Part shown: piece by piece, positions 1 through 64,000 of the stretch | Position numbering within the stretch: the stretch's first letter is position 1 | Layout of the letters: each line of letters begins with the position of its first letter | Made by a program: the position numbers and the translations under genes | Notes under the pieces: model-generated | Told to the model about the DNA's origin: nothing | The model's database searches: none | The model's input: only the letters and a program-made list of their open reading frames with translations | NCBI RefSeq assembly: GCF_058153355.1 | Contig: NZ_CM177019.1 | Reading direction: 5' to 3' (one strand) | Length of the DNA: 64,000 nucleotides

Positions 1-358
1 CTTCAGAGTCATTAATCTGGGCGTAATGGTCAGCCAGGACGAATATATTGATGCTGCCATTGAAACTGGCGCTGACGCGATTGTCGTCTCCTCTATCTAT
101 GGGCATGGCGATATCGATTGTCTGGGCATGCGCGAACGCTGCATCGAGCGTGGGCTGGGTAACATCATGCTCTATGTGGGCGGTAACCTGGTGGTCGGAA
201 AACATGACTTCGCTGACGTGGAAACCAAGTTCAAAGAGATGGGATTTGATCGCGTCTTTTCCCCAAGTCATGACTTAGAAGATGTTTGTCAGCTGATGGC
301 CCACGATATCACCCAACGTCATGACGTTGATACTCGCATTCTTGAAGAGGCAATCTGA
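1..358 (+). CDS. Glutamate mutase small (sigma, B12-binding) subunit, 5'-truncated by window edge
   Basis: Frame continues open to position 2 (FRVINLGV upstream of the first Met). Translation resembles clostridial GlmS/MutS B12-binding subunit (AIETGAD..VSS.YG.G.IDC, VGGN.VVGK). Sits first in a glmS-glmL-glmE-mal gene order. Confidence 0.8.
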
Positions 359-1746
359 TGCAAATCGTCTCTGTCGATATTGGATCGACGTGGACCAAAG
401 CAGCCCTCTTCACCCGGGAGGGGGACGCGTTAACGTTGGTTAACCACGTTCTGACCCCAACCACCACCCATCATCTGGCGAAAGGGTTTTTCTCCAGCCT
501 GGACCAGGTGTTAAACGTAGATGATGCCCTCCCCCTGTTAAACAGTGGTGAGGTTGCATTGAAGTATTCCTCCTCTGCCGAAGGTGGGCTGGCGGTTGCC
601 GCAATGGGATTGGTGCCTTCTATCACCCTGGAAACCGCGAAAGTAACCGCTCACTCTGCGGGTGCTAAAATTGCGCAATATTACGCCTACAAGCTGAACC
701 GCCGTGATATCCAGGCACTGGAAGAAACGCAGCCCGATATTCTCTTGTTCACCGGCGGCACCGACGGCGGAGAAGAAAGCTACGGACTGAATAACGCCCG
801 TGTGCTGGCAGAATCCAAACTCGACTGCGCCATTATTTATGCCGGAAACCGGGATATTCAGGATAAGGTGCAGGAGATCCTCGGGCATAAAGACCTGACC
901 ATCGTCGACAACGTTCTGCCCGATCTTGACCATCCGAACCCTTTAGCTGCACGCCAGGCTATCTGCGACATATTCCTTAAACGCATCGTTAAAGGGAAAG
1001 GGCTGGATGTCATTGTTGATAAAACAGGCGAAGAACCAATGCCGACACCATGGACGGTCTTTGAACTGGTTAAGGCAATCAGTAACGTCGATCACAGCTG
1101 GAAAGAGTTCATGCTGATCGACATGGGCGGCGCAACCACCGATGTCTATTCCGCCTGTGCCAACACGCTCTCGCCCGACACTGTTTTACATGGCGTACCG
1201 GAACCCTTCGTAAAACGGACGGTGGAAGGCGATCTGGGAATGCGCGTCTCGGCAATGGTTGTTGGTGAAAGTGCGAAAGAGTTAGTCAGTGTGAATTTTG
1301 CTCAGCAACCCGCACAGTTGGACGCTTTTTATCATTACCTCCGTCATCTAGTCGCTCATCCCGACTACTTACCCGCGAATGCAGATGAAAAATATTTCGA
1401 TACCGTCCTGGCCGGACTGTGTGTGGGTTATGCCACCGAAAGACATGCGGGCACCAAAAAAGAGGTCTGCACCTGCGTCGGCAATGTCGATTTACAGATG
1501 GGACGTGATCTGACAACCGTGCGTAAAGTCGTGGGTTCCGGCGGATGGCTCTCACGTGCCAGTCAGTTCGATATGCATCACTGGTTGAAATACCGCGAGT
1601 TAAACGACGACGGTAAACGCATTCTCTTACCGACCGAATTTGAATATTACCGCGATTACCGGGGGCTATTACCACTGCTGGCAAACGTCGCCAGAGTCGA
1701 TCCGCTGGCCGCCGCGCGCACCAGTATTCAATGCTTAACCCTATAA
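358..1746 (+). CDS. glmL: Glutamate mutase-associated protein L (MutL/GlmL-like, putative reactivase/chaperone)
   Basis: 462-aa ORF lying between the mutase S and E subunit genes, as in clostridial glm/mut operons. Start overlaps the upstream stop (ATGA). Confidence 0.7.
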   Translation: MQIVSVDIGSTWTKAALFTREGDALTLVNHVLTPTTTHHLAKGFFSSLDQVLNVDDALPLLNSGEVALKYSSSAEGGLAVAAMGLVPSITLETAKVTAHSAGAKIAQYYAYKLNRRDIQALEETQPDILLFTGGTDGGEESYGLNNARVLAESKLDCAIIYAGNRDIQDKVQEILGHKDLTIVDNVLPDLDHPNPLAARQAICDIFLKRIVKGKGLDVIVDKTGEEPMPTPWTVFELVKAISNVDHSWKEFMLIDMGGATTDVYSACANTLSPDTVLHGVPEPFVKRTVEGDLGMRVSAMVVGESAKELVSVNFAQQPAQLDAFYHYLRHLVAHPDYLPANADEKYFDTVLAGLCVGYATERHAGTKKEVCTCVGNVDLQMGRDLTTVRKVVGSGGWLSRASQFDMHHWLKYRELNDDGKRILLPTEFEYYRDYRGLLPLLANVARVDPLAAARTSIQCLTL

Positions 1747-1764
1747 CAATTAAGGCTGCAATCA

Positions 1765-3210
1765 ATGGAACTTCGAAATAAGAAATTAACCCATGACGAA
1801 TTCATGACCGAGCGGCAACAGGTATTGAAAACCTGGGAAACCGGCAAGGATGTTGAAAACTTTGAAGATGGCGTTAAATACCAACAAACCATTCCTGAGC
1901 ATAAACGCTTCTCTCATGCCCTGCTGAAAGCAGACAAGGAAGGTAAAACCCTTAGCCAACCGCGCGCAGGCGTGGCGCTGATGGACGAACACATCGAACT
2001 ACTGAAAACACTACAAGAAGAGTGCGATCTGCTGCCGAGCACTATCGATGCATATACCCGTCTGAATCGGTACGAAGAAGCGGCTGTAGGGATTAAAAAA
2101 TCCATCGAAGCCAGAACCTCTAAACTGAACGGTTTACCGGTAGTTAACCACGGCGTCGCAGCTTGCCGTCGCCTCACCGAAACTCTGCAAAAACCGCTAC
2201 AGATCCGCCACGGCACGCCAGATGCGCGTCTGCTGGCTGAAATCTCGATGGCCAGCGGCTTTACCAGTTATGAAGGCGGCGGCATTTCCTACAATATTCC
2301 GTATGCCAAGCGCGTAACGCTGGAAAAATCGATCCGCGACTGGCAGTACTGCGACCGTTTAATGGGGATGTATGAAGAACACGGGATCCGCATCAACCGC
2401 GAACCGTTTGGCCCACTAACGGGTACGCTGATCCCGCCGTTTATCTCGCACTCTATCGCGATAATCGAAGGCTTGCTGGCACTGGAACAGGGTGTGAAAT
2501 CTATTACCGTTGGTTATGGACAGGTCGGCAGCCTGACGCAGGATGTCGCGGCGATCCAGTCTCTGCGTGAACTTGCACACGAATACTTTCAGAGCTATGG
2601 CTATACCGACTATGAATTAAGTACCGTATTTCACCAGTGGATGGGCGGCTTTCCGGAGGACGAATCGAAAGCGTTCGCCATTATCTCCTGGGGTGCTGCC
2701 GTCGCGGGGATGTCTGGTGCTACCAAAGTCATCACCAAAAGTCCGCACGAAGCCTGGGGCATCCCGACTGCTGCTGCCAACATTCAGGGGCTAAAAGCCT
2801 CCCGCCAGATGCTCAACATGGTCAACGAGCAGAAATTCCCGCCGTGCCCGGCGGTTGAACTGGAAATTGAACTGATTAAGAGCGAGGTTCGCGCTGTACT
2901 GAACAAAGTGTTCGAACTGGGTAATGGTGATATTGCGCGCGGTACGGTGCTGGCATTTGAAGCGGGCGTACTGGATGTACCGTTTGCCCCAGCCGCCTGC
3001 AACGCAGGCAAAATTCTTCCGGTCCGTGACAACACCGGCGCGATACGCGTACTGGAAGCCGGAGCCGTTCCATTGCCAAAAGATATTCTCGACCTCCACC
3101 ACGATTACGTTGCTGAACGCGCACGCTTTGAAGGACGCCAACCGACATTCCAGATGGTTGTAGATGACATCAATGCTGTATCCCACAGTAAATTAATAGG
3201 AAGACCATAA
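1765..3210 (+). CDS. glmE: Glutamate mutase large (epsilon) subunit / methylaspartate mutase E
   Basis: 481-aa ORF of the expected size and operon position between glmL and methylaspartase. Confidence 0.8.
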   Translation: MELRNKKLTHDEFMTERQQVLKTWETGKDVENFEDGVKYQQTIPEHKRFSHALLKADKEGKTLSQPRAGVALMDEHIELLKTLQEECDLLPSTIDAYTRLNRYEEAAVGIKKSIEARTSKLNGLPVVNHGVAACRRLTETLQKPLQIRHGTPDARLLAEISMASGFTSYEGGGISYNIPYAKRVTLEKSIRDWQYCDRLMGMYEEHGIRINREPFGPLTGTLIPPFISHSIAIIEGLLALEQGVKSITVGYGQVGSLTQDVAAIQSLRELAHEYFQSYGYTDYELSTVFHQWMGGFPEDESKAFAIISWGAAVAGMSGATKVITKSPHEAWGIPTAAANIQGLKASRQMLNMVNEQKFPPCPAVELEIELIKSEVRAVLNKVFELGNGDIARGTVLAFEAGVLDVPFAPAACNAGKILPVRDNTGAIRVLEAGAVPLPKDILDLHHDYVAERARFEGRQPTFQMVVDDINAVSHSKLIGRP

Positions 3211-4451
3211 TGAAAATAAAACAGGCCCTTTTCACCGCTGGCTACTCTTCATTCTATTTCGATGACCAGCAGGCGATAAAAAACGGAGCGGGTCACGACG
3301 GCTTTTTTTATACCGGAGAGCCGGTAACACAGGGGTTTAACGCCGTACGTCAGGCCGGGGAGTGCGTTTCGGTTCAGTTGATTCTGGAAAACGGTGCGGT
3401 CGCCGTAGGCGACTGTGCTGCCGTACAGTATTCCGGGGCAGGCGGTCGCGATCCACTGTTCCTCGCAGAGCACTTTATTCCGTTCCTCAACGACCATATC
3501 AAGCCATTACTGGTAGGCCGCGATGTGGATGCTTTCCTGCCGAATGCCCGTTTCTTCGACAAATTGCGTATTGACGGAAACTTGCTGCATACCGCCGTAC
3601 GTTACGGATTATCACAGGCGCTGCTTGATGCTACCGCGCTGGCAACCGGCCGTCTAAAAACTGAAGTGGTCTGTGATGAATGGCAGTTGCCACGCGTGGC
3701 GGAATCCATTCCATTATTTGGTCAGAGCGGCGACGATCGATATATCGCTGTCGATAAGATGATCCTTAAGGGCATCGACGTGCTACCTCATGCGCTGATT
3801 AATAACGTCGAAGAGAAACTGGGCTTTAAAGGAGAAAAACTGCGCGAATATGTCCGTTGGCTATCCGATCGGATTCTAAGCAAACGCACCAGCGCACGCT
3901 ACCACCCTACCCTGCACATCGATGTATACGGCACTATTGGTCTGATCTTCGATATGGATCCGCTTCGCTGTGCGCAATACATCGCCAGTCTGGAAAAAGA
4001 GGCGCAAGGCCTGCCGCTCTACATTGAGGGGCCGGTCGATGCCGGTAACAAGCCCGATCAAATTCGCCTGCTGACCGCGATTACCAAAGAGCTGACGCGC
4101 CTCGGTTCCGGCGTGAAAATTGTGGCCGATGAATGGTGTAACACCTACCAGGATATTGTTGATTTCACTGATGCCGCCAGTTGCCACATGGTGCAAATCA
4201 AAACCCCGGATCTGGGCAGTATTCACAACATCGTCGATGCAGTTCTTTATTGCAACAGCCACAGCATGGAAGCGTACCAGGGCGGCACCTGCAATGAAAC
4301 CGATGTCAGCGCCCGCACGTGTGTCCACGTCGCCCTTGCCGCTCGCCCTATGCGTATGCTGGTAAAACCGGGGATGGGCTTTGACGAAGGCCTCGATATC
4401 GTCTTCAACGAAATGAATCGTACTATCGCGCTGTTGCAGGCTAAGGATTAA
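3210..4451 (+). CDS. mal: 3-Methylaspartate ammonia-lyase (beta-methylaspartase)
   Basis: 413-aa ORF, same length as clostridial methylaspartase, enolase-superfamily-like. Start overlaps the glmE stop. Confidence 0.8.
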   Translation: MKIKQALFTAGYSSFYFDDQQAIKNGAGHDGFFYTGEPVTQGFNAVRQAGECVSVQLILENGAVAVGDCAAVQYSGAGGRDPLFLAEHFIPFLNDHIKPLLVGRDVDAFLPNARFFDKLRIDGNLLHTAVRYGLSQALLDATALATGRLKTEVVCDEWQLPRVAESIPLFGQSGDDRYIAVDKMILKGIDVLPHALINNVEEKLGFKGEKLREYVRWLSDRILSKRTSARYHPTLHIDVYGTIGLIFDMDPLRCAQYIASLEKEAQGLPLYIEGPVDAGNKPDQIRLLTAITKELTRLGSGVKIVADEWCNTYQDIVDFTDAASCHMVQIKTPDLGSIHNIVDAVLYCNSHSMEAYQGGTCNETDVSARTCVHVALAARPMRMLVKPGMGFDEGLDIVFNEMNRTIALLQAKD

Positions 4452-4454
4452 CAA

Positions 4455-5825
4455 ATGGCTCGTTCTTTTAAAGTCTTATCGCCAACGGCAATCCTCGGGT
4501 ATGGATTCCCGGAAGAGAGCTTCCGCAAAGCGATGGCAGAATCGCCCGATCTGATCGCCGTTGATGCAGGCTCTTCCGATCCTGGCCCCCACTACCTCGG
4601 GGCGGGCAAACCGTTTACCGATCGCGCAGGGGTCAAACGCGATCTACGCTATATGATCACCGCAGGCGTGCAAAATAATATACCGGTGGTGATCGGAACG
4701 GCCGGCGGTTCTGGTGCAGCTCCACACCTGGAGTGGTGCCGAGAAATAATTCATGAGATTGCCCGGGAAGAGCACCTCGCGTTCTCGATGGCGCTGATCC
4801 CGGCAGACGTTGACAAAGCCATCGTCCACCAGGCGCTGGATAACGGCAAAATCACGGCGCTGGATTTTGTCCCGCCGTTAACCCACGACGCGATTGACGA
4901 AAGTACGTATATCGTCGCGCAAATGGGCGTCGAACCCTTCCAGCAGGCGCTGAAAGAAGGCGCGCAAGTGGTGCTGGGCGGGCGCGCTTACGACCCGGCC
5001 TGCTTTGCTGCGCTACCGATCATGCAAGGCTTTGATGAAGGTCTGGCGCTGCATTGTGGGAAAATCCTTGAATGCGCGGCAATCGCCGCAACGCCCGGCT
5101 CAGGCTCTGACTGTGCGATGGGCATCATTGATGACAACGGCTTTACGCTGAAGACATTTAATCCGAAGCGTAAATTTACCGAAACGTCAGCGGCTGCACA
5201 CACACTGTATGAGAAATCCGATCCCTACTTCCTGCCAGGACCTGGCGGCGTGTTGAACCTGAAAGGTTGCACATTTAAAGCGATCAATGATGGCGAAGTT
5301 TACGTCAGCGGTTCTAAGCATGAAGAAACGCCCTATGCCCTGAAACTGGAAGGTGCGCGGCGGGTGGGTTTCCGCTGTTTGACCATCGCCGGAACGCGCG
5401 ACCCGATCATGATCGCCGGGATCGATAACATCATCGATGAAGTCAAAACCAGCGTTTCGCGTAATCTGTCCTTAGACGATGACAGCATTCGCATCAATTT
5501 CCACCTGTACGGCAAAAACGGGGTGATGGGTAACCATGAACCGATGCAAACTGCCGGGCATGAGCTGGGGATTGTCCTTGATGTAGTTGCACCGACCCAG
5601 GAAATTGCCAACAGCGTTTGCTCGCTGGTGCGCTCTACCATGCTGCACTACGGCTATGAAAACCGCATCGCTACCGCAGGCAACCTGGCGTTCCCGTTCT
5701 CCCCTTCTGATATCCAGGGCGGGCCGGTATACGAATTTTCCATATATCACCTGATTGAAGCCAACGACGCTCTGCGTTTTGATTTCCATATTGAACAGGT
5801 GACGCCAGAAGGAGTTCAGGCATGA
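4455..5825 (+). CDS. DUF1446 (AtuA-like) family protein, function unknown
   Basis: 456-aa ORF tightly packed in the operon; family assignment from recollection of AtuA-like sequence features. Confidence 0.6.
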   Translation: MARSFKVLSPTAILGYGFPEESFRKAMAESPDLIAVDAGSSDPGPHYLGAGKPFTDRAGVKRDLRYMITAGVQNNIPVVIGTAGGSGAAPHLEWCREIIHEIAREEHLAFSMALIPADVDKAIVHQALDNGKITALDFVPPLTHDAIDESTYIVAQMGVEPFQQALKEGAQVVLGGRAYDPACFAALPIMQGFDEGLALHCGKILECAAIAATPGSGSDCAMGIIDDNGFTLKTFNPKRKFTETSAAAHTLYEKSDPYFLPGPGGVLNLKGCTFKAINDGEVYVSGSKHEETPYALKLEGARRVGFRCLTIAGTRDPIMIAGIDNIIDEVKTSVSRNLSLDDDSIRINFHLYGKNGVMGNHEPMQTAGHELGIVLDVVAPTQEIANSVCSLVRSTMLHYGYENRIATAGNLAFPFSPSDIQGGPVYEFSIYHLIEANDALRFDFHIEQVTPEGVQA

Positions 5826-6139
5826 AACAGTCAATTGTCTCACTGGCGCAAGTCATTCGTTCGAAAAATGCCGGACCTTACGAACTGGTTTTAGATATTT
5901 TATTTAAAACGAAAGAAAACTATGAGCGAGTAAAATCATCAGGGCAATTAACCCCAGAACTGATTGCGCGCTTATATCATGTTGAACCTGACTTTATTCA
6001 TCGTATTGTCTGGTTTGATCCTTCTAACGCAGTAAAAATTGTCATGCCACGAGATATTATCTCCGGGAATGTAGGTGACAATGATGTCTATGGCGCACAG
6101 CAACATGCACCTTTATTAAATATGAGTTTCGATTTGTAA
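5822..6139 (+). CDS. Small DUF4387-like protein (usual partner of DUF1446 proteins)
   Basis: 105-aa ORF overlapping the upstream stop by 4 nt, indicating translational coupling. Confidence 0.55.
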   Translation: MKQSIVSLAQVIRSKNAGPYELVLDILFKTKENYERVKSSGQLTPELIARLYHVEPDFIHRIVWFDPSNAVKIVMPRDIISGNVGDNDVYGAQQHAPLLNMSFDL

Positions 6140-6299
6140 AAATCCGAACACTTTTAGCCAACTGACATCCCGTCACTTATTGCAGCTCAACACTTCAGCT
6201 ATTTGTAAGGTTGTTATAGCAGGTAGATGCCTGAATCTCTATTCAGGCATCCACTTCTCCTGATTCTGATTTATCGCCGTGCACCTGATGGAGGAAAAA

Positions 6300-7580
6300 A
6301 TGAAGAAAATAAGTTTAACCACGATGATTCTTTTGGCGCTGGTACTTGGAATGATTATCGGCGTAGTGCTCAATAACACTGCTTCACCGGAAACAGCAAA
6401 ACTCTATGCGCAAGAAATATCGATATTCACGACGATTTTCTTACGACTGATAAAAATGATTATCGCTCCGTTAGTGGTCTCTACCCTGGTGGTAGGTATT
6501 GCTAAAATGGGCGATGCCAAAGCCCTTGGTCGTATTTTTTCTAAAACACTCTTTTTATTTATTTGCGCCTCATTGCTGTCAATTGCCTTAGGCTTGATAA
6601 CGGTAAATTTCTTCATGCCAGGCACAGGAATTAATTTTGTTGCACACGGTGCCGAAACCACCGGAGTGGTCGCGTCAGAACCCTTTACACTAAAAGTATT
6701 TATTTCGCATGCTTTCCCCACCAGCATTGTCGATGCCATGGCGCACAATGAAATTTTGCAAATCGTGGTGTTCTCAATTTTCCTCGGCTGTAGCCTGACG
6801 GCGATTGGTGAGAAAGGCAGCGCCATCGTTCACGCCTTAGATTCGCTGGCACATGCCATGTTAAAGCTCACTGGCTACGTCATGCTCTTCGCTCCCCTGA
6901 CCGTATTCGCCGCTATTTCAGCATTGATTGCTGAACGAGGACTGGCAGTTATGGTGAGCGCCGGGATCTTTATGGGTGAATTTTATTTCACCATGTTATT
7001 ACTTTGGGTGCTGCTTATCGGTCTGGCCATCGTTTATGTCGGCCCCTGCATCAGACGCCTGACCCGCGCCCTTTCAGAACCCGCCCTGCTGGCATTTACC
7101 ACATCCAGTTCTGAAGCTGCTTTTCCGGGAACGCTTGAAAAACTGGAGCAATTTGGCGTTTCCCCCAAAATTGCCAGCTTTGTCTTACCCATTGGCTACT
7201 CATTTAATCTCGTTGGATCAATGGCCTACTGCTCCTTCGCCACAGTTTTCATCGCCCAGGCCTGCAATATCCATTTATCCATCGGTGAGCAAATCACCAT
7301 GCTGTTGATCCTGATGTTGACCTCGAAAGGAATGGCTGGCGTACCACGCGCCTCAATGGTGGTTATCGCCGCCACGCTCAACCAGTTCAATATTCCGGAA
7401 GCGGGGCTGATCTTGCTGATGGGCGTTGATCCGTTCCTTGATATGGGGCGTTCCGCGACAAACGTCATGAGCAACGCAATGGGCGCTGCGATGGTGAGTC
7501 GGTGGGAAGGCGAACATTTCGGCGAGGGTTGTCGGGGTAAAGCATTAAAACCCAATGAATCGAACGTTGCTCTGCCCTGA
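6300..7580 (+). CDS. Dicarboxylate/amino acid:cation symporter (DAACS family), likely glutamate/aspartate uptake
   Basis: Multi-pass membrane protein with GltP/GltT-like sequence. Start chosen at the ATG (6300) preceded by a GGAGGA ribosome-binding site. Confidence 0.8.
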   Translation: MKKISLTTMILLALVLGMIIGVVLNNTASPETAKLYAQEISIFTTIFLRLIKMIIAPLVVSTLVVGIAKMGDAKALGRIFSKTLFLFICASLLSIALGLITVNFFMPGTGINFVAHGAETTGVVASEPFTLKVFISHAFPTSIVDAMAHNEILQIVVFSIFLGCSLTAIGEKGSAIVHALDSLAHAMLKLTGYVMLFAPLTVFAAISALIAERGLAVMVSAGIFMGEFYFTMLLLWVLLIGLAIVYVGPCIRRLTRALSEPALLAFTTSSSEAAFPGTLEKLEQFGVSPKIASFVLPIGYSFNLVGSMAYCSFATVFIAQACNIHLSIGEQITMLLILMLTSKGMAGVPRASMVVIAATLNQFNIPEAGLILLMGVDPFLDMGRSATNVMSNAMGAAMVSRWEGEHFGEGCRGKALKPNESNVALP

Positions 7581-7687
7581 GGGAGATCTTAAGCAATCAG
7601 AAGCCAATGACTACGCATTTTTATAAGCCGGATCATGAAGTTAGACGGCAATTAAGTAACACTAACGTTTAAGGTGAAAAGTGAAAT

Positions 7688-9340
7688 ATGTCCAAACCAT
7701 TTATCTGGCAAGAACCGTTTCTACAAAATAAAGACGGTACAGAATATACATTAATTAGCGATCAACATATTACAGTAACGGAATTAGACGGCGAAGAAGT
7801 AATAAAAATCGCTCCTGAAGCATTAACGCTGCTTGCCCGGCAGGCATTTTATGAAGCCTCTTTTTTCTTACGTTCCGCTCATTTGCAACAGGTCGCCAGC
7901 ATTCTTAACGATCCGCAGGCCAGCAGTAATGATAAATACGTTGCGTTGCAGTTATTACGTAATGCTGAAGTCTCAGCAAAAGGGGTATTACCCAACTGTC
8001 AGGATACCGGCACCGCAACTATTGTTGCCAGTAAAGGGCAACAGATATGGACCGGAGGCAACGACGCCGAAGCCTTAAGCAAAGGCATTTACACCACTTT
8101 TCAGGAAAATAATTTGCGCTTTTCACAAAATGCGCCGCTGGATATGTATACCGAAGTCAATACGTACACCAATCTACCGGCGCAGATTGATATCAGCGCC
8201 GTCGCTGGTGATGAGTACCATTTTCTCTGTATTAATAAAGGGGGCGGCTCCGCCAATAAAGCCGCACTTTATCAGGAAACCAAATCCTTATTGCAACCAG
8301 AAAAACTGACCGCATTTTTAATCGAAAAAATGAAATCGCTGGGCACCGCTGCCTGCCCGCCTTACCACATCGCCTTTGTCGTCGGAGGGCTTTCAGCCGA
8401 TCAAACCTTAAAAGTTGCCAAGCTGGCCTCTACGAAATATTACGACAATTTGCCCACCAGCGGAAACGAGCAGGGACAAGCATTCCGTGATATTGAGCTG
8501 GAAAAAGCGTTGCTCGAAGCCAGTCAGCAATTTGGTATTGGTGCGCAATTTGGGGGTAAATATTTCGCTCATGATATTCGCGTCATTCGTCTGCCGCGTC
8601 ACGGTGGCTCCTGCCCGATAGCTATGGCGCTCTCCTGTTCTGCCGATCGCAATATCAAAGCAAAAATTAACAAGCATGGTATCTGGCTGGAAAAACTCGA
8701 ACACAATCCGGGGCAATATATTCCAGCCTCACTGCGGGAAGAAAATCACGCGCAACATGTACAGCTGGATCTAAACCGTCCGTTGCGTGACGTGATGCAG
8801 GATCTCGCCAGATTACCGGTAGGCACCCGCGTGTCGTTAAGTGGTCCCATCGTAGTGGCGCGCGATATCGCCCACGCCAAAATAAAAGCGCGGCTGGATA
8901 GCGGCGAATCGATGCCGGATTATCTGAAGCATCATATTGTCTATTACGCTGGCCCGGCGAAAACACCGGAGAACATGGCCTGCGGTTCACTGGGTCCAAC
9001 CACGGGCGGTCGAATGGACGGTTATGTCGAAACCTTCCAGGCGGCTGGCGGCAGTCTGGTAATGTTATCGAAAGGTAACCGCAGCCAGCAGGTCACCGAT
9101 GCCTGTCACAAACATGGCGGCTTCAATCTGGGAAGTATTGGCGGTGCAGCTGCGTTACTGGCGCAAGAATATGTCAAAAGTCTGCGTTGCCTGGAATACC
9201 CGGAGCTGGGTATGGAAGCGGTGTGGATGATGGAAGTGGAAAATCTGCCCGCATTCATCCTGGTCGATGATAAAGGCAATAATTTCTTTAGTCAGTTTGA
9301 GCAGCAACACCGCTGCGCCAGTTGCCCTGCGGGACATTAA
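7688..9340 (+). CDS. fumD: Class I fumarate hydratase paralog, probable mesaconase (FumD-type)
   Basis: 550-aa ORF closely resembling FumA/FumB (CQDTGTA, GGGSANK, CPPYH, SCSADRN). Genomic context is the methylaspartate pathway. Confidence 0.85.
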
Positions 9341-9349
9341 GGAAAATGA

Positions 9350-9952
9350 ATGGAAGCGCGAATTTCAACTGAACGGCATGTGCAGCGCCAGCAGAAATTG
9401 AAGGAACAGGTCGATACGCGCGTCGCGGCGGCGATAGAGAAAAAAGGGATCTTGATTGTTTTCACCGGCAACGGCAAAGGGAAATCCACTGCCGCGTTTG
9501 GTACTGTGACGCGCGCGGTGGGTCATGGCAAAACGGTGGGGGTTGCGCAGTACATCAAGGGGCAATGGGACAACGGCGAATACAACCTTCTCCAGCCGCT
9601 GGGGGTTGAGTTTCATATTATGGGAACCGGTTTTACCTGGGAGACTCAGAACCGGCAAGCGGATATCGACGCGGCGAAAGAGGTCTGGTCGGAAAGCAAA
9701 CGGATGCTGGCTGACAAGCGTTACGACTTAGTGGTGCTTGATGAGCTGACCTATATGCTGGCTTACCATTATCTGGACACCGAAGAAGTGATCACTTCTC
9801 TGCAAAACCGCCCGGCACAACAAAGTGTCATTGTCACCGGACGCAGTTGCCACAGTCAGATATTAAAAATGGCGGATACGGTCAGCGAAATCCGCCCCGT
9901 CAAACATGCTTTTGATAACGGCATTCAGGCGCAGCCGGGTATCGACTGGTAA
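9350..9952 (+). CDS. Cob(I)alamin adenosyltransferase (BtuR/CobO family)
   Basis: 200-aa ORF with P-loop-like GNGKGKSTAA, characteristic of CobA/BtuR-type ATP:corrinoid adenosyltransferases. Confidence 0.8.
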   Translation: MEARISTERHVQRQQKLKEQVDTRVAAAIEKKGILIVFTGNGKGKSTAAFGTVTRAVGHGKTVGVAQYIKGQWDNGEYNLLQPLGVEFHIMGTGFTWETQNRQADIDAAKEVWSESKRMLADKRYDLVVLDELTYMLAYHYLDTEEVITSLQNRPAQQSVIVTGRSCHSQILKMADTVSEIRPVKHAFDNGIQAQPGIDW

Positions 9953-9955
9953 TAA

Positions 9956-9990
9956 CTGCGCCTGGCATCCCGCCAGGCGCAGGTTTTACA
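9956..9990. terminator. Bidirectional intrinsic terminator between the adenosyltransferase gene and the convergent LysR gene
   Basis: Perfect 10-bp inverted repeat ctgcgcctgg/ccaggcgcag with a 7-nt loop, followed by a T-run. Confidence 0.6.
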
Positions 9991-10891
9991 TCTCCTGCGG
10001 TACGACCGATTTCGCCAGCAACCATTCACGAAATTGCTGCAAGTGCGGCGAGTCAGACTTCTCTTCCTGCCACGTCATAATAAAACGATTACCGGTACGA
10101 ATAGGCACATCACAGGGAATCACCATATCGCCACTATCCAAATCATGTTGAATAGCGAACCGTGGTAACAGCGCCACGCCGAGATTAGAGCGCACGGCGG
10201 CAATCAGCATTGAAAGCAAATCGAAACGTGGTCCGTTATTGACCAGCGGACTGCTAACGCCAGATAAAGCAAACCACTCTTCCCAGCCAGTAATACGGGT
10301 GCTTTGATGCAGAAGTGGTAACTCAGTAAGCAGTTCTGCCACTGAAAGTTTTTGATCGGACATTGCAAGCAAACTGCCGCTGCATACCGGCAAAATCTCC
10401 TCTTCAAAGAGATATTCTACTTCCGCCCAGGGCGCGCAAAAATTTTCGCGCATAATGACAGCATCGTACTCCCGATTAAGAAAATCGCCGTTATTAGCTA
10501 AAGAATGAATATTAACAATAATATCGGGATGTAACTTTGTGAATTCATGTAAATTTGGGATTAACCAGTGGGTACTAAACGTAGGATTAACGGCAAGTTC
10601 AATAACCTGAACCGTAGGCTGCCAGGTCATAATCGTATTGGTATCGCGTTCCAGCTTATTTAATGTTTCTTTTACTATCCCCAGGTAATACTTCCCTGCA
10701 TCATTAAGAAAAATGCGTTTTTTAGAGTGTGAAAATAGCGGAGTATGTAAAAATTCCTCCAGCGCACTTACTTGTCTGAATACAGCACTTTGGGTTAACG
10801 CTAACTCCTCTGCCGCTCTGGTATAGCTTTCATGACGTGCGACGACCTCAAAAGTCACCAGCAGCTCCGTTTTAGGTATTTTTCCTCGCAT
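9986..10891 (-). CDS. LysR-family transcriptional regulator
   Basis: N-terminal helix-turn-helix typical of LysR regulators (TFEVVARHESYTRAAEELALTQSAVFRQV). Start could instead be the upstream ATG at 10921. Confidence 0.85.
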   Translation of the reverse strand: MRGKIPKTELLVTFEVVARHESYTRAAEELALTQSAVFRQVSALEEFLHTPLFSHSKKRIFLNDAGKYYLGIVKETLNKLERDTNTIMTWQPTVQVIELAVNPTFSTHWLIPNLHEFTKLHPDIIVNIHSLANNGDFLNREYDAVIMRENFCAPWAEVEYLFEEEILPVCSGSLLAMSDQKLSVAELLTELPLLHQSTRITGWEEWFALSGVSSPLVNNGPRFDLLSMLIAAVRSNLGVALLPRFAIQHDLDSGDMVIPCDVPIRTGNRFIMTWQEEKSDSPHLQQFREWLLAKSVVPQEM

Positions 10892-11480
10892 AATGCCGTC
10901 CGTGAAAAAATAACAATTCAAAAATTATTTTATAAAAAACAGTAGCACTAATGAATATCATAATTCAAATAAACAAACCAGTCAGCTATATGTCTAACCA
11001 GGAAAATAAAGTGACAATAATCCTAAAACAGGAATTTCACCTCAGTTATCCGCATGCAATACTTTAAAGCTATTATTGCAAGAATATTATTCATATACAT
11101 GAATATACTCTAAATAAGTCAAGTTGCAGGAAGGGAACAAATAATGAATTTCCAGAAGCTTACATAAGTAAGTGACCTGGGTGAGCGAACATCGATGCAG
11201 CACATGCAACTTGAATTATGACAAGTATACAATGATAAATTTATATACCCTATGTTATATATTATCTATGTCCGGTTAGATTGAATGAGTCATAGCCTTA
11301 AAAGACTTCACAAAAGATAATTCCTCTTTAACAATAAGCCAGATTTACCACTTGTAAAACTTGCTATCGCCACATACACTACGCGCGTTTTCTTTCCCTT
11401 TTGCTGGCTGCTGACCGGAAAGACAAAATTACCCTCGCAATACAGGGGGTTGATTAACGTCTATATTTCAGGACAGCGTT
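10892..11480. promoter_or_regulatory. AT-rich divergent intergenic region between the LysR gene and the RtcB-like gene
   Basis: About 590 bp of strongly AT-rich non-coding DNA between divergently oriented genes. Confidence 0.5.
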
Positions 11481-12878
11481 ATGCATCATCTTTCAAGGCT
11501 TGATAAAGCCTTTCTGCGCAAAGGGATCCAACTTTCCCGCGCCAACAATATTGTTTCATTATGTCGTCCATCAGGAGCCAGTGCCCGCGTACTGCTGCCG
11601 GACGAACTGCCGCTGGAAGAAAAAGCAGTAACACAACTGCTTGATTTTGCAGAAGTGAAGCTACCAGACCACCCAGGTTATGTGCGCCAGACGTGCGCGA
11701 CGCCAGATTTTCATCCCGGCAATGGCGTCCCCGTTGGCGCGGTGGTGGCCTCAACGCCGGATTTAGTCATTCCCGCCGCCATCGGCACCGATATTTCTTG
11801 TGGCATGCGGCTGCTGACGACCGGATTAACACTTGAGCAAGCCGAAGCGCATAAAGACGTCATCGCTCAGCGGTTAACGCAAGTGCTACTGCAAAATGAG
11901 CGCGATGTTCCGTTATCCGCACAGGCGTTCACCGCGCTTTTTGATGGCGGACCGGCAGATTGCGTGTCGACCTTGCCATCAGCAGGTCTCTGGACACGCA
12001 CGAATATCCCCCGAATGGTACAAGAGATTGACCGCTGCATTGGGCTTAACGAGCATAACAGTCATTCGCGTTATGCCCCACCCGCCCTGCTGGCAACGGA
12101 CCGCGCATTACTCCGCGATCCTTGTCTTGGTACGCCGGGTTCAGGTAATCATTTTATTGAACTTCAGGTCGTTGATAGCGTGGTTGATCGCCATGTAGCC
12201 TGGCAACAAGGGCTGAAAACAGGCGATATTGTGGTGATGATCCACAGTGGATCGCGAGATGTTGGCTTTTACGTCGGAAGACGCTGGATGGATCGCGCCC
12301 GTGCTGAATGGCCCACCGGACATAAACATCCACAAAGCGGGTTATATGGTCTGGCAGGCGGACTGGCGGAGGAATATCTACAAGCGATAGGAATGGCGGC
12401 GCGTTACGCGTGGTTAAATCGCGTGACAATTGCCGAAATGGTGCGCGTATGTCTTGCCAATCTCTTTCATCAGGACAATTCGCATCTGGTGGTGGATGTG
12501 CCACATAACATCATCCTTCGCGAGCATGAAATGAATATTCATCGCAAAGGCGCAACACCGGCACGAGTGGGCAATCTGGCGTTAATCCCCGGTTCAATGG
12601 GCGATTATTCGTGGCTTGCGGTAGGTTGCGGCAACCCGGAGTGGCTGTGGTCTTGCAGTCACGGAGCAGGACGCAGCCAGCGTCGGCAGGCCATGCGCTC
12701 ACGCGCGACTGAAGAGTCAACGTTGCCGTGGCAATGCGTCACATTGCGCGAAGAACGGCGTATTGAAGAAGCGCCAGCTGCTTATAAAGATATTGGTCCG
12801 GTTATCGAAGCCCAACAAGAGGCCGGATTAATTCATCCAGCGGTTAGATTCCGACCGTGGTTAACGTTTAAAGCATAA
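11481..12878 (+). CDS. RtcB-family RNA ligase-like protein (orphan paralog)
   Basis: 465-aa ORF with RtcB hallmark motifs (DISCGMR, GSGNHFIE, HSGSRDVG, CSHGAGR). No rtcA or rtcR gene adjacent. Confidence 0.75.
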   Translation: MHHLSRLDKAFLRKGIQLSRANNIVSLCRPSGASARVLLPDELPLEEKAVTQLLDFAEVKLPDHPGYVRQTCATPDFHPGNGVPVGAVVASTPDLVIPAAIGTDISCGMRLLTTGLTLEQAEAHKDVIAQRLTQVLLQNERDVPLSAQAFTALFDGGPADCVSTLPSAGLWTRTNIPRMVQEIDRCIGLNEHNSHSRYAPPALLATDRALLRDPCLGTPGSGNHFIELQVVDSVVDRHVAWQQGLKTGDIVVMIHSGSRDVGFYVGRRWMDRARAEWPTGHKHPQSGLYGLAGGLAEEYLQAIGMAARYAWLNRVTIAEMVRVCLANLFHQDNSHLVVDVPHNIILREHEMNIHRKGATPARVGNLALIPGSMGDYSWLAVGCGNPEWLWSCSHGAGRSQRRQAMRSRATEESTLPWQCVTLREERRIEEAPAAYKDIGPVIEAQQEAGLIHPAVRFRPWLTFKA

Positions 12879-12975
12879 AAAAGGCCATCATACGATGGCC
12901 AACCATGTCGAAACCGACAGCCCTTCGCCATTCCTGTAGAGGGAAGCGGCGAGGGCTATTTCTTATTACAGATAT
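12875..12975 (-). ncRNA. sdhX: sucD 3' UTR ending in an intrinsic terminator; expected position of the SdhX (RybD) sRNA
   Basis: Hairpin ggccatc-gtatg-gatggcc followed by a U-tract on the minus strand immediately after the sucD stop. The sRNA identity is from position only; its sequence was not verified. Confidence 0.5.
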
Positions 12976-13845
12976 TTATTTCAGAACAGTTTTCAGTGCT
13001 TCACCGATATCCGCCAGGCTGCGAACGGTTTTCACGCCTGCGGCTTCCAGAGCAGCAAATTTCTCATCCGCAGTCCCTTTCCCACCGGCAATGATGGCAC
13101 CCGCGTGGCCCATACGTTTGCCTTTCGGCGCAGTTACACCAGCGATGTAACCTACAACTGGCTTGGTAACGTGCTCTTTGATGTACGCAGCCGCTTCTTC
13201 TTCAGCGCTACCGCCGATCTCACCGATCATCACGATCGCTTCGGTCTGCGGATCTTTTTCGAACATTTCGAGGATGTCGATAAAGTTAGAGCCTGGGATC
13301 GGGTCGCCGCCGATACCGACACAGGTCGACTGACCGAAACCGTAATCCGTGGTCTGTTTAACCGCTTCATAGGTCAGTGTACCGGAACGGGAAACGATAC
13401 CCACTTTACCCGGTTTGTGAATGTGACCAGGCTGGATGCCGATTTTACATTCACCCGGAGTGATAACGCCTGGGCAGTTCGGGCCGATCATGCGTACGCC
13501 AGCTTCGTCCAGTTTCACTTTCACCGTCAGCATATCCAGCGTCGGGATGCCTTCAGTGATGGTGATAATCAGTTTGATACCTGCGTCGATGGCTTCCAGA
13601 ATGGAGTCTTTGCAGAACGGAGCCGGTACGTAGATAACAGAAGCGGTAGCGCCAGTGGCAGCAACGGCTTCACGCACAGTGTTGAACACCGGCAGACCGA
13701 GGTGGGTAGTACCGCCTTTACCAGGGGTTACGCCGCCAACCATTTTAGTGCCGTATGCAATGGCCTGTTCAGAGTGGAAAGTCCCCTGGCTACCAGTAAA
13801 GCCCTGGCAGATAACCTTGGTGTTTTTATCAATTAAAATGGACAT
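12976..13845 (-). CDS. sucD: Succinyl-CoA synthetase alpha subunit
   Basis: 289-aa ORF matching SucD. Confidence 0.97.
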
Positions 13846-15011
13846 TATTTCCCCTCCACTGCGGCAACAACCTGCTGAGCTGCATCCGTCAGACCTTTTG
13901 CTGCAATAATATTCAGGCCGCTGTCAGCCAGTTTCTTCGCGCCGAGTTCGGCGTTGTTACCTTCCAGACGTACCACGACCGGTACGTTAACACCCACTTC
14001 CGCTACCGCGCCGATGATACCGTCAGCGATCAGGTCGCAACGAACGATACCGCCGAAGATGTTAACCAGAACGGCTTTCACTTTGTCGTCAGAGAGGATG
14101 ATTTTGAATGCTTCGGTTACACGTTCTTTGGTTGCGCCACCGCCAACGTCCAGGAAGTTAGCCGGTTCGCCGCCGTGCAGTTTAACGATGTCCATGGTGC
14201 CCATCGCCAGACCTGCGCCGTTAACCATACAACCGATGTTACCGTCCAGCGCAACGTAGTTCAGTTCCCACTGTGCAGCCTGTGCTTCACGTGGATCTTC
14301 CTGCGACTGGTCGCGCATTTCACGCAGATCAGGCTGGCGGAACAGTGCGTTGCCATCAGCACCCAGTTTACCGTCGAGGCAGATCAGATCGCCCTGTTTG
14401 GTAATAACCAGCGGGTTAATTTCGATAAGAGCAAGGTCGCGCTCAAGGAAAATGGTCGCCAGACCCATGAAAATTTTGGTGAACTGTTGAACCAGTTTAC
14501 CTTCCAGGCCCAGTTTGAACGCCAGCTCACGCCCCTGATACGGCATCGGGCCAGTCAGCGGATCAAGCGCAACTTTGTGGATCAGGTGCGGAGTTTCTTC
14601 CGCCACTTTTTCGATTTCCACGCCGCCTTCAGTGGAGGCCATAAAGACCACGCGACGGGAACTACGGTCTACAACGGCACCAAGATACAGCTCTTTAGCG
14701 ATATCGGTCGCTGCTTCAACCAGAATCTGGTTAACCGGTTGGCCATTAGCATCTGTTTGATACGTTACCAGACGCTTGCCCAGCCAGTTTTCTGCAAAAG
14801 CACGGATGTCTTCTTTGCTGTTTACAACTTTCACACCGCCCGCTTTACCGCGGCCACCAGCGTGAACCTGACATTTCACTACCCACGGACCGGCACCGAT
14901 TTTTGAAGCGGCTTCTTCTGCTTCGCGTGGAGTAGTACAGGCATAACCCACCGGTGCTGGTAAGCCATAGCGGGCAAAAAGTTGTTTTGCCTGATATTCA
15001 TGTAAGTTCAT
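13845..15011 (-). CDS. sucC: Succinyl-CoA synthetase beta subunit
   Basis: 388-aa ORF starting [16 protein letters not shown]; stop overlaps the sucD start. Confidence 0.97.
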
Positions 15012-15089
15012 GTGTTCTGTCCATCCTTCAGTAATCGTTATCTTTTAAACCGTAGACCGAATATTTCGTATCGCTTCCGGGTATTGTCG

Positions 15090-15275
15090 GTCACCCGTAG
15101 GCCTGATAAGACGCGCAAGCGTCGCATCAGGCATCGCGTGTCGGATGCGGCGCGAGCGCCTTATCCGACCTACATTGATGGTCCCCGTAGGCCTGATAAG
15201 ACGCGTCAGCGTCGCATCAGGCTTCAATTGCCGGAGAAAGCGATAATGCCTCATCCGGTCTACAGTGCAGGTGAA
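15090..15275. repeat. REP/BIME palindromic elements in the sucB-sucC intergenic region
   Basis: Repeated gcctgataagacgcg...cgtcgcatcaggc and ggatgcggcg palindromic units. Confidence 0.8.
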
Positions 15276-15285
15276 ACTTAAACTA

Positions 15286-16503
15286 CTACACGTCCAGCAG
15301 CAGACGCGTCGGATCTTCCAGCAACTCTTTGATCGTTACCAGGAAGCCCACGGACTCGCGACCATCGATCAGACGGTGATCGTAGGACAGCGCCAGGTAC
15401 ATCATCGGCAGGATCTCAACCTGACCATTCACTGCCATCGGACGATCTTTGATAGCGTGCATACCCAGAATTGCGCTCTGCGGCGGGTTGATGATAGGCG
15501 TAGACATCAGGGAACCGAACACACCACCGTTGGTGATGGTGAAGTTACCACCGGTCAGATCCTCAACCGTCAGCTTGCCGTCACGGCCTTTAACTGCCAG
15601 CTCTTTAATTTTCTTCTCGATGTCTGCCATGCCGAGGGTATCGACATCACGCAGAACCGGCGTCACCAGGCCGCGCGGGGTCGATACCGCCATGCTGACG
15701 TCGAAATAGTTGTGGTAAACCACATCATCGCCGTCGATAGAAGCATTCACTTCCGGGTAACGTTTCAGGGCTTCAACCACCGCTTTCACGTAGAAGGACA
15801 TAAAGCCCAGACGGATGCCGTGACGTTTTTCAAACGCTTCACCATACTGCTTACGCAGATCCATAATCGGCTTCATGTTGACTTCGTTGAACGTGGTCAG
15901 CATGGCAGTAGAGTTTTTCGCTTCCAGCAGACGCTCTGCCACACGCTTACGCAGGCGAGTCATCGGAACACGTTTTTCGCTACGTGCAGCCAGAGCCGGT
16001 TGCGCCGCCGTAGTAGCTGCTGCCGGTGCAGACTCTTTCGCCGGGGCTTTCGCCAGATGTTTTTCCACATCTTCACGGGTCAGACGACCACCTACACCGG
16101 TGCCTTTAATGGCGCTGGCATCAAGATTGTGTTCAGCCAGCAGGCGACGGATCGCCGGGCTTAAGGCATCGTTGTTTTGCTCTTCCAGAGACGCCTGTTG
16201 GCGTTGTGCCGGAGTGGACGCTTTCTCTTCAGATTTGGCGCTGGTTTCTTTACCGGCGCTGTTGCCTTCACGCAGGCGACCAAGGATCTGACGAGACGTT
16301 ACGGTTGTACCTTCATCTTCCAGAACCGCATCCAGAATGCCGTCTGCTGATGCCGGTACTTCCAGTACCACTTTGTCAGTTTCGATTTCTACCAGCACTT
16401 CATCACGTACGACTGCGTCGCCGGGTTTTTTATGCCAGGTTGCGACGGTGGCATCGGCTACGGATTCAGGCAGGTCAGGGACCAGAATATCTACGCTACT
16501 CAT
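15286..16503 (-). CDS. sucB: Dihydrolipoyllysine succinyltransferase (2-oxoglutarate dehydrogenase E2)
   Basis: 405-aa ORF with lipoyl domain and Ala/Pro-rich linkers. Confidence 0.97.
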
Positions 16504-16517
16504 TGTGTATCCTTTAT

Positions 16518-19319
16518 TTATTCGACGTTCAGCGCGTCATTAACCAGATCTTGTTGCTGTTTCTGGTGAACGGACATATACCCTACCGCCGGAGAGGCGG
16601 AGGCCGGGCGGCCTGCATAACGCAGAGAAGCCCCAAACGGAATCACTTCACGGAAATGATGCTGGCTGCAGTACCATGCGCCCTGGTTGAGCGGCTCTTC
16701 CTGGCACCAGACAAAATCCTTGACGTGAGCAAACTGCTGCAACACTTCCTGCATCGCTTTATGCGGGAACGGGTAGAGTTGCTCGATACGCACAATGGCG
16801 ACATCGTGTTGATTGTTCTTACGACGTTGTTCCAGCAGGTCGTAATAAACCTTACCAGAACACATCACTACACGCTTAACGCCCTTCGGATCAAGCTCGT
16901 CGATTTCACCGATGGCTGGCAGGAAGGTGCCGTTCGCCAGTTCTTCGAGGCTGGAAACCGCCAGCGGATGACGCAGCAGGGATTTCGGCGACATCACGAC
17001 CAGCGGACGACGCATCCCGCGCAGCGCCTGACGACGCAGCATGTGGTAAACCTGTGCCGGGGTAGACGGTACGCACACCTGCATGTTTTGCTCAGCGCAA
17101 AGTTGCAGATAACGTTCCAGACGCGCGGAGGAGTGCTCCGGCCCCTGCCCTTCATACCCGTGCGGCAGCAGCATTACCAGACCACACATCCGGCCCCATT
17201 TCTGTTCGCCAGAGGAGATGAACTGGTCGATAACCACCTGCGCACCGTTGGCAAAGTCACCAAACTGCGCTTCCCAGATGGTCAGCGTGCGCGGCTCTGC
17301 GGTGGCATAACCGTATTCAAACGCCAGCACTGCTTCTTCAGACAGTACGGAGTCCCAGACGCGGAACGCGCCCTGACCATTATGGATATGTTGCAGGGGC
17401 GTGTAAGTGGAACCGTTGGACTGGTTGTGGATCACCGCATGGCGATGGAAGAAGGTACCGCGACCGGAGTCTTCACCCGACAGGCGGACCGGAATGCCTT
17501 CATCAACCAGCGTGGCGTAAGCGAGGTTTTCCGCGCCGCCCCAGTCGAACAGTTTCTCACCGGCAGCCATTGCCTGGCGATCGCCATAAATTTTGGCAAC
17601 GCGAGACTGCATTTCAACCGCTTCCGGCACCGTACTGATACGTTTAGCCAGTTCCTGCAGGCGCTTCATCTCAACTTTGTTCGGGTACTCTTCGTCCCAT
17701 TCGTGGTTGAGGTACGGCGACCAGGTGAAAGAGTGCATGTTCATCGGACGCCACTCTGCTACCACGCAATCGCCAGCATCCAGCGCATCACGGTACAGGT
17801 TAACCATCTCGGTGGCATCTTCCAGCGTCACGACTTTTTCCTGCTCCAGCTTGTCAGCGTAGATTTTGCGCGGCGTCGGATGTTTTTTGATTTTCTGATA
17901 CATCAGCGGCTGAGTTGCACTCGGCTCGTCGGCTTCGTTGTGGCCGTGACGGCGGTAGCACACCAGGTCGATGAAGACATCACGTTTAAAGGTGTTACGG
18001 AAATCGAGCGCCAGACGGGTCACAAAGGCAACGGCTTCCGGATCATCCGCATTAACGTGGAAAATCGGTGCCTGTACCATCTTGCCGATATCAGTACAGT
18101 ACGGCGTAGAACGGGCATCCAGCGGGTTAGAGGTAGTGAAACCAACCTGGTTGTTGATAACGATACGTACCGTACCGCCAACTTCATAACCACGCGCTTT
18201 CGACATGTTCAGGGTTTCCTGAACCACGCCCTGCCCGGTCACTGCGGCATCACCGTGGATGGTGATTGGCAGCACTTTGTTGCTGCTCGGCTCATCGAGT
18301 CTGTCCAGACGGGCGCGAACAGAACCGATAACTACCGGGCTTACAATCTCAAGGTGAGACGGGTTAAACGCCAGCGCCAGGTGAACCAGGCCGCCATCGG
18401 TCTGGAAGTCAGACGAGAAGCCCATGTGGTATTTCACGTCGCCCGTGCCGAGGTGTTCTTTATGTTTACCGGCAAACTCGTCGAACAAGTCTTGCGGTTT
18501 TTTACCCAGCACGTTAACCAGCACGTTCAGACGACCACGGTGCGCCATCCCGAGAACCACTTCACGGGTGCCGCTATTGCCAGCATGGCGGATCATCTCT
18601 TTAAGCATCGGGATTAACGCGTCACCGCCTTCCAGCGAGAAGCGTTTTGCGCCAGGGAATTTTGCGCCGAGGTAACGTTCAAGGCCTTCAGCGGCGGTCA
18701 GTTCGCTTAAGAAGCGTTTTTTCTCTTCGCTATTGAAAGTCGCGCGACCAGACTCGATACGCTGTTGGATCCAGCGTTTTTCTTCGGTGCTGGTAATGTG
18801 CATGTACTCGGCACCAATCGGGCCGCAGTAGGTTTGCTTGAGGGCTTCCAGCAGCTCGCCGAGTTTCATGGTTTCTTTGCCGCTGGCAAATGAACCGACG
18901 TTGAAGGTCTCCTGGAAGTCTGCTTCGGTCAGATCGTGGAAAGACGGATCCAGATCGGCCACTTTATCTTGCTGCCACAGTCCCAGCGGATCGAGATTCG
19001 CATGCTGGTGACCGCGGAAGCGGTATGCGTTAATGAGCTGCAGGACTTTAACCTGCTTCACATTGGTGTCAGGGTCGGAGATCGTTGAAGAGTAACGTGA
19101 AGCGTCTTTCGCCAGGCGGCGGAAATATTCACGCGTTTGAGAGTGGAATTGATCCGGTTTGACTCCCGTACCAGGTAACTGCTGGAACGTCGAACGCCAG
19201 TTAGCGTCAACCGAGTCAGGATCGGTTAAGAAGTCTTCATAGAGCTGTTCTATCCAGCTCTGGTTTGCGCCAGAGAGGTAAGAAGAGTCCAACCAGGCTT
19301 TCAAAGCGCTGTTCTGCAT
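16518..19319 (-). CDS. sucA: 2-Oxoglutarate dehydrogenase E1 component
   Basis: 933-aa ORF starting [17 protein letters not shown]. Confidence 0.97.
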
Positions 19320-19476
19320 CGTGATCCCTTAAGCATCTTTTTTATGCTTACTTCGCCGTGGATACTACCACGCACAGTGATGTGCGTGCCGGGGTTCACT
19401 TGCGAGCTCTTGTCTACGTAGTGGCTCGCGAAGGAACCTTTAAAAACTGTCTTAGTGTCAGGGGCAGTTTTTAAAG

Positions 19477-19762
19477 ATTTCCTGCATTTCTTTTGTAGGC
19501 CGGATAAGGCGTTCACGCCGCATCCGGCGCTGTTTGCCTGATGCGACGCTTGCGCGTCTTATCAGGCCTACGATTCCTGCATTTCTTTTGTAGGCCGGAT
19601 AACGCATTCACGCCGCATCCGGCACTGGTTGCCTGATGCGACGCTTGCGCGTCTTATCAGGCCTACGATTTCTGCATTTCTTTTGTAGGCCGGATAAGGC
19701 GTTCACGCCGCATCCGGCACTGGTTGCCTGATGCGACGCTTGTGCGTCTTATCAGGCCTGGG
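19477..19762. repeat. Three tandem copies of a ~95-bp REP/BIME unit in the sdhB-sucA intergenic region
   Basis: Unit tctgcatttcttttgtaggccggataaggcgttcacgccgcatccggc...gcctgatgcgacgcttgcgcgtcttatcaggcctac repeated head-to-tail three times with a few substitutions. Confidence 0.85.
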
Positions 19763-19763
19763 T

Positions 19764-20480
19764 TTACGCATTACGCTGCAACAACATCGACTTGATATGG
19801 CCGATGGCGCGCGTCGGGTTCAGCCCCTTCGGACATACACTGACGCAGTTCATGATGCTGTGACAGCGGAATACGCTGAATGCATCGCTCAAACCGTCGA
19901 GGCGGCTGTCAGTCTCGGTATCACGGCTATCGATCAGGAAACGATATGCCGCTAACAAGCCTGCCGGGCCGATAAACTTATCGGGATTCCACCAGAAAGA
20001 CGGACAAGAGGTTGAACAACATGCGCAGAGAATACATTCATACAGCCCGTCGATTTTTTCGCGCTGCTCTGGCATCTGTAAATGCTCGCGAGCTGGCGGA
20101 TTTTGTCCATTATTCAACAGGTAAGGCTTAATTTTCTCATATTGCGCATAGAATTGTCCCATGTCTACCACCAAATCGCGGATCACCGGTAAACCTGGCA
20201 GCGGGCGAATCACAATCTTCTTGCCCGGCTGGTTGAGTGCCGAAATCGGGGTAATACAGGCCAGACCATTCTTACCGTTCATGTTCAGACCGTCGGAACC
20301 GCACACACCTTCACGGCAGGAGCGGCGGAACGACAGGCTGGGATCTTTCTCTTTCAACTGGATAAGCGCATCCAGCAGCATCATGTCGCGACCTTCTTCC
20401 GCTTCCAGGGTGTAATCCTGCATACGCGGAGCATCATCAACATCCGGGTTATAGCGATAAATTGAAAACTCGAGTCTCAT
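19764..20480 (-). CDS. sdhB: Succinate dehydrogenase iron-sulfur subunit
   Basis: 238-aa ORF with cysteine clusters for the Fe-S centres. Confidence 0.97.
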   Translation of the reverse strand: MRLEFSIYRYNPDVDDAPRMQDYTLEAEEGRDMMLLDALIQLKEKDPSLSFRRSCREGVCGSDGLNMNGKNGLACITPISALNQPGKKIVIRPLPGLPVIRDLVVDMGQFYAQYEKIKPYLLNNGQNPPAREHLQMPEQREKIDGLYECILCACCSTSCPSFWWNPDKFIGPAGLLAAYRFLIDSRDTETDSRLDGLSDAFSVFRCHSIMNCVSVCPKGLNPTRAIGHIKSMLLQRNA

Positions 20481-20495
20481 TTTCCTGTCTCCGCA

Positions 20496-22262
20496 TTAGT
20501 AAGTACGAATCTTCGGCGGGAATGCCGGGCGCAGTTTCGGTTCCATGTTGACGCTTCGGCGCGTCATGGATTCCGACTCTGGCAGATACAGGGAGTGGCA
20601 CAGCCAGTTTTCATCATCACGATCCGGGAAGTCGAAGCGGCTATGCGCGCCACGGCTTTCGGTACGGAAGTTGGCAGAAACAGCCGTTGCATACGCCGTT
20701 TCCATCAGGTTATCCAGTTCCAGGCATTCAACGCGCTGGGTGTTGAACTCGCTGGAAGTGTCATCCAGACGGGCATTTTTCAAACGCTCGCGGATCACTT
20801 TCAACTGCTCAAGCCCTTTTGCCATCGCATCACCTTCACGGAAGACCGAGAAGTTATGCTGCATACATTCTTGCAGTGCTTTACGAATCGCCACCGGATC
20901 TTCACCATTACGGTTGTTGTTCCAGCGATTCAGACGCTCCAGAGACGCTTCAACATCAGACTCGCTGGCATCGCGCAGTGCACCCTGCTCGGCAATAGAC
21001 TCTTGCAGATGCAGGCCCGCTGCGCGACCAAAGACCACCAGATCCAGCAGCGAGTTGCCGCCAAGACGGTTAGCGCCGTGTACCGATACACAAGCGATTT
21101 CACCTACCGCGAACAGCCCCGGAACAACCACATCTTCGCCTTTCTCGTTCACCGTCAGCGCCTGACCGGTCACTTTGGTCGGAATACCGCCCATCATGTA
21201 GTGACAGGTTGGGATAACCGGAATCGGCTCTTTCACCGGATCGACGTGTGCGAAGGTACGGGAGAGTTCAAGGATACCCGGCAGACGGGATTCGAGAACT
21301 TCTTTACCCAGGTGGTCGAGTTTCAGTTTTGCATGTGGCCCCCACGGACCATCACAGCCGCGACCTTCACGGATTTCGATCATGATGGAACGCGCCACCA
21401 CGTCACGGCCCGCCAGGTCTTTGGCGTTCGGCGCATAACGCTCCATAAAGCGTTCGCCATGTTTGTTCAGCAGGTAACCGCCTTCACCACGGCAACCTTC
21501 GGTGACCAGTACGCCCGCACCTGCTATACCGGTCGGGTGGAACTGCCACATTTCCATATCCTGCACAGGTACACCTGCACGGATAGCCATGCCGACGCCA
21601 TCGCCGGTGTTAATGTGCGCGTTGGTGGTGGACTGATAAATACGCCCTGCCCCGCCGGTTGCCAGCACAGTCGCACGGGCTTTGAAGTAAACCACTTCAC
21701 CGGTTTCGATGCACAGTGCGGTACAACCAACTACCGCGCCATCCTGGTTCTTCACCAGATCCAGCGCATACCACTCGGAGAAAATGGTGGTGTGGTTTTT
21801 CAGGTTCTGCTGATAAAGCGTGTGCAACAGTGCGTGACCAGTACGGTCAGCTGCCGCCGCAGTACGTGCCGCCTGCTCGCCACCGAAGTTTTTCGACTGG
21901 CCGCCAAACGGACGTTGATAGATACGACCATCATCAAGACGCGAGAACGGTAGCCCCATGTGTTCCAGTTCCAGAATCGCTTCCGGCCCGGTTTTACACA
22001 TATATTCAATCGCGTCCTGGTCACCGATATAGTCCGACCCTTTTACGGTGTCGTACATATGCCATTCCCAGTTATCTTCATGGGTATTACCCAGCGCAAC
22101 AGTAATGCCGCCTTGCGCAGAAACGGTATGGGAACGGGTCGGGAAGACTTTGGAGAGCAGCGCACAGGTTTGGCCGCTCTGGGAAATTTGCAGCGCCGCG
22201 CGCATACCTGCGCCACCGGCACCAATCACAACTGCATCAAATTCTCTGACTGGCAATTTCAT
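20496..22262 (-). CDS. sdhA: Succinate dehydrogenase flavoprotein subunit
   Basis: Start placed at [19 protein letters not shown] (FAD-binding motif); the ORF track extends 4 codons further upstream. Confidence 0.97.
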
Positions 22263-22609
22263 CACACACCCCACACCACAACGAATCCATAAATCACGTA
22301 AACCACCAGTGCAACGACAATCACCAGTTGCAGCATCAGGCGCAAGGCCAGCGGTTTAACGTAGTCGGTCAACACCTGCCACATGCCGATCCAGGCATGG
22401 ATCAAGATAGAAAACAGCGCCAGCAGGGTGAACACTTTGGTGAACGCAGAGGCGAAGAAACCAATCCAGACTTCATATGTCAGCTCGCCACTGGTAGCGA
22501 AAAAACCGACCATATAAATGATGTAAAGCGTCAGGACGATAGCGGTAGCGCGAACGAGGATGAAATCATGTACGCCATTGCGTCCTAATGCGGAGGCGTT
22601 GCTTACCAT
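22262..22609 (-). CDS. sdhD: Succinate dehydrogenase membrane anchor subunit
   Basis: 115-aa hydrophobic protein. Confidence 0.95.
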
Positions 22610-22992
22610 ACGAGGACTCCTGCGAGAAGTGAAAGCACGACAGTAATAACAAAGGAGATTTTGGCGGAGCGTTTACCCGCTTCGAATGTTTCTTCCAGAT
22701 AGCCAAAATCCATCATCATGTGGCGAATACCTACGACGACGTGATATGCCAGAGCGGTAAGAATGCCCCACATGATAAATTTGACGAAGAAGCTGCCCAT
22801 AATCGCGGAAGCTTGCTCGAAACCTTCAGGGGAAGAGAGGCTGGTACCCAGAAGCCACAGCAGGATGCCCACTGCAACAAAGGTGATCACACCGGAAACG
22901 CGATGGAGAATGGACGCTATCGCCGTGACGGGGAACCGGATGGTCTGTAGGTCCAGATTAACAGGTCTTTGTTTTTTCACATTTCTTATCAT
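22603..22992 (-). CDS. sdhC: Succinate dehydrogenase cytochrome b556 subunit
   Basis: Start placed at [15 protein letters not shown], giving 129 aa. Confidence 0.95.
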
Positions 22993-23701
22993 GAATAACG
23001 CCCACATGCTGTTCTTATTATTCCCTTTGGACTACAGGCACAGATGTTAATGTTCTGTTACCAGGAGACATTGGGATTTCCTTTCTCCGGTCTGCTTGCG
23101 GGTCAGACAGCGTCCTTATCTATAACCACGAGTCATATAAAACACTGCTTCCAGATGTTAAAACGACACGCCAAAACGCTGGGTGGCTCGGGATTGCAGG
23201 GGATTCCGAAGACCTGGCGGCAGTATAGGCTGTTCACAAAATCATTACAATTAACCTACATATAGTTTGTCGGGTTTTATCCCGAACAGTGATCTGGGTC
23301 ACGATAACAACATTTATTTAATTTTTAATCATCTAATTTGACAATCATTCAACAAAGTTGTTACAAACATCACTAGGAAAAGCATATAATGCGTAAAAGT
23401 TATGAAGTCAGTATTTCACCTAAGATTAACTTATGTAACAGTGTGGAAGTATTGACCAATTCATTCGGGACAGTTATTAGTGGTAGACAAGTTTAATAAT
23501 TCGGATTGCTAAGTACTTGATTCGCCATTTATTCGTCATCAATGGATCCTTTACCTGCAAGCGCCCAGAGCTCTGTACCCAGGTTTTCCCCTCTTTCACA
23601 GAGCGGCGAGCCAAATAACAAACGGGTAAAGCCAGGTTGATGTGCGAAGGCAAATTTAAGTTCCGGCAGTCTTACGCAATAAGGCGCTAAGGAGACCTTA
23701 A
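22993..23701. promoter_or_regulatory. Divergent gltA / sdhCDAB-sucABCD promoter region
   Basis: About 700-bp AT-rich intergenic region between divergent gltA and sdhC. Individual regulator sites were not mapped. Confidence 0.7.
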
Positions 23702-24985
23702 ATGGCTGATACAAAAGCAAAACTCACCCTCAACGGGGATACAGCTGTTGAACTGGATGTGCTGAAAGGCACGCTGGGTCAAGACGTTATTGATATCCGT
23801 ACTCTCGGTTCAAAAGGTGTGTTCACCTTTGACCCAGGCTTCACTTCAACCGCATCCTGCGAATCTAAAATTACTTTTATTGATGGTGATGAAGGTATTT
23901 TGCTGCACCGCGGTTTCCCGATCGATCAGCTGGCGACCGATTCTAACTACCTGGAAGTTTGTTACATCCTGCTGAATGGTGAAAAACCAACTCAGGAACA
24001 GTATGACGAATTTAAAACGACGGTGACCCGTCATACCATGATCCACGAGCAGATTACCCGTCTGTTCCATGCTTTCCGTCGTGACTCGCACCCTATGGCA
24101 GTCATGTGTGGTATTACCGGCGCGCTGGCGGCGTTCTATCACGACTCGCTGGATGTTAACAATCCTCGTCATCGTGAAATTGCCGCGTTCCGCCTGCTGT
24201 CAAAAATGCCGACCATGGCCGCGATGTGTTACAAGTATTCCATTGGTCAGCCATTCGTTTACCCGCGCAACGATCTCTCCTATGCCGGTAACTTCCTGAA
24301 TATGATGTTCTCCACGCCGTGCGAACCGTATGAAGTCAACCCGATTCTGGAACGTGCTATGGACCGTATTCTGATCCTGCACGCTGACCATGAACAGAAC
24401 GCCTCTACCTCCACCGTGCGTACCGCTGGCTCTTCGGGGGCGAACCCGTTTGCCTGTATCGCAGCAGGTATTGCTTCACTGTGGGGACCTGCGCACGGTG
24501 GTGCTAACGAAGCAGCGCTGAAAATGCTGGAAGAAATCAGCTCCGTTAAACACATTCCGGAATTTGTTCGTCGTGCGAAAGACAAGAATGACTCTTTCCG
24601 CCTGATGGGCTTCGGTCACCGCGTGTACAAAAACTACGACCCGCGCGCCACCGTCATGCGTGAAACCTGCCACGAAGTCCTGAAAGAGCTGGGCACGAAG
24701 GATGACCTGCTGGAAGTAGCTATGGAGCTGGAAAATATCGCGCTGAACGATCCGTACTTTATTGAGAAAAAACTGTACCCTAACGTCGATTTCTACTCTG
24801 GTATCATCCTGAAAGCGATGGGTATTCCGTCTTCCATGTTCACCGTCATATTCGCTATGGCACGTACAGTTGGCTGGATCGCCCACTGGAGCGAAATGCA
24901 CAGTGACGGCATGAAGATTGCCCGTCCACGTCAGCTGTATACCGGCTATGAAAAACGCGATTTTAAAAGCGACATCAAACGTTAA
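23702..24985 (+). CDS. gltA: Citrate synthase
   Basis: 427-aa ORF starting [36 protein letters not shown]. Confidence 0.98.
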
Positions 24986-25014
24986 CTGCTGATTCCTAAG
25001 CAGTAAATTCTGTT

Positions 25015-25045
25015 AACCCGCCTTTAAAAGGCGGGTTAATTTTTA
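25015..25045 (+). terminator. gltA intrinsic terminator
   Basis: Hairpin aacccgcc-tttaaaa-ggcgggtt followed by a T-run. Confidence 0.75.
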
Positions 25046-25376
25046 TCTACCTGAACACAAAAAAATGTAAAAATAAAATTAATTAACCGGCTGACATTAA
25101 TATTGCAAAATAATAGAATTGTTCATTTTATCGGCAAAATAATAAGTTTTAATTAAGGTATCTGCTTTTAGTTACATTTATAACCTCATGAAAATGAGGT
25201 ATATCTCTCTCATTCCCCCGATAACATTCATTAAATTATTAATTCATCACATCAATTAGTTAACCTTGCATTTAATATAATTAATAATATTTTTAAGTAA
25301 AACTAAAAACATTCGACAATCAAATAAGATATTCTGATATCGCTATACTTTTTCTATTTCTGTAAAGGACTCAGTT

Positions 25377-25943
25377 ATGTTTAAAGGACAAAAAACATTG
25401 GCCGCATTGGCCGTATCTCTGTTATTCACTGCACCGGTTTATGCAGCTGATGAAGGTTCTGGTGAAATTCACTTTAAAGGTGAGGTTATAGAAGCACCAT
25501 GTGAAATACATCATGATGATATTGATAAAGAAATTGAGCTAGGTCAGGTGACCACCAGCCACATTAATCAGTCTCATCACAGCGATGCGGTTGCTGTCGA
25601 CCTGCGTTTAATCAACTGCGACCTGGAAAACTCTAATAACGGTTCCGGTGGCAAGATTTCTAAAGTCGCGGTCACCTTCGATAGCTCAGCGAAAACCACT
25701 GGCGCAGATCCGATACTCAACAATACCAGCACTGGCGAAGCCACCGGTGTCGGCGTGCGTTTAATGAATAAGGATCAAAGCAATATCATTTTAGGCACTG
25801 CTTCTCCGGATATCGACCTCGCACCAACGTCCAGTGAACAAACACTGAACTTCTTTGCCTGGATGGAACAAATTGATCAAGCGACACCAGTAACGGCAGG
25901 GGCTGTTACAGCGAATGCAACCTACGTACTGGATTATAAATAA
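25377..25943 (+). CDS. ybgD: Fimbrial subunit (chaperone-usher pilus)
   Basis: 188-aa ORF with signal peptide and fimbrin-like sequence. Confidence 0.9.
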   Translation: MFKGQKTLAALAVSLLFTAPVYAADEGSGEIHFKGEVIEAPCEIHHDDIDKEIELGQVTTSHINQSHHSDAVAVDLRLINCDLENSNNGSGGKISKVAVTFDSSAKTTGADPILNNTSTGEATGVGVRLMNKDQSNIILGTASPDIDLAPTSSEQTLNFFAWMEQIDQATPVTAGAVTANATYVLDYK

Positions 25944-25992
25944 GCGTTATTGGGCGGCATCACTGCCGCCTTTCTTAAAATATTTATCTGGT

Positions 25993-28452
25993 ATGGACAC
26001 CGTGAATATTTATCGACTCTCTTTTGTATCCTGCCTGGTCATGGCGATGCCTTCCGCCATGGCGGTTGAATTCAACCTGAATGTCCTCGACAAATCGATG
26101 CGTGAGCGCATTGATATTTCATTATTAAAGGAAAAAGGTGTCATTGCTCCCGGTGAATATTTTGTCAGCATTGCGGTAAATAATAACCAAATCAGTAATG
26201 GGCAAAAAATTAACTGGCAAAAAAAGGGTGACAATACCATTCCGTGCATCAATGATTTATTGGTCGATAAATTTGGCTTAAAACCTGAAGTCCGTCAGTC
26301 GTTACCCCTGATTAATCAGTGCGTCGATTTTAGCTCCCGACCAGAAATGCTCTTCAATTTTGATCAGGCCAGTCAGCAACTGAATATCACCATCCCACAG
26401 GCCTGGCTGGCGTGGCACTCAGATAACTGGACTCCACCCTCCACATGGAAAGAAGGTGTCCCCGGTGTCCTGATGGATTACAACTTGTTTGCCAGCAGCT
26501 ACCGCCCACAGGATGGCAGCAGCAGCACTAATCTTAACGCCTACGGAACAGCCGGAATTAACGCGGGGGCATGGCGCTTACGCAGTGACTATCAGTTGAA
26601 TCAAAATGATGGCGATGATAACCATGAGCAGTCAGGCGAAATATCACGTACCTATCTTTTTCGCCCGCTACCGCAATTAGGTTCAAAATTAACCCTCGGC
26701 GAAACGGATTTTAGTTCCAATATTTTCGACGGTTTTTCTTATACCGGCGCGGCACTGGCGAGTGACGACCGGATGTTACCGTGGGAACTGCGCGGCTACG
26801 CTCCACAAATTAGCGGTATTGCACAAACCAATGCCACGGTGACGATCAGTCAATCAGGCCGCGTCATCTACCAGAAAAAAGTCCCGCCAGGCCCGTTTAT
26901 CATTGATGATCTGAATCAGTCCGTCCAGGGGACGCTGGATGTCAAAGTGACGGAAGAAGATGGTCGGGTGAACAATTTCCAGGTTTCGGCAGCATCGACG
27001 CCTTTCCTTACGCGCCAGGGGCAGGTTCGCTATAAACTTGCTGCCGGTCAGCCGCGAACATCTATGTCTCATCAAACTGAAAATGAAACCTTTTTTAGCA
27101 ATGAAGTTTCCTGGGGGATGCTGTCAAATACCTCGCTGTACGGCGGCCTGCTGATTTCGGGTGACGACTACCATTCTGCCGCAATGGGTATCGGGCAAAA
27201 TATGCTCTGGCTTGGTGCATTGTCGTTTGATGTCACCTGGGCCAGTAGTCAGTTTGATACTCAGCAGGACGAGCGGGGCTTAAGTTACCGCTTTAATTAC
27301 AGCAAACAAGTGGATGCCACTAACAGCACGATTTCGCTCGCCGCTTATCGCTTCTCAGATCGTCATTTTCACAGCTACGCCAACTATCTGGATCACAAAT
27401 ACAACGACAACGATGCGCAGGACGAAAAACAGACGATCAGCTTATCCGTGGGGCAACCGATTACCCCACTGAACCTCAATCTGTACGCCAACCTGCTGCA
27501 TCAAACCTGGTGGAATGCAGACGCCTCCACGACCGCCAACATCACGGCGGGTTTTAATGTTGATATTGGTAACTGGAGAGATATCTCGATCTCGACGTCA
27601 TTCAATACAACCCATTACGAAGATAAAGATCGCGACAACCAGATTTACCTGTCGATTTCGCTTCCCTTCGGTAACGGTGGTCGGGTCGGTTATGACATGC
27701 AAAACAGTAGCCACAGCACCACACACCGCATGTCGTGGAACGATACGCTGGATGAACGAAATAGCTGGGGGATGTCTGCTGGACTACAATCCGACCGTCC
27801 GGACAATGGAGCCCAGGTGAGCGGTAACTATCAGCACCTGAGTACAGCGGGTGAGTGGGATCTTTCTGGTACTTATGCTGCCAATGACTACAGTTCTGTT
27901 AGCAGCAGCTGGAGTGGTTCTTTCACGGCGACGCAATATGGTGCAGCCTTCCATCGCCGCAGCTCCACCAATGAACCACGCCTGATGGTCAGCACCGATG
28001 GCGTGGCAGATATTCCGGTTCAGGGCAATCTCGACTACACCAACCATTTTGGCATTGCAGTGGTACCGCTGGTTTCCAGTTATCAACCTTCCACCGTGGC
28101 CGTGAACATGAACGACTTACCCGACGGCGTGACGGTGACAGAAAACGTCATCAAAGAAACGTGGATTGAAGGCGCAATAGGTTACAAATCACTGGCATCC
28201 CGTTCCGGTAAAGACATTAACGTCATCATTCGCAACGCCAGCGGTCAGTTCCCTCCCCTCGGTGCGGATATCCGTCAGGATGGCAGCAGCATTAGCGTGG
28301 GGATGGTTGGCGAGGAAGGACACGCCTGGTTAAGCGGAGTCGCTGAAAATCAAAAGTTTACCGTGATCTGGGGTGATAGTCAGCGTTGCTCGATCCATCT
28401 TCCTGAACATATGGAAGACACCGCAAATCGCCTGATTTTACCTTGTCATTAA
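25993..28452 (+). CDS. ybgQ: Fimbrial outer-membrane usher
   Basis: About 820-aa usher-family protein. Start is uncertain: ATG at 25993 or GTG at 26002. Confidence 0.9.
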   Translation: MDTVNIYRLSFVSCLVMAMPSAMAVEFNLNVLDKSMRERIDISLLKEKGVIAPGEYFVSIAVNNNQISNGQKINWQKKGDNTIPCINDLLVDKFGLKPEVRQSLPLINQCVDFSSRPEMLFNFDQASQQLNITIPQAWLAWHSDNWTPPSTWKEGVPGVLMDYNLFASSYRPQDGSSSTNLNAYGTAGINAGAWRLRSDYQLNQNDGDDNHEQSGEISRTYLFRPLPQLGSKLTLGETDFSSNIFDGFSYTGAALASDDRMLPWELRGYAPQISGIAQTNATVTISQSGRVIYQKKVPPGPFIIDDLNQSVQGTLDVKVTEEDGRVNNFQVSAASTPFLTRQGQVRYKLAAGQPRTSMSHQTENETFFSNEVSWGMLSNTSLYGGLLISGDDYHSAAMGIGQNMLWLGALSFDVTWASSQFDTQQDERGLSYRFNYSKQVDATNSTISLAAYRFSDRHFHSYANYLDHKYNDNDAQDEKQTISLSVGQPITPLNLNLYANLLHQTWWNADASTTANITAGFNVDIGNWRDISISTSFNTTHYEDKDRDNQIYLSISLPFGNGGRVGYDMQNSSHSTTHRMSWNDTLDERNSWGMSAGLQSDRPDNGAQVSGNYQHLSTAGEWDLSGTYAANDYSSVSSSWSGSFTATQYGAAFHRRSSTNEPRLMVSTDGVADIPVQGNLDYTNHFGIAVVPLVSSYQPSTVAVNMNDLPDGVTVTENVIKETWIEGAIGYKSLASRSGKDINVIIRNASGQFPPLGADIRQDGSSISVGMVGEEGHAWLSGVAENQKFTVIWGDSQRCSIHLPEHMEDTANRLILPCH

Positions 28453-28466
28453 TTAAGGAAATGAAA

Positions 28467-29198
28467 ATGACATTTATGAAAGGACTTCCCCTTTTGTTGT
28501 TGGTTACCAGTCTGTGTAGCCACGCTGCACTACAACCCGACCGCACTCGCATTGTGTTTAACGCTAATGATAAAGCTACCAGTCTGCGAGTAGATAATCG
28601 TAGCGATAAACTCCCCTACCTCGCTTATTCCTGGCTCGAAAATGAAAAAGGGGAGAAAAGCGACGATCTTCTGGTCGCCCTGCCACCGATACAACGTCTG
28701 GAACCGAAAGCAACAACGCAGGTGCGGATAGTCAAGCAAGCCTCGACCGCGAAATTACCGGGCGATCGCGAAACGCTATTTTTCTACAATATGCGTGAAA
28801 TTCCTCCCGCCCCGGAAAAAAACAGCGACCATGCCGTTCTGCAAGTCGCCATCCAGAGCCGTATCAAGGTGTTCTGGCGACCGTCTGCATTACGCAAGAA
28901 AACAGGAGAAAAGGTCGAACTGCAGTTACAGGTCAGCCAGCAGGGCAATCAGCTTAGCTTAAAAAACCCTACTGGCTATTATCTGACCATCGCGTATCTT
29001 GGGCGAAATGAGCAAAGCGTTCTCCCGGGCTTCAAAACTGTGATGATTGCGCCTTTTAGTACAGTAAGCACAACCACTGGAAATTATAGTGGCAGCCAGT
29101 TTTATCTCGGTTATATGGATGATTATGGCGCATTACGCATGACAACGCTCAACTGTAACGGGCAATGCCGTTTACAGGCTGTGGAGGCGAAGAAATGA
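28467..29198 (+). CDS. ybgP: Fimbrial periplasmic chaperone
   Basis: PapD-like chaperone; start placed at [12 protein letters not shown] (signal peptide). Confidence 0.9.
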
Positions 29199-30256
29199 GT
29201 GCTGGCAAGGGATTGTTGCTCATCATCTGTCTGTTATTTCTACCGTTAAAATCTGCGCTTGCCCTGAACTGTTACTTTGGTTCATCCGGTGGTTCGGTAG
29301 AAAAATCGGAATCTATTCAACCATTTGCTGTACCAGGGAATGCCAAACCCGGCGATAAGATCTGGGAGTCTGACGATATTAAAATTCCCGTCTATTGTGA
29401 CAACAATACCAACGGCAACTTTGAGAGCGAGCATGTCTACGCCTGGGTAAACCCGTACCCGGGAATTCAGGATCGCTATTATCAACTCGGCGTAACTTAC
29501 AATGGTGTTGATTATGATGCTAACCAGGGAAAAAGCCGCATCGACACTAACCAGTGCATCGACAGCAAAAACATTAATATTTATACCCCTGAGCAGATCA
29601 TCGCGATGGGATGGCAGAACAAAATTTGCTCTGGTGATCCCAATAATATTCATATGTCGCGTACGTTTCTCGCTCGCATGCGGTTATACGTCAAGATACG
29701 AGAGATACCGCCGCATGATTATCAAAGCACGCTCAGCGATTACATTGTGGTGCAATTTGATGGCGAAGGAAGCGTTAATGAGGACCCAACCGCCCAAAAC
29801 CTGAAATATCATATTACCGGTCTGGAAAACATTCGGGTATTGGATTGCAGCGTCAATTTTTCTATTACCCCAGCCAACCAGGTCATTGATTTTGGTAAAT
29901 TTAATGTACTGGATATCCGGCGACACAACATGACAAAAACATTCGGTATTAAAACGACAAAATCACAAAACGATCAATGTACCGACGGATTCAAAGTCAG
30001 CTCCTCGTTTTATACCGAAGAAACGTTGGTTGAAGAAGATAAAGCATTGCTGATTGGTAATGGTCTGAAGCTACGTTTACTGGATGAAAACGCCTCGCCC
30101 TATACCTTCAACAAATACAGCGAATATGCCGACTTCACCAGTGACATGCTGATCTACGAAAAAACCTATACGGCTGAACTTTCGTCTATTCCCGGCACTC
30201 CCATTGAGGCTGGCTCCTTCGATACCGTGGTGCTTTTTAAGATTAACTATAACTAA
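29195..30256 (+). CDS. ybgO: Fimbrial adhesin-like subunit
   Basis: 353-aa ORF with signal peptide, last gene of the ybgDQPO operon. Start overlaps the ybgP stop. Confidence 0.85.
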
Positions 30257-30265
30257 TTTCCCATG

Positions 30266-30298
30266 ATGCCCTTTGCAACCGAAAGGGCATCTCTTTCA
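30266..30298 (+). terminator. ybgO intrinsic terminator
   Basis: Hairpin atgcccttt-gcaaccg-aaagggcat followed by a T-rich tract. Confidence 0.6.
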
Positions 30299-30406
30299 GA
30301 AAATTGCTGATTTTCCCCTTTTCCTTGATTGCTGTTATTTTTTCCTGGCCCGGCTTTCTTTATGCTGTATCGATACACCAAAGAGAAAATAATGAGGAAG
30401 CGAAGG

Positions 30407-31453
30407 ATGCCAGTTTTGCAGTGGGGAATGTTATGTGTGCTTTCACTTCTCCTTTCTATTGGCTTCCTCGCGGTACATCTTCCGGCGGCACTATTACTTG
30501 GGCCAATGATCGCCGGAATCATCTTTAGTATGCGCGGAATTACTCTGCAACTTCCCCGATCCGCTTTTCTCGCCGCGCAGGCCATTCTTGGCTGCATGAT
30601 TGCGCAAAACCTGACCGGTTCGATCCTGACCACGCTAGCGGTGAACTGGCCGATTGTGTTAGCTATTTTACTGGTGACGTTACTTTCCAGCGCCGTCGTG
30701 GGTTGGTTATTGGTGCGCTATAGCTCACTGCCTGGAAATACCGGTGCCTGGGGTTCTTCTCCTGGCGGCGCGGCGGCAATGGTCGCTATGGCGCAAGATT
30801 ACGGCGCAGATATTCGCCTGGTGGCATTTATGCAATATCTGCGAGTGCTGTTCGTCGCGGGGGCCGCTGTTCTGGTCACCCGCATGATGCTGGGCGATAA
30901 CGCTGAAGCGGTTAACCAGCAGATCGTCTGGTTCCCGCCAGTGAGCATTAATCTCCTGCTTACGATTTTGCTCGCGGTCGCTGCCGGTACGGCGGGATGC
31001 TTGCTACGTCTTCCTTCCGGCACGATGCTCATCCCGATGCTGGCGGGCGCGCTGCTCCAGTCTGGTGAGTACATAACCATCGAACTACCGGAATGGCTTC
31101 TGGCGATAGCCTATATGGCAATTGGCTGGCGGATTGGTCTTGGTTTCGATAAACAAATATTACTGCGAGCATTGCGTCCACTGCCACAAATCCTGCTGTC
31201 GATTTTTGCTCTGCTGGCTATTTGTGCGGGTATGGCGTGGGGGCTGACCCGGTTTATGCATATTGATTTTATGACTGCCTACCTCGCCACCAGTCCCGGC
31301 GGGCTTGATACCGTGGCGGTCATCGCCGCAGGGAGCAATGCCGATATGGCGCTTATTATGGCGATGCAAACCCTACGCCTGTTCAGTATTTTGCTGACGG
31401 GGCCAGCCATTGCGCGGTTTATTTCAACCTATGCGCCGAAGCGGTCGGCCTAG
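30407..31453 (+). CDS. abrB: AbrB-family membrane protein (putative regulator/transporter)
   Basis: Start placed at [11 protein letters not shown], giving 348 aa; highly hydrophobic. Confidence 0.9.
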
Positions 31454-32241
31454 TGCTGGCAGCCTGGACACCAGTAAAACGGGCGCGAGGACAACGTGGT
31501 TTTCTCAATGATGCTGCCACAACGTTCGCACGGTTCGCCATCACGATGAAAAACCTTAAAGCGAAACAGCGCCCCATGATGTTTATTCTCATCCACCTGC
31601 CCCCGCGTAGCGTAAGAAAGTCGAGGAATCTCCAGTAACGCGTGTGCGAGTGCATCCAGTTGCGCCGCATTGAGATCTTTCGCTTTATGATTGCCGGTTA
31701 ACCCCACCTGCCAGAGGATCTCCACCCGCAAATAATTGCCAAGCCCAGCCAGAAACGCCTGATCGAGTAGTAATCCAGCAAACTGACGGTTACGAAAGCG
31801 CGGCGACAATAACCGTTCTTTCACCATTTCCGGCGTCAGATTCGGGTCGAGTACATCGGGGCCAACGCGTTGTAAAAACGGATGCGTGGTCAGTTGTTCC
31901 GGAGTCAACATCTCAATATCCGAGGCGCTATAAAGTAGAATGGTTTTGTCGACAGTTTGCAGTTTTACCCGCAATACTCGCGTGGTCTGCGGCTCTTCGC
32001 CGGTATCAACCACGCGCCAGACGCCGTAAAGCTGATTATGGCTGTAGAGCGTTAACCCGTTGGAAAAATGAGTTAACAACGCCTTACCTCGCGTTTCCAC
32101 ATGGGTAACGTGTTGACCGATAAGTTGTGATTGATAAGGTTTTAACTGCGGGAAGGCAAACCAGACATCAGTTAGAGGTTTGCCTTTGATCGCCGCCTCC
32201 AGGTTATCCGCTGCACGGCGGATCTCCGGGCCTTCAGGCAT
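31450..32241 (-). CDS. nei: Endonuclease VIII (DNA glycosylase/AP lyase)
   Basis: 263-aa ORF with the [10 protein letters not shown]-terminus typical of the Fpg/Nei family and a C-terminal zinc finger (CERCG..CPGCQ). Confidence 0.95.
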
Positions 32242-32276
32242 GGTGATATCCTTTTTTCATTCTTTATTAAGCGGGG

Positions 32277-33011
32277 TTATGCTGCGACAACAATCCCCTT
32301 TTCGGCAAATGTAGAGCGTAGTCGGCGGGCGAACGCCAGTGCGTGTTCTCCATCGCCATGCAGGCAGACCGTTTGCGCCGTGACCGTTGCCCATTCGCCG
32401 TTGATACTTTTGACTCTGCCGTGTTGCACCATCTCCAGCGTCTGCGCCAGCGCCTGTTCTTCGTTTTCAATCAACGCGCCAGGCTGACTTCGCGGTACCA
32501 GTGAGCCGTCAGCCTGATATCCGCGATCGGCAAATACTTCCTCGCGCGTTGTCAGGCCATATTGCTTGCCTGCACGAATCAGCTCGCTTCCCGCCAGCCC
32601 AACGAGAATCAACGCCGGATCGCAAGCGTAAACTGCTCTGGCAATGGCGTCTGCCAGTTGTGCCTCTTTCGCCGCCTGGTTGTATAACATGCCGTGCGGT
32701 TTGACGTGACGCATCACGCCGCCTTGCGCGCGAGCAATAGCGGCCAGCGCACCAATTTGATACAGCGTTTGGGCGTAAACGGTTTCCGGCGGCAATTGCA
32801 TGGCGCTACGGCCAAAATGTTCCCTGTCCGGAAAGCTCGGGTGAGCGCCAATGGCGACACCATTTTGTATGGCGTCACGCACACAAGCCTGCATGGTTTG
32901 TGCATCGCCTGCATGAAATCCACAGGCAATATTGGCTGAGGAAACCAGCGTTAATAGCTCTGCATCACTCGCGCAGCCTTCGCCCAGATCGGCGTTCAGG
33001 TCAATTTTCAT
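32277..33011 (-). CDS. pxpA: 5-Oxoprolinase subunit A (LamB/YcsF family)
   Basis: 244-aa ORF starting [12 protein letters not shown] (ybgL). Confidence 0.92.
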
Positions 33012-33933
33012 TGTGCAGCCGCCACGCTAATTGTTCGAAATAACGTTGCTGATCTTGCCGCGCTTTCAGTGCCTCTTCCAGTGAACACTGGACAAAATGA
33101 ATCGGCTGACCGAGCGGAATTTGCGCCAGATGATACATATCAGCCTCAATGATACAGGCAATACGCGGGTACCCACCGGTGGTTTGCGCGTCGTTCATCA
33201 ACACAATCGGCTGCCCGTTATGCGGCACCTGCACCACGCCCGGCAACAAACCATGAGATAACAGTTCGCGATCGGTGGTGCGTTTTAAAATTTGCCCCTG
33301 TAAGCGATAACCCATGCGGTTACTTTGCGGGCTAAGTTGCCAGGGCGAACGCCAGAATGCATCCTGCGAGGCACGATCGAACTCATGATATTCCGGCCCT
33401 GGCAAGGCGCGAATGCGGTTGCCCCACAGCAGCTGTTTAACGCCCTGCGCTTCCATAAAATCACGCTTCGATTTACCCATCGGGAGTCGGTCACCATCCT
33501 TCAGTAAACGGCCTTCCAGCCCACCAATCCCCACTTTGAGATCGGTACTGCATGACCCCATTACCGGCGGAACATCAATACCACCCGCGACCGCCAGATA
33601 ACTGCGCATCCCGTGCTGCGGGCGTTTAAGCGTTAAACGCTGGCCTGCTTTCATCGGCAATCGCCAGCCAGTCCAGACGGCATTATCATCCAGCCGCGCT
33701 TCGCAACCTGCCCCCGTCAGGGCAAACCAACCATCAGTTTCGAACTCTACCGTTAACTGACCGAGCGTGATTTCCAGCGCCGGAGCGTTGGCATCATTAC
33801 CCACCAGCAGGTTAGCAATGCGTAACGCAGGCATATCCAGTGCGCCGCAGTGGCTGATACCCGACTGGCGAAAACCGTGACGACCGCCATCCTGCACAGT
33901 AGTATACATGCCCGCACGAATAATCTTCAGCAT
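33001..33933 (-). CDS. pxpC: 5-Oxoprolinase subunit C
   Basis: 310-aa ORF (ybgK), overlapping its neighbours in the operon. Confidence 0.92.
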
Positions 33934-34583
33934 ACTCCCTCCTTCTGCGGTACAAAGCGCACGCTGTCTCCCGGACGTAATAAGATGGGTTCGTCACGCG
34001 CCGGATCAAACAGGCTGAGTGAGGTATGACCAATCAACTGCCAGCCGCCCGGCGTTGCCAGCGGATAAACACCGGTCTGCGGCCCGCCGATCCCGACAGA
34101 ACCTGCCGGAACGAGCAAGCGCGGTTCAGCGCGCCGTGGCGTGTGTAGTTGTTCCGGCAAACTCCCGAGATACGGGAAGCCCGGTTGAAAACCTAAAAAC
34201 CAGACCACGTATTCCACAGAGGAGTGCAATTCAACAACCTGTTTTTCGCTCAATCCACAATGCGCCGCGACCACCGCCAAATCCGGTCCGCCTGCGCCAC
34301 CGTAAACCACCGGAATTTCAATAAAACGAGACTCCGGCTCCAGCGCCTCACTCTCCTCCCACCAGCGTTGCAAACGCTCTATGGCATCCAGCGCCAGCGA
34401 CTCAGGATTACGTAAAATCACCGTGATATTGTTCATGCCGGGAATGGCTTCAACCACATTCGGCATATCCACCAGACGCTGCGCCAGTCGCCAGATCCGT
34501 TTCTGGCTAGCCAGCGTCACCGGCGGTTCCAGCTCCAGCACTACCGCCGTTTCACCTATCAGATAACAACGCGCTCGTTGCAC
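33927..34583 (-). CDS. pxpB: 5-Oxoprolinase subunit B
   Basis: 218-aa ORF (ybgJ). Confidence 0.92.
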
Positions 34584-34605
34584 TTTCGATCCCTCTGATT
34601 ATTCG

Positions 34606-35349
34606 TTATGCAGGATTAGGAATATCAATAAAGGTCACATCAAGATCGGTATTTTCATTCAGCCACTCGCTCAATGCGCGAATACCACCGCGTTCAGTGG
34701 CATGGTGACCCGCAGCATAAAAATGCAATCCCTGCTCGCGGGCTGAATGAATGGTCTGTTCAGAAACTTCGCCAGTAATAAAAGCATCCACGCCAAAACG
34801 CGCGGCGCTATCGATAAAACTCTGCCCGCCGCCCGTGCACCAGGCAACGCGCTGAACCACCTCAGGTCCGGTATCGCCACACCATAACGGCTTACGACCC
34901 AGACGCGCTTCAATCCAGGAAGCCAGCTCCAGTCCCGGCACAGGCATGGTCAGTTCGCCCCACGGCACCAACGGCTCAATTTCGCCCAAGACCGTAATCC
35001 CAAGTAACGCCGCCAGCTGTGCGTTATTGCCCAGCTCTGGATGTGCGTCAAGCGGCAAATGCCAGCCATACAGGTTGATATCATTCGCCAGCAACGTTTT
35101 TAAACGGTTACGCTTCATGCCGCGAATTACCGGGGATTCGCCTTTCCAGAAGTAGCCATGATGCACAATGACCGCATCCGCGCCCAGACGCACCGCTTCA
35201 TCGAGCAAAGCCTGGCTGGCGGTGACACCGGTAACAATTTTTTGCACCGTCTCTTTGCCTTCCACCTGCAAACCATTCGGCGCGTAATCACTAATCGCCG
35301 CGCTGTTCAGTTTTTCGTTAATCAGTTGTTCCAGTTCGATGTTTTTCAT
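34606..35349 (-). CDS. ybgI: NIF3-family metal-binding protein (GTP cyclohydrolase 1 type 2 homolog)
   Basis: 247-aa ORF with NIF3-like sequence. Confidence 0.92.
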   Translation of the reverse strand: MKNIELEQLINEKLNSAAISDYAPNGLQVEGKETVQKIVTGVTASQALLDEAVRLGADAVIVHHGYFWKGESPVIRGMKRNRLKTLLANDINLYGWHLPLDAHPELGNNAQLAALLGITVLGEIEPLVPWGELTMPVPGLELASWIEARLGRKPLWCGDTGPEVVQRVAWCTGGGQSFIDSAARFGVDAFITGEVSEQTIHSAREQGLHFYAAGHHATERGGIRALSEWLNENTDLDVTFIDIPNPA

Positions 35350-35436
35350 CTTCGCGCCTTCCGTATTCTGATAGCTACACCGTTAACATAGCGTTACCTC
35401 GCCTGTTCGTCGATAGCCAATCTTTTGACATATTAA

Positions 35437-37101
<1,665 letters not shown>

Positions 37102-37143
37102 CAGGTCAGCACCGATGCCTGATAAGACGCTCGCTGCGTTTTA

Positions 37144-38562
37144 TCAGGCTCCTTTCCTCGCTTCTTCGTACGCTGCCAGCGTTCGCAGCCTTGCCTCTTT
37201 GTGATCAACTATCGGTTGCGGATAATCCAGCGTCACACCTGCTTTCTGCGCCCACTTCCACGGTTCATGCACCGCTTTCCCTGGTACATCACGCAACTCT
37301 GGTAACCACTGGCGGATAAACTCACCTTCGTGGTCAAATTTCTCGCCCTGAGTTGTCGGGTTGAAAATACGGAAATACGGTGCAGCATCAGTTCCAGTAG
37401 AAGCCGCCCATTGCCAGCCACCGTTATTGGCTGCCAAATCACCATCAATCAGTTGCGACATGAAATATCGCTCGCCTTCCCGCCAGTCGATCAGCAAATC
37501 TTTCACCAGAAAACTGGCAGTAATCATCCGCAGGCGATTATGCATCCAGCCAGCGCTGTTAAGCTGACGCATGGCCGCATCAACAATCGGGTATCCCGTT
37601 TTGCCTTCCTGCCAGGCCTTTAAATGCGCGGGATTGCTTTGCCACTGTACGCGATCGGTCCAGGCAATAAAGGGGCGATGCTTACACAGTGACGGGTGAT
37701 ACGTCATCAAATGACGGTAGAACTCGCGCCAGATCAGCTCATTAAGCCAGACGCTACCCGGTCCGCCTTCCAGCGCCTGCGGCTGTTCCGCCAACAGGCG
37801 ATGCAGACACTGGCGAGGCGATAACCTACCCGTTGCAAGGCTTGCAGACAAACGGCTGGTGCCTTCCACTGCCGGAAAATCACGCTGCTGATCGTACTGA
37901 CTCGCACCGTTCTGGCAAAACTGGCGTAATTGCGCAATCGCCGCTTTTTCTTCCACCGGGAAATGCGCGGTATCGAAAGACTGACGAGGGTAATTCAGCG
38001 TAATAGATGGCGCGGGATCTAATGATCCGCTACTCCGAACTTTTGGCGCAGCGACGCACTCCGGCATCCCTTCCCGCAGCCGTTTCAGCCAGGCATTCTT
38101 AAAAGGCGTAAAGACTTTGTACATCTCATGATTGCCAGTCATCACCGCCCCCGGCGGCAGGATCACGCTGTCATCGAACCCTTCACACACCACGTTACTC
38201 AGCGCTCTTTCAACTTCCACATCCCGCGCCCGCTCATTCACCTCATACTGATAGTTATAAAACAGATGGGTAACACGATTTTCCGCGCACACCTGTTTAA
38301 CTATTTCGACGCTGGCGGCAAAGTCATCCACTTCATGAAACAGCAAAGGAATGCCTTTTTCCGCCAGCGCGATTTGTAGCCCGTTCAGTTGTGCATTGAT
38401 AAATTCAGCCTGACGCGGCGACATATTATGCGCCGCCCACTGGCGTGGTGTAGCGATATACAACGCCAGCACGCGTGCAGACGAATAGCGGCAAGCGGCC
38501 GCCAGCGCGAGATTATCATGCAGACGTAAATCCTGGCGAAACCAGACCAGATGGGTAGTCAT
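37144..38562 (-). CDS. phr: Deoxyribodipyrimidine photolyase
   Basis: 472-aa ORF starting MTTHLVWFRQDLRLHDNLALAAA. Confidence 0.95.
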   Translation of the reverse strand: MTTHLVWFRQDLRLHDNLALAAACRYSSARVLALYIATPRQWAAHNMSPRQAEFINAQLNGLQIALAEKGIPLLFHEVDDFAASVEIVKQVCAENRVTHLFYNYQYEVNERARDVEVERALSNVVCEGFDDSVILPPGAVMTGNHEMYKVFTPFKNAWLKRLREGMPECVAAPKVRSSGSLDPAPSITLNYPRQSFDTAHFPVEEKAAIAQLRQFCQNGASQYDQQRDFPAVEGTSRLSASLATGRLSPRQCLHRLLAEQPQALEGGPGSVWLNELIWREFYRHLMTYHPSLCKHRPFIAWTDRVQWQSNPAHLKAWQEGKTGYPIVDAAMRQLNSAGWMHNRLRMITASFLVKDLLIDWREGERYFMSQLIDGDLAANNGGWQWAASTGTDAAPYFRIFNPTTQGEKFDHEGEFIRQWLPELRDVPGKAVHEPWKWAQKAGVTLDYPQPIVDHKEARLRTLAAYEEARKGA

Positions 38563-39068
38563 AAAACTCCTGCATGGCGCAAGTTAATCACCCGCGGCCA
38601 AAGTTCGAAATAACGCTGCTCTGAAAGCCAGGCGTCAGGATAAAGCGCCATATAGTGTTTGATACGCATCAGCGGCGCAAGAAGCGGTTGCTCGCCACGG
38701 CGATAACTGTCGATAAGCGCCGCCAGCTGCTGGCGTTCTGTGGAATCAATATGTGGGCGAAAATAACCCTGAACGTGCATCAAAACGTTGGTGTGATCGC
38801 GCGGGTTGGCGGGATGAGAAAGCAAAACAATGACGCGTTGGCGGTACTGGTTGTAATAGTCATCCAGATTTTGCCACTGGTGAATATCAGCCACAAACGG
38901 GCCAAGTTTGCGGTATTCCGGCTGGGAATGAGCCAGAAAGACGAGTTTATAGCGGCTGTGATAATCGTTGAGCGCCCCGCGCGTTAAGCCATGTTCTTTC
39001 AGTCGATGTAACTCATAAAGCGCGAAGATACGGATTAAAGTGCTTTCATCAAATCGTTGCTGATTCAT
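38559..39068 (-). CDS. ybgA: DUF1722-family protein
   Basis: Start placed at MNQQRFDESTLIRIFALYEL, giving 169 aa; overlaps the phr start. Confidence 0.9.
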   Translation of the reverse strand: MNQQRFDESTLIRIFALYELHRLKEHGLTRGALNDYHSRYKLVFLAHSQPEYRKLGPFVADIHQWQNLDDYYNQYRQRVIVLLSHPANPRDHTNVLMHVQGYFRPHIDSTERQQLAALIDSYRRGEQPLLAPLMRIKHYMALYPDAWLSEQRYFELWPRVINLRHAGVL

Positions 39069-39153
39069 TACTGCTCCTGAACGGTTTACAGGAGTAAGTG
39101 TAGACGTTGGCAAATGATGTTTGTGAAGTTAATCCTGTTGTAGCAGGGCAAGA

Positions 39154-39977
39154 TTACGAAAGCACGCTCCCCGCAAGGACTGACGCCAGGTAGTTTCTGT
39201 CCATGGCTGCCCTTTCCATTCACACGTGAAATCAATAAGTTCATCAGGGACATCGCAAACAATGTGAAGACGGATTTCTTCTCTGCCGTGACTCTTTTCA
39301 CTAATTGCGTAACTGTCATGCTCTGGATTATTTAATTCTTTCAGTGAGAATTTTTCCTCAAAGGCTTTATTTAGCCGCCCCTGGTTTCCTTTTACAGCGA
39401 ATAAATAATCACCTCCCTGTTTTTGTATCTTCTCTGCAATATCTTTCTGGCAACCCATCGCATCAGTTGTGATGATTTTTCCTTTAATATCCAGCATGTT
39501 AAGAAGTTCAGGGATAGCTGTAATTTCATTTGATTTCTCATCCGTCCTGATCTGTCCGATGACCAGACTGTGCATTGTTGAGAACGCACTAATGACATGA
39601 ATCGCTCCCCTGCAGCGACTCTTGTCATAAGAATGCCGGAGCTTTTTTCCATCAATTGCAATGACGTCTTTATCATCTGAAGAATGGCAGTCACGCATCC
39701 AGTTAATAAAGCACTCGTGAAATTTTGCAGGACTGATACAGGATACAACTCTGGCAATGGTATCGTGAACAGGAATACCATTTTCAAAATCACCCTATTG
39801 CTTCAAAAAATCGAGATGTGTTTCCCCAAAATCCTCTATATCTTCTCAACCTTCTGCACCCGAAATAACGGCGCAAATAGTCAACAGTAGAATATCCGAT
39901 AATTTATGTTCCACTTTCCAGGCTTGTCTGTAATCGGGGATAATAGAAATATGTTCCATCAATTTTTTAAGTACCAT
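39154..39977 (-). pseudogene. H-repeat-associated (ISAs1-family) transposase pseudogene
   Basis: N-terminus [43 protein letters not shown] hits an in-frame TGA. Downstream frames carry [20 protein letters not shown]...[18 protein letters not shown] and the terminal [16 protein letters not shown], requiring a frameshift and an internal deletion after ...EWKG. Confidence 0.85.
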
Positions 39978-40370
39978 TTTGTTCTCCTTAATTATGTAAG
40001 GAGTATTTGATCATGTATAAGCAATAAAAAACAGCTTCAGGTAATGAGGAATATCTCAATTTTTAAACATAAAATGCGAATTGTTTAGTACAAAAAAGCA
40101 GCGTTACGTGATCTTTTCCTGCCATGGGTCTTTACCACAGCAGCTGGGGTTGTTTGGGACCGACTTCCGACAGCAGATCCCGGTGAGCCTGCCACCATCT
40201 CTTCACAAGCTTATGCTTATTACATGCAAAACGTCCCGTTTTGCATCTTTGTGCCTACGGCACACGATGATCTTTCCCTGAGGAGTCATACTTTGTTAGG
40301 ATAAAAAACCTTTAAATAGCTTTCCTACCTTCCAATAAAAACCACAGAATCAGCAATGTTTAAATTTCAA

Positions 40371-41192
40371 TCAGTATTGAGTTTCATTTGTGATCTCTAC
40401 ATTCACTCCTGATGGCTTCTCGCTAAATAAATATCTCATACTCTCATTCTCCATAATCACGGATATATTTAACCCTCCATGAATCCATTGATATGTAATA
40501 TTTTTATCATCAATCTTATAACTAAAATTCCCAATTGGTAACTTTTCCTTCAGATAATTATTCTCCTCATAACTAAGTGCTAGTAATTTATCATAGGCAC
40601 CTTTTAAATCAAAACCCTCAAAATAGCAATGTTCTTTTGATGAACCATCAAATTCTTTTCTGGGATTAGCATCATGACACCAAGTCGACCATTTTTCTTT
40701 TTTTTCCTCAGAAGTATGTTTTTTTTCATTGAAAAACAGCACATAATATTTCTCTGGGATTATTATCTGATCATTAATTTTTAAGATATCTCTATATGGC
40801 CCAGGACATTTATGAACAGAATCCATAATGGATATTTCTTCAGGAAAAAGTTTGCCTTCATGTTTAAATAATTTCCTGTACATACCAACTGTTGTTTGTG
40901 ATAAGTAATATGACAAGGGCTTTTTTTTAACTTCAACATAGTCAGTCGAGCATACGAGACTATTTTCCAATGAATAATCATTTATCGTTAGCTTTCGCCC
41001 ATCCATATTTATCACTACCTTACTGTATGTTTCATCAAGGGCACTTATTATAAGCGAATCATGTTTACCAAAAACATCGATATCTGAAACATTATGATAA
41101 ATCCATACGGTATTTTTAGTATTATCATTAGAATATGCGATACCATGAATAAAAAAAATCATTAGAAAGCCCATAAAAAATTTACCGCGCAT
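40371..41192 (-). CDS. Putative periplasmic immunity protein for the adjacent T6SS cell-wall-lytic effector
   Basis: 273-aa ORF with Sec-type signal peptide (MRGKFFMGFLMIFFIHGIAYS), Lys/Asn-rich, AT-rich codon usage, 19 bp downstream of the effector gene. No recognisable homology, so function is inferred from position. Confidence 0.6.
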   Translation of the reverse strand: MRGKFFMGFLMIFFIHGIAYSNDNTKNTVWIYHNVSDIDVFGKHDSLIISALDETYSKVVINMDGRKLTINDYSLENSLVCSTDYVEVKKKPLSYYLSQTTVGMYRKLFKHEGKLFPEEISIMDSVHKCPGPYRDILKINDQIIIPEKYYVLFFNEKKHTSEEKKEKWSTWCHDANPRKEFDGSSKEHCYFEGFDLKGAYDKLLALSYEENNYLKEKLPIGNFSYKIDDKNITYQWIHGGLNISVIMENESMRYLFSEKPSGVNVEITNETQY

Positions 41193-41211
41193 ACAAATTC
41201 CTTAATGTAAA

Positions 41212-43977
41212 TCAATGTGATGAATCATAAACATTATTCAAAAATAGATTTTGTTCTTTTCGGCGTCGTATAACAAGGCCAGCAACTCCGCCATTTGTAA
41301 TATCAAGAAATTCATTGGAGGCACCTATATAATCCTTTTGATTAAGTTTAGAATTCAAATTCGGTGCCTTACTCATGCTCCCCATATTAAACAATAAACT
41401 TATTAACGCATCAAATTCGTACTGATATAAATCCACACTCACTGTTCTTTTAAGCTCACTAACAAAACCAGATAAACGCTCTTCAAATAACTCATCAGCT
41501 TTAGCAATTGTTATTCCATGCTGAAATTCTTCTGGTAAAACTATATCATTGCAACGTTGTGTAGCAATTAAATGTCCATAACCTATAGTACAGTAACCTT
41601 CTGAATCATTATATGCTGTTAGTTGTAAATATTCCCATTCTTTTATAAAACCCTTACCTTTATTTGATACATTCAAATCTGCAATGGCGATCCTTTCAGC
41701 AGTTTGTTCTTCGTTAAAACTATTGATGTACCCCTCCATCAATATATCAATTGGATCATGTAAATCATCCCGTCTATAAAATGGAGGTATTTGTGTATTA
41801 TTCGGCGGAGGCGCTCCATTGTTTCCTGGATAGTATTCAAAATGCAACATATAAACCACTTCTTCCCCAGGGATTATAACTGGAGGCCTCCCTGTATCAG
41901 GTTTAATCATCAACCCTGTTTTGGCAATTATTGCCCCTTGCATAATATGATCATTAATCTTTACTAAAATACTTGATGGATCAACTTCACCATACCGCAC
42001 ATAGAAATGCCGACCATCTCTAGTCGAGTGCTCAATCGTAACTTGCCAAGTACCGTAATAGTATCGAGAAATAGCTCTTACTATTCCGTTGCAAACCGAA
42101 ACAATATCAGACTTCGGTTCCGTATATAGATCACGCGCTCCATGTTTTCTATTACCATTATTACGATTTCGTCCAAATATAGCTTGAGAGGCATTTCGAT
42201 CTGTCAAGGCAGCAGCCCAAAAATAATTTTTCCACTTTCCATTTTTGTCATTATTAGGTTTTACTTTTAAAGGAAAAATAATTTGATTTGATTTTTTCTG
42301 AGATAATGAATCTAAAAACACAACCGGATGAAAATGCCACACAGCATCATCACTATTAAACGGAGATACCCCGCTCATCCACTCCAGATCCAGCTGCCAC
42401 TTCTCACAGTATGCCACTTCCTCTGTATCCAGATCTTTATAAAATCCTTCCCACCGCCCTGTCGAGCGCCCTCCGTACCATTCGCTGTGGTGTTTAACTA
42501 TCAGATGATTCACCACATTTCTCACCAGTGGTTCACGCACGATCAGCGCCTGTCTGATCTCTTCCTCCGTCACTTTTCCATCACCGTCCTGATCCATACC
42601 CGCCATCAGCTCACGATAAAAGGGCGGTACCTGCTCATACAGCCACTCATCTCCCTGTTCTGCGGCACGGCTTATTGAGTCAAACGCTTCCGGCACCCAT
42701 CCTTCGTACGGGCTGTACGTCATGTCACCGCTGCTGTTCTCCTCCAGCGGTTGAAAACCCAGCTTCAGTAAATCATACTGTCCGGCCTCTTCAACATCCT
42801 TTTGTGGCAGCCAGCCGGTTCCGGTGATATTAAACCACCACTGCTGCGATTCATCCGTGACTGGTGTCGTGGCTTCCCGCGGAAGAACGCGCTGAGCACC
42901 CAGCGTGGCTGCGGTTGCGGTAAATACCTCCTGTCCCGGAACGGCCTGCCGGGTGTATAAAATTATCCCTTTTGGTGCCAGAACAGTCCGTTTTTCTCCC
43001 TTAACGCCTGCCGGGTTGGATAAGAACTTTGGCATATTCGGGTCTGTACTCAGAACCTCCAGATGGACGAACCACTCGCGCTCAATCTCACCGCTTCCCT
43101 CGCCAGGATAATCCTCGCATCCCATAAATCCGACCGGTGTTCCGGCACTGACTTTCCACTCTTCCGTTTCGTCGACCGTCTGTACCGAGTCAAAAATGCC
43201 TTTTGCCTTCGCCTTCTGCATCCACTCAGGCATCAGCATCTGTATTTCGCCATCTGACTCCATCAGATCCGGATCCAGGGTCACCCAGTACTGCTCATTC
43301 CCCGGTTTATTGCCTTCCAGCAGGCGAACCAGTCCGAATGTCGTCAGGACCGGCTGGCCGTTATTGGTCACGTAAAAACGTCCGGTCCGGGATGACACAA
43401 ACCGATCTCCCGCATTAAGTGTCCTGTTTCCGCTGATTTTCGGGGGTATCCAGTACGTGGCATGATCTCCGCTTTCCTGCCCCTCGGGAAGGCCGTTCTT
43501 TCCCGGGATGTATCGGTGCAGCAATATGCCACCATGCCCGGTTTTAACTTTATAGCAGGGGGAGCCGGGATAATCGTTCACCGGGGCCAGATGCATATAG
43601 AGACAGTAAAATTCCAGCCAGCTTTCTTTTTTTTGCGGGTCTGGCTGGCACTGCGATTTCACCAGAACAAATGTGCTGCTGTAACGGAGTTGCTGCCCTT
43701 TGTAGGGGCCTTTCAGGTAATCATTATTTATCCGGTACGCCGCAATGGTGCCATCGGCCATAAACTGAAGAGGAACCGGTTCTCCGGTAGCGGCGGTATC
43801 CGGTTTCAGGGCTGATAACGGATTAGACACGTCACTGATATGTATCCCGCCGTGCCACAGCCCGTTTCCACCCAGCAGCCAGGTTCCGTGCGCTTCTTTG
43901 TCAATAAGCCGCATTATCTCATCCAGTGAGCGAAACTCTTTGCCTTCTTTATCCCTGATGGGATGGCTGATTTTCAT
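41212..43977 (-). CDS. VgrG-linked T6SS effector with C-terminal T4-lysozyme-like (GH24) muramidase domain and internal M23-peptidase-like domain
   Basis: 921 aa. Residues ~770-915 align motif-for-motif with T4 lysozyme (KEWEYLQLTAYNDSEGYCTIGYGHL vs ...[24 protein letters not shown]; Glu/Asp/Thr triad positions present). Residues ~605-716 carry HGARD...MLHFEYY, resembling M23 HxxxD...HxH. EF-hand-like loop DQDGDGKVTEEE at residues 462-473. Start lies 9 nt after the vgrG stop with an AGGA ribosome-binding site. Confidence 0.75.
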   Translation of the reverse strand: MKISHPIRDKEGKEFRSLDEIMRLIDKEAHGTWLLGGNGLWHGGIHISDVSNPLSALKPDTAATGEPVPLQFMADGTIAAYRINNDYLKGPYKGQQLRYSSTFVLVKSQCQPDPQKKESWLEFYCLYMHLAPVNDYPGSPCYKVKTGHGGILLHRYIPGKNGLPEGQESGDHATYWIPPKISGNRTLNAGDRFVSSRTGRFYVTNNGQPVLTTFGLVRLLEGNKPGNEQYWVTLDPDLMESDGEIQMLMPEWMQKAKAKGIFDSVQTVDETEEWKVSAGTPVGFMGCEDYPGEGSGEIEREWFVHLEVLSTDPNMPKFLSNPAGVKGEKRTVLAPKGIILYTRQAVPGQEVFTATAATLGAQRVLPREATTPVTDESQQWWFNITGTGWLPQKDVEEAGQYDLLKLGFQPLEENSSGDMTYSPYEGWVPEAFDSISRAAEQGDEWLYEQVPPFYRELMAGMDQDGDGKVTEEEIRQALIVREPLVRNVVNHLIVKHHSEWYGGRSTGRWEGFYKDLDTEEVAYCEKWQLDLEWMSGVSPFNSDDAVWHFHPVVFLDSLSQKKSNQIIFPLKVKPNNDKNGKWKNYFWAAALTDRNASQAIFGRNRNNGNRKHGARDLYTEPKSDIVSVCNGIVRAISRYYYGTWQVTIEHSTRDGRHFYVRYGEVDPSSILVKINDHIMQGAIIAKTGLMIKPDTGRPPVIIPGEEVVYMLHFEYYPGNNGAPPPNNTQIPPFYRRDDLHDPIDILMEGYINSFNEEQTAERIAIADLNVSNKGKGFIKEWEYLQLTAYNDSEGYCTIGYGHLIATQRCNDIVLPEEFQHGITIAKADELFEERLSGFVSELKRTVSVDLYQYEFDALISLLFNMGSMSKAPNLNSKLNQKDYIGASNEFLDITNGGVAGLVIRRRKEQNLFLNNVYDSSH

Positions 43978-43986
43978 GTTCAGTCC

Positions 43987-46185
43987 TTATCGTGAGAATC
44001 TTCCCGGCCGTTGTGGCGGTACCTTATCCTGCTGGGGAGGATCAAAGGCTTCCTGTACACTTTTCCGTGGTGGCTCCGCCCCTTCAGTTCCAGGTCCGCC
44101 ATTGTCATAATCTGCCAGCGCTTTCAAAACCGCCGGTCGTAGCGTCGGCACCGGCGTTCCCGGACTACCGCCGCTATTGAGATTGATTTTCGGCCCGACG
44201 ATGTCCACGCCCCCTGAATGGATGACCACAAACGAACCACCCACCTTTAGGGTGATTTTACCGCCACTCTCCAGTACGATTTCATTCCGGACCTTCATTC
44301 CCAGCGCACCGGTAATCTTCCTCGCCAGGTCGCCCTTCACCTCCAGACTGTGCTTTCCCTCCACCAGGCTGATATGGTTCCCCGTCGTCTTATGCTCCTG
44401 CTTCCCTTCCACCGTCACTTTACGGTCGTTTCTGACATACAGGCCGTCATCGTGACTCACGCTCACCGTCCGGTCATTCGTCACCTTCAGCGTCTGGTCA
44501 TTACGTACCGTTATGCGCCGGTCGTTCGCCACCGTGATACTCTGGTCGTGACCCCCTTCTTTTCTGGTGCCGACCTCAACCGTCTGCCCCTTCACCACCC
44601 TTATCTTCTGGTCGTTACCGATGGTCTCCGTATGGTCATGCTTCACGTCCGTCGTCCGGTCGTTAAGCACCTCCGTGTCCATGTTCTTCTGCGCGTGGAT
44701 ATACACCTGCTCACTGTCCGTCGCATCCTCGAAACGCAGTTCATTAAAGCCGCTTCCTTTATAGGTCTTCGAGCGGATGGTCATCTGCGTCCGCGTGCCC
44801 GGTAAATCCCCCGGTGAACGGTTATCTTCATGGTAGGTCCGCCCCGTCACAATGGGCTGGTCCGGGTCGCCGTTCAGAAAGTCCACTATCACTTCCTGAC
44901 CCACACGCGGTATCGCCAGATTGCCGAACCCCGGTCCCGCCCATGCCTGCGACACCCGTATCCAGCACGAACTCTCCTCCGTCATCCCGTGATAACGGTC
45001 CCAGTGAAACTTCACCCGTACCCGGCCATGCTCGTCGCAGAATATCTCCTCACCCTTCGGCCCGGTCACGATGGCACTCTGCGGGCCGTCCACCTTCGGC
45101 TTCGGCAGCGGCGCGTGACGCCACGTCCTGTCTGCCGGTATCACCTCAAACTGATTGCTCAGTGTCGTCCCTTCACCGTGACTCCCGTGCAGCGCCTGCG
45201 GCTGTTCTCCCCGCAGTGTGCTTCCCACAACCTGCCATTCCCGGTTCAGCGTCTCTGAGGGATGGCCCGTCAGCCGGAACCGCGTTCCCGGCCACAGCCG
45301 CGCCGTGTTACACACCCCGCTCGCCGTCTCCGCCCCGTTCCGCCACCCTTCCGTCTGGTAACGCGCAAAATCCTGGCCATGCTGCTCATCCTTGAAACGC
45401 CCCGGATAATCAAATATCTCGTACTGCGTTCCCTGCCCGTTCAGGCTCTCCCCGTCATGGCTGTAGTACCCCGGCCACCCCGGCGTTTTGAACGTATAAT
45501 CCTGCGTCTCCACCGACGCCACGCTTATCTGCGCACGGTAACGAAACTCACTGATGTACTCCGTCGTTCCCCCGGTCGTGGTATTCGGGTTAAACGCCAG
45601 CGCCCCCATTCCCGTCAGCCCCGCCACGTCATCACACACCGCCAGCTTCTGCTCCGGCCCTTCCTGACCGCAGCGCTCATAAAAGAAGATACCTTCCTCC
45701 GCCCACAGCCGGGTCAGGAATGCCAGGTCGCTCTCCCCGTACTGCACGCAGAACTCCCGCGCCGGGTGCGCCTCATAGAACAGCGGCATCCACGCCGTCA
45801 CCCCGTTCTCTCTCAGAAGCTGTGCTGATATCGTCTGAATGTCCTGCTGCTGGAAGATACGGAAGTTCTGCCGTAACCCTGCCCGCCACAGCGGCGGGCT
45901 GATGCTCAGGGAATAACGCATCTGCCAGTCGTTGTTCTCACCGAGCTGCACCTCCGTCACGATACCGCTGACGTAACGCTGCGGGATATCACCCTGCCAG
46001 ACCGTCAGCACCGCGCTCTTCTCCAGAAAATCCTCCGCCATCAGGTCGGACAGCCCGCTGGCGATATCCACATCCAGGATGAACGACGTGCAGTGGTGCT
46101 GGTACAGACGGAAGCTCACCACCGCCGTCGCCATCTCCACGATACCGTCCACCGACAGCGTGAAACGTAATCCTTCTGAGGACAT
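43987..46185 (-). CDS. vgrG: Type VI secretion system spike protein VgrG
   Basis: N-terminus MSSEGLRFTLSVDGI and gp27/gp5-like VgrG sequence (FRLYQ..., ISPPLWRAGLRQNFRIFQ, EGIFFYE). The ORF track offers an upstream ATG at 46218; 46185 is preferred by comparison with typical VgrG N-termini. Confidence 0.9.
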   Translation of the reverse strand: MSSEGLRFTLSVDGIVEMATAVVSFRLYQHHCTSFILDVDIASGLSDLMAEDFLEKSAVLTVWQGDIPQRYVSGIVTEVQLGENNDWQMRYSLSISPPLWRAGLRQNFRIFQQQDIQTISAQLLRENGVTAWMPLFYEAHPAREFCVQYGESDLAFLTRLWAEEGIFFYERCGQEGPEQKLAVCDDVAGLTGMGALAFNPNTTTGGTTEYISEFRYRAQISVASVETQDYTFKTPGWPGYYSHDGESLNGQGTQYEIFDYPGRFKDEQHGQDFARYQTEGWRNGAETASGVCNTARLWPGTRFRLTGHPSETLNREWQVVGSTLRGEQPQALHGSHGEGTTLSNQFEVIPADRTWRHAPLPKPKVDGPQSAIVTGPKGEEIFCDEHGRVRVKFHWDRYHGMTEESSCWIRVSQAWAGPGFGNLAIPRVGQEVIVDFLNGDPDQPIVTGRTYHEDNRSPGDLPGTRTQMTIRSKTYKGSGFNELRFEDATDSEQVYIHAQKNMDTEVLNDRTTDVKHDHTETIGNDQKIRVVKGQTVEVGTRKEGGHDQSITVANDRRITVRNDQTLKVTNDRTVSVSHDDGLYVRNDRKVTVEGKQEHKTTGNHISLVEGKHSLEVKGDLARKITGALGMKVRNEIVLESGGKITLKVGGSFVVIHSGGVDIVGPKINLNSGGSPGTPVPTLRPAVLKALADYDNGGPGTEGAEPPRKSVQEAFDPPQQDKVPPQRPGRFSR

Positions 46186-46360
46186 ATAAACCCCATAGCT
46201 ACCGCACTCATGGTGCAAACCATACGGGCTTATAAGAAAGGCTTAAGTGAGATATCTGCCAGATAGCAACTATTAGGAAAATATTTATATATATTTCATG
46301 AATATATATTTCGGTTGGTATAACGGTGTCTAAATATTCCTCTGAACATCTTCCTGATAC

Positions 46361-46397
46361 AAAAAAACCGCCAGCGTCTCCGCTGGCGGTTTTCTTT
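46361..46397. terminator. Bidirectional intrinsic terminator downstream of ybfA
   Basis: A6-accgccagcg-tctc-cgctggcggt-T4 hairpin flanked by A- and T-runs. Confidence 0.8.
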
Positions 46398-46415
46398 GAA
46401 CGTCATGTTTAGCAA

Positions 46416-46622
46416 TCAGTAAAAATCACCGGTTGCCTTTTCGGCCTGATCCATCCACACCGGTTTATCGCTGGTTTTCGACCAGACGCGATGCAGGTAG
46501 CTGTAAAAGCGGGCGCGGTCTTTCCAGAAAAGCATGAAAGGCAGCGCCAGGACGCCCGCTGCAACCGCATAAGTACGGCGTAAAAAGATAAGCCATGCAG
46601 GATATTCTCTGTAGAGTTCCAT
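46416..46622 (-). CDS. ybfA: DUF2517-family small protein
   Basis: 68-aa [46 protein letters not shown]. Confidence 0.9.
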
Positions 46623-46829
46623 ACTTTTCTCCCCCTTTTGTATCTACCCGGTGAATGGCACCGGAAAAATGAATTTGTTTATCTGATGAAAATAGTACCG
46701 CCTTTTGTGTAATTTTACTACTCATCCGACCACTTATTTTTGCTTATTGATGGTTTATTTACATTCACTCTGTAATTAAGTTACACAAAAGTTAAATTAA
46801 TACTAAACATTAGTTAAATCATGGCTTTT

Positions 46830-46865
46830 GCCATTTTTATACTTTTTTTACACCCCGTCCGCAGA
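46830..46865 (+). promoter_or_regulatory. kdpFABC promoter with KdpE-binding box
   Basis: T-rich direct-repeat sequence ttttatacttttttttacaccccgtcc about 70-100 bp upstream of kdpF, matching the remembered KdpE operator. Confidence 0.7.
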
Positions 46866-46934
46866 TTTTTGCGAAATCTTTGCAGCCAGAATTCTACCCT
46901 TCCGGTATCACTTTTAGGCCACTGGAGGTGCACT

Positions 46935-47024
46935 GTGAGTGCAGGCGTGATAACCGGCGTATTGCTGGTGTTTTTATTACTGGGTTATCTGGTTTATGCC
47001 CTGATCAATGCGGAGGCGTTCTGA
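46935..47024 (+). CDS. kdpF: Potassium-transporting ATPase small subunit KdpF
   Basis: GTG-initiated 29-codon [32 protein letters not shown]; its stop overlaps the kdpA ATG. Confidence 0.9.
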
Positions 47025-48697
47025 TGGCTGCGCAAGGGTTCTTACTGATTGCCACGTTTTTACTGGTATTAATGGTACTGTCGCGTCCTTTAGGCAGCGG
47101 GCTGGCGCGGCTGATTAATGACATACCTCTTCCCGGTACAGCGGGCGTTGAGCGCGTACTTTTTCGTTTACCTGGCGTCTCTGACCGTGAGATGAACTGG
47201 AAGCAGTATCTCTGTGCCATTCTCGGCCTGAACATGCTGGGGCTGGCAGTGCTGTTTTTTATGTTGCTCGGTCAGCACTATCTGCCGCTTAACCCGCAGC
47301 AACTGCCGGGGCTGTCGTGGGATCTGGCGCTGAATACCGCCGTCAGCTTTGTCACGAATACCAACTGGCAATCTTACAGCGGTGAAACCACATTAAGCTA
47401 TTTCAGCCAGATGGTGGGCTTAACGGTACAAAACTTTCTTTCTGCCGCCAGCGGGATTGCGGTGATTTTTGCCCTCATCCGTGCATTTACCCGCCAGAGC
47501 ATGAGCACACTCGGGAATGCCTGGGTCGATCTGCTACGCATCACGTTATGGGTGCTAGTCCCTGTGGCGTTGTTGATCGCACTGTTTTTTATTCAACAAG
47601 GTGCGCTGCAAAACTTTCTGCCCTATCAGGCGGTGAATACCGTTGAAGGAGCGCAACAGCTGTTACCCATGGGGCCTGTAGCTTCTCAGGAAGCGATCAA
47701 GATGCTCGGTACTAACGGCGGTGGCTTCTTTAATGCCAACTCGTCGCATCCGTTTGAAAACCCAACCGCACTGACCAACTTCGTGCAGATGCTGGCGATT
47801 TTCTTGATCCCAACAGCGCTGTGCTTTGCCTTTGGTGAAGTGGCAGGCGATCGCCGCCAGGGGCGCATGTTGCTGTGGGCGATGTCAGTGATTTTTGTCA
47901 TCTGCGTAGGCGTGGTGATGTGGGCAGAAGTTCAGGGTAATCCTCATCTGCTGGCGCTGGGTGCGGACAGCAGCATCAATATGGAAGGTAAAGAGAGCCG
48001 TTTCGGCGTGCTGGTCAGTAGCCTGTTTGCGGTCGTGACTACAGCGGCTTCCTGTGGCGCGGTGATTGCGATGCATGATTCGTTTACCGCTCTCGGCGGC
48101 ATGGTGCCGATGTGGCTGATGCAAATTGGTGAAGTGGTGTTCGGCGGTGTCGGTTCTGGTCTTTACGGCATGATGCTGTTTGTCCTGCTGGCGGTGTTTA
48201 TTGCTGGGCTGATGATTGGTCGTACGCCGGAATATCTGGGTAAAAAAATCGACGTACGCGAGATGAAACTGACCGCACTGGCGATTCTGGTCACTCCAAC
48301 GCTGGTACTGATGGGCGCAGCACTGGCGATGATGACCGACGCCGGACGTAGCGCCATGCTCAACCCTGGCCCGCATGGTTTTAGCGAAGTGCTGTACGCC
48401 GTGTCATCCGCCGCTAACAACAACGGCAGCGCCTTTGCCGGATTAAGCGCCAACTCTCCGTTCTGGAACTGTTTACTGGCGTTCTGCATGTTTGTCGGTC
48501 GCTTCGGGGTGATTATCCCGGTAATGGCAATTGCCGGTTCGCTGGTGAGTAAAAAGAGCCAACCCGCCAGCTCCGGCACGCTGCCAACGCACGGCCCGCT
48601 GTTTGTTGGCCTGTTAATCGGCACCGTGTTGCTGGTTGGCGCACTGACCTTTATCCCTGCCCTGGCGCTTGGTCCGGTGGCGGAATATCTCTCCTGA
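47024..48697 (+). CDS. kdpA: Potassium-transporting ATPase K+-binding subunit A
   Basis: Start placed at [16 protein letters not shown], giving 557 aa. Confidence 0.97.
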
Positions 48698-48719
48698 TGA
48701 TATTGAGTGAGCACTGAAT

Positions 48720-50768
48720 ATGAGTCGTAAACAACTGGCGCTATTCGAACCAACACTTGTCGTTCAGGCGCTGAAAGAAGCGGTGAAAAAATTAAACCCG
48801 CAGGCGCAATGGCGCAATCCGGTGATGTTTATCGTCTGGATCGGCAGTCTGCTGACCACCTGTATTAGCATCGCGATGGCAAGCGGCGTGATGCCTGGCA
48901 ATGCGCTGTTTAGCGCGGCAATTAGCGGCTGGCTGTGGGTCACCGTACTGTTCGCTAATTTCGCCGAGGCGCTGGCAGAAGGCCGCAGTAAAGCGCAGGC
49001 CAACAGTCTGAAAGGGGTGAAAAAAACTGCCTTTGCCCGCAAGCTGCGTGAGCCGAAATATGGCGCTGTGGCAGACAAAGTTCCTGCCGATCAACTGCGT
49101 AAAGGCGATATCGTACTAGTAGAAGCTGGCGATATTATCCCCTGCGATGGTGAAGTCATTGAAGGGGGTGCATCGGTCGATGAAAGCGCCATCACTGGGG
49201 AATCGGCACCGGTGATCCGTGAATCCGGTGGCGATTTTGCCTCCGTCACTGGCGGCACGCGTATTCTTTCTGACTGGCTGGTGATTGAGTGCAGCGTTAA
49301 CCCCGGTGAGACATTTCTGGATCGGATGATCGCGATGGTGGAAGGCGCGCAGCGACGTAAAACGCCGAACGAGATTGCCCTGACCATTCTGCTGATTGCC
49401 CTGACTATCGTCTTTTTACTGGCAACCGCCACGCTGTGGCCGTTTTCCGCGTGGGGCGGTAATGCAGTCAGCGTAACGGTACTGGTGGCGCTGTTGGTCT
49501 GTCTGATCCCAACCACTATTGGCGGCCTGTTGTCAGCGATCGGCGTCGCCGGAATGAGTCGGATGCTGGGCGCGAATGTGATTGCCACCAGCGGACGTGC
49601 AGTTGAAGCGGCGGGCGACGTGGACGTCCTGCTGCTGGATAAAACCGGCACCATCACACTCGGTAACCGTCAGGCATCAGAGTTTATCCCTGCGCAGGGC
49701 GTAGAGGAAAAAACGCTGGCCGACGCAGCACAACTGGCTTCGCTGGCCGACGAAACGCCGGAAGGCCGCAGTATTGTGATCCTCGCCAAGCAGCGTTTTA
49801 ACCTGCGCGAGCGCGATGTGCAGTCGCTTCACGCCACTTTTGTACCGTTTACTGCGCAAAGTCGAATGAGCGGGATCAATATCGACAACCGTATGATCCG
49901 TAAAGGTTCTGTCGATGCCATTCGCCGCCATATTGAAGCTAACGGTGGTCACTTCCCTGCCGATGTCGATCAAAAAGTCGATCAGGTTGCGCGTCAGGGG
50001 GCCACGCCTCTGGTAGTGGTGGAAGGTTCCCGCGTGCTGGGCGTTATTGGGCTGAAAGATATCGTCAAAGGCGGCATTAAAGAGCGCTTCGCCCAACTGC
50101 GCAAAATGGGCATTAAAACGGTGATGATTACCGGTGATAACCGTCTGACTGCCGCCGCGATAGCTGCGGAAGCGGGTGTCGATGATTTTCTCGCCGAAGC
50201 GACACCGGAGGCCAAGCTGGCATTGATTCGTCAGTATCAGGCGGAAGGCCGTTTGGTGGCGATGACCGGCGACGGCACCAACGATGCTCCGGCGCTGGCG
50301 CAGGCAGATGTCGCGGTAGCGATGAACTCCGGCACTCAGGCGGCGAAAGAAGCGGGCAATATGGTGGATCTCGACTCTAACCCGACCAAGTTGATCGAGG
50401 TGGTGCATATTGGCAAACAGATGCTGATGACCCGTGGCTCGCTCACTACCTTCAGCATCGCCAACGATGTGGCGAAATACTTCGCCATTATTCCGGCGGC
50501 GTTCGCGGCAACGTATCCGCAGTTAAATGCGCTGAACATCATGCGCCTGCATTCGCCCGACTCCGCCATTCTCAGTGCGGTCATTTTCAACGCCTTGATT
50601 ATCGTCTTTTTGATTCCCCTGGCGTTAAAAGGCGTGAGTTATAAACCGCTTACCGCTTCTGCCATGTTGCGCCGTAACTTATGGATTTACGGTCTGGGTG
50701 GGCTGCTGGTGCCGTTTATTGGTATCAAAGTCATTGATTTACTGCTGACCGTTTGCGGTCTGGTGTGA
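48720..50768 (+). CDS. kdpB: Potassium-transporting P-type ATPase catalytic subunit B
   Basis: 682-aa ORF with P-type ATPase motifs DKTGT and [10 protein letters not shown]. Confidence 0.98.
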
Positions 50769-50776
50769 GGTTTACC

Positions 50777-51349
50777 ATGAGTGGATTACGTCCGGCATTA
50801 TCAACATTTCTCTTTTTGTTACTGATTACTGGCGGTGTTTACCCGCTGCTGACCACCGCGCTGGGGCAATGGTGGTTTCCCTGGCAGGCCAATGGTTCGT
50901 TGATTCGCGAAGGTGATACGGTGCGCGGCTCGGCATTAATCGGGCAGAATTTTACCGGCAACGGCTATTTTCATGGTCGCCCGTCGGCAACGGCAGAAAT
51001 GCCCTATAATCCACAGGCTTCTGGCGGGAGCAATCTGGCGGTCAGTAACCCTGAGCTGGATAAACAAATCGCTGCACGCGTTGCCGCATTACGGGCCGCT
51101 AACCCGGACGCCAGCACGAGCGTTCCGGTTGAACTGGTGACGGCGTCAGCAAGCGGGCTGGACAATAACATTACCCCGCAAGCGGCGGCCTGGCAGATTC
51201 CTCGCGTGGCGAAAGCGCGTAATCTCAGCGTTGAACAGCTCACGCAGCTGATCGCAAAATATAGCCAACAACCGCTGGTGAAATATATCGGCCAGCCGGT
51301 CGTCAACATTGTCGAACTCAATCTGGCGCTGGATAAGCTTGATGAATAA
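50777..51349 (+). CDS. kdpC: Potassium-transporting ATPase subunit C
   Basis: Start placed at [27 protein letters not shown], giving 190 aa. Confidence 0.95.
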
Positions 51350-54026
51350 CGAACCCTTACGTCCCGACCCCGATCGTCTGCTGGAACAAACTGCCGCGCC
51401 GCACCGGGGGAAGCTGAAAGTTTTTTTCGGTGCCTGTGCAGGCGTCGGGAAGACCTGGGCGATGCTGGCAGAAGCCCAACGACTGCGGGCGCAAGGGCTG
51501 GATATTGTGGTTGGCGTGGTTGAAACTCACGGACGGAAAGATACCGCCGCAATGCTGGAAGGGCTGGCTGTTCTGCCGCTAAAACGCCAGGCGTACCGTG
51601 GGCGGCATATCAGCGAGTTTGATCTCGATGCCGCCCTCGCCCGCCGTCCGGCGCTGATCTTAATGGACGAACTGGCGCACAGTAATGCGCCAGGTTCTCG
51701 TCATCCTAAACGCTGGCAGGACATTGAAGAGCTGCTGGAAGCAGGCATTGATGTTTTCACTACCGTCAACGTTCAGCATCTGGAAAGTCTGAATGATGTG
51801 GTCAGTGGCGTCACCGGAATTCAGGTACGGGAAACCGTGCCCGATCCTTTTTTTGATGCTGCCGACGACGTGGTGCTGGTGGACTTGCCCCCGGACGATC
51901 TGCGCCAGCGGCTGAAAGAAGGCAAAGTCTATATTGCCGGGCAGGCGGAGCGCGCCATTGAACACTTTTTCCGCAAAGGCAATCTGATCGCCCTGCGCGA
52001 ACTGGCACTGCGCCGTACTGCCGATCGCGTAGATGAGCAAATGCGCGCCTGGCGGGGGCATCCTGGCAAAGAGAAAGTCTGGCACACGCGCGACGCGATC
52101 CTTTTATGTATTGGGCATAACACCGGCAGCGAAAAACTGGTCCGCGCGGCGGCGCGGTTGGCGTCACGGCTGGGGAGCATCTGGCACGCGGTGTATGTTG
52201 AAACCCCTGCCCTGCACCGCTTACCGGAGAAAAAACGTCGGGCAATTCTCAGCGCCTTACGTCTGGCGCAGGAGCTGGGCGCGGAGACGGCAACACTTTC
52301 TGATCCAGCGGAAGAGAAAGCGGTAGTGCGTTATGCCCGTGAACATAATCTCGGCAAGATTATTCTCGGTCGCCCGGCCTCGCGCCGCTGGTGGCGTCGG
52401 GAAACGTTTGCTGACCGACTGGCGCGAATCGCCCCCGATCTCGATCAGGTGCTGGTCGCGCTTGATGAACCACCCGCCCGCACGATTAACAACGCGCCGG
52501 ATAGCCGCTCTTTTAAAGACAAGTGGCGGGTACAGATTCAGGGATGCGTGGTTGCCGCCGCGTTATGCGCCGTTATCACCTTAATTGCCATGCAGTGGCT
52601 GATGGCGTTTGATGCCGCCAACCTAGTGATGCTGTATCTGCTTGGCGTGGTGGTGGTGGCGCTATTTTATGGACGCTGGCCTTCGGTGCTTGCTACCGTC
52701 ATTAATGTGGTGAGTTTCGATCTCTTTTTTATCGCCCCACGCGGCACGCTCGCCGTCTCTGATGTGCAGTATCTGCTGACTTTCGCGGTGATGTTAACCG
52801 TCGGGCTGGTGATCGGGAATCTTACTGCTGGCGTACGTTATCAGGCGCGGGTAGCCCGTTACCGCGAGCAACGCACACGACACTTATATGAAATGTCGAA
52901 AGCTCTGGCTGTGGGACGCAGTCCGCAGGACATCGCCGCCACCAGCGAACAATTTATTGCTTCCACGTTTCATGCCCGCAGTCAGGTGTTGTTGCCCGAT
53001 GACAACGGCAAATTGCAGCCGTTGACACATCCGCAAGGAATGACGCCGTGGGACGATGCCATCGCGCAATGGAGTTTTGATAAAGGCCTGCCTGCGGGCG
53101 CGGGCACCGACACGTTACCCGGTGTGCCATACCAGATTTTGCCGTTAAAAAGCGGCGAGAAAACCTACGGACTGGTGGTGGTGGAACCGGGGAATCTGCG
53201 CCAGTTGATGATCCCGGAACAGCAACGCCTGCTGGAGACGTTCACGCTGTTAGTTGCCAATGCCCTGGAACGCCTGGCACTGACCGCCAGCGAAGAACAG
53301 GCGCGGATGGCAAGCGAACGAGAACAGATCCGCAACGCCCTGCTGGCGGCGCTTTCGCATGATTTACGCACGCCGCTTACGGTGCTGTTCGGTCAGGCAG
53401 AAATCTTAACGCTCGATCTGGCAAGCGAAGGATCGCCTCACGCCCGCCAGGCCAGCGAGATTCGTCAGCATGTGCTGAACACGACCCGACTGGTGAATAA
53501 TCTACTGGATATGGCGCGAATTCAGTCCGGCGGCTTTAATTTGAAGAAAGAGTGGTTAACGCTGGAAGAAGTGGTCGGCAGCGCGCTGCAAATGCTGGAA
53601 CCGGGTTTATCCTCGCCCATCAACCTTTCTCTGCCAGAACCGCTGACCTTAATCCACGTTGACGGGCCACTCTTTGAACGGGTGCTGATTAATCTGCTGG
53701 AGAACGCGGTGAAATACGCGGGTGCGCAGGCCGAAATTGGTATCGATGCCCACGTTGAGGGCGAAAATCTACAACTGGATGTCTGGGATAACGGCCCCGG
53801 TCTTCCACAAGGCCTGGAGCAGGCGATATTCGATAAGTTTGCTCGTGGAAATAAAGAGTCGGCGGTGCCGGGCGTTGGGCTTGGGCTGGCAATTTGTCGG
53901 GCGATTGTGGATGTACACGACGGCACCATTACCGCGTTCAACCGACCGCAAGGTGGTGCCTGTTTTCGTGTTACACTTCCCCAGCAAACTGCCCCTGAAC
54001 TTGAAGAATTTCATGAGGATATGTGA
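51342..54026 (+). CDS. kdpD: Sensor histidine kinase KdpD
   Basis: Start placed at [14 protein letters not shown], giving 894 aa; histidine-kinase H-box LSHDLRTPL; overlaps kdpC and kdpE. Confidence 0.97.
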
Positions 54027-54700
54027 CAAACGTTCTGATTGTTGAAGATGAACAGGCTATTCGTCGCTTTCTGCGCACAGCGCTGGAGGGCGATGGGATG
54101 CGCGTCTTTGAGGCCGAAACGCTGCAACGCGGCTTGCTGGAAGCGGCAACCCGTAAGCCAGATTTGATTATTCTCGATCTCGGCCTGCCAGACGGTGATG
54201 GGATTGAGTTTATCCGCGACCTGCGCCAGTGGAGCGCGGTGCCAGTAATTGTGCTTTCCGCCCGCAGCGAAGAGAGCGACAAAATCGCCGCGCTGGATGC
54301 CGGAGCGGATGATTACCTGAGTAAGCCATTTGGTATTGGCGAATTACAGGCCCGTCTGCGCGTTGCTTTACGCCGCCACTCTGCTACCACCGCGCCCGAT
54401 CCGCTGGTGAAATTTTCTGATGTTACCGTCGATTTAGCCGCCCGCGTAATCCACCGCGGCGAGGAAGAGGTGCACCTCACACCGCTTGAGTTCCGCCTGC
54501 TGGCGGTGCTGCTCAACAACGCCGGAAAAGTGCTCACCCAGCGCCAGCTCCTCAACCAGGTGTGGGGGCCAAATGCGGTCGAACACAGCCACTATTTGCG
54601 TATATATATGGGGCATCTGCGACAAAAACTGGAGCAAGATCCCGCCCGCCCTCGCCATTTTATTACTGAAACCGGTATTGGGTATCGGTTTATGCTTTGA
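54023..54700 (+). CDS. kdpE: Response regulator KdpE (OmpR family)
   Basis: 225-aa ORF starting [17 protein letters not shown], with receiver and winged-helix domains. Confidence 0.97.
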   Translation: MTNVLIVEDEQAIRRFLRTALEGDGMRVFEAETLQRGLLEAATRKPDLIILDLGLPDGDGIEFIRDLRQWSAVPVIVLSARSEESDKIAALDAGADDYLSKPFGIGELQARLRVALRRHSATTAPDPLVKFSDVTVDLAARVIHRGEEEVHLTPLEFRLLAVLLNNAGKVLTQRQLLNQVWGPNAVEHSHYLRIYMGHLRQKLEQDPARPRHFITETGIGYRFML

Positions 54701-54736
54701 ATGTTAATTTTAATATATCCTGTCTTTTATTAATTA

Positions 54737-54766
54737 AAGCCGTAATAATAAATACGGCTTTTTATC
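54737..54766 (+). terminator. kdpE intrinsic terminator
   Basis: Hairpin aagccgta-ataataaa-tacggctt followed by a T-run. Confidence 0.7.
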
Positions 54767-54933
54767 TTAAACAACACACAAAAATAACAATTCAATATTT
54801 TATATTACTGAGTGAAAAACTCATCATTAAATAAATTAAGGTTGATCATTTTTTATTGATCACCTTCACAGTTCAACCGTATTTTCTGGATAGAATACCT
54901 TCACCTTCATTCACATCAGGAAAGGTAAATCAA

Positions 54934-55038
54934 ATGGAAAACAACAGCCGCACTATGCCCCATATAAGGCGGACAACCCATATTATGAAGTTTGCTCATC
55001 GTAATAGCTTCGACTTTCACTTCTTCAATGCCCGTTAG
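54934..55038 (+). CDS. speFL: speF leader / ornithine-sensing ribosome arrest peptide SpeFL
   Basis: 34-codon ORF MENNSRTMPHIRRTTHIMKFAHRNSFDFHFFNAR about 250 bp upstream of speF, preceded by an AGGAAAGG ribosome-binding site. Confidence 0.85.
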   Translation: MENNSRTMPHIRRTTHIMKFAHRNSFDFHFFNAR

Positions 55039-55295
55039 TCTGTCGACTAAGGGCACTTCAGCGTACAGGTCTTCCTGACTCTCTGTATTACAGGCATACG
55101 CCTGTATTCCGCAGTGCTCATTCTCTGTTAACCCTTATATTATCAGCCACCGGACTGGTAAGGGTTTCTGCATTCTGAAAAAAGCAATCTACTGATTTAT
55201 TTATCAGCGGGGTAACTTTGCTTTTTTTCCGGCACGATCGATTTCTCATTCGAGAAATTGAGGACCTGCTATTACCTAAACTAAAGAGATGAAAA

Positions 55296-57494
55296 ATGTC
55301 AAAATTAAAAATTGCGGTTAGTGATTCTTGCCCGGACTGTTTTACCACGCAGCGAGAATGTATCTATATTAATGAAAACAGTAATATCGATGTGGCGGCA
55401 ATAGTTTTATCGATCAACGATGTTGCACGAGGAAAACTCGATGAAATCGATGCCACGGGTTATGGCATCCCGGTATTTATTGCTACTGAAGATAAAGAAC
55501 GTGTACCCGCAGAGTATTTGCCCCGTATTTCGGGTGTATTTGAGAATTGCGAATCACGACGAGAATTTTATGGTCGTCAGTTAGAAACCGCAGCCAGCCA
55601 TTATGAAACTCAACTGCGCCCGCCCTTCTTCCGCGCACTGGTCGATTATGTCAATCAGGGCAATAGCGCTTTTGACTGCCCGGGTCATCAGGGGGGTGAG
55701 TTTTTCCGTCGCCATCCGGCAGGCAATCAGTTCGTGGAATATTTTGGCGAAATGCTCTTCCGCTCCGACTTGTGTAATGCCGACGTAGCAATGGGCGATC
55801 TACTGATTCATGAAGGTGCGCCATGCATTGCACAGCAACATGCGGCTAAAGTGTTTAATGCCGATAAAACGTACTTTGTTTTAAACGGCACCTCCTCTTC
55901 CAACAAAGTGGTTTTAAACGCCCTGCTAACACCGGGTGATCTGGTGCTGTTTGACCGCAATAACCATAAGTCTAACCACCACGGGGCCTTGCTACAGGCT
56001 GGTGCAACACCGGTTTATCTGGAAACAGCACGTAACCCGTATGGTTTTATCGGTGGTATTGATGCGCACTGCTTCGAAGAAAGTTATCTGCGTGAACTGA
56101 TTAGAGAAGTTGCACCGCAACGGGCAAAAGAGGCGCGTCCGTTCCGCCTCGCTGTGATTCAGTTAGGCACCTACGACGGTACTATTTATAACGCCCGCCA
56201 GGTGGTGGATAAAATCGGTCATCTGTGTGACTACATCCTGTTTGACTCAGCATGGGTCGGCTATGAACAGTTTATTCCGATGATGGCGGACTGTTCGCCG
56301 CTGCTACTGGAGCTTAATGAGAACGATCCGGGTATTCTGGTTACGCAATCTGTACATAAGCAGCAGGCTGGTTTTTCTCAGACTTCACAAATTCATAAAA
56401 AAGACAGCCATATCAAAGGGCAACAGCGTTATGTACCGCACAAACGCATGAACAACGCCTTTATGATGCACGCCTCCACCAGCCCGTTCTATCCGCTGTT
56501 TGCCGCACTGGATATTAACGCCAAAATGCATGAAGGTGTCAGCGGTCGTAATATGTGGATGGATTGTGTGGTTAACGGTATTAATGCCCGCAAATTGATC
56601 CTCGATAACTGCCAGCACATTCGTCCGTTCGTTCCTGAACTGGTGGATGGTAAACCCTGGCAATCGTATGAAACAGCGCAAATTGCGGTTGATCTGCGCT
56701 TCTTTAAATTTGTACCCGGTGAGCACTGGCATTCTTTTGAAGGTTACGCAGAGAATCAATACTTTGTCGATCCGTGCAAACTGTTGCTGACAACCCCAGG
56801 TATTGATGCACGTAACGGCGAATACGAAGCGTTCGGTGTACCCGCGACGATTCTTGCTAACTTCCTGCGCGAAAATGGCGTAGTGCCGGAAAAATGCGAT
56901 CTTAACTCCATCCTCTTCCTGCTGACTCCGGCAGAAGATATGGCCAAACTGCAGCAACTTGTTGCCCTGCTGGTACGCTTCGAAAAACTACTGGAAGCTG
57001 ATGCGCCTCTGGCGGAAGTATTGCCTTCCATCTACAAACAGCATGAAGAGCGCTACGCCGGTTATACCCTGCGTCAGTTGTGCCAGGAAATGCATGATTT
57101 GTATGCCCGTCACAACGTGAAACAACTGCAAAAAGAGATGTTCCGTAAGGAACACTTCCCACGCGTCAGCATGAATCCACAGGAAGCCAACTATGCCTAC
57201 TTACGCGGTGAAGTGGAATTGGTTCGTCTGCCGGATGCAGAAGGCCGTATCGCAGCCGAAGGTGCGCTTCCTTATCCTCCGGGTGTGCTGTGTGTTGTTC
57301 CGGGTGAAATCTGGGGTGGTGCTGTTCTGCGTTACTTCAGCGCTCTGGAAGAAGGGATCAATCTGCTGCCAGGTTTTGCACCGGAGCTGCAGGGTGTCTA
57401 TATCGAAGAACATGATGGTCGTAAGCAAGTTTGGTGCTATGTCATCAAGCCTCGTGATGCGCAAAGCACCCTGTTGAAAGGGGAAAAATTATGA
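55296..57494 (+). CDS. speF: Inducible ornithine decarboxylase
   Basis: 732-aa ORF with PLP-dependent decarboxylase sequence (SVHKQQAG). Confidence 0.97.
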   Translation: MSKLKIAVSDSCPDCFTTQRECIYINENSNIDVAAIVLSINDVARGKLDEIDATGYGIPVFIATEDKERVPAEYLPRISGVFENCESRREFYGRQLETAASHYETQLRPPFFRALVDYVNQGNSAFDCPGHQGGEFFRRHPAGNQFVEYFGEMLFRSDLCNADVAMGDLLIHEGAPCIAQQHAAKVFNADKTYFVLNGTSSSNKVVLNALLTPGDLVLFDRNNHKSNHHGALLQAGATPVYLETARNPYGFIGGIDAHCFEESYLRELIREVAPQRAKEARPFRLAVIQLGTYDGTIYNARQVVDKIGHLCDYILFDSAWVGYEQFIPMMADCSPLLLELNENDPGILVTQSVHKQQAGFSQTSQIHKKDSHIKGQQRYVPHKRMNNAFMMHASTSPFYPLFAALDINAKMHEGVSGRNMWMDCVVNGINARKLILDNCQHIRPFVPELVDGKPWQSYETAQIAVDLRFFKFVPGEHWHSFEGYAENQYFVDPCKLLLTTPGIDARNGEYEAFGVPATILANFLRENGVVPEKCDLNSILFLLTPAEDMAKLQQLVALLVRFEKLLEADAPLAEVLPSIYKQHEERYAGYTLRQLCQEMHDLYARHNVKQLQKEMFRKEHFPRVSMNPQEANYAYLRGEVELVRLPDAEGRIAAEGALPYPPGVLCVVPGEIWGGAVLRYFSALEEGINLLPGFAPELQGVYIEEHDGRKQVWCYVIKPRDAQSTLLKGEKL

Positions 57495-58810
57495 GTCAGG
57501 CTAAATCGAACAAAATGGGCGTCGTTCAGTTAACCATACTGACGATGGTCAACATGATGGGCTCCGGCATCATCATGCTGCCGACAAAGCTTGCCGAAGT
57601 TGGGACAATCTCAATAATCTCCTGGTTGGTGACAGCCGTAGGCTCAATGGCGCTGGCATGGGCATTCGCAAAATGCGGTATGTTCAGCCGTAAATCAGGC
57701 GGTATGGGCGGTTATGCCGAGTATGCTTTCGGTAAATCCGGTAACTTTATGGCGAACTATACCTACGGCGTCTCGCTGCTGATTGCTAACGTGGCGATTG
57801 CTATTTCGGCAGTTGGTTACGGCACCGAACTGCTCGGCGCGAGTTTGTCACCAGTGCAGATTGGTCTGGCAACCATCGGAGTGCTGTGGATTTGTACCGT
57901 GGCTAACTTTGGTGGTGCGCGCATTACCGGGCAAATCAGTAGCATTACCGTGTGGGGGGGCATTATTCCGGTGGTAGGCTTGTGCGTTATCGGCTGGTTC
58001 TGGTTTAGCCCGACACTTTACGTTGATTCCTGGAATCCGCATCATGCACCGTTCTTCAGTGCGGTAGGTTCTTCCATCGCCATGACGCTGTGGGCTTTTC
58101 TTGGTCTGGAGTCTGCGTGTGCGAATACTGATGTAGTGGAAAACCCGGAACGTAATGTGCCAATCGCGGTACTCGGCGGTACGTTAGGTGCGGCGGTGAT
58201 TTATATCGTCTCCACCAACGTGATTGCCGGGATTGTGCCCAATATGGAGCTGGCAAATTCAACGGCACCATTTGGTCTGGCCTTCGCGCAAATGTTCACA
58301 CCGGAAGTGGGTAAAGTCATTATGGCGCTGATGGTGATGTCCTGCTGCGGTTCGCTACTTGGCTGGCAGTTCACCATTGCCCAGGTGTTTAAATCTTCAT
58401 CTGATGAAGGCTACTTCCCTAAAATTTTCTCCCGTGTAACCAAAGTGGATGCACCGGTTCAGGGGATGTTGACCATTGTGATTATTCAGAGTGGATTGGC
58501 ACTGATGACCATTAGCCCGTCACTGAACAGCCAGTTCAACGTGCTGGTTAACCTGGCCGTGGTGACCAATATCATCCCATATATTCTGTCGATGGCGGCA
58601 TTAGTCATTATTCAGAAGGTCGCCAATGTGCCACCATCAAAAGCGAAAGTAGCAAACTTTGTTGCCTTTGTTGGTGCGATGTACAGTTTCTATGCGCTGT
58701 ACTCATCCGGGGAAGAAGCCATGCTGTACGGTTCCATCGTGACTTTCCTTGGTTGGACACTGTATGGTCTGGTATCACCACGCTTTGAACTGAAAAACAA
58801 ACACGGTTAA
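57491..58810 (+). CDS. potE: Putrescine:ornithine antiporter
   Basis: 439-aa APC-family transporter; start overlaps the speF stop. Confidence 0.97.
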   Translation: MSQAKSNKMGVVQLTILTMVNMMGSGIIMLPTKLAEVGTISIISWLVTAVGSMALAWAFAKCGMFSRKSGGMGGYAEYAFGKSGNFMANYTYGVSLLIANVAIAISAVGYGTELLGASLSPVQIGLATIGVLWICTVANFGGARITGQISSITVWGGIIPVVGLCVIGWFWFSPTLYVDSWNPHHAPFFSAVGSSIAMTLWAFLGLESACANTDVVENPERNVPIAVLGGTLGAAVIYIVSTNVIAGIVPNMELANSTAPFGLAFAQMFTPEVGKVIMALMVMSCCGSLLGWQFTIAQVFKSSSDEGYFPKIFSRVTKVDAPVQGMLTIVIIQSGLALMTISPSLNSQFNVLVNLAVVTNIIPYILSMAALVIIQKVANVPPSKAKVANFVAFVGAMYSFYALYSSGEEAMLYGSIVTFLGWTLYGLVSPRFELKNKHG

Positions 58811-58825
58811 TAAAGCGAAATAAAA

Positions 58826-58860
58826 AAGGGCGATTGAATGATCGCCCTTTCTGTTTGTTG
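58826..58860 (+). terminator. potE intrinsic terminator
   Basis: Hairpin aagggcgat-tgaatg-atcgccctt followed by a T-rich tract. Confidence 0.75.
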
Positions 58861-58880
58861 ACAAAGAGTTCGTTATTTAT

Positions 58881-59024
58881 GCCGCATCCGGCAGGTGTAG
58901 GGTCCAAACGCGGTCGAACACAGCAACTATTTGCGTAATTATATGAGGCATTTGCGACAAAAACTGGAACAGGATCTCGTCCGCCCCGCCATTTCATTAC
59001 TGAAACCGGTATTGGGTATCGGTT
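58881..59024. repeat. Degenerate non-coding duplicate of the kdpE 3' end (direct repeat of 54557..54700)
   Basis: Manual alignment gives roughly 90% identity over ~144 nt (about 14 substitutions and one 1-nt indel), including the kdpE stop codon context ...ggtattgggtatcggtttatgctttga. Confidence 0.85.
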
Positions 59025-59157
59025 TATGCTTTGAAAAAAGTGGCAATGTATGGATAAAGTCATTTTTTATTCAAATATAAGGAACTTAATATTTAAAAAA
59101 TGTCCCATACAATGCCTCATCATAAATGACACCGTAGCACACAAGGAGCAAGTAGCG

Positions 59158-59808
59158 ATGCGTGAAGTGAGTCAGTTAGTAAATACTGAAGATTCAGCCT
59201 GGCCAATAATCCAGAATTGGTTAAAAGAAGCCACAAACCATGCCGAACTCTTACCGGTTAATAAAGATTTAGCCGAAACCGCGCTTTATCAATTACAGGT
59301 TACAACAAAATCACCGATGGGTGCGCTTGTCTATGGCTCCGGAGGTCTGCTGATTGATAACGGTTGGTTACGCATAGCAGGCTCTGGTCACCCCCGGTTA
59401 CCACGAGATCCAGCAAGTTGGACACAACGCCCTGAATTCGCAAGCGTGCGGGCTTTACCCATCGCCGATGATGTCGCAGGGGGAATTTTTGCTCTTAATG
59501 GTGGCGATCTTGGGGAAGATACTGGCTGCGTTTATTATTTTGCGCCAGATACGCTGAATTGGGAAAGTCTGGAGGTTGGATATTCTGAGTTTCTTCAGTG
59601 GGCATTATCCGGTGATTTAGATACCTTCTATGAAAATGTACGCTGGCCGCAATGGCAAGAAGACGTAATAAAATTATCGGCAACGGAAGCCTTCACTTTC
59701 TACCCTTTCTTATGGGTACAAAGTGAAGAAGCAAGAACAAGAAAAGTTATTTCGCTTACTGAACTCTGGGAAATGCAGTATCAAATGAAAGAAACAATCA
59801 CGCAATAA
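59158..59808 (+). CDS. ybfG: DUF2625-family protein
   Basis: Start placed at MREVSQLVNTEDSAWPIIQNWLKEA, giving 216 aa. The ORF track offers a longer version from 59050. Confidence 0.7.
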   Translation: MREVSQLVNTEDSAWPIIQNWLKEATNHAELLPVNKDLAETALYQLQVTTKSPMGALVYGSGGLLIDNGWLRIAGSGHPRLPRDPASWTQRPEFASVRALPIADDVAGGIFALNGGDLGEDTGCVYYFAPDTLNWESLEVGYSEFLQWALSGDLDTFYENVRWPQWQEDVIKLSATEAFTFYPFLWVQSEEARTRKVISLTELWEMQYQMKETITQ

Positions 59809-59848
59809 GACATGTTCAGGTCCGGGTTTCATTCCCGGACTCGCTATT

Positions 59849-60343
59849 TTAATGTGTGTTTATCGCTTTCAATTCTTGCTGGCAATTTTCTGACTGACAG
59901 CGTCGCAACTCAATAATCCCGACATGCATCATCGAGCCAAAAAATCCGCTTTCGCTGACATAATCCTCATTAACTATCGGTCGAGTGCCGGGCTTACCCT
60001 GGCAAATCCCCATAAAAAATGAGGTGTAGCATTGCCATTCAGGATTTAAACCGGTCTTTTCTTGTGCTGACATATCATGAAGATAAGTAAGTTCTTTTTC
60101 GTTCCCGCCTGACAACTGCCAGCGGCGGGTATTATCAGGTAAGTTATCGCCACGGCAATTTGTCTTACACCGGGAAGGCGCAATATTTACCGCAATGCTA
60201 CCCGTTAATCCTCTGGTTTTATCTTTAGGGGTCAGTAACCAGTCACCAGCTAATGATGATTGTTCAGGTTGGGCGCATGCTGTCAGCAGTAGTGTGGCGG
60301 TAATTAATGCCACTCTGACGACCAGACTCCTTTTGGTCTTCAT
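59849..60343 (-). CDS. ybfP: Putative lipoprotein
   Basis: Start placed at MKTKRSLVVRVALITATLLLTAC (lipoprotein signal peptide with lipobox LTAC), giving 164 aa. Confidence 0.85.
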   Translation of the reverse strand: MKTKRSLVVRVALITATLLLTACAQPEQSSLAGDWLLTPKDKTRGLTGSIAVNIAPSRCKTNCRGDNLPDNTRRWQLSGGNEKELTYLHDMSAQEKTGLNPEWQCYTSFFMGICQGKPGTRPIVNEDYVSESGFFGSMMHVGIIELRRCQSENCQQELKAINTH

Positions 60344-60399
60344 TTTGAATTCCCTTGAGCTATTCAGTTTGTTGGCAAAGTACTCGTTGTTCATGCCGG

Positions 60400-60500
60400 A
60401 TGCGGCGTGAACGCCTTATCCGTCCTACAAAATAGTGCAAATTCAATATATTGCACCATCCTCGTAGGCCTGATGAACGTAGCGTATCAGGCTATCATAA
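60400..60500. repeat. REP palindromic elements
   Basis: gccggatgcggcgtgaacgccttatccg and aggcctgat...atcaggc palindromic units. Confidence 0.7.
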
Positions 60501-60502
60501 GT

Positions 60503-60535
60503 AAAAAGGGCGATCTTCCGACCGCCCTTTTTCTT
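60503..60535 (-). terminator. pgm intrinsic terminator (bidirectional hairpin)
   Basis: aaaaagggcg-atcttccgac-cgcccttttt with A/T runs on both sides. Confidence 0.8.
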
Positions 60536-60546
60536 ATTTAATGTGT

Positions 60547-62187
60547 TTACGCGTTTTTCAGAACTTCGCTAACAATCTCAACCGCTTCTTTCTCGATCTG
60601 CTTGCGATGTTCTTCACCGAGGAAGCTTTCGCAGTAGATTTTGTATGCGTCTTCCGTGCCTGACGGACGCGCGGCGAACCAGCCGTTGTCAGTCATCACT
60701 TTCAGACCGCCAATAGAAGCACCGTTGCCCGGTGCCGCCGTCAGGCGCGCGGTGATCGGGTCACCAGCCAGGGTGCTGGCGCTCACCATTTCCGGAGACA
60801 GCTTAGACAGCGCCGCTTTTTGCGCGGAAGTCGCAGCTGCCTGCAAACGGTTATAGCTCGGCGCACCAAACCGTTTTGCCAGTTCGTTGTAGTGTTCCTG
60901 CGGGTTCTTACCGGTGACCGCGGTGATTTCTGCCGCCAGCAGACACATAATGATACCGTCTTTATCGGTGGACCACGGCGTGCCGTCGAAACGCAGGAAG
61001 GAAGCCCCTGCGCTCTCTTCGCCGCCAAAGCCGAAGCTGCCGTCGAACAGACCATCAACAAACCATTTGAAGCCTACCGGGACTTCTACCAGCTTACGGC
61101 CCAAATCATTGACCACACGGTCGATCATCGCAGATGAAACCAGCGTTTTACCGACAGCAACATCTTTGCCCCACTGCGGACGATGCTGGAACAGGTAGTT
61201 GATCGCCACTGCCAGGTAATGGTTAGGATTCATCAAACCTGCCGGAGTGACGATACCGTGACGGTCATAATCCGGGTCGTTAGCAAACGCCAGATCGAAC
61301 TTATCACGCAGTGCCAGCAGACCCGCCATCGCACACTCGGAGGAGCAGTCCATACGGATCGCGCCGTCTTTATCAAGGTGCATAAAGCGGAAGGTTTGAT
61401 CGACCTGATCGTTAACGATGGTCAGGTTGAGGTTGTAATACTCGCCAATGCGCTTCCAGTATTCAATACCGGAACCGCCCAGCGGATCAACGCCCAGCGT
61501 CAGGCCCGCTTTCTGAATCGCCGCCATATCAACTATATCGGCCAGACCTTCCACAAACGGCTGCACCAGATCCTGCTCTTTCACATGACCGGATGCCATC
61601 GCTTCGTCGAGGGAGATACGCTTCACACCTTTCAGGCCATCGGCCATCAGTGCGTTGGCCCTGTCCTCCACCACTTTGGTGACGTTAGTATCAGCCGGGC
61701 CACCATTTGGTGGATTGTACTTGATACCACCATCTTCCGGCGGGTTATGGGACGGTGTAATCACGATACCGTCTGCCAGCGGGCCACCTTTTTTATTGTG
61801 AACCAGGATGGCATTGGAAACGGCAGGCGTCGGAGTGAAGCCATTGTTTTCCTGCACAATAACATCTACGCCGTTCGCTGCCAGCACTTCCAGTACGGAA
61901 ATGAACGCAGGCTCGGACAGGGCGTGAGTATCTTTACCCACATAGCAAGGGCCAGTGATGCCGTTTTTCGCACGTTCTTCAGCAATTGCCTGAGCGATCG
62001 CCAGAATATGCGGCTCGTTAAAGCTGTGGCGCGCTGCACTGCCACGGTGACCGGAAGTACCGAATTTCACCGCGTGCTCCGCATTCCCTGCTTCTGGTTT
62101 CAGTACATAGTATTGCGCCGTCAGTTGGGCGACGTTAATCAAATCACTCTGTTGTGCAGGTTGGCCTGCACGATTGTGGATTGCCAT
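60547..62187 (-). CDS. pgm: Phosphoglucomutase
   Basis: Start placed at [16 protein letters not shown], giving 546 aa; phosphoserine-loop motif TSGHRG. Confidence 0.97.
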
Positions 62188-62212
62188 TGCTTTGTCCTTT
62201 GTCTGCAACGTT

Positions 62213-62758
62213 TTAGATAGTTCCGCAAACCTTCTCAATCAATTCCGCCGGGAATTGCATCGACTGCATGATGTGTTCGATCATGCTGCATTTACGGCCG
62301 GTGTTGGTGTTGGTGATCACCCAATACGGCGTGCCTGGCACATGTTTCGGCTTGGTCTGATTACCATTTTTCAGCAGCGTTTGTTCATCTGCCGCAAAGT
62401 AAACGCGTGTACGACCGTGCAACGATTCCGTGGCCTCGGCAAACGCCTGGGCGTCAAGAGAATATAGTGTAGACAACAGCAGCATGAAGCGATTGACCGC
62501 TCGCTTTTGCTCTGCGTATTCGTCTGAAAGCAAAAGTTCACGCATTGCGCGAACCTTGTCTTTAATCGTTTTGACCGGCTTCGCTTCGACGATAGCAGGT
62601 GACGCAACGCGAACCTCTTTCGTCACCGGAGCAGCAGGCTGTGATGCGGCGGAAAATTTCAACATACGCCGTAAAATGTCGGATGCGCTCTCGCCGATAT
62701 GCTTAGTGTGGCTGGCAATATAGCTGTAGAGTTCATCATCAACTTCAATCGTTTTCAT
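62213..62758 (-). CDS. seqA: Replication initiation negative regulator SeqA
   Basis: Start placed at [33 protein letters not shown], giving 181 aa. Confidence 0.97.
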
Positions 62759-62942
62759 CTTAATCCAGTGCAGTGTCTTAGCTGAATACAAGTCGCCAGG
62801 AGTATATGAATAAATCCCGGCAGCGGATAGCGTCAAGCCTGGCTTGCAGAAAAACTCGGATTAAACCTTATTTGTTGCAGCCCTGTGGCACAATGGTCAA
62901 CATAATACCCTAACCCGACAACGCGAAAAAAAGAACTTTGCC

Positions 62943-63707
62943 ATGAAATTGAATATCCGCGCGCAAACTGCACAAAACCAGCACAATAATTCTCCCATCG
63001 TTCTTGTCCATGGTCTGTTTGGCAGCCTCGACAACCTTGGCGTACTGGCTCGCGATCTGGTAAACGATCACAATATCATCCAGGTTGATATGCGTAACCA
63101 CGGTCTTTCCCCGAGAGATCCGGTGATGAGTTACCCGGCGATGGCCCAGGATCTTGTTGACACTCTGGATGCACAGCAGATCGATAAGGCAACATTTATT
63201 GGACACTCAATGGGCGGTAAAGCGGTGATGGCACTGACTGCACTGGCCCCCGATCGCATCGATAAACTGGTGGCGATTGACATCGCGCCGGTCGACTATC
63301 ACGTACGCCGTCATGATGAGATTTTCGCGGCCATCAACGCAGTCAGTGAATCAGACGCACAAACACGCCAGCAAGCAGCGGCAATAATGCGCCAGCATCT
63401 TAATGAAGAAGGGGTGATTCAGTTTCTGTTGAAATCTTTTGTTGACGGGGAGTGGCGCTTTAACGTGCCAGTATTGTGGGATCAGTATCCGCATATTGTG
63501 GGTTGGGAGAAAATCCCGGCATGGGATCACCCTGCCCTGTTTATCCCAGGCGGCAATTCTCCGTATGTTAGCGAGCAGTATCGTGATGATTTACTGACAC
63601 AATTTCCACAGGCACGAGCGCATGTGATTGCTGGCGCGGGTCACTGGGTCCATGCTGAAAAACCGGATGCGGTATTACGCGCTATCCGTCGCTATCTCAA
63701 TGATTAA
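62943..63707 (+). CDS. ybfF: Alpha/beta-hydrolase esterase
   Basis: 254-aa ORF with GHSMGG nucleophile elbow. Confidence 0.95.
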   Translation: MKLNIRAQTAQNQHNNSPIVLVHGLFGSLDNLGVLARDLVNDHNIIQVDMRNHGLSPRDPVMSYPAMAQDLVDTLDAQQIDKATFIGHSMGGKAVMALTALAPDRIDKLVAIDIAPVDYHVRRHDEIFAAINAVSESDAQTRQQAAAIMRQHLNEEGVIQFLLKSFVDGEWRFNVPVLWDQYPHIVGWEKIPAWDHPALFIPGGNSPYVSEQYRDDLLTQFPQARAHVIAGAGHWVHAEKPDAVLRAIRRYLND

Positions 63708-63846
63708 CGTAACTGATTAAAAACCCAGCGTCCGCGTCGCTTTCCGCGCGTGGGCGTTGGCGTGACTCATCGCGCTGATGTATTATGGCGCGCTATCCAT
63801 CCGGGCAGAGGCCTGGCTGATTGTTTCCCCCGAAGTCACCAAGATC

Positions 63847-64000
63847 ATGGCCAAAGAACAAACGGACCGTACGACATTAGATCTGTTCGCGCACGAGCGT
63901 CGACCGGGACGACCGAAAACTAATCCGCTTTCGCGCGATGAACAGCTGCGTATTAATAAACGCAACCAGCTAAAACGCGACAAAGTACGTGGCCTTAAGC
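63847..64000 (+). CDS. ybfE: YbfE (ribbon-helix-helix-like small protein), 3'-truncated by window edge
   Basis: ATG at 63847, translation MAKEQTDRTTLDLFAHERRPGRPKTNPLSRDEQLRINKRNQLKRDKVRGLK..., open to the end of the window. Confidence 0.75.
   Translation, partial: MAKEQTDRTTLDLFAHERRPGRPKTNPLSRDEQLRINKRNQLKRDKVRGLK

Follow-up and report, generated by a model that had tools for sequence, protein, structure and literature searches.

The window analysed here, a stretch of 64,000 nucleotides from contig NZ_CM177019.1 (assembly GCF_058153355.1), begins inside a run of nine co-directional reading frames on the plus strand, which meets a single convergent frame on the minus strand (Table 1). The nine genes are spaced as in an operon, with anything from 4-base overlaps to 18-base gaps between them, except ahead of the symporter gene and of fumD, where the gaps widen to about 160 and 107 bases. 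As the original prediction stated, the window cuts the island at its 5' end: the glmS frame runs off the start, so that 31 N-terminal codons are missing. A hairpin with an 11-pair stem, nine of the pairs being G-C, separates the convergent cobA and LysR genes and is probably a terminator serving both.

Table 1. Genes and other features at the left end of the window, with their positions and the evidence or remarks attached to each.
Feature	Position	Strand	Evidence or remark
glmS, glutamate (methylaspartate) mutase B12-binding subunit S	2..358	+	C-terminal 118 of 149 codons in window
glmL (mutL), glutamate mutase accessory/reactivating protein	358..1746	+	NCBIfam
glmE, glutamate mutase catalytic subunit E	1765..3210	+	NCBIfam, structure match
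mal, 3-methylaspartate ammonia-lyase	3210..4451	+	NCBIfam, structure match
cmlA ('DUF1446' gene), predicted AtuA-type citramalate lyase large subunit	4455..5825	+	PF07287, PDB match
cmlB ('DUF4387' gene), predicted citramalate lyase small subunit	5822..6139	+	PF14330, PDB match; 4-base overlap with cmlA
DAACS-family dicarboxylate/amino acid:cation symporter	6300..7580	+	RefSeq start 6300; GTG at 6279 also open
fumD, class I (Fe-S) fumarase, predicted to act as mesaconase	7688..9340	+	PRK15392
cobA/cobO, corrinoid adenosyltransferase	9350..9952	+	NCBIfam
GC-rich hairpin between convergent cobA and LysR genes	9956..9982		Pattern match only
LysR-family (GcvA-like) regulator, convergent with operon	9986..10891	-	In-frame TTG at 10921 also open
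AT-rich spacer, 34% G+C	10892..11480		Composition
Orphan RtcB-family RNA ligase paralog, within accessory segment	11481..12878	+	Motifs, structure matches
sucD 3' untranslated region	12879..12975	-	K-12 homology; terminator hairpin 12883-12900 (pattern match)
sucD	12976-13845	-	K-12 homology region

The gene assignments made earlier from the sequence hold against NCBIfam and Pfam matches and against solved structures; GlmS, GlmL, GlmE, Mal, the class I fumarase and CobA all exceed the curated NCBIfam cut-offs. The cluster had been predicted to be equivalent to the one known from FumD in E. coli O157:H7, and it is indeed the cluster that Kronen and Berg (2015, PMC4682846) described: the same ten genes are present there, arranged and oriented alike and likewise located between sucD and cydA, with proteins 96.6-100% identical to the window copy. 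All ten reading frames are intact both here and in O157, a motif check of the island proteins found their catalytic residues retained, and dN/dS relative to O157 is 0-0.155 across the ten genes, indicating purifying selection.

The 118 residues of GlmS inside the window score 191.7 bits against NF002612 (cut-off 110). The DxHxxG motif falls in the 31 codons outside it; in the nearest relative (L001) the full-length ortholog has DCHAVG at this place and matches Clostridium GlmS (PDB 1I9C) at E = 4e-49. GlmL scores 881 bits against TIGR01319 and 506 bits against NF040745 (cut-off 475), and GlmE 864 bits against TIGR01503. C. cochlearium GlmE (PDB 6H9E and 1CCW chain B) aligns with GlmE end to end at E about 1e-189, and the substrate-binding motifs PRAG, YTRLNRY, IRHGTPD and YEGGGISYNIPY are found, in which the Arg, Glu and Tyr residues presumably bind substrate as in the C. 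cochlearium structure. Mal, with 544 bits against TIGR01502, matches the enzyme of Citrobacter amalonaticus (PDB 1KKO) at E = 3.6e-270 and that of C. tetanomorphum (1KCZ) at 7e-150; within the enolase-superfamily fold it keeps Q172, three residues that bind Mg (D238, E273 and D307) and three that are catalytic (K331, H194 and Q329). The proposed comparison with characterised Clostridium enzymes thus bears out the assignments of GlmS, GlmE and Mal, at E values from 4e-49 to about 1e-189. CobA scores 245 bits against TIGR00708 and 295 bits against NF004637 and has the P-loop GNGKGKST from residue 40. FumD falls within the PRK15392 equivalog, above its cut-off, carries the three Cys ligands for a 4Fe-4S cluster and is near-identical to the characterised ECs0757, with 10 residues differing from the O157 copy. 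Mesaconase is the characterised activity of O157 FumD (Kronen and Berg 2015, PMC4682846), and judged by this likeness FumD of the window is probably a mesaconase.

The island was originally placed directly behind sucD. This is not the case, as an intact RtcB-family gene, which the original description did not mention, and a 589-base spacer intervene. Homology to K-12 starts only at window position 12871, in agreement with the claim that K-12 lacks the cluster, and the accessory DNA therefore ends at 12870 and not at 10891. The whole-genome comparison to K-12 suggested for mapping the island boundaries accordingly gives a right edge at 12870/12871 and identifies the mng segment as an alternative allele. 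The sucD-mngR junction of K-12 had been described as replaced; K-12 does differ at this point, but the replacement concerns the whole mngR-mngA-mngB segment. That allele occupies the same interval, from the sucD terminator to a point 373 bases upstream of cydA, and carries an unrelated 5.9 kb cargo, with which mannosylglycerate is taken up and hydrolysed. The accessory segment takes up all of the space from sucD to cydA; its length in the nearest relative is about 15.4 kb.

The RtcB-family protein has the metal-binding and His-GMP motifs (GSGNHF, HSGSR, HRKGA and SHGAGR) and resembles solved RtcB structures (E about 1e-41 to 1e-43), with an NF007153 score of 205 bits, under the cut-off of 407; an adjoining RtcA/RtcR or PrfH partner gene was not seen at the locus. 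The gene occurs in 296 of 5426 genomes, and 144 of the 5426 match at least 80% of the segment from the LysR gene to sucD (10922-12870). Spacer bases 10910-11372 are specific to the present locus layout and resemble neither the O157 allele nor those of hut type. A hut (histidine-utilisation) cluster lies between the LysR gene and rtcB in some E. coli, whereas O157, which has no intact rtcB, carries at this place a 508-base stretch between the LysR gene and sucD with decayed remnants of hutH-like and rtcB sequence. The segment may once have been a larger locus that combined hut, the methylaspartate pathway and the orphan rtcB, the O157 type being a deletion derivative and the window layout a second, independent reduction; we advance this history tentatively, at somewhat under even chances. 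We found no description of physical hut-glm linkage in E. coli in the literature; such linkage would be in keeping with a recent proposal for gut anaerobes, the 'oxidative histidine pathway', which combines Hut with the methylaspartate route.

We infer orthology, intact proteins and the order of steps for the genes present from their sequences, and the locus is very probably an intact chromosomal operon of enterobacterial type for glutamate catabolism by the methylaspartate pathway, running as follows. The DAACS symporter would import the substrate, presumed to be glutamate, and the adenosylcobalamin-dependent GlmS/GlmE would convert (S)-glutamate to (2S,3S)-3-methylaspartate, with GlmL reactivating the mutase and CobA adenosylating salvaged corrinoid. 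Mal would then remove ammonia to give mesaconate, FumD would add water to yield (S)-citramalate, and the two-subunit CmlAB (AtuA/DUF4387) would cleave citramalate to pyruvate and acetate. Local regulation presumably falls to the convergent LysR gene; its product scores 221 bits against NF008352, under the cut-off of 288. To our knowledge E. coli does not synthesise cobalamin de novo, so the pathway would depend on external corrinoid. By our own calculation, glutamate degraded in this way together with pyruvate formate-lyase could in principle give two acetate and formate without net redox change.

The symporter scores 314 bits against DctA (cut-off 513), slightly above its 304 bits against GltP (cut-off 638), and is under both cut-offs; its relatives carry the RefSeq label 'dicarboxylate/amino acid:cation symporter', and glutamate is a presumed substrate. 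Mal of O157 is active in vivo, supporting growth with methylaspartate as nitrogen source and hence releasing usable ammonium (bioRxiv 10.1101/2025.11.12.688011). These observations would suit a physiological substrate other than glutamate, namely some imported dicarboxylate or amino acid of C4 or C5 size (e.g. mesaconate, methylaspartate, citramalate or aspartate), or a pathway used mainly for nitrogen scavenging and less for energy. However, a complete glutamate mutase is conserved together with its reactivase and its own adenosyltransferase, glmE has a dN/dS of 0.02, and such strong purifying selection on the mutase set would make little sense if glutamate did not feed into the pathway. The hut cluster, which leads from histidine to glutamate, lies within the same segment in some E. 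coli, and we consider a substrate other than glutamate or a mainly nitrogen-scavenging role unlikely.

In its makeup the accessory DNA is a replacement-type segment and not a classical mobile island. Neither the window nor the complete islands of L001 and L002 contain an integrase, transposase or tRNA gene, and the two island ends have no direct repeats of at least 9 bases. The island is not better conserved than the core genome, which speaks against recent transfer: compared with O157, it shows 96.7-99% identity, and the suc, sdh, gltA and kdp genes show 96-98%. G+C content is 50.2% in the island versus 51.1% in the rest of the window. Of 5426 complete E. coli genomes, 1117 match window positions 1-13000, which comprise the island, rtcB and the beginning of sucD, over at least 80% of the length. 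Intact frames, low dN/dS, this spread and a divergence like that of core genes suggest long residence under selection.

An argument for a silent relic of horizontal transfer, now out of use, comes from O157 strain ATCC 700728, in which no expression was found: in all conditions tried, with or without cobalamins, glutamate neither supported nor stimulated growth and Mal activity was absent (Kronen and Berg 2015, PMC4682846). Upstream of both glmS and the LysR gene the sequence is strongly AT-rich, as is typical of H-NS-silenced DNA, and may be silenced in this way. Against this stand the ten intact frames with dN/dS of at most 0.155, the presence in about a fifth of the genomes, the G+C content close to that of the rest of the window and the core-like divergence from O157, and we regard a disused relic as quite improbable. 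As to regulatory signals, no cobalamin riboswitch or other Rfam element was found upstream of glmS in L001, a promoter scan returned 9 matches versus 15.9 in shuffled controls, i.e. fewer, and a scan by eye for an FNR box upstream of glmS gave only one match, at the wrong spacing. The only Rfam match in the search was a naRNA4 repeat between sucB and sucC.

The last step of the proposed glutamate-degrading route would depend on the DUF1446/DUF4387 pair, which belongs to the Pfam families AtuA/PF07287 (cmlA product) and DUF4387/PF14330 (cmlB product). CmlA and CmlB are 91.9% and 84.6% identical to the chains of PDB 9ERQ and 9EVF, deposited as citramalate lyase subunits A and B, the former entry under the title 'Citramalate lyase - AMPPNP - citramalate complex'; this match speaks against a passenger pair of unknown role. 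Cleavage of (S)-citramalate to pyruvate and acetate is reported only for the Raoultella ortholog, which supports growth on mesaconate via this reaction (bioRxiv 10.64898/2026.01.16.699985). The function of CmlAB thus rests on deposited PDB titles and one preprint on an ortholog; our literature searches found no primary paper. We also inspected 80 loci from many phyla, covering 10 kb on either side of cmlA. There, cmlB follows cmlA in 79 of the 80, mal is present in 72, directly upstream in nearly all of them, and glmE in 66, while none has citD, citE or citF homologs within 10 kb. A LysR gene stands at the operon end in 27 of the 80, every one enterobacterial.

Given the identity of the pair to a deposited citramalate lyase, the route most likely runs on past citramalate to pyruvate and acetate. 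The complete uptake-to-citramalate route originally proposed is therefore sound as a pathway but understated in its endpoint. That the cluster instead stops at (S)-citramalate or mesaconate, excreted as a signal or virulence metabolite, with an unrelated role for the DUF pair, is the least probable reading of all: citramalate lyase activity went undetected in O157 extracts and secretion was raised as an option (Kronen and Berg 2015, PMC4682846), but those cells did not express the cluster, and the citramalate-bound structure, the cmlAB-dependent use of mesaconate-derived carbon and the linkage of the pair to mal and glm all speak against it. In other phyla a P-loop protein of about 315 residues follows cmlB, and two such proteins are 62% identical. 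A 314-residue hypothetical gene at the left end of the island, seen in relatives only, is not its counterpart (BLASTP E > 1), and the two left-end hypothetical genes match nothing in NCBIfam or Pfam.

The cluster is real, ordinary and already known; as it adds nothing new to the field, its value lies in correct annotation and not in discovery. About one fifth of E. coli strains, O157:H7 among them, would be genetically equipped to break glutamate down to pyruvate, acetate and ammonia, given corrinoid. The labels 'AtuA family' and 'DUF4387' should in such a context read citramalate lyase subunits. The DUF1446 gene had been left unassigned by Kronen and Berg (2015, PMC4682846), and a citramalate lyase in this place would close the gap that their study left, the fate of citramalate.

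Among known systems, the CmlAB of Raoultella planticola (9ERQ, 9EVF) is closest at this step, with subunits equal in length to those encoded here (456 and 105 residues), and a Raoultella metagenome-assembled genome has the same operon context. The clostridial methylaspartate pathway (C. tetanomorphum, C. cochlearium, C. tetani) shares the first three chemical steps and homologous GlmS, GlmL, GlmE and Mal. The two differ in other respects: Clostridia use a two-subunit mesaconase, MesAB, a citramalate lyase of the CitDEF type that depends on an acyl carrier protein, and a GntR regulator, whereas the E. coli island has the single-chain FumD, the unrelated CmlAB, a LysR regulator, a dedicated CobA and a symporter. 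The methylaspartate cycle of haloarchaea activates mesaconate to mesaconyl-CoA, without a mesaconase or citramalate lyase, and serves acetate assimilation, not glutamate breakdown.

Nine plus-strand reading frames and one convergent minus-strand frame were found at window positions 1-10921. The first of them, glmS, is open to the window edge, so the operon is cut at its 5' end, as originally predicted. Families were assigned with NCBIfam models at their curated cut-offs (table below). Over its whole length, GlmE can be aligned with its C. cochlearium counterpart (E about 1e-189), and it keeps the substrate-binding motifs. Mal has matches in the C. tetanomorphum enzyme and in structure 1KKO from Citrobacter amalonaticus (E = 3.6e-270); its catalytic and metal-binding residues are in place. 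The fumarase retains its three Cys motifs, and CobA its P-loop. The cobA and LysR genes converge on a 33-base gap that holds a strong GC-rich hairpin of 11 pairs, probably a terminator acting in both directions.

Features of the island and its surroundings (window coordinates unless a locus is named; L001, locus of the nearest relative genome; L003, locus of E. coli WB61)
Feature	Coordinates	Strand	Details
Left-end hypothetical genes	L001 3919-4863, 4943-5365		314 and 140 residues; outside window, left of its start
GlmS, methylaspartate mutase subunit S	2-358 (last 118 residues)	+	above curated NCBIfam cut-off
GlmL			above curated NCBIfam cut-off
GlmE, mutase subunit E			864 bits, above curated NCBIfam cut-off
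Mal, methylaspartate ammonia-lyase			544 bits, above curated NCBIfam cut-off
Transporter, dicarboxylate/amino acid:cation symporter family			below both DctA and GltP cut-offs
Fumarase, PRK15392 class I fumarate hydratase			1276 bits vs cut-off 1060
CobA, cob(I)yrinic acid a,c-diamide adenosyltransferase			above curated NCBIfam cut-off
Hairpin	9956-9982		
Regulator, GcvA-like LysR protein			
AT-rich spacer			589 bases, between LysR gene and RtcB-family gene
hut cluster of WB61	L003 358-9000		site corresponds to window ~10910-11372; hutH-like lyase, hutG, hutI, hutD, permease, hutU
RtcB-family RNA ligase paralog	11481-12878	+	orphan, intact, 465 residues; RtcB motifs kept
sucD	12976-13845	-	
naRNA4	L001 21100-21170		corresponds to window ~15100-15170
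VgrG-containing region	40371-46218	-	

Gene content and gene order are shared with the O157:H7 copy, and protein identities are 96.6-100%, confirming the proposed equivalence to the FumD cluster. This cluster was already described by Kronen and Berg, who reported its presence in 26.5% of E. coli and a preference of O157 FumD for mesaconate over fumarate (PMC4682846); the island is therefore already known. Among the 5426 complete E. coli genomes searched by megablast, 1117 match at least 80% of window 1-13000; in K-12-type genomes the match starts only at base 12871, just within the A/T tract of the sucD terminator, in agreement with the expected absence from K-12. The island is real and was correctly read, save for three corrections.

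Two of these concern placement. The island does not lie directly behind sucD, as the AT-rich spacer and the RtcB-family gene intervene; no RtcA, RtcR or PrfH partner of the latter was found. Replacement of K-12 sequence was correctly proposed, but it is not limited to the sucD-mngR junction: the whole 5.9-kb mngR-mngA-mngB segment is gone. The right edge of the accessory segment lies just before base 12871, and the closest complete genomes place its left edge 373 bases upstream of cydA. It also includes two hypothetical genes left of glmS, which have no Pfam or NCBIfam match and are kept in O157 and the nearest relatives. The segment spans 15.4 kb in N96 and 14.0 kb in the O157 genome. Neither an integrase nor a tRNA gene was found at the segment, nor any flanking repeat; the G+C content of the island (50.2%) does not deviate from that of the rest of the window (51.1%), and its divergence from O157 equals that of neighbouring core genes. 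The segment is, therefore, a replacement-type polymorphism and not a mobile island.

Kronen and Berg did not achieve expression of the cluster (PMC4682846). The DNA upstream of both glmS (as read from the nearest relative) and the LysR gene (34% G+C) is very AT-rich, compatible with a presumed silencing under laboratory conditions. That the island is a decaying relic is argued against by the intactness of all ten genes and by dN/dS values of 0 to 0.155 relative to O157; O157 Mal is reported to be active in vivo (bioRxiv 10.1101/2025.11.12.688011).

The right end of the segment varies among strains. Among the 5426 complete E. coli genomes, 296 carry rtcB, and in 144 of these the match extends over the spacer of the window as well. 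WB61 has an 8.6-kb hut cluster, found in 144 genomes, between the LysR gene and rtcB. In the O157 allele the corresponding stretch is 508 bases long and contains degraded pieces of the hutH-like gene (86% over 420 bases) and of rtcB (57 and 43 bases); on these remnants it appears to have arisen by deletion from the hut-plus-rtcB form. Since Hut converts histidine to glutamate, the linkage is functionally sensible, with a glutamate-producing pathway physically joined to a glutamate-consuming one. For gut anaerobes, a 2026 preprint treats the two pathways, Hut and methylaspartate, as a single "oxidative histidine pathway". A map of alleles at the sucD-cydA site, with four forms (mngRAB, island, island plus rtcB, and island plus hut plus rtcB), is one useful outcome of this comparison.

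In its core genes the window shows 96-98% identity to both K-12 and O157, and even the nearest complete genomes, which share the island-plus-rtcB layout, reach only 98.3-98.8%, placing the window, by sequence identity, in a divergent lineage of the E. coli group. The ybgD-ybgQ-ybgP-ybgO fimbrial operon (24000-31000) is far more diverged than the neighbouring core genes, with 78-92% identity to K-12/O157. Where K-12 has ISAs1 remnants and rhsC, the window encodes the type VI secretion tip protein VgrG (743 residues) and two further proteins, one of 921 residues with an endolysin-like domain at its C-terminus and one of 273 residues without a family match. Together they are probably a module of type VI effector and immunity genes. 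The sucB-sucC spacer of the nearest relative contains the Rfam REP-derived nucleoid-associated RNA naRNA4 (76.5 bits); the O157 spacer lacks the ~190-base insert carrying it.

The third correction concerns the end point of the pathway. In the 2015 study, "the fate of (S)-citramalate is still unclear" and the DUF1446 gene was unassigned (PMC4682846). A PDB sequence search returned 9ERQ and 9EVF, with chains named "Citramalate lyase, subunit A (cmlA)" and "subunit B (cmlB)", to which the DUF1446 and DUF4387 proteins are 91.9% and 84.6% identical, respectively, over their full length. Our literature searches found no primary paper on the CmlAB enzyme; growth of E. coli on mesaconate is reported to depend on cmlAB, a Raoultella ortholog (bioRxiv 10.64898/2026.01.16.699985). 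Independent support comes from gene neighbourhood. The genes glmS-glmL-glmE-mal-AtuA-DUF4387 are consecutive in three distant metagenomic loci. Among 80 loci from 80 species of many phyla, surveyed over +/-10 kb, cmlB follows cmlA in 79, mal is present in 72 (immediately upstream of cmlA in nearly all), and glmE, glmS and glmL occur in 66, 59 and 58, respectively, missing neighbours being mostly due to contigs ending at that point; citD, citE or citF homologs were found within 10 kb in none of the 80. The pair is thus most likely the missing lyase, CmlAB, which calls for upgrading the DUF1446/DUF4387 annotation. The predicted uptake-to-citramalate route would not stop at citramalate: on PDB identity and conserved neighbourhood, the island most likely codes for every step that leads from glutamate to pyruvate, acetate and ammonia. 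In most non-enterobacterial loci (40 of the 80 surveyed), cmlB is followed by a conserved protein of ~315 residues with the Walker A motif GAEGSGKST (e.g. L005 11712-12665 and L008 11677-12618), 62% identical between copies of different phyla and, apart from the P-loop, without relatives in Pfam, NCBIfam or the PDB; the E. coli island lacks it. Whereas the clostridial pathway uses a CitDEF-type lyase at the citramalate step, the E. coli island would employ an AtuA-type lyase in its place.

Follow-up and report, generated by a model that had tools for sequence, protein, structure and literature searches.

The window analysed here is a stretch of 64,000 nucleotides (contig NZ_CM177019.1 of the NCBI RefSeq assembly GCF_058153355.1) from a divergent lineage of Escherichia coli. 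The gltA of this lineage reaches no more than 99.5% identity with nine genomes and 95–99% with the rest. The window begins with an operon in the order glmS-glmL-glmE-mal-cmlA-cmlB-transporter-fumD-cobO. All nine genes are intact in the E. coli operon, glmS being cut by the start of the window. The following features are found:

1–358, plus strand: glmS (3′ part; the gene begins before the window), glutamate mutase subunit S; NCBIfam NF002612/TIGR01501, profile positions 40–147 of 148; RefSeq annotation at the syntenic locus.
358–1746, plus strand: glmL, glutamate mutase accessory/reactivating protein; NCBIfam TIGR01319 and NF040745.
1765–3210, plus strand: glmE, glutamate mutase subunit E; NCBIfam TIGR01503, E 2e-260.
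3210–4451, plus strand: mal, methylaspartate ammonia-lyase; NCBIfam TIGR01502, E 2e-163.
4455–5825, plus strand: cmlA, 456 aa, ATG start, AtuA/DUF1446 family; very likely the large subunit of citramalate lyase.
5810–5825, plus strand: cmlA-cmlB coupling junction, with the Shine-Dalgarno motif AGGAG (5810–5814) within cmlA and the ATGA stop/start overlap (5822–5825).
5822–6139, plus strand: cmlB, 105 aa, ATG start, DUF4387; very likely the small subunit of citramalate lyase.
6223–6254, plus strand: hairpin in the cmlB-transporter spacer with 14-nt arms and a 4-nt loop, without U tail; dG −19.7 kcal/mol, z −3.9.
6300–7580, plus strand: dicarboxylate/amino acid:cation symporter (GltP/DctA-like, DAACS); the NCBIfam DctA and GltP matches are under the curated cut-offs; the RefSeq start is 6300.
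7688–9340, plus strand: fumD, class I fumarase/mesaconase (FumD type, PRK15392) converting mesaconate to (S)-citramalate; NCBIfam NF011921, 1276 bits, over the cut-off.
9350–9952, plus strand: cobO/cobA (RefSeq name cobO), corrinoid adenosyltransferase providing coenzyme B12 for glutamate mutase; NCBIfam NF004637/TIGR00708.
9956–9982, plus strand: strong intrinsic terminator at the operon end; 11-bp stem with 9 G-C pairs.
9986–10891, minus strand: convergent gene of a LysR-family regulator; GcvA-like LysR matches in NCBIfam, RefSeq product of 301 aa.

The symporter, named GltP in an earlier description of the cluster (PMC4682846), is probably responsible for glutamate uptake, and the convergent LysR gene, named LTTR in the same study, is the putative regulator of the cluster. 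The FumD orthologue of E. coli O157:H7 has been characterised biochemically (PMC4682846). In other genera a hairpin of different sequence is found at the matching position of the cmlB-transporter spacer.

The original prediction had described cmlA and cmlB as two open reading frames with an overlap of 4 nt, placed between methylaspartase and the transporter of a mesaconate pathway operon. We could confirm the coordinates, the lengths and the shared ATGA, and the NCBIfam matches of the neighbours agree with this placement. The cmlA start lies 3 nt beyond the mal stop codon (4449–4451) and is preceded at a distance of 7 nt by an AAGGA motif (4443–4447). Likewise, the AGGAG motif is located 7 nt ahead of the cmlB ATG. 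The register of the junction is unchanged in the Klebsiella, Salmonella and Lelliottia loci as well as in a Shewanella locus (L061). We infer that the ATGA overlap couples the translation of both genes, so that the two subunits of a single enzyme are made in equimolar amounts.

CmlA matches the Pfam family AtuA (PF07287) weakly and only in part (E 7e-19, 68 bits, residues 63–394) and CmlB matches DUF4387 (PF14330, E 3e-39), and neither protein is matched by a model of NCBIfam or by the defence models of PADLOC. In E. coli, RefSeq labels the two products as 'acyclic terpene utilization AtuA family protein' and 'DUF4387 domain-containing protein'. The name methylaspartate ammonia-lyase was also considered for CmlA and rejected: a BLASTP comparison with the adjacent Mal gave an E value of 0.022 over 63 residues, and TIGR01502 does not match.

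In a phmmer search against the PDB, CmlA aligns over residues 1–456 with chain A of the entries 9ERQ/9EVF (E 7e-293, 419 of 456 residues identical, 92%) and CmlB with chain B (E 5e-57, 88/104 identical, 85%). The depositors of these entries, which became public in October 2025, named the chains 'Citramalate lyase, subunit A (cmlA)' and 'subunit B (cmlB)'. Both chains occur in a 1:1 ratio in the crystals, together with either AMPPNP and citramalate or ADP and pyruvate. The sequence of chain A is 100% identical to the protein of a Klebsiella michiganensis locus (L002) whose gene order matches that of the window. The original prediction had proposed a fold comparison, and the predicted fold superimposes on the crystal structure with a TM score of 0.93. 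Apart from 9ERQ/9EVF no close match to this fold was returned from the solved structures searched in the PDB, which makes CmlAB an unusual lyase.

The proteins of the window differ from the PDB sequences by 37 (CmlA) and 16 (CmlB) substitutions, all of which fall outside the columns that are invariant in the clade. For CmlA, none of the 37 differences coincides with the ∼150 invariant columns counted in an alignment of 38 sequences that includes the window protein. The polar residues D42, R177, D180, E253, and E299, which are conserved throughout the family, are all present in CmlA, and its glycine-rich loops 37–49 and 81–91 are conserved as well; a recognised nucleotide-binding fold was not detected. 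Judged from this conservation, CmlA may be the subunit carrying the active site, with these residues and loops as candidate constituents.

Thus, we consider it very likely that cmlA and cmlB encode the two subunits of an (S)-citramalate lyase that works independently of thioesters and provides the final step of the methylaspartate (mesaconate) pathway of the operon. The pathway could operate as follows. The transporter would take up glutamate, which the B12-dependent glutamate mutase GlmSE, served by GlmL and CobO, would convert to (2S,3S)-3-methylaspartate. Mal would deaminate methylaspartate to mesaconate, and FumD would hydrate mesaconate to (S)-citramalate, in keeping with the reported stereochemistry of its product (PMC4682846). 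Finally, CmlAB would break the C2–C3 bond of (S)-citramalate, yielding pyruvate and acetate. We suggest that this cleavage is of the retro-aldol type and acts on free citramalate, requiring neither a thioester on an acyl carrier protein nor a CoA ester, and that the adenine nucleotide seen in the crystals is a bound cofactor or effector without net consumption.

In vivo evidence is available from a recent preprint that makes use of the cmlAB genes of Raoultella (bioRxiv 10.64898/2026.01.16.699985). In that work the conversion of mesaconate to acetyl-CoA depended on these genes: an acetyl-CoA auxotroph needed the cml plasmid for growth on mesaconate, which the authors confirmed through curing of the plasmid and isotope labelling. 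The authors describe CmlAB as CoA-independent. They never mention ATP, they note that high acetate is thermodynamically unfavourable for the cleavage and they find Acs upregulated (bioRxiv 10.64898/2026.01.16.699985), all of which fits free acetate as the product and no ATP cost. Our literature search returned, besides this 2026 preprint that uses the enzyme, only the 2015 study on FumD (PMC4682846), and neither a primary paper on CmlAB nor enzymology of the E. coli proteins was found; the assignment of the E. coli pair as a putative lyase therefore rests on the depositors' names, the identities of the ligands and the preprint.

The gene neighbourhood points in the same direction. We surveyed 80 genome loci from many phyla that encode CmlA homologues with 57–92% identity. 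The gene cmlB follows cmlA directly in 78 of 79 loci and lies 149 nt further on in the 79th. Among the 72 close homologues with sufficient upstream DNA, 66 have mal directly upstream on the same strand; glmE is found within 10 kb of cmlA in 56/63 loci and a homologue of the class I fumarase close by in 36/60. Homologues of citC, citD, citE or citF were found within 10 kb in none of the 80 loci and are also absent from the operon in the window. Mal is not adjacent in 6 of the 72 cases, so that the pair is not strictly tied to glutamate mutase. Five of these homologues (Accumulibacter, Shewanella, Desulfospira) stand alone and at the sixth locus (L070) mal is ∼3 kb off; the neighbours at the mal-less loci (HrpA, a protease, FadE, an RND efflux system, MalQ, a histidine kinase) are unrelated and gave no clue to an alternative pathway.

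The family beyond these homologues is large, comprising 2388 AtuA/DUF4387 clusters at 50% identity, and the Cml clade is its mal-tied part. The DUF4387 module never stands apart in the wider family, being either next to an AtuA-type protein or fused to it. Members include pairs within citCDEF-tctABC-prpF-aconitase loci, fungal A-B fusions and AtuA of Pseudomonas. All 18 representatives of the long relatives (>520 aa) have a C-terminal CmlB-like domain and are thus A-B fusions. Most contexts of the wider family are short contigs or fungal loci; one is informative, with the pair next to citCDEF and tctABC. The fusion of CmlA-type and CmlB-type parts as one polypeptide is seen in other lineages.

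The reading made from the sequence alone, that the encoded pathway ends at citramalate and that the co-expressed pair is a candidate for the missing citramalate-converting step, arrived at the correct function: it is borne out by the identity to the crystallised proteins, the use of the enzyme in vivo and the neighbourhood survey, which had been proposed along with it and revealed strong co-occurrence. The PDB entries of October 2025 and the preprint of January 2026 have overtaken the view that the function is uncharacterised. In fact the cmlAB system is already known, as others have solved its structure and named the enzyme. The annotation lags behind, however: RefSeq and Pfam keep the labels 'AtuA family' and 'DUF4387', and the name methylaspartate ammonia-lyase survives in some records.

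The pair would close a gap stated in 2015, when enterobacteria including E. coli O157:H7 were seen to have a pathway from glutamate to citramalate and no known means of citramalate disposal. At that time neither citrate lyase nor isocitrate lyase nor methylisocitrate lyase gave detectable citramalate lyase activity in E. coli O157:H7, and attention had already been drawn to a DUF1446 gene without an assigned function behind mal (PMC4682846). With CmlAB, the operon would encode every step that leads from glutamate to pyruvate, acetate, and ammonia. In the anaerobic intestine the pathway may feed roughly one fifth of E. coli genomes and also many gut pathogens. Two small genes would here replace the six-gene classical citramalate lyase, and owing to this economy and to its unusual fold CmlAB is already in use in synthetic carbon-fixation pathways.

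The adenine nucleotide in both crystal forms might point to a chemical part for ATP. As a co-substrate, ATP would be used by CmlAB to phosphorylate citramalate at its C4 carboxylate, and the resulting acyl phosphate would be split into pyruvate and acetyl phosphate, from which acetate kinase would regain ATP; the net reaction would still be citramalate to pyruvate and acetate. The non-hydrolysable analogue AMPPNP together with the substrate and ADP together with the product is the pattern expected of ATP turnover, and activation of the carboxylate would ease the formation of the acetate carbanion. Classical lyases overcome this carbanion problem via a thioester. Against this, the preprint has direct cleavage to acetate, with neither ATP nor acetyl phosphate mentioned and with acetate disfavouring the reaction, and it reports upregulation of Acs, the acetate-activating enzyme, instead of a requirement for Pta. 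In addition, an acetate-kinase-like gene is present within 10 kb in only 1 of 80 loci, although this is a weak test with an approximate AckA query and ackA being a housekeeping gene. On balance we regard the co-substrate scheme as unlikely, and we likewise give only a limited chance to a chemical involvement of the bound adenine nucleotide by which the distal carboxylate becomes an acyl phosphate and acetyl phosphate is released. If true, it would be a third way of citrate-lyase-type C-C cleavage besides acyl-carrier thioesters and CoA esters, and the whole AtuA/DUF4387 family would be made up of lyases that depend on a nucleotide and act on 3-hydroxy-3-substituted di- and tricarboxylates. The depositors of the structures have probably already settled the involvement of the nucleotide, at least as regards the acyl phosphate.

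A further alternative does not concern the chemistry. The genes cmlAB could be intact in this E. coli lineage while the cluster is cryptic or serves only in a niche, for example, the gut, and contributes nothing under ordinary conditions. In E. coli O157:H7 neither expression of the cluster nor anaerobic growth on glutamate nor citramalate lyase activity in extracts was observed (PMC4682846). Moreover, the glm/mal/cml island is accessory, with 1125 carriers among the 5426 complete genomes of E. coli, and in one strain an IS1 element splits fumD. Against a silent cluster stand the intact nine-gene operon in the window and the full length of both genes, which keep every residue that is invariant in the clade. 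The dN/dS ratios also argue against it: they are ∼0.04 for cmlA and 0.05–0.09 for cmlB in comparison with other genera, where dS is saturated, and 0.12 inside E. coli; with this saturation in mind, the values between genera indicate strong purifying selection on cmlA and cmlB. We consider a cryptic or niche-limited cluster unlikely.

It is very improbable that the pair serves glutamate mutase or methylaspartase in an accessory or maturation role, or that it represents a second methylaspartate ammonia-lyase. The pair adjoins mal and glmSLE, and several database records call homologues '3-methylaspartate ammonia-lyase', a name that was flagged as unexplained for the DUF1446 gene (PMC4682846). 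However, the reactivation and cofactor roles are already supplied by GlmL and CobO, the crystals contain citramalate and pyruvate, and the methylsuccinate/mesaconate module of the preprint draws on Cml, on FumA and Acs of the host and on a variant of Sdh, with glutamate mutase unlisted. The suggestion of a mutase maturation factor, also part of the original prediction, is not supported in view of GlmL, CobO and the ligands in the crystals. Finally, that CmlA acts as AtuA does in the acyclic terpene (citronellol/geraniol) catabolism of Pseudomonas is hardly credible, since only the family assignment by Pfam and RefSeq speaks for it, whereas the Pfam match is weak and partial and no other atu genes, in particular those of geranyl-CoA carboxylase (atuC/F), atuD and atuE, are present among the open reading frames scanned, which at 26–10921 are glm/mal/fumD/cobO and at 35–46 kb are unrelated.

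Returning to citramalate lyase as the most probable identity of the pair, several known systems can be compared. AtuA of Pseudomonas (encoded in the atuABCDEFGH cluster and namesake of PF07287) belongs to the same Pfam family as CmlA, but it has another gene context and, as the weak Pfam score implies, is a distant relative; a review lists AtuA without an assigned reaction (PMC4097962). Functional analogy only links CmlAB to isocitrate lyase and methylisocitrate lyase, to which we detected no relationship in sequence or fold. These two enzymes cleave a free hydroxy-acid without thioester activation. E. coli extracts that are rich in isocitrate lyase or were obtained after growth on propionate, which induces the methylcitrate pathway, showed no citramalate lyase activity (PMC4682846). 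The further citramalate route drawn in the same study (PMC4682846, Fig. 2) has in common with CmlAB that pyruvate and a C2 unit are formed.

The classical citramalate/citrate lyase (CitDEF with CitC, CitX, and CitG) of Clostridium tetanomorphum and other glutamate fermenters shares with CmlAB the net reaction and the place after mesaconase. The classical enzyme operates via an acetyl thioester that is borne by an acyl-carrier subunit, whose prosthetic group derives from CoA. CmlAB, in contrast, is CoA-independent according to the preprint, and its crystals contain an adenine nucleotide instead. Both enzymes are unrelated in sequence and fold, and neither CmlA nor CmlB belongs to the Cit families of Pfam and NCBIfam. 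In clostridial clusters the genes of the classical lyase adjoin glm/mal, at the very place where cmlAB sits here (PMC4682846). CmlAB is thus a non-orthologous replacement of the classical citramalate lyase. The closest known system is CmlAB of Raoultella planticola and Klebsiella-type enterobacteria, which has the same subunit sizes of 456 and 105 aa, the same two-gene layout and the same operon order, and from which the E. coli pair differs in the host and the 37 and 16 substitutions alone.

On the evidence of sequence, the identity of the gene pair downstream of mal is settled by its match to a citramalate lyase of known structure. Both open reading frames of the original prediction and their overlap are present:

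4455–5825, plus strand: cmlA, open reading frame of 456 aa with an ATG start
5822–6139, plus strand: cmlB, open reading frame of 105 aa with an ATG start

The end of cmlA and the start of cmlB have the ATGA at 5822–5825 in common. AGGAG is found 7 nt upstream of the cmlB start, and cmlA starts 3 nt past the mal stop codon with AAGGA ahead of its start. In Pfam the large protein partially matches AtuA (PF07287, E 7e-19) and the small protein matches DUF4387 (PF14330, E 3e-39); the NCBIfam scan returned no model for either. A PDB sequence search matched all 456 residues of CmlA to chain A of 9ERQ/9EVF (E 7e-293, 419/456 identical) and CmlB to chain B (E 5e-57, 88/104 identical), which the depositors named 'Citramalate lyase, subunit A (cmlA)' and 'subunit B (cmlB)'. 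The surveyed Klebsiella michiganensis locus L002, whose nine-gene order is that of the window, encodes a protein 100% identical to PDB chain A. The pair is thus orthologous to an enzyme that has both a solved structure and a name, and the finding is already known: a citramalate-converting enzyme had been the leading interpretation and is borne out, but the function can no longer be called uncharacterised. The enzyme is not new, and the gain for annotation is slight. As both PDB sequences have equal chain counts, the subunits are present 1:1 in the crystals; the stop/start overlap would yield matched amounts of CmlA and CmlB for a 1:1 assembly. Between genera cmlA and cmlB have dN/dS values of 0.04–0.09, and strong purifying selection acts on both.

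NCBIfam supports the account of the neighbouring genes in the original prediction, with glmS (cut by the window edge), glmL, glmE, and methylaspartate ammonia-lyase upstream and a GltP/DctA-like symporter, a FumD-type class I fumarase, and a corrinoid adenosyltransferase downstream. Past the adenosyltransferase gene come a strong terminator (9956–9982) and then, oppositely oriented, a LysR gene. A stable hairpin without U tail (6223–6254, plus strand; 14-nt arms, 4-nt loop, dG −19.7 kcal/mol, z −3.9) is situated in the spacer that separates cmlB from the transporter gene. Loci of Klebsiella, Citrobacter, Lelliottia, and Salmonella also have a hairpin at the equivalent position, with another sequence, thus its structure and not its sequence is conserved. 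Within the operon the hairpin could act in mRNA processing or stability, or could bind a regulator.

The neighbourhood survey scanned one genome per species and returned 583 relatives, of which the best 80 (57–92% identity) are the surveyed loci; these span Enterobacterales, Betaproteobacteria, Riflebacteria, Aminicenantes, Spirochaetes, Lentisphaerae, Clostridia, and others. Neighbours were sought by tblastn with the proteins of the window, and only loci with sufficient flanking DNA were counted. A cmlB homologue lies directly downstream of cmlA in 78/79 loci and 149 nt further on in the 79th. The proposed co-occurrence with the glm and mal genes was found, as mal is directly upstream on the same strand in 66/72 loci and glmE is within the flank in 56/63; a class I fumarase homologue is nearby in 36 of 60. 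Five loci (L030, L061, L063, L072, L075) in Accumulibacter, Shewanella, and Desulfospira carry cmlAB homologues of 57–68% identity with glm and mal absent within 10 kb and unrelated neighbours.

A mesaconase producing (S)-citramalate had been described in FumD of E. coli O157:H7 (Kronen and Berg, PMC4682846). In that study a DUF1446 gene of then unknown function, frequently mis-annotated as methylaspartate ammonia-lyase, was noted downstream of mal, and expression of the cluster was attempted and not achieved. Extracts of citrate-, acetate-, or propionate-grown cells showed activity of citrate lyase, isocitrate lyase, and the methylcitrate pathway and none of citramalate lyase, and the fate of citramalate was judged unclear (PMC4682846). 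We reject the name '3-methylaspartate ammonia-lyase' carried by some homologues, as it has no basis in homology. A 2026 preprint used 'Cml' from Raoultella planticola, a gift of the Berg laboratory, with a separate ribosome-binding site for each of cmlA and cmlB; growth of an acetyl-CoA auxotroph on mesaconate required the Cml plasmid, a dependence verified by plasmid curing and isotope labelling (10.64898/2026.01.16.699985). A primary description of the CmlAB enzyme was not found in the literature searched.

Most likely the operon encodes a complete route from glutamate to pyruvate and acetate. Glutamate would enter by the symporter and be converted to methylaspartate by the B12-dependent GlmSE, which GlmL and CobO would serve; Mal would then form mesaconate, FumD (S)-citramalate, and CmlAB would cleave the latter to pyruvate and acetate.

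Residues 1 to ~215 of CmlA are modelled as an N-terminal alpha/beta domain and the C-terminal half as beta-rich with ferredoxin-like elements. Two glycine-rich loops are conserved, DAGSSDPGPHYLG at 37–49 and GTAGGSGAAPH at 81–91; the first was modelled with low confidence and is probably mobile. Polar residues conserved throughout the family are D42, R177, D180, E253, and E299. Candidates for citramalate specificity are residues whose invariance is confined to the Cml clade, the part of the family tied to mal, such as H91, C95, R239, K254, R404, and D419.

In the deposited complexes the substrate is accompanied by AMPPNP and the product by ADP. Crystallographers use this pattern for enzymes that turn over ATP, and an acyl-phosphate mechanism, in which ATP is turned over and acetyl phosphate produced, would be chemically attractive. 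Nevertheless, the preprint handles the Cml reaction as a reversible cleavage giving free acetate, never mentions ATP for it, and reports upregulated acetyl-CoA synthetase in evolved strains (10.64898/2026.01.16.699985); moreover, unrecovered ATP would be unaffordable for a fermentation yielding ~1 ATP per glutamate. On these grounds we favour, with fair confidence, a nucleotide which is bound and not consumed, and retain the acetyl-phosphate variant as an unlikely rival. Acetate kinase is co-located with the cml genes in 1/80 loci, which says little for either reading.

The window is E. coli DNA. Of 5426 complete E. coli genomes, 1125 contain the 1.7-kb stretch, located between cydAB and sucCD. 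The window is from a somewhat divergent lineage, as its gltA shares 99.5% identity with that of 9 genomes and 95–99% with the remainder. In the nearest E. coli genome (E200086, NZ_CM128605.1, locus L001, 12234–14663) IS1A splits fumD with cmlAB and the other genes intact, which points to dispensability of the pathway in some lineages.

The LysR gene and sucD are separated by an open reading frame of the RtcB (RNA ligase) family (11481–12878, plus strand, 465 aa), preceded by a 560-nt spacer (10921–11480). The LysR–RtcB–sucD stretch is entire in only 138/5426 complete E. coli genomes, mngR adjoins sucD in its place in K-12, and PADLOC gave no match. Four Rfam matches to naRNA4, a REP/BIME-type repeat, fall in intergenic regions of the suc/sdh gene block (19498–19758, plus strand, three copies; 15100–15170, minus strand). 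The segment 39129–46218 (minus strand) holds an orphan module of type VI secretion, of which the first three entries below are the members, and next to it a group-II-intron match and a truncated transposase:

43987–46218, minus strand: VgrG
41212–43977, minus strand: 921-aa protein, endolysin-like in its C-terminal domain, probably a cell-wall-degrading effector
40371–41192, minus strand: 273-aa open reading frame without family match, which may be the immunity protein of the putative effector
40079–40196: match to group-II-intron D1-D4-2 (Rfam, 42.9 bits; gathering score 36)
39129–39698, minus strand: truncated ISAs1 transposase

A search of 1.8 billion representatives gave 2388 clusters for the AtuA/DUF4387 family. 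A C-terminal CmlB-like domain is present in each of the 18 listed members that exceed 520 aa, and these fusions indicate that A and B are parts of a single functional unit. One fusion, a single 608-aa polypeptide of 40% identity on a fungal contig (L082, SDIL01000071.1, 1–10630), has an acetate kinase gene ~7 kb away, which could be chance but is relevant to a possible production of acetyl phosphate by the family. On metagenome contigs (L084–L086, 1–17359) a pair with 36% identity to CmlA, that of the distant representative P0185, is flanked by the classical citrate lyase genes citXG/citCDEF on one side and on the other by tctCBA (a tricarboxylate transporter), an oxaloacetate-decarboxylase-like gene, prpF, and an aconitase gene. 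The arrangement suggests action of other members on tricarboxylates, and it is a hint that related chemistry of the lyase type, acting on different carboxylic acids, may be widespread.

The clostridial glutamate clusters described by Kronen and Berg have citDEF at the position corresponding to cmlAB (PMC4682846), and homologues of citC, citD, citE, or citF were found in 0/80 surveyed loci; CmlAB is therefore a non-orthologous substitute for the classical citramalate lyase. It is unrelated to the CitDEF-type enzyme as well as to citramalyl-CoA lyase, and AtuA of Pseudomonas, to which the review consulted assigns no reaction, is only a distant family relative of CmlA.

Follow-up and report, generated by a model that had tools for sequence, protein, structure and literature searches.

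A second, diverged corrinoid adenosyltransferase gene in the glutamate mutase cluster of Escherichia coli

Glutamate mutase requires B12, and E. coli is a corrinoid auxotroph. A glutamate mutase gene cluster of this species that carries an adenosyltransferase gene of its own, cobO, raises the question of what that gene reveals about the cofactor supply of its host. An earlier note on this DNA had proposed that an own adenosyltransferase implies dependence on salvaged B12 and that the island is a niche-specific metabolic module. We analyzed the locus within the window, a stretch of 64,000 nucleotides from contig NZ_CM177019.1 (assembly GCF_058153355.1). Nucleotide identity places the host of the island in E. 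coli sensu stricto: the island DNA is about 98% identical to E. coli-like contigs and 87-89% identical to Escherichia whittamii and a cryptic Escherichia, and the best complete E. coli genome reaches at most 98.8% over the island and at most 96.5% over 36-56 kb. The window shares ~98.4% identity overall with NZ_AP027764.1, and the two cobO copies are 100% identical.

Both cobO and its cluster are already known, having been published and being routinely annotated. PGAP gives the name cobO to the identical sequence in NZ_AP027764.1 and uses the same name in every E. coli genome listed. The glutamate-fermentation cluster of E. coli O157:H7 and other Enterobacteriaceae was described by Kronen and Berg in PLoS One in 2015 (PMC4682846), and the legend of their Fig 5 names "CobA, cob(I)alamin adenosyltransferase". 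The same study characterized the FumD of O157:H7 as a mesaconase and regarded MutL/GlmL as a reactivating chaperone. On glutamate under anaerobic conditions, with or without hydroxo-, cyano-, or adenosylcobalamin, neither growth nor methylaspartase activity was obtained (PMC4682846), so that the growth check with cyanocobalamin suggested in the earlier note had largely been done. Citramalate lyase, which completes the classical clostridial pathway, was likewise not detected as an activity by these authors (PMC4682846) and is also not annotated in an island-bearing comparison genome over the region equivalent to the window.

The adenosyltransferase gene and its surroundings

The product of cobO, which runs from an ATG start to a TAA stop codon, matches the whole Pfam domain PF02572 (CobA_CobO_BtuR; E=5.4e-64, 216 bits with a cutoff of 25.7), the NCBIfam equivalog TIGR00708 (cobA; 245 bits, cutoff 168), and the NCBIfam subfamily NF004637 (295 bits, cutoff 185). 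The N-terminal corrinoid-capping segment, PF12557 (Co_AT_N), scores 20.6 bits with a cutoff of 21.4, and residues 6-30 align ungapped with residues 2-26 of the CobA from Salmonella enterica (SeCobA; PDB 1G5R, 1G5T, 1G64, and 4HUT). The alignment with SeCobA is gapless from end to end, with an E value of 2e-87 and 68% identity, and the identity to BtuR of E. coli K-12 (EcBtuR) is 67%. The matches above the curated cutoffs and the alignment with SeCobA confirm the family assignment, and cobO is predicted to encode a genuine, intact ATP:co(I)rrinoid adenosyltransferase (ACAT) of the CobA/CobO/BtuR type, as the earlier note had read it. The catalogue of matches for cobO and its neighbors (Table 1) lies far beyond chance. 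An open reading frame antisense to cobO (9365-9658, 97 aa, TTG start) was regarded as spurious.

The residues known from SeCobA can be placed on the cobO product. Its P-loop, G40NGKGKST47, corresponds to G36-N-G-K-G-K-T-T43 of SeCobA, the acidic pair D131/E132 to Asp127/Glu128, and F95/W97, within GFTWETQN, to F91/W93. Moore and colleagues are said to have found in 2012 (Biochemistry) that Phe91 and Trp93 of SeCobA generate four-coordinate cob(II)alamin. Across 131 island-type sequences, the P-loop and the equivalents of Phe91/Trp93, Asp127/Glu128, Arg161, His164, Lys181, and His182 are invariant.

Table 1. Features of the glutamate mutase locus and its flank, with positions in the window
Feature	Coordinates	Strand	Evidence and remarks
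glmS, methylaspartate/glutamate mutase S, B12-binding subunit	26..358	+	NF002612 173 bits, TIGR01501 168 bits; 5' end cut off by the window start
Full-length glmS in the island-bearing comparison genome	4560-5009 of that locus		As annotated
glmL/mutL, mutase accessory protein, putative reactivating chaperone	358..1746	+	PF13941 MutL E=2e-138; NF040745 accessory_GlmL 506 bits, cutoff 475
glmE, mutase E, catalytic subunit	1765..3210	+	PF06368 E=1e-214; TIGR01503 864 bits
mal, methylaspartate ammonia-lyase	3210..4451	+	PF07476, PF05034; TIGR01502 544 bits
AtuA-family (DUF1446) protein	4455..5825	+	PF07287 E=5e-20; 3' of mal in many distant loci
DUF4387 protein	5822..6139	+	PF14330 E=3e-39; 4-nt overlap with the AtuA-family gene
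GltP/DctA-like dicarboxylate/amino acid:cation symporter	6279..7580	+	PF00375 E=2e-102; under the GltP and DctA equivalog cutoffs; also annotated in the comparison genome; PGAP start ~6300
fumD, class I fumarase/mesaconase	7688..9340	+	NF011921 1276 bits, cutoff 1060
fumD-cobO spacer, 9 nt	9341..9349	+	AAGGA ribosome-binding site overlapping the fumD stop codon
cobO, CobA/BtuR-type ATP:co(I)rrinoid adenosyltransferase (predicted), 200 aa	9350..9952	+	PF02572, TIGR00708, NF004637
Terminator-like hairpin, 11 bp stem, 9 G-C pairs, then GTTTT	9956..9982	.	Separates cobO from the LysR gene, which converges on it
LysR-type transcriptional regulator, convergent with cobO	9986..10921	-	PF00126, PF03466; PGAP version shorter, ends near 10891
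RtcB-family protein	11481..12878	+	PF01139 E=9e-95; under the NCBIfam equivalog cutoffs; occupies what remains of the variable slot ahead of sucD
sucD, core-genome flank of the variable slot	12976..13845	-	

The arrangement looks like one long operon, glmS-glmL-glmE-mal-AtuA-DUF4387-symporter-fumD-cobO, that would be transcribed as a unit with cobO as its last gene. This interpretation is based on the common strand, the 9-nt gap before cobO, the hairpin behind it, and a scan of the plus strand from 5.7 to 9.35 kb, in which no sigma-70-like site was picked up. The hairpin starts 4 nt after the cobO stop codon, and its RNA folds with −28.1 kcal/mol (z = −6.7). Translation of cobO is probably coupled to that of the upstream gene. 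With glmS, glmL, and glmE upstream on the same strand, the connection of the adenosyltransferase with the adenosylcobalamin (AdoCbl)-dependent glutamate mutase, which the earlier note had drawn, holds.

The cluster is presumably controlled by the LysR-type regulator, whose gene adjoins it in nearly all Enterobacteriaceae loci surveyed. Control by a B12 riboswitch was rejected on the basis of Rfam scans, which returned no cobalamin riboswitch at the gathering score in the window and in the locus of the comparison genome, and none at E≤1 upstream of glmS and in 5.8-11.6 kb. This agrees with the study of EDL933 in which the btuB riboswitch was the only one found (PMC4728536). As to expression, glmS (Z0895) is the only one of the searched tags among the matches listed for the bovine-content RNA-seq of EDL933, with a mean of ~4.6 counts. 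The tags Z0886-Z0891, which may include cobO, are absent among these matches.

Corrin salvage and the distribution of cobO

E. coli does not synthesize the corrin ring and salvages cobinamide and later intermediates (PMC2982820, PMC6249242, PMC6461909). The same picture was obtained from two genomes that have cobUST and no cbi genes. In the island-bearing comparison genome, nothing but the remnant of a pduV pseudogene and one small hypothetical ORF comes before cobU-cobS-cobT; in the pdu-positive LF82, the order is pocR, a cobalamin riboswitch, a small remnant ORF, and cobUST, and the cbi genes are gone. LF82 had been a candidate for an E. coli strain with cbi genes on account of the "CbiG" of an older annotation, but it proved to have the pdu operon and, from the riboswitch to cobU, no more than the small remnant ORF. 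Within the window, no cob or cbi gene is annotated in the matching stretch of the comparison genome, and the four largest ORFs at 39.1-46.4 kb, a strain-specific segment, include no such gene. Both premises of the earlier note, a window devoid of corrin synthesis genes and a species that does not make corrin de novo, are thus borne out, and the view that an E. coli host must import corrinoid for the mutase is well supported for E. coli in general. This dependence on B12, however, follows from the mutase and the missing cbi genes of the host and not from cobO.

It was proposed on these premises that the adenosyltransferase is present because the host must salvage B12, and that it marks the island as a gut-specific, salvage-dependent module. 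The AdoCbl requirement of the mutase and the salvaging habit of E. coli are in favor of this explanation, as is the response of EHEC to external B12 (PMC4728536). However, the core genome already permits salvage: of the 5426 complete E. coli genomes, 5422 have the housekeeping btuR and at least 5400 have cobUST. Because both are nearly universal, the island copy is a second ACAT rather than an enabler of salvage, and the step from an own adenosyltransferase to salvage dependence cannot be upheld. In the same set, the island itself is present at ≥80% coverage in 1117 genomes (~21%), close to the share of 26.5% reported previously (PMC4682846), and cobO in 1121, which means that within E. coli the gene is kept in essentially all genomes with the island. 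The island copy follows fumD and the housekeeping btuR follows yciK; cobO is a second, diverged ACAT paralogue of btuR in this species. EDL933 also carries EutT (Z3715), which brings strains of this type to three ACATs: BtuR, EutT, and the island CobO. The salvage explanation is further weakened by the need for adenosylation in de novo synthesis as well (PMC7242693), and by the lack of a B12 riboswitch both within the cluster and upstream of it.

Further objections come from other genera. We surveyed one genome of each species found to have a methylaspartase protein and searched it by tblastn with all island proteins. The common order is glmS-L-E-mal-AtuA-DUF4387-gltP-(glutaminase)-fumD-cobO with a convergent LysR gene, and it was found in Citrobacter, Klebsiella, Salmonella subsp. 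arizonae/diarizonae, Enterobacter, Lelliottia, Buttiauxella, Pluralibacter, and Raoultella; the tight spacing between fumD and cobO recurs in other genera. According to what Lawrence and Roth reportedly found in 1996, several genera with this order synthesize B12, so the identical fumD-cobO pair in genera such as Citrobacter, Klebsiella, Salmonella, and Enterobacter argues against reading salvage from cobO. The RtcB-family gene of the variable slot had no tblastn match in the loci of other genera (L008-L087).

Other loci depart from the common order. In Yersinia and Yokenella, the fumD-cobO pair is kept in another place and orientation; in Yersinia it lies on the opposite side of the cluster, and the genes for SUMT and a GHMP kinase are directly 5' of glmS. 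Morganella has genes for SUMT, CobD, a GHMP kinase, and a CysG-N-like protein 5' of glmS, with no fumD or cobO within 10 kb of the cluster. In those loci of Morganella and Yersinia where cobO is missing or displaced, the scanned ORFs included no ACAT of another type. The linkage of B12-provision genes (SUMT, CobD, CysG-N-like) with glm genes counts against a salvage module and fits a pattern in which cofactor-supply genes ride with the mutase. In Escherichia whittamii, Escherichia sp. E1V33, Pseudescherichia vulneris, ESNIH1, and UBA7338, the cluster is without cobO, and fumD is followed directly by the LysR gene. In this sample, the ACAT is neither necessary for the cluster nor correlated with an inability to make B12. 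The presence of cobO thus says nothing about salvage versus synthesis, and we consider it unlikely that the gene is there because its host salvages.

Origin of the paralogue and its possible roles

The term island, which the earlier note used for the cluster, is apt in one respect, in that the genes are accessory in E. coli, and needs qualification in another. The slot between cydA and sucD in which the cluster lies is common to Escherichia spp., Citrobacter, Klebsiella, Salmonella, and Pseudescherichia. K-12 holds mngR-mngA-mngB in this slot, and some Citrobacter have both sets. The GC content of the cluster is host-like, at 50-57% in most genes and lower in the symporter and LysR genes. A recent foreign import was rejected on the basis of this composition and the shared slot. 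Together with the saturated dS between genera, they suggest that the locus is old in enterobacteria and has been retained in a patchy manner.

In NJ trees, which were built without bootstrap support, the island-type CobO proteins form a clade of their own, with 80-87% identity inside it and 64-70% to BtuR/CobA. This clade is sister to the housekeeping BtuR/CobA together with the fumD-linked copies of Yersinia, and the copies of Yokenella and ENT03 branch deeper, again without bootstrap values. The separate clade and the absence of the yciK context place cobO outside the housekeeping btuR/cobA orthologue group. All enterobacterial copies fall into one group relative to cluster representatives (at 50% identity) from elsewhere, the nearest of which show 40-57% identity. 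On these trees, cobO is an intra-Enterobacterales paralogue. Comparison of cobO with its orthologues in other genera gave dN/dS values of 0.03-0.08 with dS saturated, which indicates strong purifying selection on the gene.

We suggest that cobO probably encodes a functional ACAT, diverged from btuR and placed last in its operon, that is dedicated to the supply and regeneration of AdoCbl for the mutase. According to this proposal, induction of the operon would raise the local capacity for adenosylation through CobO. The enzyme would bind cob(II)alamin in a four-coordinate state by means of Phe95 and Trp97; a one-electron reduction would give cob(I)alamin, to which the 5'-deoxyadenosyl group would then be moved from ATP. 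The substrates would be imported vitamin forms as well as the cob(II)alamin or hydroxocobalamin that is freed when GlmL clears inactivated mutase. The corrin itself would be imported in E. coli and endogenous in producers. The proposal draws on the family matches, the invariant residues, the low dN/dS values, the gene order with glmL in the same cluster, the retention of cobO with the island in E. coli, and the upkeep of the fumD-cobO pair across genera; co-expression, recycling, and cooperation with GlmL are inferred.

Several observations run counter to a dedicated supply. The cluster was not inducible in the hands of Kronen and Berg (PMC4682846), and the function of GlmL as a reactivase is itself deduced. 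There is no dedicated corrin reductase in the cluster, unlike in pdu. Since nearly every E. coli has BtuR and the cluster persists in several species that lack cobO, the gene is not essential for the pathway.

Alternatively, cobO could be a redundant, active paralogue that hitch-hikes with fumD and has no role beyond the reach of BtuR. CobO and BtuR are 67% identical and agree in their catalytic residues, some natural clusters do without cobO, and no phenotype has been reported, which is consistent with this. We nevertheless regard such redundancy as quite improbable, since the dN/dS values stayed low across genera between which dS is saturated, cobO has been kept in essentially all island-bearing E. 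coli, and the adjacency of fumD and an ACAT gene is held in three divergent CobA lineages.

A last group of explanations assumes that the island enzyme has become specialized. CobA-type enzymes are already broad in their corrinoid substrates. The position of SeCobA Arg165 is occupied by Arg in EcBtuR, SeCobA, and the Yersinia copies and in 0 of the 131 island-type sequences, which have Ala (60), Ser (48), Thr (18), or Asn (2) there; the residue of the present protein is Ser169. Arg9 of SeCobA is retained as R13. Buan and Escalante-Semerena are said to have reported in 2005 (J Biol Chem 280:40948) that Arg9 and Arg165 of SeCobA mediate the docking of the flavodoxin FldA. If Arg165 does have this role, a reductant other than flavodoxin may serve the island enzyme, which is a lead and not a result. 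It is very doubtful that CobO is a specialized ACAT that has an electron donor other than FldA, passes AdoCbl directly to GlmS, or prefers the cobamide analogues of the gut: the separate clade and the replaced Arg165 would be in line with it, but Arg9 is kept, the breadth of CobA-type enzymes argues against a new substrate preference, and the 131 sequences are so closely related that one ancestral change suffices. By the same token, we give little credence to a recycling ACAT devoid of the FldA-docking Arg that works with another donor or in a complex with GlmL/GlmS as the CobA-fold counterpart of PduO and EutT.

Comparison with known systems

The cluster corresponds closely to that of Kronen and Berg. 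Both contain glmS, mutL, glmE, mal, DUF1446, gltP, fumD, cobA, and the gene of a LysR regulator, and at the DNA level the O157:H7 copies show 98.8% identity. Nothing essential differs, although the paralogy with btuR and the variants without cobO are not discussed in that paper. The gain over it is modest and consists of a second, diverged ACAT in E. coli that travels with fumD across genera.

The name cobO, given by PGAP, recalls the ACAT of the aerobic pathway in Pseudomonas denitrificans, which belongs to the same Pfam family and catalyzes the same reaction (PMC7242693). However, that CobO acts on cobyrinic acid a,c-diamide in de novo synthesis, a pathway that the E. coli host does not have. 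SeCobA and EcBtuR are closer relatives, sharing the PF02572/TIGR00708 fold family, 67-68% identity, and the catalytic residues with the island protein. The latter differs from them by its separate clade, its position behind fumD, four extra N-terminal residues, and two substitutions, one of Thr42 by Ser in all island copies and the other at the Arg165 position, which is never Arg.

Three families of ACATs are known (PMC7242693). PduO and EutT, the enzymes of the pdu and eut operons, regenerate AdoCbl for operon-encoded enzymes and can replace CobA (PMC7242693; PMC2982820). The cobO product belongs to an unrelated family, with PF02572 and PF12557 as its only matches, and the glm cluster contains neither microcompartment genes nor a PduS-like corrin reductase. 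What cobO appears to share with PduO and EutT, judged by gene order, is a place within the operon of an AdoCbl-dependent enzyme alongside the gene of a reactivating factor, here glmL. If the inducer of the operon is found, the ACAT and GlmL would provide handles on cofactor recycling in an AdoCbl-dependent pathway outside a microcompartment.

Variation in the gene content of the glm cluster

An AtuA-family (DUF1446) gene and a DUF4387 gene are located immediately 3' of mal in the window. The tblastn search of related loci also found mal followed by this gene pair in Alphaproteobacteria, Betaproteobacteria, Acidobacteria, Aminicenantes, and Firmicutes (loci L062, L063, L068, L069, L072, L075, L076, L078, L083, L085, and L086). 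The step beyond mesaconate/citramalate was not found by Kronen & Berg (PMC4682846), and we suggest the AtuA-family/DUF4387 pair as a candidate for this missing step. The same search revealed clusters that lack cobO, in which fumD adjoins the LysR gene, in Escherichia whittamii, Escherichia sp. E1V33, Pseudescherichia vulneris, ESNIH1, and UBA7338 (L070, L010, L043, L061, and L064); the symporter gene is also missing from both Escherichia variants. In Klebsiella, Citrobacter, and others, a glutaminase gene (PF04960) lies between the symporter gene and fumD, whereas the E. coli cluster has only a 107-nt gap in this interval.

Genomic setting and mosaic relationship

In K-12, the slot between cydA and sucD is occupied by mngR-mngA-mngB in place of the glm cluster, and mngB and the glm cluster adjoin each other in Citrobacter sedlakii and one C. 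amalonaticus (L015, L041). In the window, the slot also carries an RtcB-family gene between the LysR gene and sucD; none of the 80 related loci searched yielded a counterpart. Four copies of the REP-like naRNA4 element (RF02564) were detected in the window with Rfam; a tandem array of three separates sucA from sdhB.

The relationship of the whole window (1-64000) to known genomes is mosaic. Compared with NZ_AP027764.1, the island-bearing genome used as a proxy, cobO is 100% identical and the island around it 98.3%; the best complete E. coli genome reaches an identity of at most 98.8% over the island and at most 96.5% over 36-56 kb. The segment 39100-46400 is strain specific, having no equivalent in the proxy genome, and its genes, taken together, resemble an orphan type VI secretion spike-effector islet.

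Features of the window and of related loci
Feature	Location	Strand	Remark
AtuA-family + DUF4387 genes	window 4455-6139		
Symporter-fumD gap	window 7581-7687		
Ser169 codon of cobO	window 9854-9856	+	
RtcB-family protein	window 11481-12878		465 aa; PF01139; under NCBIfam equivalog cutoffs
naRNA4	window 15100-15170	-	
naRNA4	window 19498-19758	+	
DDE transposase	window 39129-39698	-	truncated
Group II intron D1-D4	window 40079-40196	-	Rfam match
ORF	window 40371-41192	-	272 aa; without family match
M23 peptidase + phage-lysozyme protein	window 41212-43977	-	920 aa
VgrG	window 43987-46218	-	
mngR-mngA-mngB, K-12	L005 5154-10612		
Glutaminase	L018 14482-15483		
SUMT, GHMP kinase, Yersinia frederiksenii	L047 4487-6172		
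SUMT, CobD, GHMP kinase, CysG-N-terminal-like protein, Morganella morganii	L054 1454-6044		
pocR, cobalamin riboswitch, cobUST, LF82	L088 33300-35300		

Corrinoid genes and the island adenosyltransferase

B12-synthesis genes lie immediately upstream of glmS in Morganella morganii and Yersinia frederiksenii. The M. morganii CobD is a threonine-phosphate decarboxylase, and the GHMP kinase of this species is PduX-like with scores under the cutoffs. The pdu-positive E. coli LF82 retains pocR, the cobalamin riboswitch, and cobUST, and holds just a 438-nt remnant ORF at the place of cbiA-P; even E. coli with pdu looks cbi-deleted.

In 131 island-type CobO proteins, the position equivalent to Arg165 of the crystallised Salmonella enterica CobA (SeCobA) is never Arg (Ala in 60, Ser in 48, Thr in 18, and Asn in 2), and the cobO product of the window has Ser169 there. 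The island-type CobO proteins differ in this respect from the housekeeping BtuR, SeCobA, and the fumD-linked copies of Yersinia, all of which carry Arg.

Follow-up and report, generated by a model that had tools for sequence, protein, structure and literature searches.

The LysR-RtcB locus

The DNA analysed here, hereafter the window, is a stretch of 64,000 nucleotides from an Escherichia coli chromosome (contig NZ_CM177019.1). Positions 10892-11480 of the window correspond exactly to the gap between two start codons, the ATG of a LysR-family regulator gene on the minus strand and the ATG of an RtcB-family RNA ligase gene on the plus strand. This block is 99.7% identical to its counterpart in strain 2013C-4282 (L001). 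The genes and the segments of the block are as follows.

9986..10891, minus strand: LysR-family (GcvA-like) regulator gene, matching Pfam HTH_1 and LysR_substrate and annotated by RefSeq in 2013C-4282
10892..10909, minus strand: LysR-proximal 18 bp, present in every allele; presumed site of LysR translation initiation
10910..11102: left orphan segment, 193 bp, allele-specific
11104..11229: ERIC/IRU (RU-1) repeat copy, ~126-128 bp, with boundaries placed to within about 5 bp
11231..11372: right orphan segment, 142 bp, allele-specific
11373..11480, plus strand: RtcB-proximal segment, 108 bp, common to the hut allele and to cryptic-clade Escherichia; presumed RtcB leader/promoter
11481..12878, plus strand: RtcB-family RNA ligase gene, 465 aa, Pfam RtcB at 8.6e-95

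The best NCBIfam match of the LysR gene is the GcvA subfamily, at a score under the cut-off of that family. The RtcB-family protein reaches neither of the two NCBIfam equivalog cut-offs, that of canonical RtcB or that of PrfH-linked RtcB, and it is an orphan paralogue that belongs neither to the canonical E. coli RtcB nor to the PrfH-linked type. Its best solved relatives are the RtcB proteins of Thermus and Pyrococcus, and its nearest relatives outside Escherichia are found in Betaproteobacteria and Gilliamella. These share 57-63% identity with it, a distance at which the gene looks foreign. No conserved partner genes were found around RtcB homologues in other bacteria, and RtcR was nearby only in Gilliamella.

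Upstream of the block lies a methylaspartate/glutamate-mutase cluster containing glmS, glmL, glmE, and genes for methylaspartate ammonia-lyase, an AtuA-like protein, a DUF4387 protein, a symporter and a class I fumarase, together with cobO. Downstream of RtcB are sucDCBA and then sdh. The island is missing from most E. coli, K-12 included. The RtcB stop codon is 97 bp from the convergent sucD stop codon, and homology with K-12 resumes at 12871 (stretch 12871-12975). Since K-12 homology resumes there and RtcB abuts sucD, mngR-mngA-mngB are deleted in the window strain. The sucD 3′ UTR, which the window RtcB adjoins, encodes the SdhX sRNA in K-12 (PMC6393394). The stretch 12871-12975 gave no Rfam match. 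The literature search returned nothing specific on this island, the hut allele described below or the RtcB paralogue, and the RtcB papers checked are silent on the paralogue.

Base composition of the block

The sequence-only reading had described the block as strongly AT-rich relative to the flanking coding DNA, and the GC check bears this out. The GC content of the block is 0.340, compared with 0.509 for the whole window, 0.52 for ORF-based coding DNA and 0.411 for pooled intergenic-like gaps. A sliding-window analysis along the whole window found a GC content as low as that of the block in only 2.3% of stretches of 589 bp. The block is AT-rich even by an intergenic standard. It is not the most extreme gap of the window, as the gap at 24986-25376 has a GC content of 0.27. 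Other AT-rich stretches are located at 24700-25400, 39500-42000 and 54600-55300, where GC falls to 0.27-0.32, and the stretch at 39.5-42 kb is both longer and lower in GC than the LysR-RtcB block.

GC content is uneven along the block, with values of 0.264 in the left orphan segment (10910-11102), 0.375 in the repeat, 0.303 in the right orphan segment (11231-11372) and 0.463 in the last 108 bp. Low GC (0.37-0.42) also runs past the LysR start codon for ~450-500 bp within the 5′ half of that gene, a half with a GC content of 0.40, and the composition boundary is therefore sharp only at the RtcB side.

Three layers revealed by strain comparison

Comparison among strains resolves the block into three layers: the 18 bp next to LysR, found in all alleles; a central, allele-specific stretch of 463 bp (the filler); and the 108 bp next to RtcB, found also in the hut allele. 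In word-7 BLAST comparisons with other alleles, the homology breaks are sharp, falling at 10909/10910 and 11372/11373. The homology of the hut allele (L002) and of the O157 allele (L003) passes through LysR and ends at window 10909, and the cryptic-clade sequence (L009) also shares the LysR-side 18 bp. Within the RtcB-proximal 108 bp there are a small inverted repeat (11388-11397 and 11417-11426) and an AGGA Shine-Dalgarno sequence.

By megablast, the full block is present in 144 of 5426 complete E. coli genomes, while 151 more match only the last 108 bp. The central 463 bp are confined to the same 144 genomes plus six truncated copies. The two orphan segments together (193 + 142, or 335 bp) matched nothing elsewhere in E. 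coli genomes, nor in plasmids or phages. A search of metagenome contigs for an exact 22-mer from the filler returned one unrelated chance match, and none of the searches made detected the filler in anything other than E. coli. We also considered whether the orphan DNA is homologous to the AT-rich spacers of the hut, O157 or cryptic-clade loci; this was rejected, with local alignment scores in the range of shuffled sequences (z ≤ 2.4).

The window was compared with three other window-type sequences, and the divergence in these comparisons is 3.1% in the left orphan segment, 2-7% in the repeat, 4.9% in the right orphan segment, 1.9% in the 108-bp leader and 1.4-1.7% in LysR. The leader is thus the slowest-evolving part of the block (1.9% vs 3-7%). 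As far as these alignments indicate, the AT-rich part bears no sign of sequence constraint and appears to change at least about as fast as the flanking genes.

An ERIC repeat in the filler

In a distant-mode search with the 463 bp, window 11095-11229 proved to be ~84% identical to a 136-bp repeat, of which 5425 of the 5426 E. coli genomes have 2-11 copies each (median 6). The block repeat aligns to the copies between ybhJ and ybhI in K-12 and Sakai, with the similarity to K-12 spanning ~11099-11230. The element begins with TATACT and ends with AGTATA, giving TA at both termini. Its inverted arms of 25 nt are 80% complementary, located at 11104-11128 and 11205-11229, and their outer ends are 126 bp apart. 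A long hairpin is predicted on either strand (MFE -34.4 and -35.6 kcal/mol, z -3.97 and -3.87), and none of 200 shuffled sequences was as stable. The ERIC2 and ERIC1R primer sequences used for comparison reportedly come from Versalovic and colleagues in 1991. A site for ERIC2 matches at 20 of 22 positions (11166-11187), with 0 such matches expected by chance. The ERIC1R site is degenerate: it has no match at three or fewer mismatches, and by eye it can be placed with four mismatches on the opposite strand at 11143-11164.

The ERIC family is a MITE-like enterobacterial repeat of ~127 bp (PMC3184786). Like members of this family, the block repeat is intergenic and 126-128 bp long, with TA-ended terminal inverted repeats, a hairpin and a core containing the ERIC2 site. 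On these sequence features we identify it as a copy of ERIC/IRU (RU-1). Besides the degenerate ERIC1R site, its location is atypical. Unlike a typical ERIC, the block copy lies in strain-specific island DNA, off the conserved core-genome positions. In addition, the ERICs with described effects on mRNA stability are in 3′ or intercistronic positions, whereas the block copy is upstream of two divergent genes. The repeat accounts for roughly one fifth of the length of the block and was absent from the sequence-only reading. Copies of this repeat were never annotated in the genomes matched, and the block copy is likewise without RefSeq annotation. An ERIC-free version of the filler, corresponding to an empty site, was not found in E. 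coli genomes or metagenome contigs.

Alternative contents of the LysR-RtcB gap

In about 145 complete E. coli genomes, the space between LysR and RtcB is taken up by an 8.65-kb hut operon, precisely at the position of the filler (for example, ST648, L002, and N32, L005; also L008). The operon contains a hutH-type ammonia-lyase gene, hutG, hutI, hutD, a permease gene and hutU, and is flanked by its own AT-rich spacers, with hutH in tandem with LysR. In the ST648 genome, the hut region spans 3347-12000 of the sequence compared, corresponding to the space from window 10909 to 11373, and hutU is frameshifted. The hut genes are absent from K-12.

A decayed form of the locus is found in 836 genomes, O157:H7 included. 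In O157:H7 EC4115 (L003, 4543-5208) it keeps LysR, the LysR-hutH spacer, a remnant of the hutH 3′ end and two fragments from the 3′ part of RtcB, with sucD directly after them. The O157 form is a deletion derivative of the hut form. In Escherichia sp. MOD1-EC7003 (L009, cryptic clade), LysR is ~80% identical to the window gene, and LysR is connected to RtcB by 914 bp made of two hut-type spacers without hut.

Window-type loci are themselves rearranged. In MSB1_4I (L004, 5132-7263) the block is intact, but RtcB has lost an internal part (window 11761-12552), and two further genes, one hypothetical and one encoding tetratricopeptide repeats, have been inserted ahead of sucD. In six genomes (L016, L017) an 8.8-kb deletion joins glmE (window 2250) to window 11094, removing everything from the 3′ part of glmE through LysR. 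This deletion ends 9-10 bp left of the ERIC repeat, which may be a coincidence or may mark a local break-prone site. LysR is truncated in A34 (L020), and in the more divergent window-type alleles (L018-L020) RtcB is followed by mngB, not sucD. Judged from these structures, the neighbourhood is a decaying and repeatedly rearranged island in which the LysR-RtcB gap is one exchange point. At least six structural forms of the sucD/mngB-proximal methylaspartate island occur in E. coli, and hut is exchanged at the LysR-RtcB gap.

Promoters, small genes and silencing

The block had been proposed as a possible control region for LysR and RtcB. One part of this proposal stands, as the two genes are divergent and their promoters must be within the gap. 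Only 18 bp and 108 bp are common to the alleles, so that any control region in the AT-rich part can only be allele-specific, not conserved. With just 18 bp of upstream DNA common to the alleles, the LysR promoter of the window allele must be in the filler. The best sigma-70-like candidate is CTGACT-17-TATGAT on the minus strand (10985..10957), in the left orphan segment. A weak promoter-like site on the plus strand, TTCACA-17-AACAAT (11307..11335), lies in the right orphan segment. The number of promoter-like sites in the block is not above that in shuffled sequences (5 vs 2.9 ± 1.7 expected), and the result of the terminator scan was similar. No sigma-54 promoter, as in RtcR-type control, was found in the block. 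The conserved 108-bp leader is probably the likeliest seat of RtcB control.

AT-rich accessory DNA is the target of H-NS in xenogeneic silencing. Binding of H-NS to the block is plausible as a prediction from its 66-74% AT and its accessory status. Like silenced xenogeneic DNA, the block is accessory, lies in a promoter region and has an AT content 15-25 points above the genome average, a likeness that is compositional only. H-NS nucleation sites differ from the block in that it has neither a good match to the high-affinity motif nor an excess of A-tracts: the motif (TCGATAAATT-like) has only two matches, each with two mismatches, at 11232-11247, and the block contains 12 A/T tracts, compared with 9.7 ± 2.8 expected from composition.

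In a stronger version of the control-region proposal, the whole 590 bp would be bound by H-NS and dedicated to bidirectional control, with LysR acting there on its own gene and on the divergent RtcB. We regard this as rather doubtful. Its appeal comes from the geometry, in which a LysR-family gene faces its neighbour across common intergenic DNA as in the divergent regions of LysR-type regulators and their targets, and from the high AT content and the promoter-like hexamers on both strands. Typical divergent regions of LysR-type regulators are far shorter than 589 bp. The block also departs from such regions in that the partner gene depends on the allele (the hut operon in tandem in one form, nothing in O157) and the DNA upstream of LysR changes with it; what is kept is 18 bp by LysR rather than a conserved shared operator. 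RtcB keeps just its 108 bp, which at a GC content of 0.463 is not AT-rich, and the AT-rich part diverges at a rate roughly equal to that of the flanking genes, or higher. The block yielded no LysR box, and the H-NS motif and A-tract counts are uninformative on this point.

The block might instead hide an unannotated small gene, either a type I toxin with its antisense RNA or another sRNA. Such genes are common in AT-rich intergenic regions of E. coli, and the block contains a hydrophobic 29-aa ORF (minus strand, 10872-10961), a 38-aa ORF (plus strand, 10951-11067) and a terminator-like hairpin on the minus strand (11001..10978). Neither ORF is preceded by a Shine-Dalgarno sequence, and peptides rich in Phe, Ile and Leu arise by chance alone in T-rich DNA. 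In other strains the 29-aa ORF is frameshifted by single-base indels at 10904 and 10919; small ORFs of at least 20 aa were accordingly rejected as genes. A search of window 9500-13000 on both strands against Rfam 15 gave no match at E ≤ 1, and, ERIC aside, no E. coli genome contains a paralogue of the block DNA at another place. A hidden small gene is thus extremely unlikely. Also very unlikely, though less so, is that the 335 orphan bases and the ERIC repeat form a functional allele-specific promoter or silencer that rewires LysR, and perhaps RtcB, in the lineages that have lost hut, or that the ERIC repeat acts as a rearrangement hot spot.

Origin of the block

The AT-rich block is real but ordinary, namely a non-coding, allele-specific spacer that contains an ERIC repeat and coincides with an indel junction in an accessory island. 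The explanation that we consider best, with a probability of about 0.75, is a composite non-coding spacer between the divergent LysR and RtcB genes of the methylaspartate (glutamate mutase) island. The two genes retain conserved upstream DNA of their own only at the ends of the block, 18 bp for LysR and 108 bp for RtcB. The 463-bp filler between them consists of two AT-rich orphan stretches around one ERIC repeat, placed where other genomes carry the 8.65-kb hut operon. In the most likely history, an older hut form would have turned into the window form by a replacement or deletion that left the filler behind. The filler would then supply the LysR promoter of the window allele and, being 69-74% AT outside the ERIC repeat, would probably attract H-NS-type silencing. 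A transcript that included the ERIC repeat would have a long hairpin in its 5′ leader. RtcB would probably be driven from, or regulated through, its 108-bp leader. Neither a gene nor an sRNA nor any particular conserved regulatory element is indicated in the AT-rich part.

The direction of the exchange could also be the reverse, with the window-type filler as the ancestral LysR-RtcB spacer, later replaced by the hut cassette and its AT-rich flanks. This polarity would fit the most divergent window-type alleles (L018, L019 and L020), whose RtcB-mngB arrangement, with the core mngAB kept, looks older than RtcB-sucD. A simple insertion of hut would have split the filler around it, and is excluded because no filler flanks hut in the hut alleles. 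The diverged cryptic-clade lineage has hut-type spacers and no filler, and no filler was found outside E. coli. Because both this diverged Escherichia lineage (L009) and the common O157 form derive from the hut arrangement, hut is favoured as the older state, and the reversed polarity seems unlikely, if with a real chance of being right. A further suggestion of the sequence-only reading was that the block is the junction of two separately acquired modules, that is, a seam between the glutamate/methylaspartate island and an independently acquired RtcB module. The junction itself is evident in the two sharp homology breaks, and independent acquisition would agree with the distant outside relatives of RtcB and with its homologues elsewhere standing alone in unrelated contexts. 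The breaks, however, bound the hut/filler replacement and not an island/RtcB boundary, and RtcB is beside island genes in every configuration examined, including all 295 E. coli genomes that have the RtcB leader (144 window-type, 6 glmE-truncated and ~145 hut). Strain comparison yielded no genome with RtcB and without the island. The O157 form, which is without RtcB, retains RtcB 3′ remnants, and RtcB was therefore lost from this form rather than never present. A seam between two modules is for these reasons improbable, more so than the reversed polarity, and we retain the composite spacer left by hut replacement as the preferred explanation.

The locus resembles known plasticity spots of E. 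coli, such as folA-apaH (PMC3184786), in having alternative contents at one site, a small repeat and multiple independent deletions nearby. It differs from them in that the flanking genes, LysR and RtcB, are themselves accessory. Neither a mobile-element gene nor a target-site duplication that would explain the hut/filler exchange was found.

What is new here is one more copy of a known repeat, ERIC, and the description of a locus polymorphism. Beyond annotation, to which it adds an unannotated ERIC copy, its importance is small. The description may be useful for studies of the methylaspartate island, of the orphan RtcB paralogue and of ERIC-PCR band differences between lineages. It also calls for caution, in that alleles should be compared before AT-rich island spacers are read as conserved regulatory regions.

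The window RtcB gene differs by 2.1% from that of 2013C-4282, and the adjacent block and LysR gene differ by only 0-0.8%. This difference in divergence suggests a recombination boundary near the start of RtcB.

What the first reader, a model, noticed from the sequence alone, without database searches (positions are those of the whole stretch)
12860..12980. Accessory DNA joins the core exactly at the sucD/sdhX terminator
The RtcB-like ORF stop codon (TAA, 12876..12878) lies within the A-run that forms the U-tract of the convergent sucD 3' UTR terminator (hairpin 12883..12900). The insertion left the TCA operon terminator, and presumably the 3' UTR sRNA, intact while creating face-to-face convergent transcription with no spacer. 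Read-through from the RtcB-like gene would be antisense to the sRNA.
Basis: partly seen in the sequence, partly recalled or inferred. Interest (0 to 1): 0.4.

Follow-up and report, generated by a model that had tools for sequence, protein, structure and literature searches.

The report
Deletion scar beside the sucD/SdhX terminator
In this E. coli strain an accessory RtcB RNA-ligase gene does end inside the A-run of the sucD/SdhX terminator, most likely because an old 5.6-kb deletion of the mngRAB genes fused the two; the terminator and the small RNA are untouched, and the arrangement is ordinary.

Summary
The RtcB-family ORF (11481..12878, +) stops at TAA 12876..12878, inside the A-run that encodes the U-tract of the minus-strand terminator (hairpin 12883..12900). 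That terminator ends sucD and the 3'UTR sRNA SdhX. Window 12875..12975 (-) is 100/101 identical to K-12 sdhX.

Breakpoint mapping against 5,426 complete E. coli genomes puts the accessory/core junction at 12873/12874. This is 3 nt before the stop codon and 10 nt before the hairpin.

The interpretation needs correcting in two places.

- **Insertion versus deletion.** 134 genomes and a cryptic-clade Escherichia carry rtcB-mngB-mngA-mngR-sucD. The window differs from that layout by a 5,610-bp deletion with 1 nt of microhomology. The deletion replaced the last codon (GGG TAA became G+CA TAA), so the stop codon is supplied by the core side.
- **Convergence is not new.** In K-12 the mngR stop codon lies 2 nt from the annotated sdhX end.

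A second, independent loss of mngRAB (TPR-sucD type, 547 genomes) ends 1-2 nt away. The terminator therefore marks the selective edge of a variable region. Antisense read-through is plausible but untested, and it applies equally to mngR in K-12. Low interest.

The parts
11481..12878 (+). RtcB-family RNA ligase ORF (465 aa), an accessory gene at the right end of the glutamate-fermentation (methylaspartate) cluster
   Evidence: Pfam PF01139 scores 318.9 bits, nearly full length. PGAP calls it 'RtcB family protein' in matching genomes. The catalytic motifs DIsCG, GSGNHF, HSGSR, HRKGAT and HGAGR align with P. horikoshii RtcB. It scores below the NCBIfam equivalog cut-offs.
12873..12874 (.). Junction between rtcB-derived DNA (up to 12873) and DNA of the mngR-sucD intergenic region (from 12873/12874 onward). 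G12873 is shared by both parents, giving 1 nt of microhomology.
   Evidence: Alignment with the B-type genome L004. The left parent reads TTTAAGG|GGTAACTG and the right parent reads GATAAG|CATAAAAAAGGCC. Megablast breakpoints agree at query positions 1472 and 101.
12876..12878 (+). TAA stop codon of rtcB, supplied by the core side. T12876 is the only difference from K-12 sdhX, where the + strand base is C.
   Evidence: With the K-12 allele the ORF would run on to 537 aa.
12877..12882 (-). A6 run on the + strand, which is the U6 tract of the sucD/SdhX intrinsic terminator
12883..12900 (-). Terminator hairpin: 7-bp stem GGCCATC/GATGGCC with a 4-nt loop
   Evidence: Terminator scan. Folds at -12.7 kcal/mol on the minus strand and -13.0 on the plus strand. 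Identical to K-12.
12875..12975 (-). SdhX (RybD) sRNA, the sucD 3'UTR; the seed lies at 12902..12912
   Evidence: 100/101 identical to sdhX b4764 of NC_000913.3. The seed UUCGACAUGGU is given in PMC6393394. The whole 3'UTR folds with z = -4.85.
12919..12968 (+). Candidate + strand terminator for rtcB (or mngR) transcripts: a hairpin at 12919..12957 followed by AUUUCUUAUU. It is the antisense of the 5' stem-loop of SdhX.
   Evidence: Folds at -24.2 kcal/mol, z = -4.7. Its function is inferred only.
12976..13845 (-). sucD, the last gene of the sdhCDAB-sucABCD operon
   Evidence: The protein is WP_000025458.1 in matching genomes.

Best explanation
**What it is.** This is the right-hand edge of the strain-variable region between cydA and sucD, and in this strain it is a deletion scar.

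**How it arose (inferred).** An ancestor carried cydA - glutamate-fermentation cluster - LysR - rtcB - mngB - mngA - mngR - sucD. A 5,610-bp illegitimate deletion with 1 nt of microhomology removed the following:
- the last 2 nt of rtcB's final Gly codon and its TAA;
- the 94-nt spacer;
- mngB, mngA and mngR;
- the first base after the mngR stop codon.

The rtcB frame now closes on G+CA TAA. The CA and the TAA are the bases that in mngR-type genomes lie between the mngR stop and the A-run of the sucD terminator.

**Consequences.** Shown: the minus-strand terminator (hairpin plus U6) and the 101-nt SdhX are unchanged. Inferred from that identity: sdh-suc termination and SdhX function should be as in K-12. 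On the + strand the 12883-12900 hairpin lacks a U-tract. By inference, rtcB transcripts, like mngR transcripts in K-12, continue about 80-90 nt antisense to sdhX. They would reach the 12919-12957 hairpin and its U-rich tail.

**Why the boundary sits here (inferred).** Selection on the terminator and sRNA sets the limit of what deletions or replacements can remove.
For: **Both parental sides exist contiguously in one genome.**
- In L004 (strain elppa5), rtcB ends TTTAAGGGGTAA and is followed by 94 nt and mngB.
- In the same genome, mngR ends CGATAA followed by GCATAAAAAAGGCC.
- 134 genomes have this rtcB-mngB junction. A cryptic-clade Escherichia, L009, has it too.

**The junction appears to have a single origin.**
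- The junction TTTAA(G/A)GCATAAAAAAGGCC is the same in every genome read that has it: the window, two hut-containing genomes and two genomes with an rtcB remnant, one of them O157:H7.
- 156 genomes match across it with the rtcB 3' end present.

**The 'GCAT' before the A-run is specific to mngR-bearing genomes.** The TPR-type genome NC101 has CCCGAA-TAAAAAA instead.

**Polarity within rtcB.**
- In the last 250 nt, with the cryptic clade as outgroup, the junction-bearing haplotypes form a derived branch. The branch lengths are 10 substitutions for that branch, 4 for L004 and 15 for L009.
- At residues 365 and 458, B-type genomes keep states seen in distant orthologs. The junction-bearing genomes have N and H, states seen in none of the distant orthologs.

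**An independent parallel.** TPR-mngB-mngA-mngR-sucD (565 genomes) and TPR-sucD (547 genomes) show a second loss of mngRAB ending 1-2 nt away.

**SdhX is intact.** It is 100/101 identical to K-12. In K-12 the mngR stop lies 2 nt from sdhX.
Against: - Distant orthologs of this RtcB subfamily (57-63% identity: Acidovorax, Massilia, Saezia, Undibacterium) end in ...TFKA*, like the window. They do not end in ...TFKG* like the proposed ancestor. Under the deletion model the Ala is a coincidence. Given the retained G, this has roughly a 1-in-4 chance.
- B-type and window also share the TAA in register, so the breakpoint could be read as lying after the stop codon with two substitutions.
- No true outgroup lacking both modules (E. 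albertii, E. fergusonii, Salmonella) could be aligned. The rooting therefore rests on one cryptic-clade contig.
- rtcB is mosaic through recombination, which weakens tree-based polarity.
- K-12 and B-type differ by more than one indel. The mngB 3' end is only 79.5-84% identical.
- No transcript data were available for any of the RNA-level statements.
Confidence: 0.75

Rival explanations
1. Direct insertion. The glutamate-fermentation/rtcB block was inserted next to sucD, and rtcB's own GCA TAA landed on the terminator's TAAAAAA through a 3-nt microhomology. The mngRAB module was later inserted into rtcB's last codon to give the rtcB-mngB-mngA-mngR-sucD layout. K-12-type genomes then lost the island.
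For: - Distant orthologs end ...TFKA*, matching the window's terminal Ala.
- B-type and window share TTTAAGG-NN-TAA in register.
- Counting events alone, this model and the deletion model are equal (two gains and one loss each).
Against: - It requires the GCAT in all of the roughly 3,900 mngR-bearing genomes (K-12 type, ST131 type and B type) to be a relic of rtcB.
- It requires the K-12 and TPR types to descend from an rtcB-bearing ancestor.
- The B type is found in a cryptic-clade Escherichia.
- Residues 365 and 458 and the 3'-segment branch lengths make the window-type haplotype the derived one.
- No integrase, tRNA or att-like repeat is present.
- There is no GC discontinuity at the junction.
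Confidence: 0.2
2. Functional antisense module. The tight overlap is selected because rtcB transcription or translation termination inside the terminator modulates SdhX 3'-end formation or abundance. This could work through antisense pairing and RNase III cleavage, or through transcriptional interference.
For: - The + strand lacks a U-tract after the shared hairpin, so overlap of convergent transcripts is plausible.
- The rtcB stop is 4 nt from the hairpin.
Against: - The same geometry exists with the unrelated gene mngR in K-12.
- No convergent ORF is annotated at the junction in either remnant-carrying genome examined, O157:H7 Z1769 and SCU-313. About 830 genomes, by subtraction, have this remnant layout.
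- rtcB is reduced to a remnant in about 84% of junction-bearing genomes, which argues against selection for the pairing.
- There are no expression data. Literature searches found nothing on antisense control of SdhX.
Confidence: 0.05

Closest known systems
K-12 sucD-sdhX / mngR convergent junction (NC_000913.3 765050..765153)
   Same: The terminator hairpin, U-tract and SdhX are the same (100/101). A convergent ORF ends at the edge of the A-run: the mngR stop is 2 nt from the annotated sdhX end, and the rtcB stop overlaps it by 4 nt.
   Different: The convergent gene is an RtcB-family ligase rather than the GntR-family repressor MngR. Its last codon and its stop are built from the former mngR-sucD spacer. 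Position 12876 is T here and C in K-12.
Variable regions (integration/deletion hot spots) between conserved core genes in E. coli. That such hot spots are a general phenomenon is stated from my own knowledge, not checked in a paper here.
   Same: One core-gene interval (cydA-sucD) holds alternative modules: mngRAB, the glutamate-fermentation cluster with rtcB, a hut operon, and a TPR gene. They occur in at least six layouts with fixed outer boundaries.
   Different: The boundary can be resolved to the nucleotide. It coincides with the 3' end of a functional sRNA/terminator, and two independent mngRAB losses end 1-2 nt apart.
Glutamate-fermentation (methylaspartate) gene cluster of E. coli O157:H7 with mesaconase FumD (PMC4682846)
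   Same: The window carries glmL, glmE, methylaspartate ammonia-lyase, an AtuA-like gene, a transporter, a class I fumarase (FumD homologue), cobO and LysR, in the same order as the annotated matching genomes, two of which carry the rtcB remnant like O157:H7. In O157:H7 itself only the fumarase-cobO-LysR end was read.
   Different: O157:H7 has only a remnant of rtcB at the same junction. The window keeps the gene intact.
Bidirectional intrinsic terminators shared by convergent genes. The concept is cited from my own knowledge, not checked in a paper here.
   Same: A single hairpin lies between two convergent genes, with an A-run on one side.
   Different: After the hairpin the + strand reads AACCAUGUCG, with no U-tract. 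The hairpin therefore does not fit the bidirectional pattern.

Membership tests
SdhX (RybD) 3'UTR-derived sRNA | Lies immediately downstream of the sucD stop codon on the same strand, and its sequence matches the annotated sdhX | tested here: met
   12875..12975 (-) starts at the base after the sucD stop. It is 100/101 identical to b4764.
SdhX (RybD) 3'UTR-derived sRNA | Conserved seed (UUCGACAUGGU, core CGACAU) directly upstream of the terminator stem-loop | tested here: met
   The seed is present at 12902..12912 (-). The seed definition comes from PMC6393394.
SdhX (RybD) 3'UTR-derived sRNA | Rho-independent terminator hairpin followed by a terminal U stretch | tested here: met
   GGCCATCGTATGATGGCC followed by UUUUUU.
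SdhX (RybD) 3'UTR-derived sRNA | RNase E processing from the operon mRNA, and Hfq binding | not testable with these tools
   These need RNA experiments. Rfam 15 returned no SdhX family match, so no covariance-model test was possible.
RtcB RNA ligase family (PF01139) | Full-length match to the family profile above the curated cut-off | tested here: met
   318.9 bits against a cut-off of 27, covering profile positions 7-425 of 426.
RtcB RNA ligase family (PF01139) | Conserved active-site motifs (metal-binding Cys/His/Asp and the His that is guanylylated). The residue roles are from my own knowledge of P. horikoshii RtcB. | tested here: met
   DIsCG, GSGNHF, HsGSR, HRKGAT and HGAGR are all aligned and conserved against 1uc2/4dwq.
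Canonical E. coli RtcB / PrfH-associated RtcB2 equivalogs (NCBIfam NF007153, TIGR03073) | Score above the equivalog cut-off | tested here: not met
   205.5 bits against a cut-off of 407, and 168.5 bits against 271.8. This is a distinct RtcB subfamily. No rtcA, rtcR or prfH is nearby.
Integrase-mediated genomic island | Integrase or recombinase gene, tRNA/tmRNA target, flanking att repeats | tested here: not met
   No such genes are annotated in the full island in L003 or L004 plus L017. There is no tRNA in window 1-20000. The left island end lies outside the window, so flanking repeats were not examined exhaustively.
Bidirectional intrinsic terminator | U-tract following the hairpin on both strands | tested here: not met
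   Only the minus strand qualifies. The + strand tail is AACCAUGUCG.
Illegitimate (microhomology) deletion junction | Both flanks are found contiguous with the intervening DNA in related genomes, and the breakpoint is resolved with short or no homology | tested here: met
   L004 positions 13475..19084 (5,610 bp) are absent from the window, with 1 nt (G) shared at the breakpoint. The direction of the event is inferred, not proven.

The most novel reading that the evidence does not exclude
The sucD/SdhX terminator hairpin may be more than a passive boundary. A second hairpin with the identical 7-bp stem (GGCCATC-NNNN-GATGGCC) sits just beyond mngB in the B-type and ST131-type genomes, so mngRAB is bracketed by two copies. 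The TPR-sucD layout looks like a recombinant between them. If so, the terminator doubles as a cassette-exchange site that repeatedly gains and loses mngRAB. In rtcB-bearing strains, rtcB read-through RNA would then act as a strain-specific antisense partner of SdhX.
Probability: 0.08. Interest if true: 0.5.

Novelty: new member of a known kind. Interest (0 to 1): 0.2.

Why it matters
The junction is a clean, nucleotide-resolved example of how a functional 3'UTR sRNA/terminator fixes the edge of a hypervariable chromosomal interval. Two independent losses of mngRAB stop within 1-2 nt of each other, just outside the U-tract. One of them rebuilt the end of a neighbouring ORF from former spacer bases.

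It also shows that SdhX is unchanged across layouts in which its convergent neighbour is mngR, rtcB, an rtcB remnant or nothing. That gives natural isogenic-like material for asking whether convergent transcription affects a 3'UTR sRNA. It does not reveal a new mechanism or a new element.

Tried and rejected
- **Rfam scan.** An E-value-mode scan of 10800-13200 returned no SdhX family. The only hit was an insignificant V_AS5 match (E = 0.8). SdhX identity was therefore established by comparison with the K-12 annotation.
- **Terminal Gly argument.** I first argued that RtcB proteins end in Gly, which would make the window's Ala derived. I dropped this when distant orthologs of this subfamily turned out to end in Ala.
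- **L008 as an outgroup.** I considered the 'Citrobacter sp.' MAG L008 as an outgroup carrying the window-type junction. I rejected it. It is about 100% identical to E. coli CH10508 through hut-rtcB and falls to 83-91% in sucB/sucA. It is therefore a chimeric assembly or a recombinant, not independent evidence.
- **SucD contig lookup.** The look-up of encoding contigs with SucD returned only K-12-type contexts.
- **Origin by a longer microhomology or the hairpin repeats.** I tested whether the window junction arose by recombination at a 4-nt TAAG microhomology or between the two GGCCATC hairpins. The sequence fits neither.
- **Literature.** Searches for mngR/sucD terminators and for SdhX antisense found nothing relevant.
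- **Composition.** There is no GC shift at the junction.

Full report
**1. What is at the coordinates**

The window is E. coli. On the + strand, 12867..12878 reads TTT AAA GCA TAA. This is followed by AAAA and the inverted repeat GGCCATC-ATAC-GATGGCC at 12883..12900.

On the minus strand this is GGCCATCGTATGATGGCC UUUUUU. The consensus scan lists it as an intrinsic terminator, and it folds at -12.7 kcal/mol.

sucD is 12976..13845 (-). The + strand ORF 11481..12878 (465 aa) is a genuine RtcB-family protein. Pfam PF01139 scores 318.9 bits over profile positions 7-425 of 426. The active-site motifs are conserved against P. horikoshii RtcB. The protein falls below the NCBIfam equivalog cut-offs for canonical RtcB and for the release-factor-associated RtcB.

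**2. The sRNA**

Rfam 15 has no matching family. K-12 MG1655 annotates sdhX (b4764) as the 101 nt directly after sucD. Window 12875..12975 (-) is 100/101 identical to it. [quoted passage not shown]

The single difference is window 12876, which is T here and C in K-12. That base is the T of the rtcB stop codon. With the K-12 allele the ORF would continue to 537 aa. The T allele is also present in mngR-bearing genomes (L004, L029), so it pre-dates the fusion.

**3. Breakpoint mapping**

Against 5,426 complete E. coli genomes, K-12-like genomes align only from window 12871 onward. In those genomes the neighbour of sucD is mngR.

Read base by base, using the commoner G variant at 12872, rtcB-derived sequence runs to 12873. 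From there the sequence is that of the mngR-sucD spacer.

The junction is therefore at 12873/12874. This is 3 nt before the stop codon, 10 nt before the hairpin, and just outside the annotated sdhX end at 12875.

**4. The interval is modular**

Annotated neighbours show at least six layouts between cydA and sucD.

| Type | Layout (cydA ... sucD) | Genomes |
|---|---|---|
| A (K-12) | mngB-mngA-mngR-sucD | about 3,190, by subtraction |
| B | two hypothetical genes - glutamate-fermentation cluster - LysR - rtcB - mngB-mngA-mngR-sucD | 134 |
| C/E (window type) | same cluster - LysR - (hut operon in some) - rtcB - sucD | 156 |
| D (O157:H7, 042, SCU-313) | as C/E, but rtcB reduced to fragments at the same junction | about 830, by subtraction from the 1,122 genomes carrying the cluster |
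| F (ST131, S87) | TPR gene - mngB-mngA-mngR-sucD | 565 |
| T (NC101) | TPR gene - sucD | 547 |

The cluster itself is the known methylaspartate/mesaconase (FumD) cluster (PMC4682846).

**5. Insertion or deletion?**

In B-type genomes rtcB ends TTT AAG GGG TAA, followed by 94 nt and the end of mngB. In the same genomes mngR ends CGA TAA, followed by GCATAAAAAAGGCC.

The window-type junction TTTAAGG+CATAAAAAAGGCC equals the B type minus 5,610 bp, with a single shared G at the breakpoint. The last codon became G+CA (Ala). The TAA is the one that lies in the spacer of mngR-type genomes.

Evidence that B is the older state:
- The GCAT before the A-run is found in the mngR-bearing layouts that were read (K-12 has GCAC). 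It is absent from the TPR-sucD layout.
- The B-type rtcB end and its downstream sequence occur in a cryptic-clade Escherichia, L009.
- In the last 250 nt of rtcB, the junction-bearing haplotypes form one branch of about 10 substitutions. L004 has 4 and L009 has 15. With L009 as outgroup, the junction is derived.
- At residues 365 and 458, B-type proteins keep states seen in distant orthologs. The junction-bearing proteins have N and H, states seen in none of the distant orthologs.
- mngRAB has been lost a second time, independently: the F and T layouts.

Evidence against:
- Distant orthologs at 57-63% identity end ...TFKA*, like the window.
- rtcB is mosaic. The window's 5' part resembles L004 and its 3' end resembles L007.
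- No proper outgroup junction could be retrieved.

I put the deletion model at about 0.75 and direct insertion at about 0.2.

**6. Convergent transcription**

The claim that the event created a face-to-face arrangement with no spacer does not hold. In K-12 the mngR stop codon starts 2 nt after the annotated sdhX 3' end. The rtcB stop is only 4 nt closer to the hairpin.

On the + strand the 12883-12900 hairpin is followed by AACCAUGUCG and was not called as a terminator. The next + strand structure is the 12919-12957 hairpin (-24.2 kcal/mol) followed by AUUUCUUAUU.

By inference, rtcB transcripts here and mngR transcripts in K-12 overlap sdhX by about 80-90 nt before terminating. Whether this has any consequence is untested. 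Most junction-bearing genomes have lost rtcB, which argues against a selected rtcB-SdhX interaction.

**7. Why the boundary is here**

Three different left-hand neighbours (mngR, rtcB, the TPR-gene upstream region) diverge from one another within 12871-12876. Everything from the A-run to sucD is conserved. By inference, the simplest reading is purifying selection on the terminator and SdhX.

No integrase, tRNA or compositional step marks the junction.

One extra observation: B-type and F-type genomes carry a second hairpin with the same stem (GGCCATC-NNNN-GATGGCC) just beyond mngB. The T-type junction is compatible with recombination between the two copies, which share 12 nt (AAAAAGGCCATC) and where the T type has the hp2 loop. 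The window's own junction does not use these repeats.

**8. Verdict**

The mechanism is ordinary: a deletion scar at the selective edge of a variable interval, with a stop codon recruited from spacer DNA. SdhX and its terminator are unaffected. Interest is low (0.2). It is a new instance of a known kind.

Noticed in passing
L004 13565..13582, L009 3271..3288, L029 7666..7683; compare window 12883..12900: A second hairpin with the same 7-bp stem as the sucD terminator (GGCCATC-NNNN-GATGGCC) lies just downstream of mngB in rtcB-mngB (B-type) and TPR-mngB (ST131-type) genomes. mngRAB is therefore bracketed by two copies. The TPR-sucD layout (NC101, 547 genomes) looks like a recombinant between them. 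K-12 lacks the second copy.
   Followed up: partly
window 10910..11372, between the LysR gene and rtcB: This AT-rich spacer (GC about 36%) is shared with B-type genomes. In other strains (L001, L007, L008) it is replaced by a six-gene histidine-utilisation (hut) operon, with breakpoints at window 10909 and 11373.
   Followed up: partly
L003 14493..15046 and L006, about 2493..3047 (O157:H7): In O157:H7, E. coli 042, SCU-313 and, by subtraction, about 830 genomes in total, rtcB is reduced to short fragments (for example the last 34 nt). The identical junction to the sucD terminator is kept. The gene decayed after the fusion in most carriers.
   Followed up: partly
window 11481..12878 compared with L004, L007 and L009: rtcB is a recombinant mosaic. 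Positions 143-892 of the gene are nearly identical to the B-type allele (1-2 differences). The last 250 nt match the hut-type allele (4 differences, against 14 to the B type).
   Followed up: yes
L008 (DXKH01000067.1, 'Citrobacter sp.' MAG) 1..15715: The contig is about 100% identical to E. coli CH10508 from hut through rtcB and 98-99% identical in sucDC. It drops to 83-91% in sucB/sucA. This suggests either a chimeric MAG assembly across the conserved suc genes or an inter-species recombinant.
   Followed up: partly
L028 6060..6539 and 7010..7400, compared with L004/L017: The last 500 nt or so of mngB and the cydA upstream region are only 80-84% identical between K-12 and B-type genomes, while mngR-mngA are 94-100% identical. 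These are deeply diverged haplotypes flanking the island's insertion point.
   Followed up: no
window 15061..15255 (sucB-sucC intergenic region) and 19476..19760 (sdhB-sucA region): A 195-nt intergenic insert is present in the window, K-12, L001 and L003. It is absent from L004, L006 and L007, which have about 14 nt there. It shares repeat-like similarity with the sdhB-sucA intergenic region, so it is probably a REP/BIME-type element.
   Followed up: no
window 11103..11225 (+): A weak Rfam hit to Vibrio RNA AS5 (19.5 bits against a gathering score of 96, E = 0.8). It is treated as chance.
   Followed up: no

Follow-up and report, generated by a model that had tools for sequence, protein, structure and literature searches.

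The spacer between sdhB and sucA in the 64,000-nucleotide stretch of DNA that we analysed (hereafter the window) holds a BIME-2 array of three tandem units, each made of a Z2 REP, 7 nt, an inverted Y REP and 18 nt, giving six REPs. By analogy with REP arrays whose effects are known, this array probably stabilises the sdhCDAB mRNA and acts as a partial attenuator of read-through into sucABCD.

To delimit the array, we ran Tandem Repeats Finder, which reported one array at 19479-19759 with a period of 95, 3.0 copies, 95% matches, no indels and a score of 520. A repeat search combined with MAFFT alignment placed the 95-bp copies at 19479-19573, 19574-19668 and 19669-19763, the other two being 96% and 93% identical to the first copy, with a mean column identity of 97%. 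These results bear out the original prediction of a head-to-tail triplicated unit of about 95 bp between sdhB and sucA, whose coordinates (19477-19762) were right to within 1-2 bases. The outcome that it had named as counting against it, alignment revealing non-repetitive sequence, did not occur, the aligned copies being 93-96% identical. Its placement of the array within sdhCDAB-sucABCD also agrees with our family matches, which put all these genes in order on the - strand. The genes and signals around the array are as follows:

20496-22274, - strand: sdhA
19764-20480, - strand: sdhB (SdhB family NF004616, 373 bits)
19764-19766, - strand: stop codon of sdhB (TAA)
19479-19763, - strand: whole BIME-2 array, 3 x 95 bp, six palindromic units, 18-nt inter-unit linkers included
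19317-19319, - strand: start codon of sucA (ATG)
16518-19319, - strand: sucA, 2-oxoglutarate dehydrogenase E1 (TIGR00239, 1672 bits)

Upstream of sdhB lie sdhA, sdhD and sdhC and downstream of sucA lie sucB, sucC and sucD, all on the - strand, with gltA (23702-24985) divergent. The sdhB-sucA spacer measures 444 bp, of which 285 are repeat, and the array is wholly extragenic, lying between the sdhB stop and the sucA start. Short ORFs that run across the repeat (19458-19607 and 19301-19516 on the - strand, 19731-19955 on the + strand) were taken as chance ORFs in palindromic sequence.

Several other features of the window were recorded outside this spacer. Just past sucD and convergent with it, a 465-aa ORF (11481-12878, + strand) matches RtcB-family RNA ligase models over residues 213-464 only, below the curated cut-offs; E. 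coli K-12 is not known to have this RtcB-like ORF beyond sucD. An Rfam group II intron D1-D4-2 match at 40079-40196 (42.9 bits, gathering score 36) adjoins a truncated-looking DDE transposase ORF (39129-39698) and is also near a 921-aa ORF (41212-43977) with phage-lysozyme and M23-peptidase matches, and the segment 39129-43977 (- strand) looks like a mobile-element remnant or island. At 60429-60471 (+ strand) there is a match to the Rfam sRNA ES036 (CssrF) with 45.5 bits against a gathering score of 37.6.

To resolve the anatomy of the array, we combined a degenerate Z2-REP pattern, RNA folding and Rfam matches. The pattern gave 5 matches in the window (3 in this array and 2 between sucB and sucC) against 0.00 expected from 100 shuffles. 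In the mRNA sense, each unit consists of a 36-nt Z2-type REP (GTAGGCCTGATAAGACGCGCAAGCGTCGCATCAGGC), a 7-nt linker, a 34-nt inverted Y-type REP (GCCGGATGCGGCGTGAACGCCTTATCCGGCCTAC) and an 18-nt linker (AAAAGAAATGCAGRAATC). From the sdhB side to the sucA side, the elements are:

19726-19761, - strand: unit 1 (sdhB side), Z2-type REP, mRNA CCAGGCCUGAUAAGACGCACAAGCGUCGCAUCAGGC (pattern match with 2 mismatches, RNA fold)
19719-19725, - strand: unit 1, S linker, 7 nt
19685-19718, - strand: unit 1, inverted Y-type REP (iREP, 3' CTAC on the mRNA; naRNA4 match at 19688-19758, 86.8 bits, + strand)
19631-19666, - strand: unit 2 (middle, extra), Z2-type REP (exact pattern match)
19590-19623, - strand: unit 2, Y-type iREP, with the S linker at 19624-19630 (naRNA4 match at 19593-19663, 74.6 bits)
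19536-19571, - strand: unit 3 (sucA side), Z2-type REP (exact pattern match)
19495-19528, - strand: unit 3, Y-type iREP, with the S linker at 19529-19535 (naRNA4 match at 19498-19568, 85.7 bits)

REP and inverted REP thus alternate along the array with a short S linker between them. In all three units, 7 nt separate the Z2 REP from the Y REP (AACCAGT, AACCAGT and AAACAGC on the mRNA). The 18-nt linker (AAAAGAAAUGCAGRAAUC on the mRNA) is specific to this locus and copies the array's own right-hand flank, so that the duplicated segment ran from the GTAG of the Z2 REP to the base of the next structural element. GTAG/CTAC is found in 5 of the 6 palindromic units, the REP proximal to sdhB having CCAG in place of its 5' GTAG.

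That proximal REP unit starts 2 nt past the TAA of sdhB, and the stem of its hairpin starts 6 nt past the stop. REPs less than 16 nt from a stop codon have been reported to lower the translational output of the gene that they follow (Liang et al. 2015, as cited in PMC12306157), and by analogy the array could act by lowering sdhB translation, ribosomes stalling at the stop because of the first REP hairpin with ensuing mRNA cleavage and trans-translation. The spacing agrees with such an effect, but only the first REP is needed for it and the triplication would therefore go unexplained; we consider this account of the array unlikely.

We assigned the array to a family using Rfam and the published definition of BIME-2, namely Z2 and Y REPs that face opposite ways, are joined by a short linker and are repeated in tandem, the number of copies differing from strain to strain (PMC3333891). 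All testable features of that definition are present in the array. The three + strand matches to Rfam naRNA4 (RF02564) listed above are full-length (1-77 of 77) and exceed the gathering score of 59.5. Since naRNA4 is one Y-linker-Z2 repeat of REP325 (PMC4550694), these matches mean that each unit of the array is a Y-Z2 pair, built of Y and Z2 REPs and not of Z1. The original prediction had called the repeat a REP/BIME unit, and a Y and a Z2 in opposite orientation across a 7-nt linker, with a full-length naRNA4 match in every unit, give that name its precise content. The repeated part of the sequence is a dispersed one: in 5,425 of 5,426 E. coli genomes, the REP part of our query matched a median of at least 28 places per genome, with up to 40 pieces counted in each.

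The same matches could be read as genes, the array then encoding naRNA4-like HU-binding small RNAs that condense the nucleoid. All three matches above the gathering score are, however, on the + strand and so antisense to the operon, where a promoter-like site was not found, and the three matches on the - strand (the mRNA sense) score 42.6-53.7 bits, below 59.5. In practice the Rfam model will match any Y-Z2 pair, and we rejected a naRNA4 sRNA gene as a candidate, such a role being extremely improbable here. We also rejected an intrinsic (Rho-independent) terminator: none of the REPs is followed by a U-tract, and on the mRNA each iREP runs into AAAAGAAAUG. On either strand of 19200-19900, a search for terminator-like sites (hairpin and U-tract) returned 0 and no sigma-70-like promoter was detected, and the Rfam scan of the spacer (E <= 1) gave no family other than naRNA4, sucA riboswitch-like motifs included.

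As a stabiliser and partial attenuator, the array would work at the level of the mRNA. On read-through transcripts it would form very stable hairpins that block 3'-to-5' exonucleases, so that the upstream sdhCDAB message would be protected once the transcript had ended or been cut in the spacer. It would also attenuate transcription into sucABCD through partial and probably partly Rho-dependent termination. Acting alongside the internal suc promoter and the processing of the sucA leader by RNase III, these two effects would fix the ratio of sdh to suc mRNA. The classic intercistronic REPs of malE-malF stabilise mRNA and favour the upstream gene; they resemble the array of the window in placing REP hairpins between cistrons of one operon and differ from it in the operon concerned and in the number and arrangement of the REPs.

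The closest model for this mechanism is REP325, the BIME-2 between yjdM and yjdN of K-12 from which naRNA4 was derived. REP325 likewise consists of tandem Y-Z2 units with a short linker between co-oriented, co-transcribed genes. It raises the mRNA of the upstream gene yjdM and lowers the downstream gene yjdN about 8-10-fold, partly through Rho, and the same preprint stresses that REP effects depend on context (bioRxiv 10.64898/2026.03.23.713779). REP325 is thus a demonstrated dual partial terminator and stabiliser of upstream mRNA, whereas for the array of the window these effects are predicted. The two further differ in copy number (six units in REP325, three in the window) and in orientation, as the mRNA of the window carries the reverse complement, with Z2 first and the inverted Y after it, and in the window the linker between units is locus-specific.

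At the homologous position, K-12 has a REP cluster in a 300-bp spacer that begins with the same Z2-S-Y pair and ends on the same right-hand flank (AAAGAAATGCAGGAAATC) as the window. Rather than a tandem array, it comprises one Z2-Y pair followed, beyond a different linker of 12 nt, by a third and shorter REP, and its first REP keeps the GTAG that is missing from the first REP of the window. The published internal terminator, suc promoter and RNase III processing all concern this K-12 allele. RNA-seq in K-12 uncovered two signals within the sdh-suc operon, a terminator that is partly read through and a secondary promoter (PMC4161252; PMC6393394), and together the published studies describe a 10-kb read-through transcript starting at the sdh promoter, a secondary promoter between sdhB and sucA, and RNase III cuts at three sites in the sucA leader (PMC4161252, PMC6393394, PMC9731577 and PMC5371410 jointly). 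Together with the findings on REP325, the K-12 RNA-seq results lend support to the role in mRNA stability or partial termination that the original prediction had proposed. A literature search pairing sucABCD with "repetitive extragenic palindromic" returned nothing.

The operon contains a second Y/Z2 array, located in another spacer:

15097-15222, - strand: sucB-sucC BIME-2 (two exact Z2 REPs 90 bp apart; naRNA4 match at 15100-15170, 76.5 bits)

This array differs from the one between sdhB and sucA in its spacing of about 90 bp and in its linkers. Its K-12 counterpart is a named hot spot of DNA gyrase cleavage, and BIME-2 elements in general are enriched in gyrase cleavage sites, independently of transcription and mostly in their Y REPs (PMC6379681). 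Having three Y REPs, the sdhB-sucA array could by analogy act on DNA, as a strong site of gyrase binding and cleavage or as a cruciform-forming site, and in this way control supercoiling between two blocks of highly transcribed genes. Strains without REPs and other genera nevertheless get by with a short, non-BIME-2 hairpin at this position, and we regard a DNA-level function as improbable, although a gyrase role and a role of the RNA could coexist.

Folding of the RNA agrees with the stable hairpins that the stabiliser and attenuator role calls for. The 471-nt spacer in mRNA sense folded at -206.5 kcal/mol compared with -141.4 +/- 5.9 for shuffled sequences (z = -11.1), and the individual units folded at -40.9 to -44.8 kcal/mol (z = -4.8 to -6.6). 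REP stems are predicted to fold with an internal mismatch. Units 1 and 3 favour two separate REP hairpins and unit 2 one long Z2:Y hairpin (-40.9 kcal/mol), the two forms being nearly isoenergetic. The long form raises the possibility that the array serves as an RNase III substrate, each Z2 REP and its adjacent inverted Y REP pairing into a long imperfect duplex that is cut to part the sdh and suc mRNAs. Besides the fold preferred by unit 2, an RNA-seq signal for RNase III processing of sucA (NC_000913.3 position 758515; PMC5371410) speaks for this, as it falls within the K-12 REP cluster. This signal lies at the centre of the third, shorter REP (758498-758527), which is absent from the allele of the window, so the K-12 processing data are not directly transferable; RNA-seq reads of REPs moreover map ambiguously, and two of the three units prefer separate short hairpins. 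A conserved stem next to the array is an equally good or better candidate for the cleavage site, and we think RNase III cutting within the array itself quite unlikely. Gyrase binding, lowered sdhB translation and RNase III cleavage of Z2:Y duplexes would in any case be non-exclusive additions to the role as stabiliser and attenuator.

The conserved stem is the following feature:

19433-19482, - strand: conserved sucA-leader stem-loop directly 3' of the array, mRNA GGAAAUCUUUAAAAACUG ... CAGUUUUUAAAGGUUCC (inverted repeat, fold, compensatory changes)

It lies outside the repeat and forms the fixed right-hand edge of the variable slot. The stem is kept in 28 Enterobacterales loci with loops of 4 to 143 nt, and 10 of its 17 pairs have compensatory changes, with 90.7% of cells paired when the 5' arms are chosen by best complementarity. 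In Erwinia and Rosenbergiella the inner stem of the sucA leader is rewritten in sequence and still complementary. An Rfam search gave no family for this stem, which could correspond to the RNase III stem of Cunningham and Guest (1998).

To assess variation at the locus, we searched 5,426 complete E. coli genomes by megablast using positions 19100-20000 as a query. The locus was present in 5,425 of them, with a query coverage of at least 80% in 3,527, so that about 35% lack the repeat part. Allele shares were then estimated from two evenly stepped samples of 60 rows, one obtained with the window allele and one with the REP-less allele as query, together covering 118 chromosomes: 39 (33%) carried the REP-less allele, 51 (43%) the K-12-type (three-REP) allele, 21 (18%) the two-unit allele, 5 (4%) the three-unit allele and 2 (2%) the four-unit allele, figures that are rough and come from a database skewed to clinical isolates. 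The alleles differ in the length of the spacer:

200 bp: no REP, sole hairpin GCCGGGGAAATCCCCCGGC (WEM25)
300 bp: Z2-S-Y and a third, shorter REP (K-12 MG1655)
311 bp: as K-12, with a leader variant 11 bp longer (E2348/69)
349 or 360 bp: two units (47258, GPEC606)
444 or 455 bp: three units (window, EC42405, EC444)
550 bp: four units (TUM17543)

The expectation that copy number would differ between strains, which had come with a suggestion to compare E. coli genomes, thus held, with alleles ranging from REP-less through the K-12 form to two, three and four units. The three-unit form is a rare allele: among the best 60 matches to the window, only EC42405 shared its exact configuration and the other 59, strain 042 included, had two units. 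The window and EC42405 differ at five positions, all within the repeat.

Comparison of the units points to the origin of the third. The window and the two-unit allele have the same unit 1, and unit 3 of the window is 1 nt away from unit 2 of the two-unit allele; the middle unit is the extra copy, having no counterpart in that allele. The array arose from a two-unit allele whose distal unit was duplicated, for which unequal recombination, replication slippage or TnpA-REP-mediated amplification could each have been the route. Because each of two leader haplotypes is found with more than one copy number, expansion and contraction have taken place repeatedly. In REP-less E. coli, a 36-nt segment with a Citrobacter-like hairpin (GCCGGGGAAATCCCCCGGC) occupies the position, and the BIME alleles replace this segment instead of being inserted beside it. 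Given its resemblance to the hairpin of Citrobacter, the REP-less allele is probably the ancestral state.

For a wider comparison we scanned species-representative genomes for SdhB, yielding at least 80 loci, E. coli and Salmonella not being among the loci listed. In 79 of the 80 listed loci sdhB and sucA are adjacent, separated by about 85-120 nt in Vibrio and Pseudoalteromonas and by about 200-660 nt in most Enterobacterales; the Salmonella spacer is 523 nt long (PMC9731577). E. albertii has 3.9 copies of the 95-bp unit of the window after sdhB (2225-2594 of the extracted locus), in Superficieibacter electus the slot contains an unrelated REP-like unit of 68 bp in 5.4 copies (2286-2655 of the extracted locus), and Phytobacter has one REP there. 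Most of 28 other Enterobacterales loci have a GC-rich hairpin of 9-15 bp within 70 nt of the sdhB stop, followed in some by a T-run, and the REP-less allele of E. coli likewise has a strong GC-rich hairpin within 70 nt of the stop. On these sequence comparisons, the slot directly past sdhB nearly always holds a stable hairpin, which REPs appear to have replaced in E. coli and E. albertii, and this points to an RNA-level role of the structure as such.

The variation also allows the array to be read as a neutral by-product. It would then be a selfish or slippage-prone repeat with a drifting number of copies, and no effect of the third unit on expression would be under selection. The alleles range from REP-less and the K-12 form to two, three and four units, with several counts on each of the two leader haplotypes, the three-unit alleles are rare (about 4%) and the exact configuration of the window recurred in EC42405 only among the best 60 matches, and a variable tandem number is general in BIME-2 elements, where it is ascribed to TnpA-REP or recombination (PMC3333891). 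About a third of E. coli strains lack REPs at this locus, from which it follows that the array is dispensable, that its copy number may be neutral and that the effect of a third copy may be nil. Against this, a stable hairpin stands right after sdhB in nearly all lineages and the slot is hardly ever vacant, which argues that structure as such is selected. We view a neutral array as possible, though short of probable. Under the stabiliser and attenuator reading itself, the third copy may add little over two and may be neutral. Conversely, the alleles form a series of 0, 3, 4, 6 or 8 REP hairpins between nearly identical flanks, and the dose of REPs might adaptively tune the expression of succinate dehydrogenase (SDH) against that of 2-oxoglutarate dehydrogenase and succinyl-CoA synthetase between E. 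coli lineages, an idea that we hold to be quite unlikely.

Much of this picture is already known, including BIME-2 arrays and their variation between strains, mRNA stabilisation, attenuation and gyrase binding, and the K-12 spacer is a documented regulatory region. The survey has a modest value, which lies in ready-made natural alleles (none, K-12, 2, 3 and 4 units) in an operon of central metabolism, an allele series that could be used to measure the effect of REP dose on read-through and mRNA stability.
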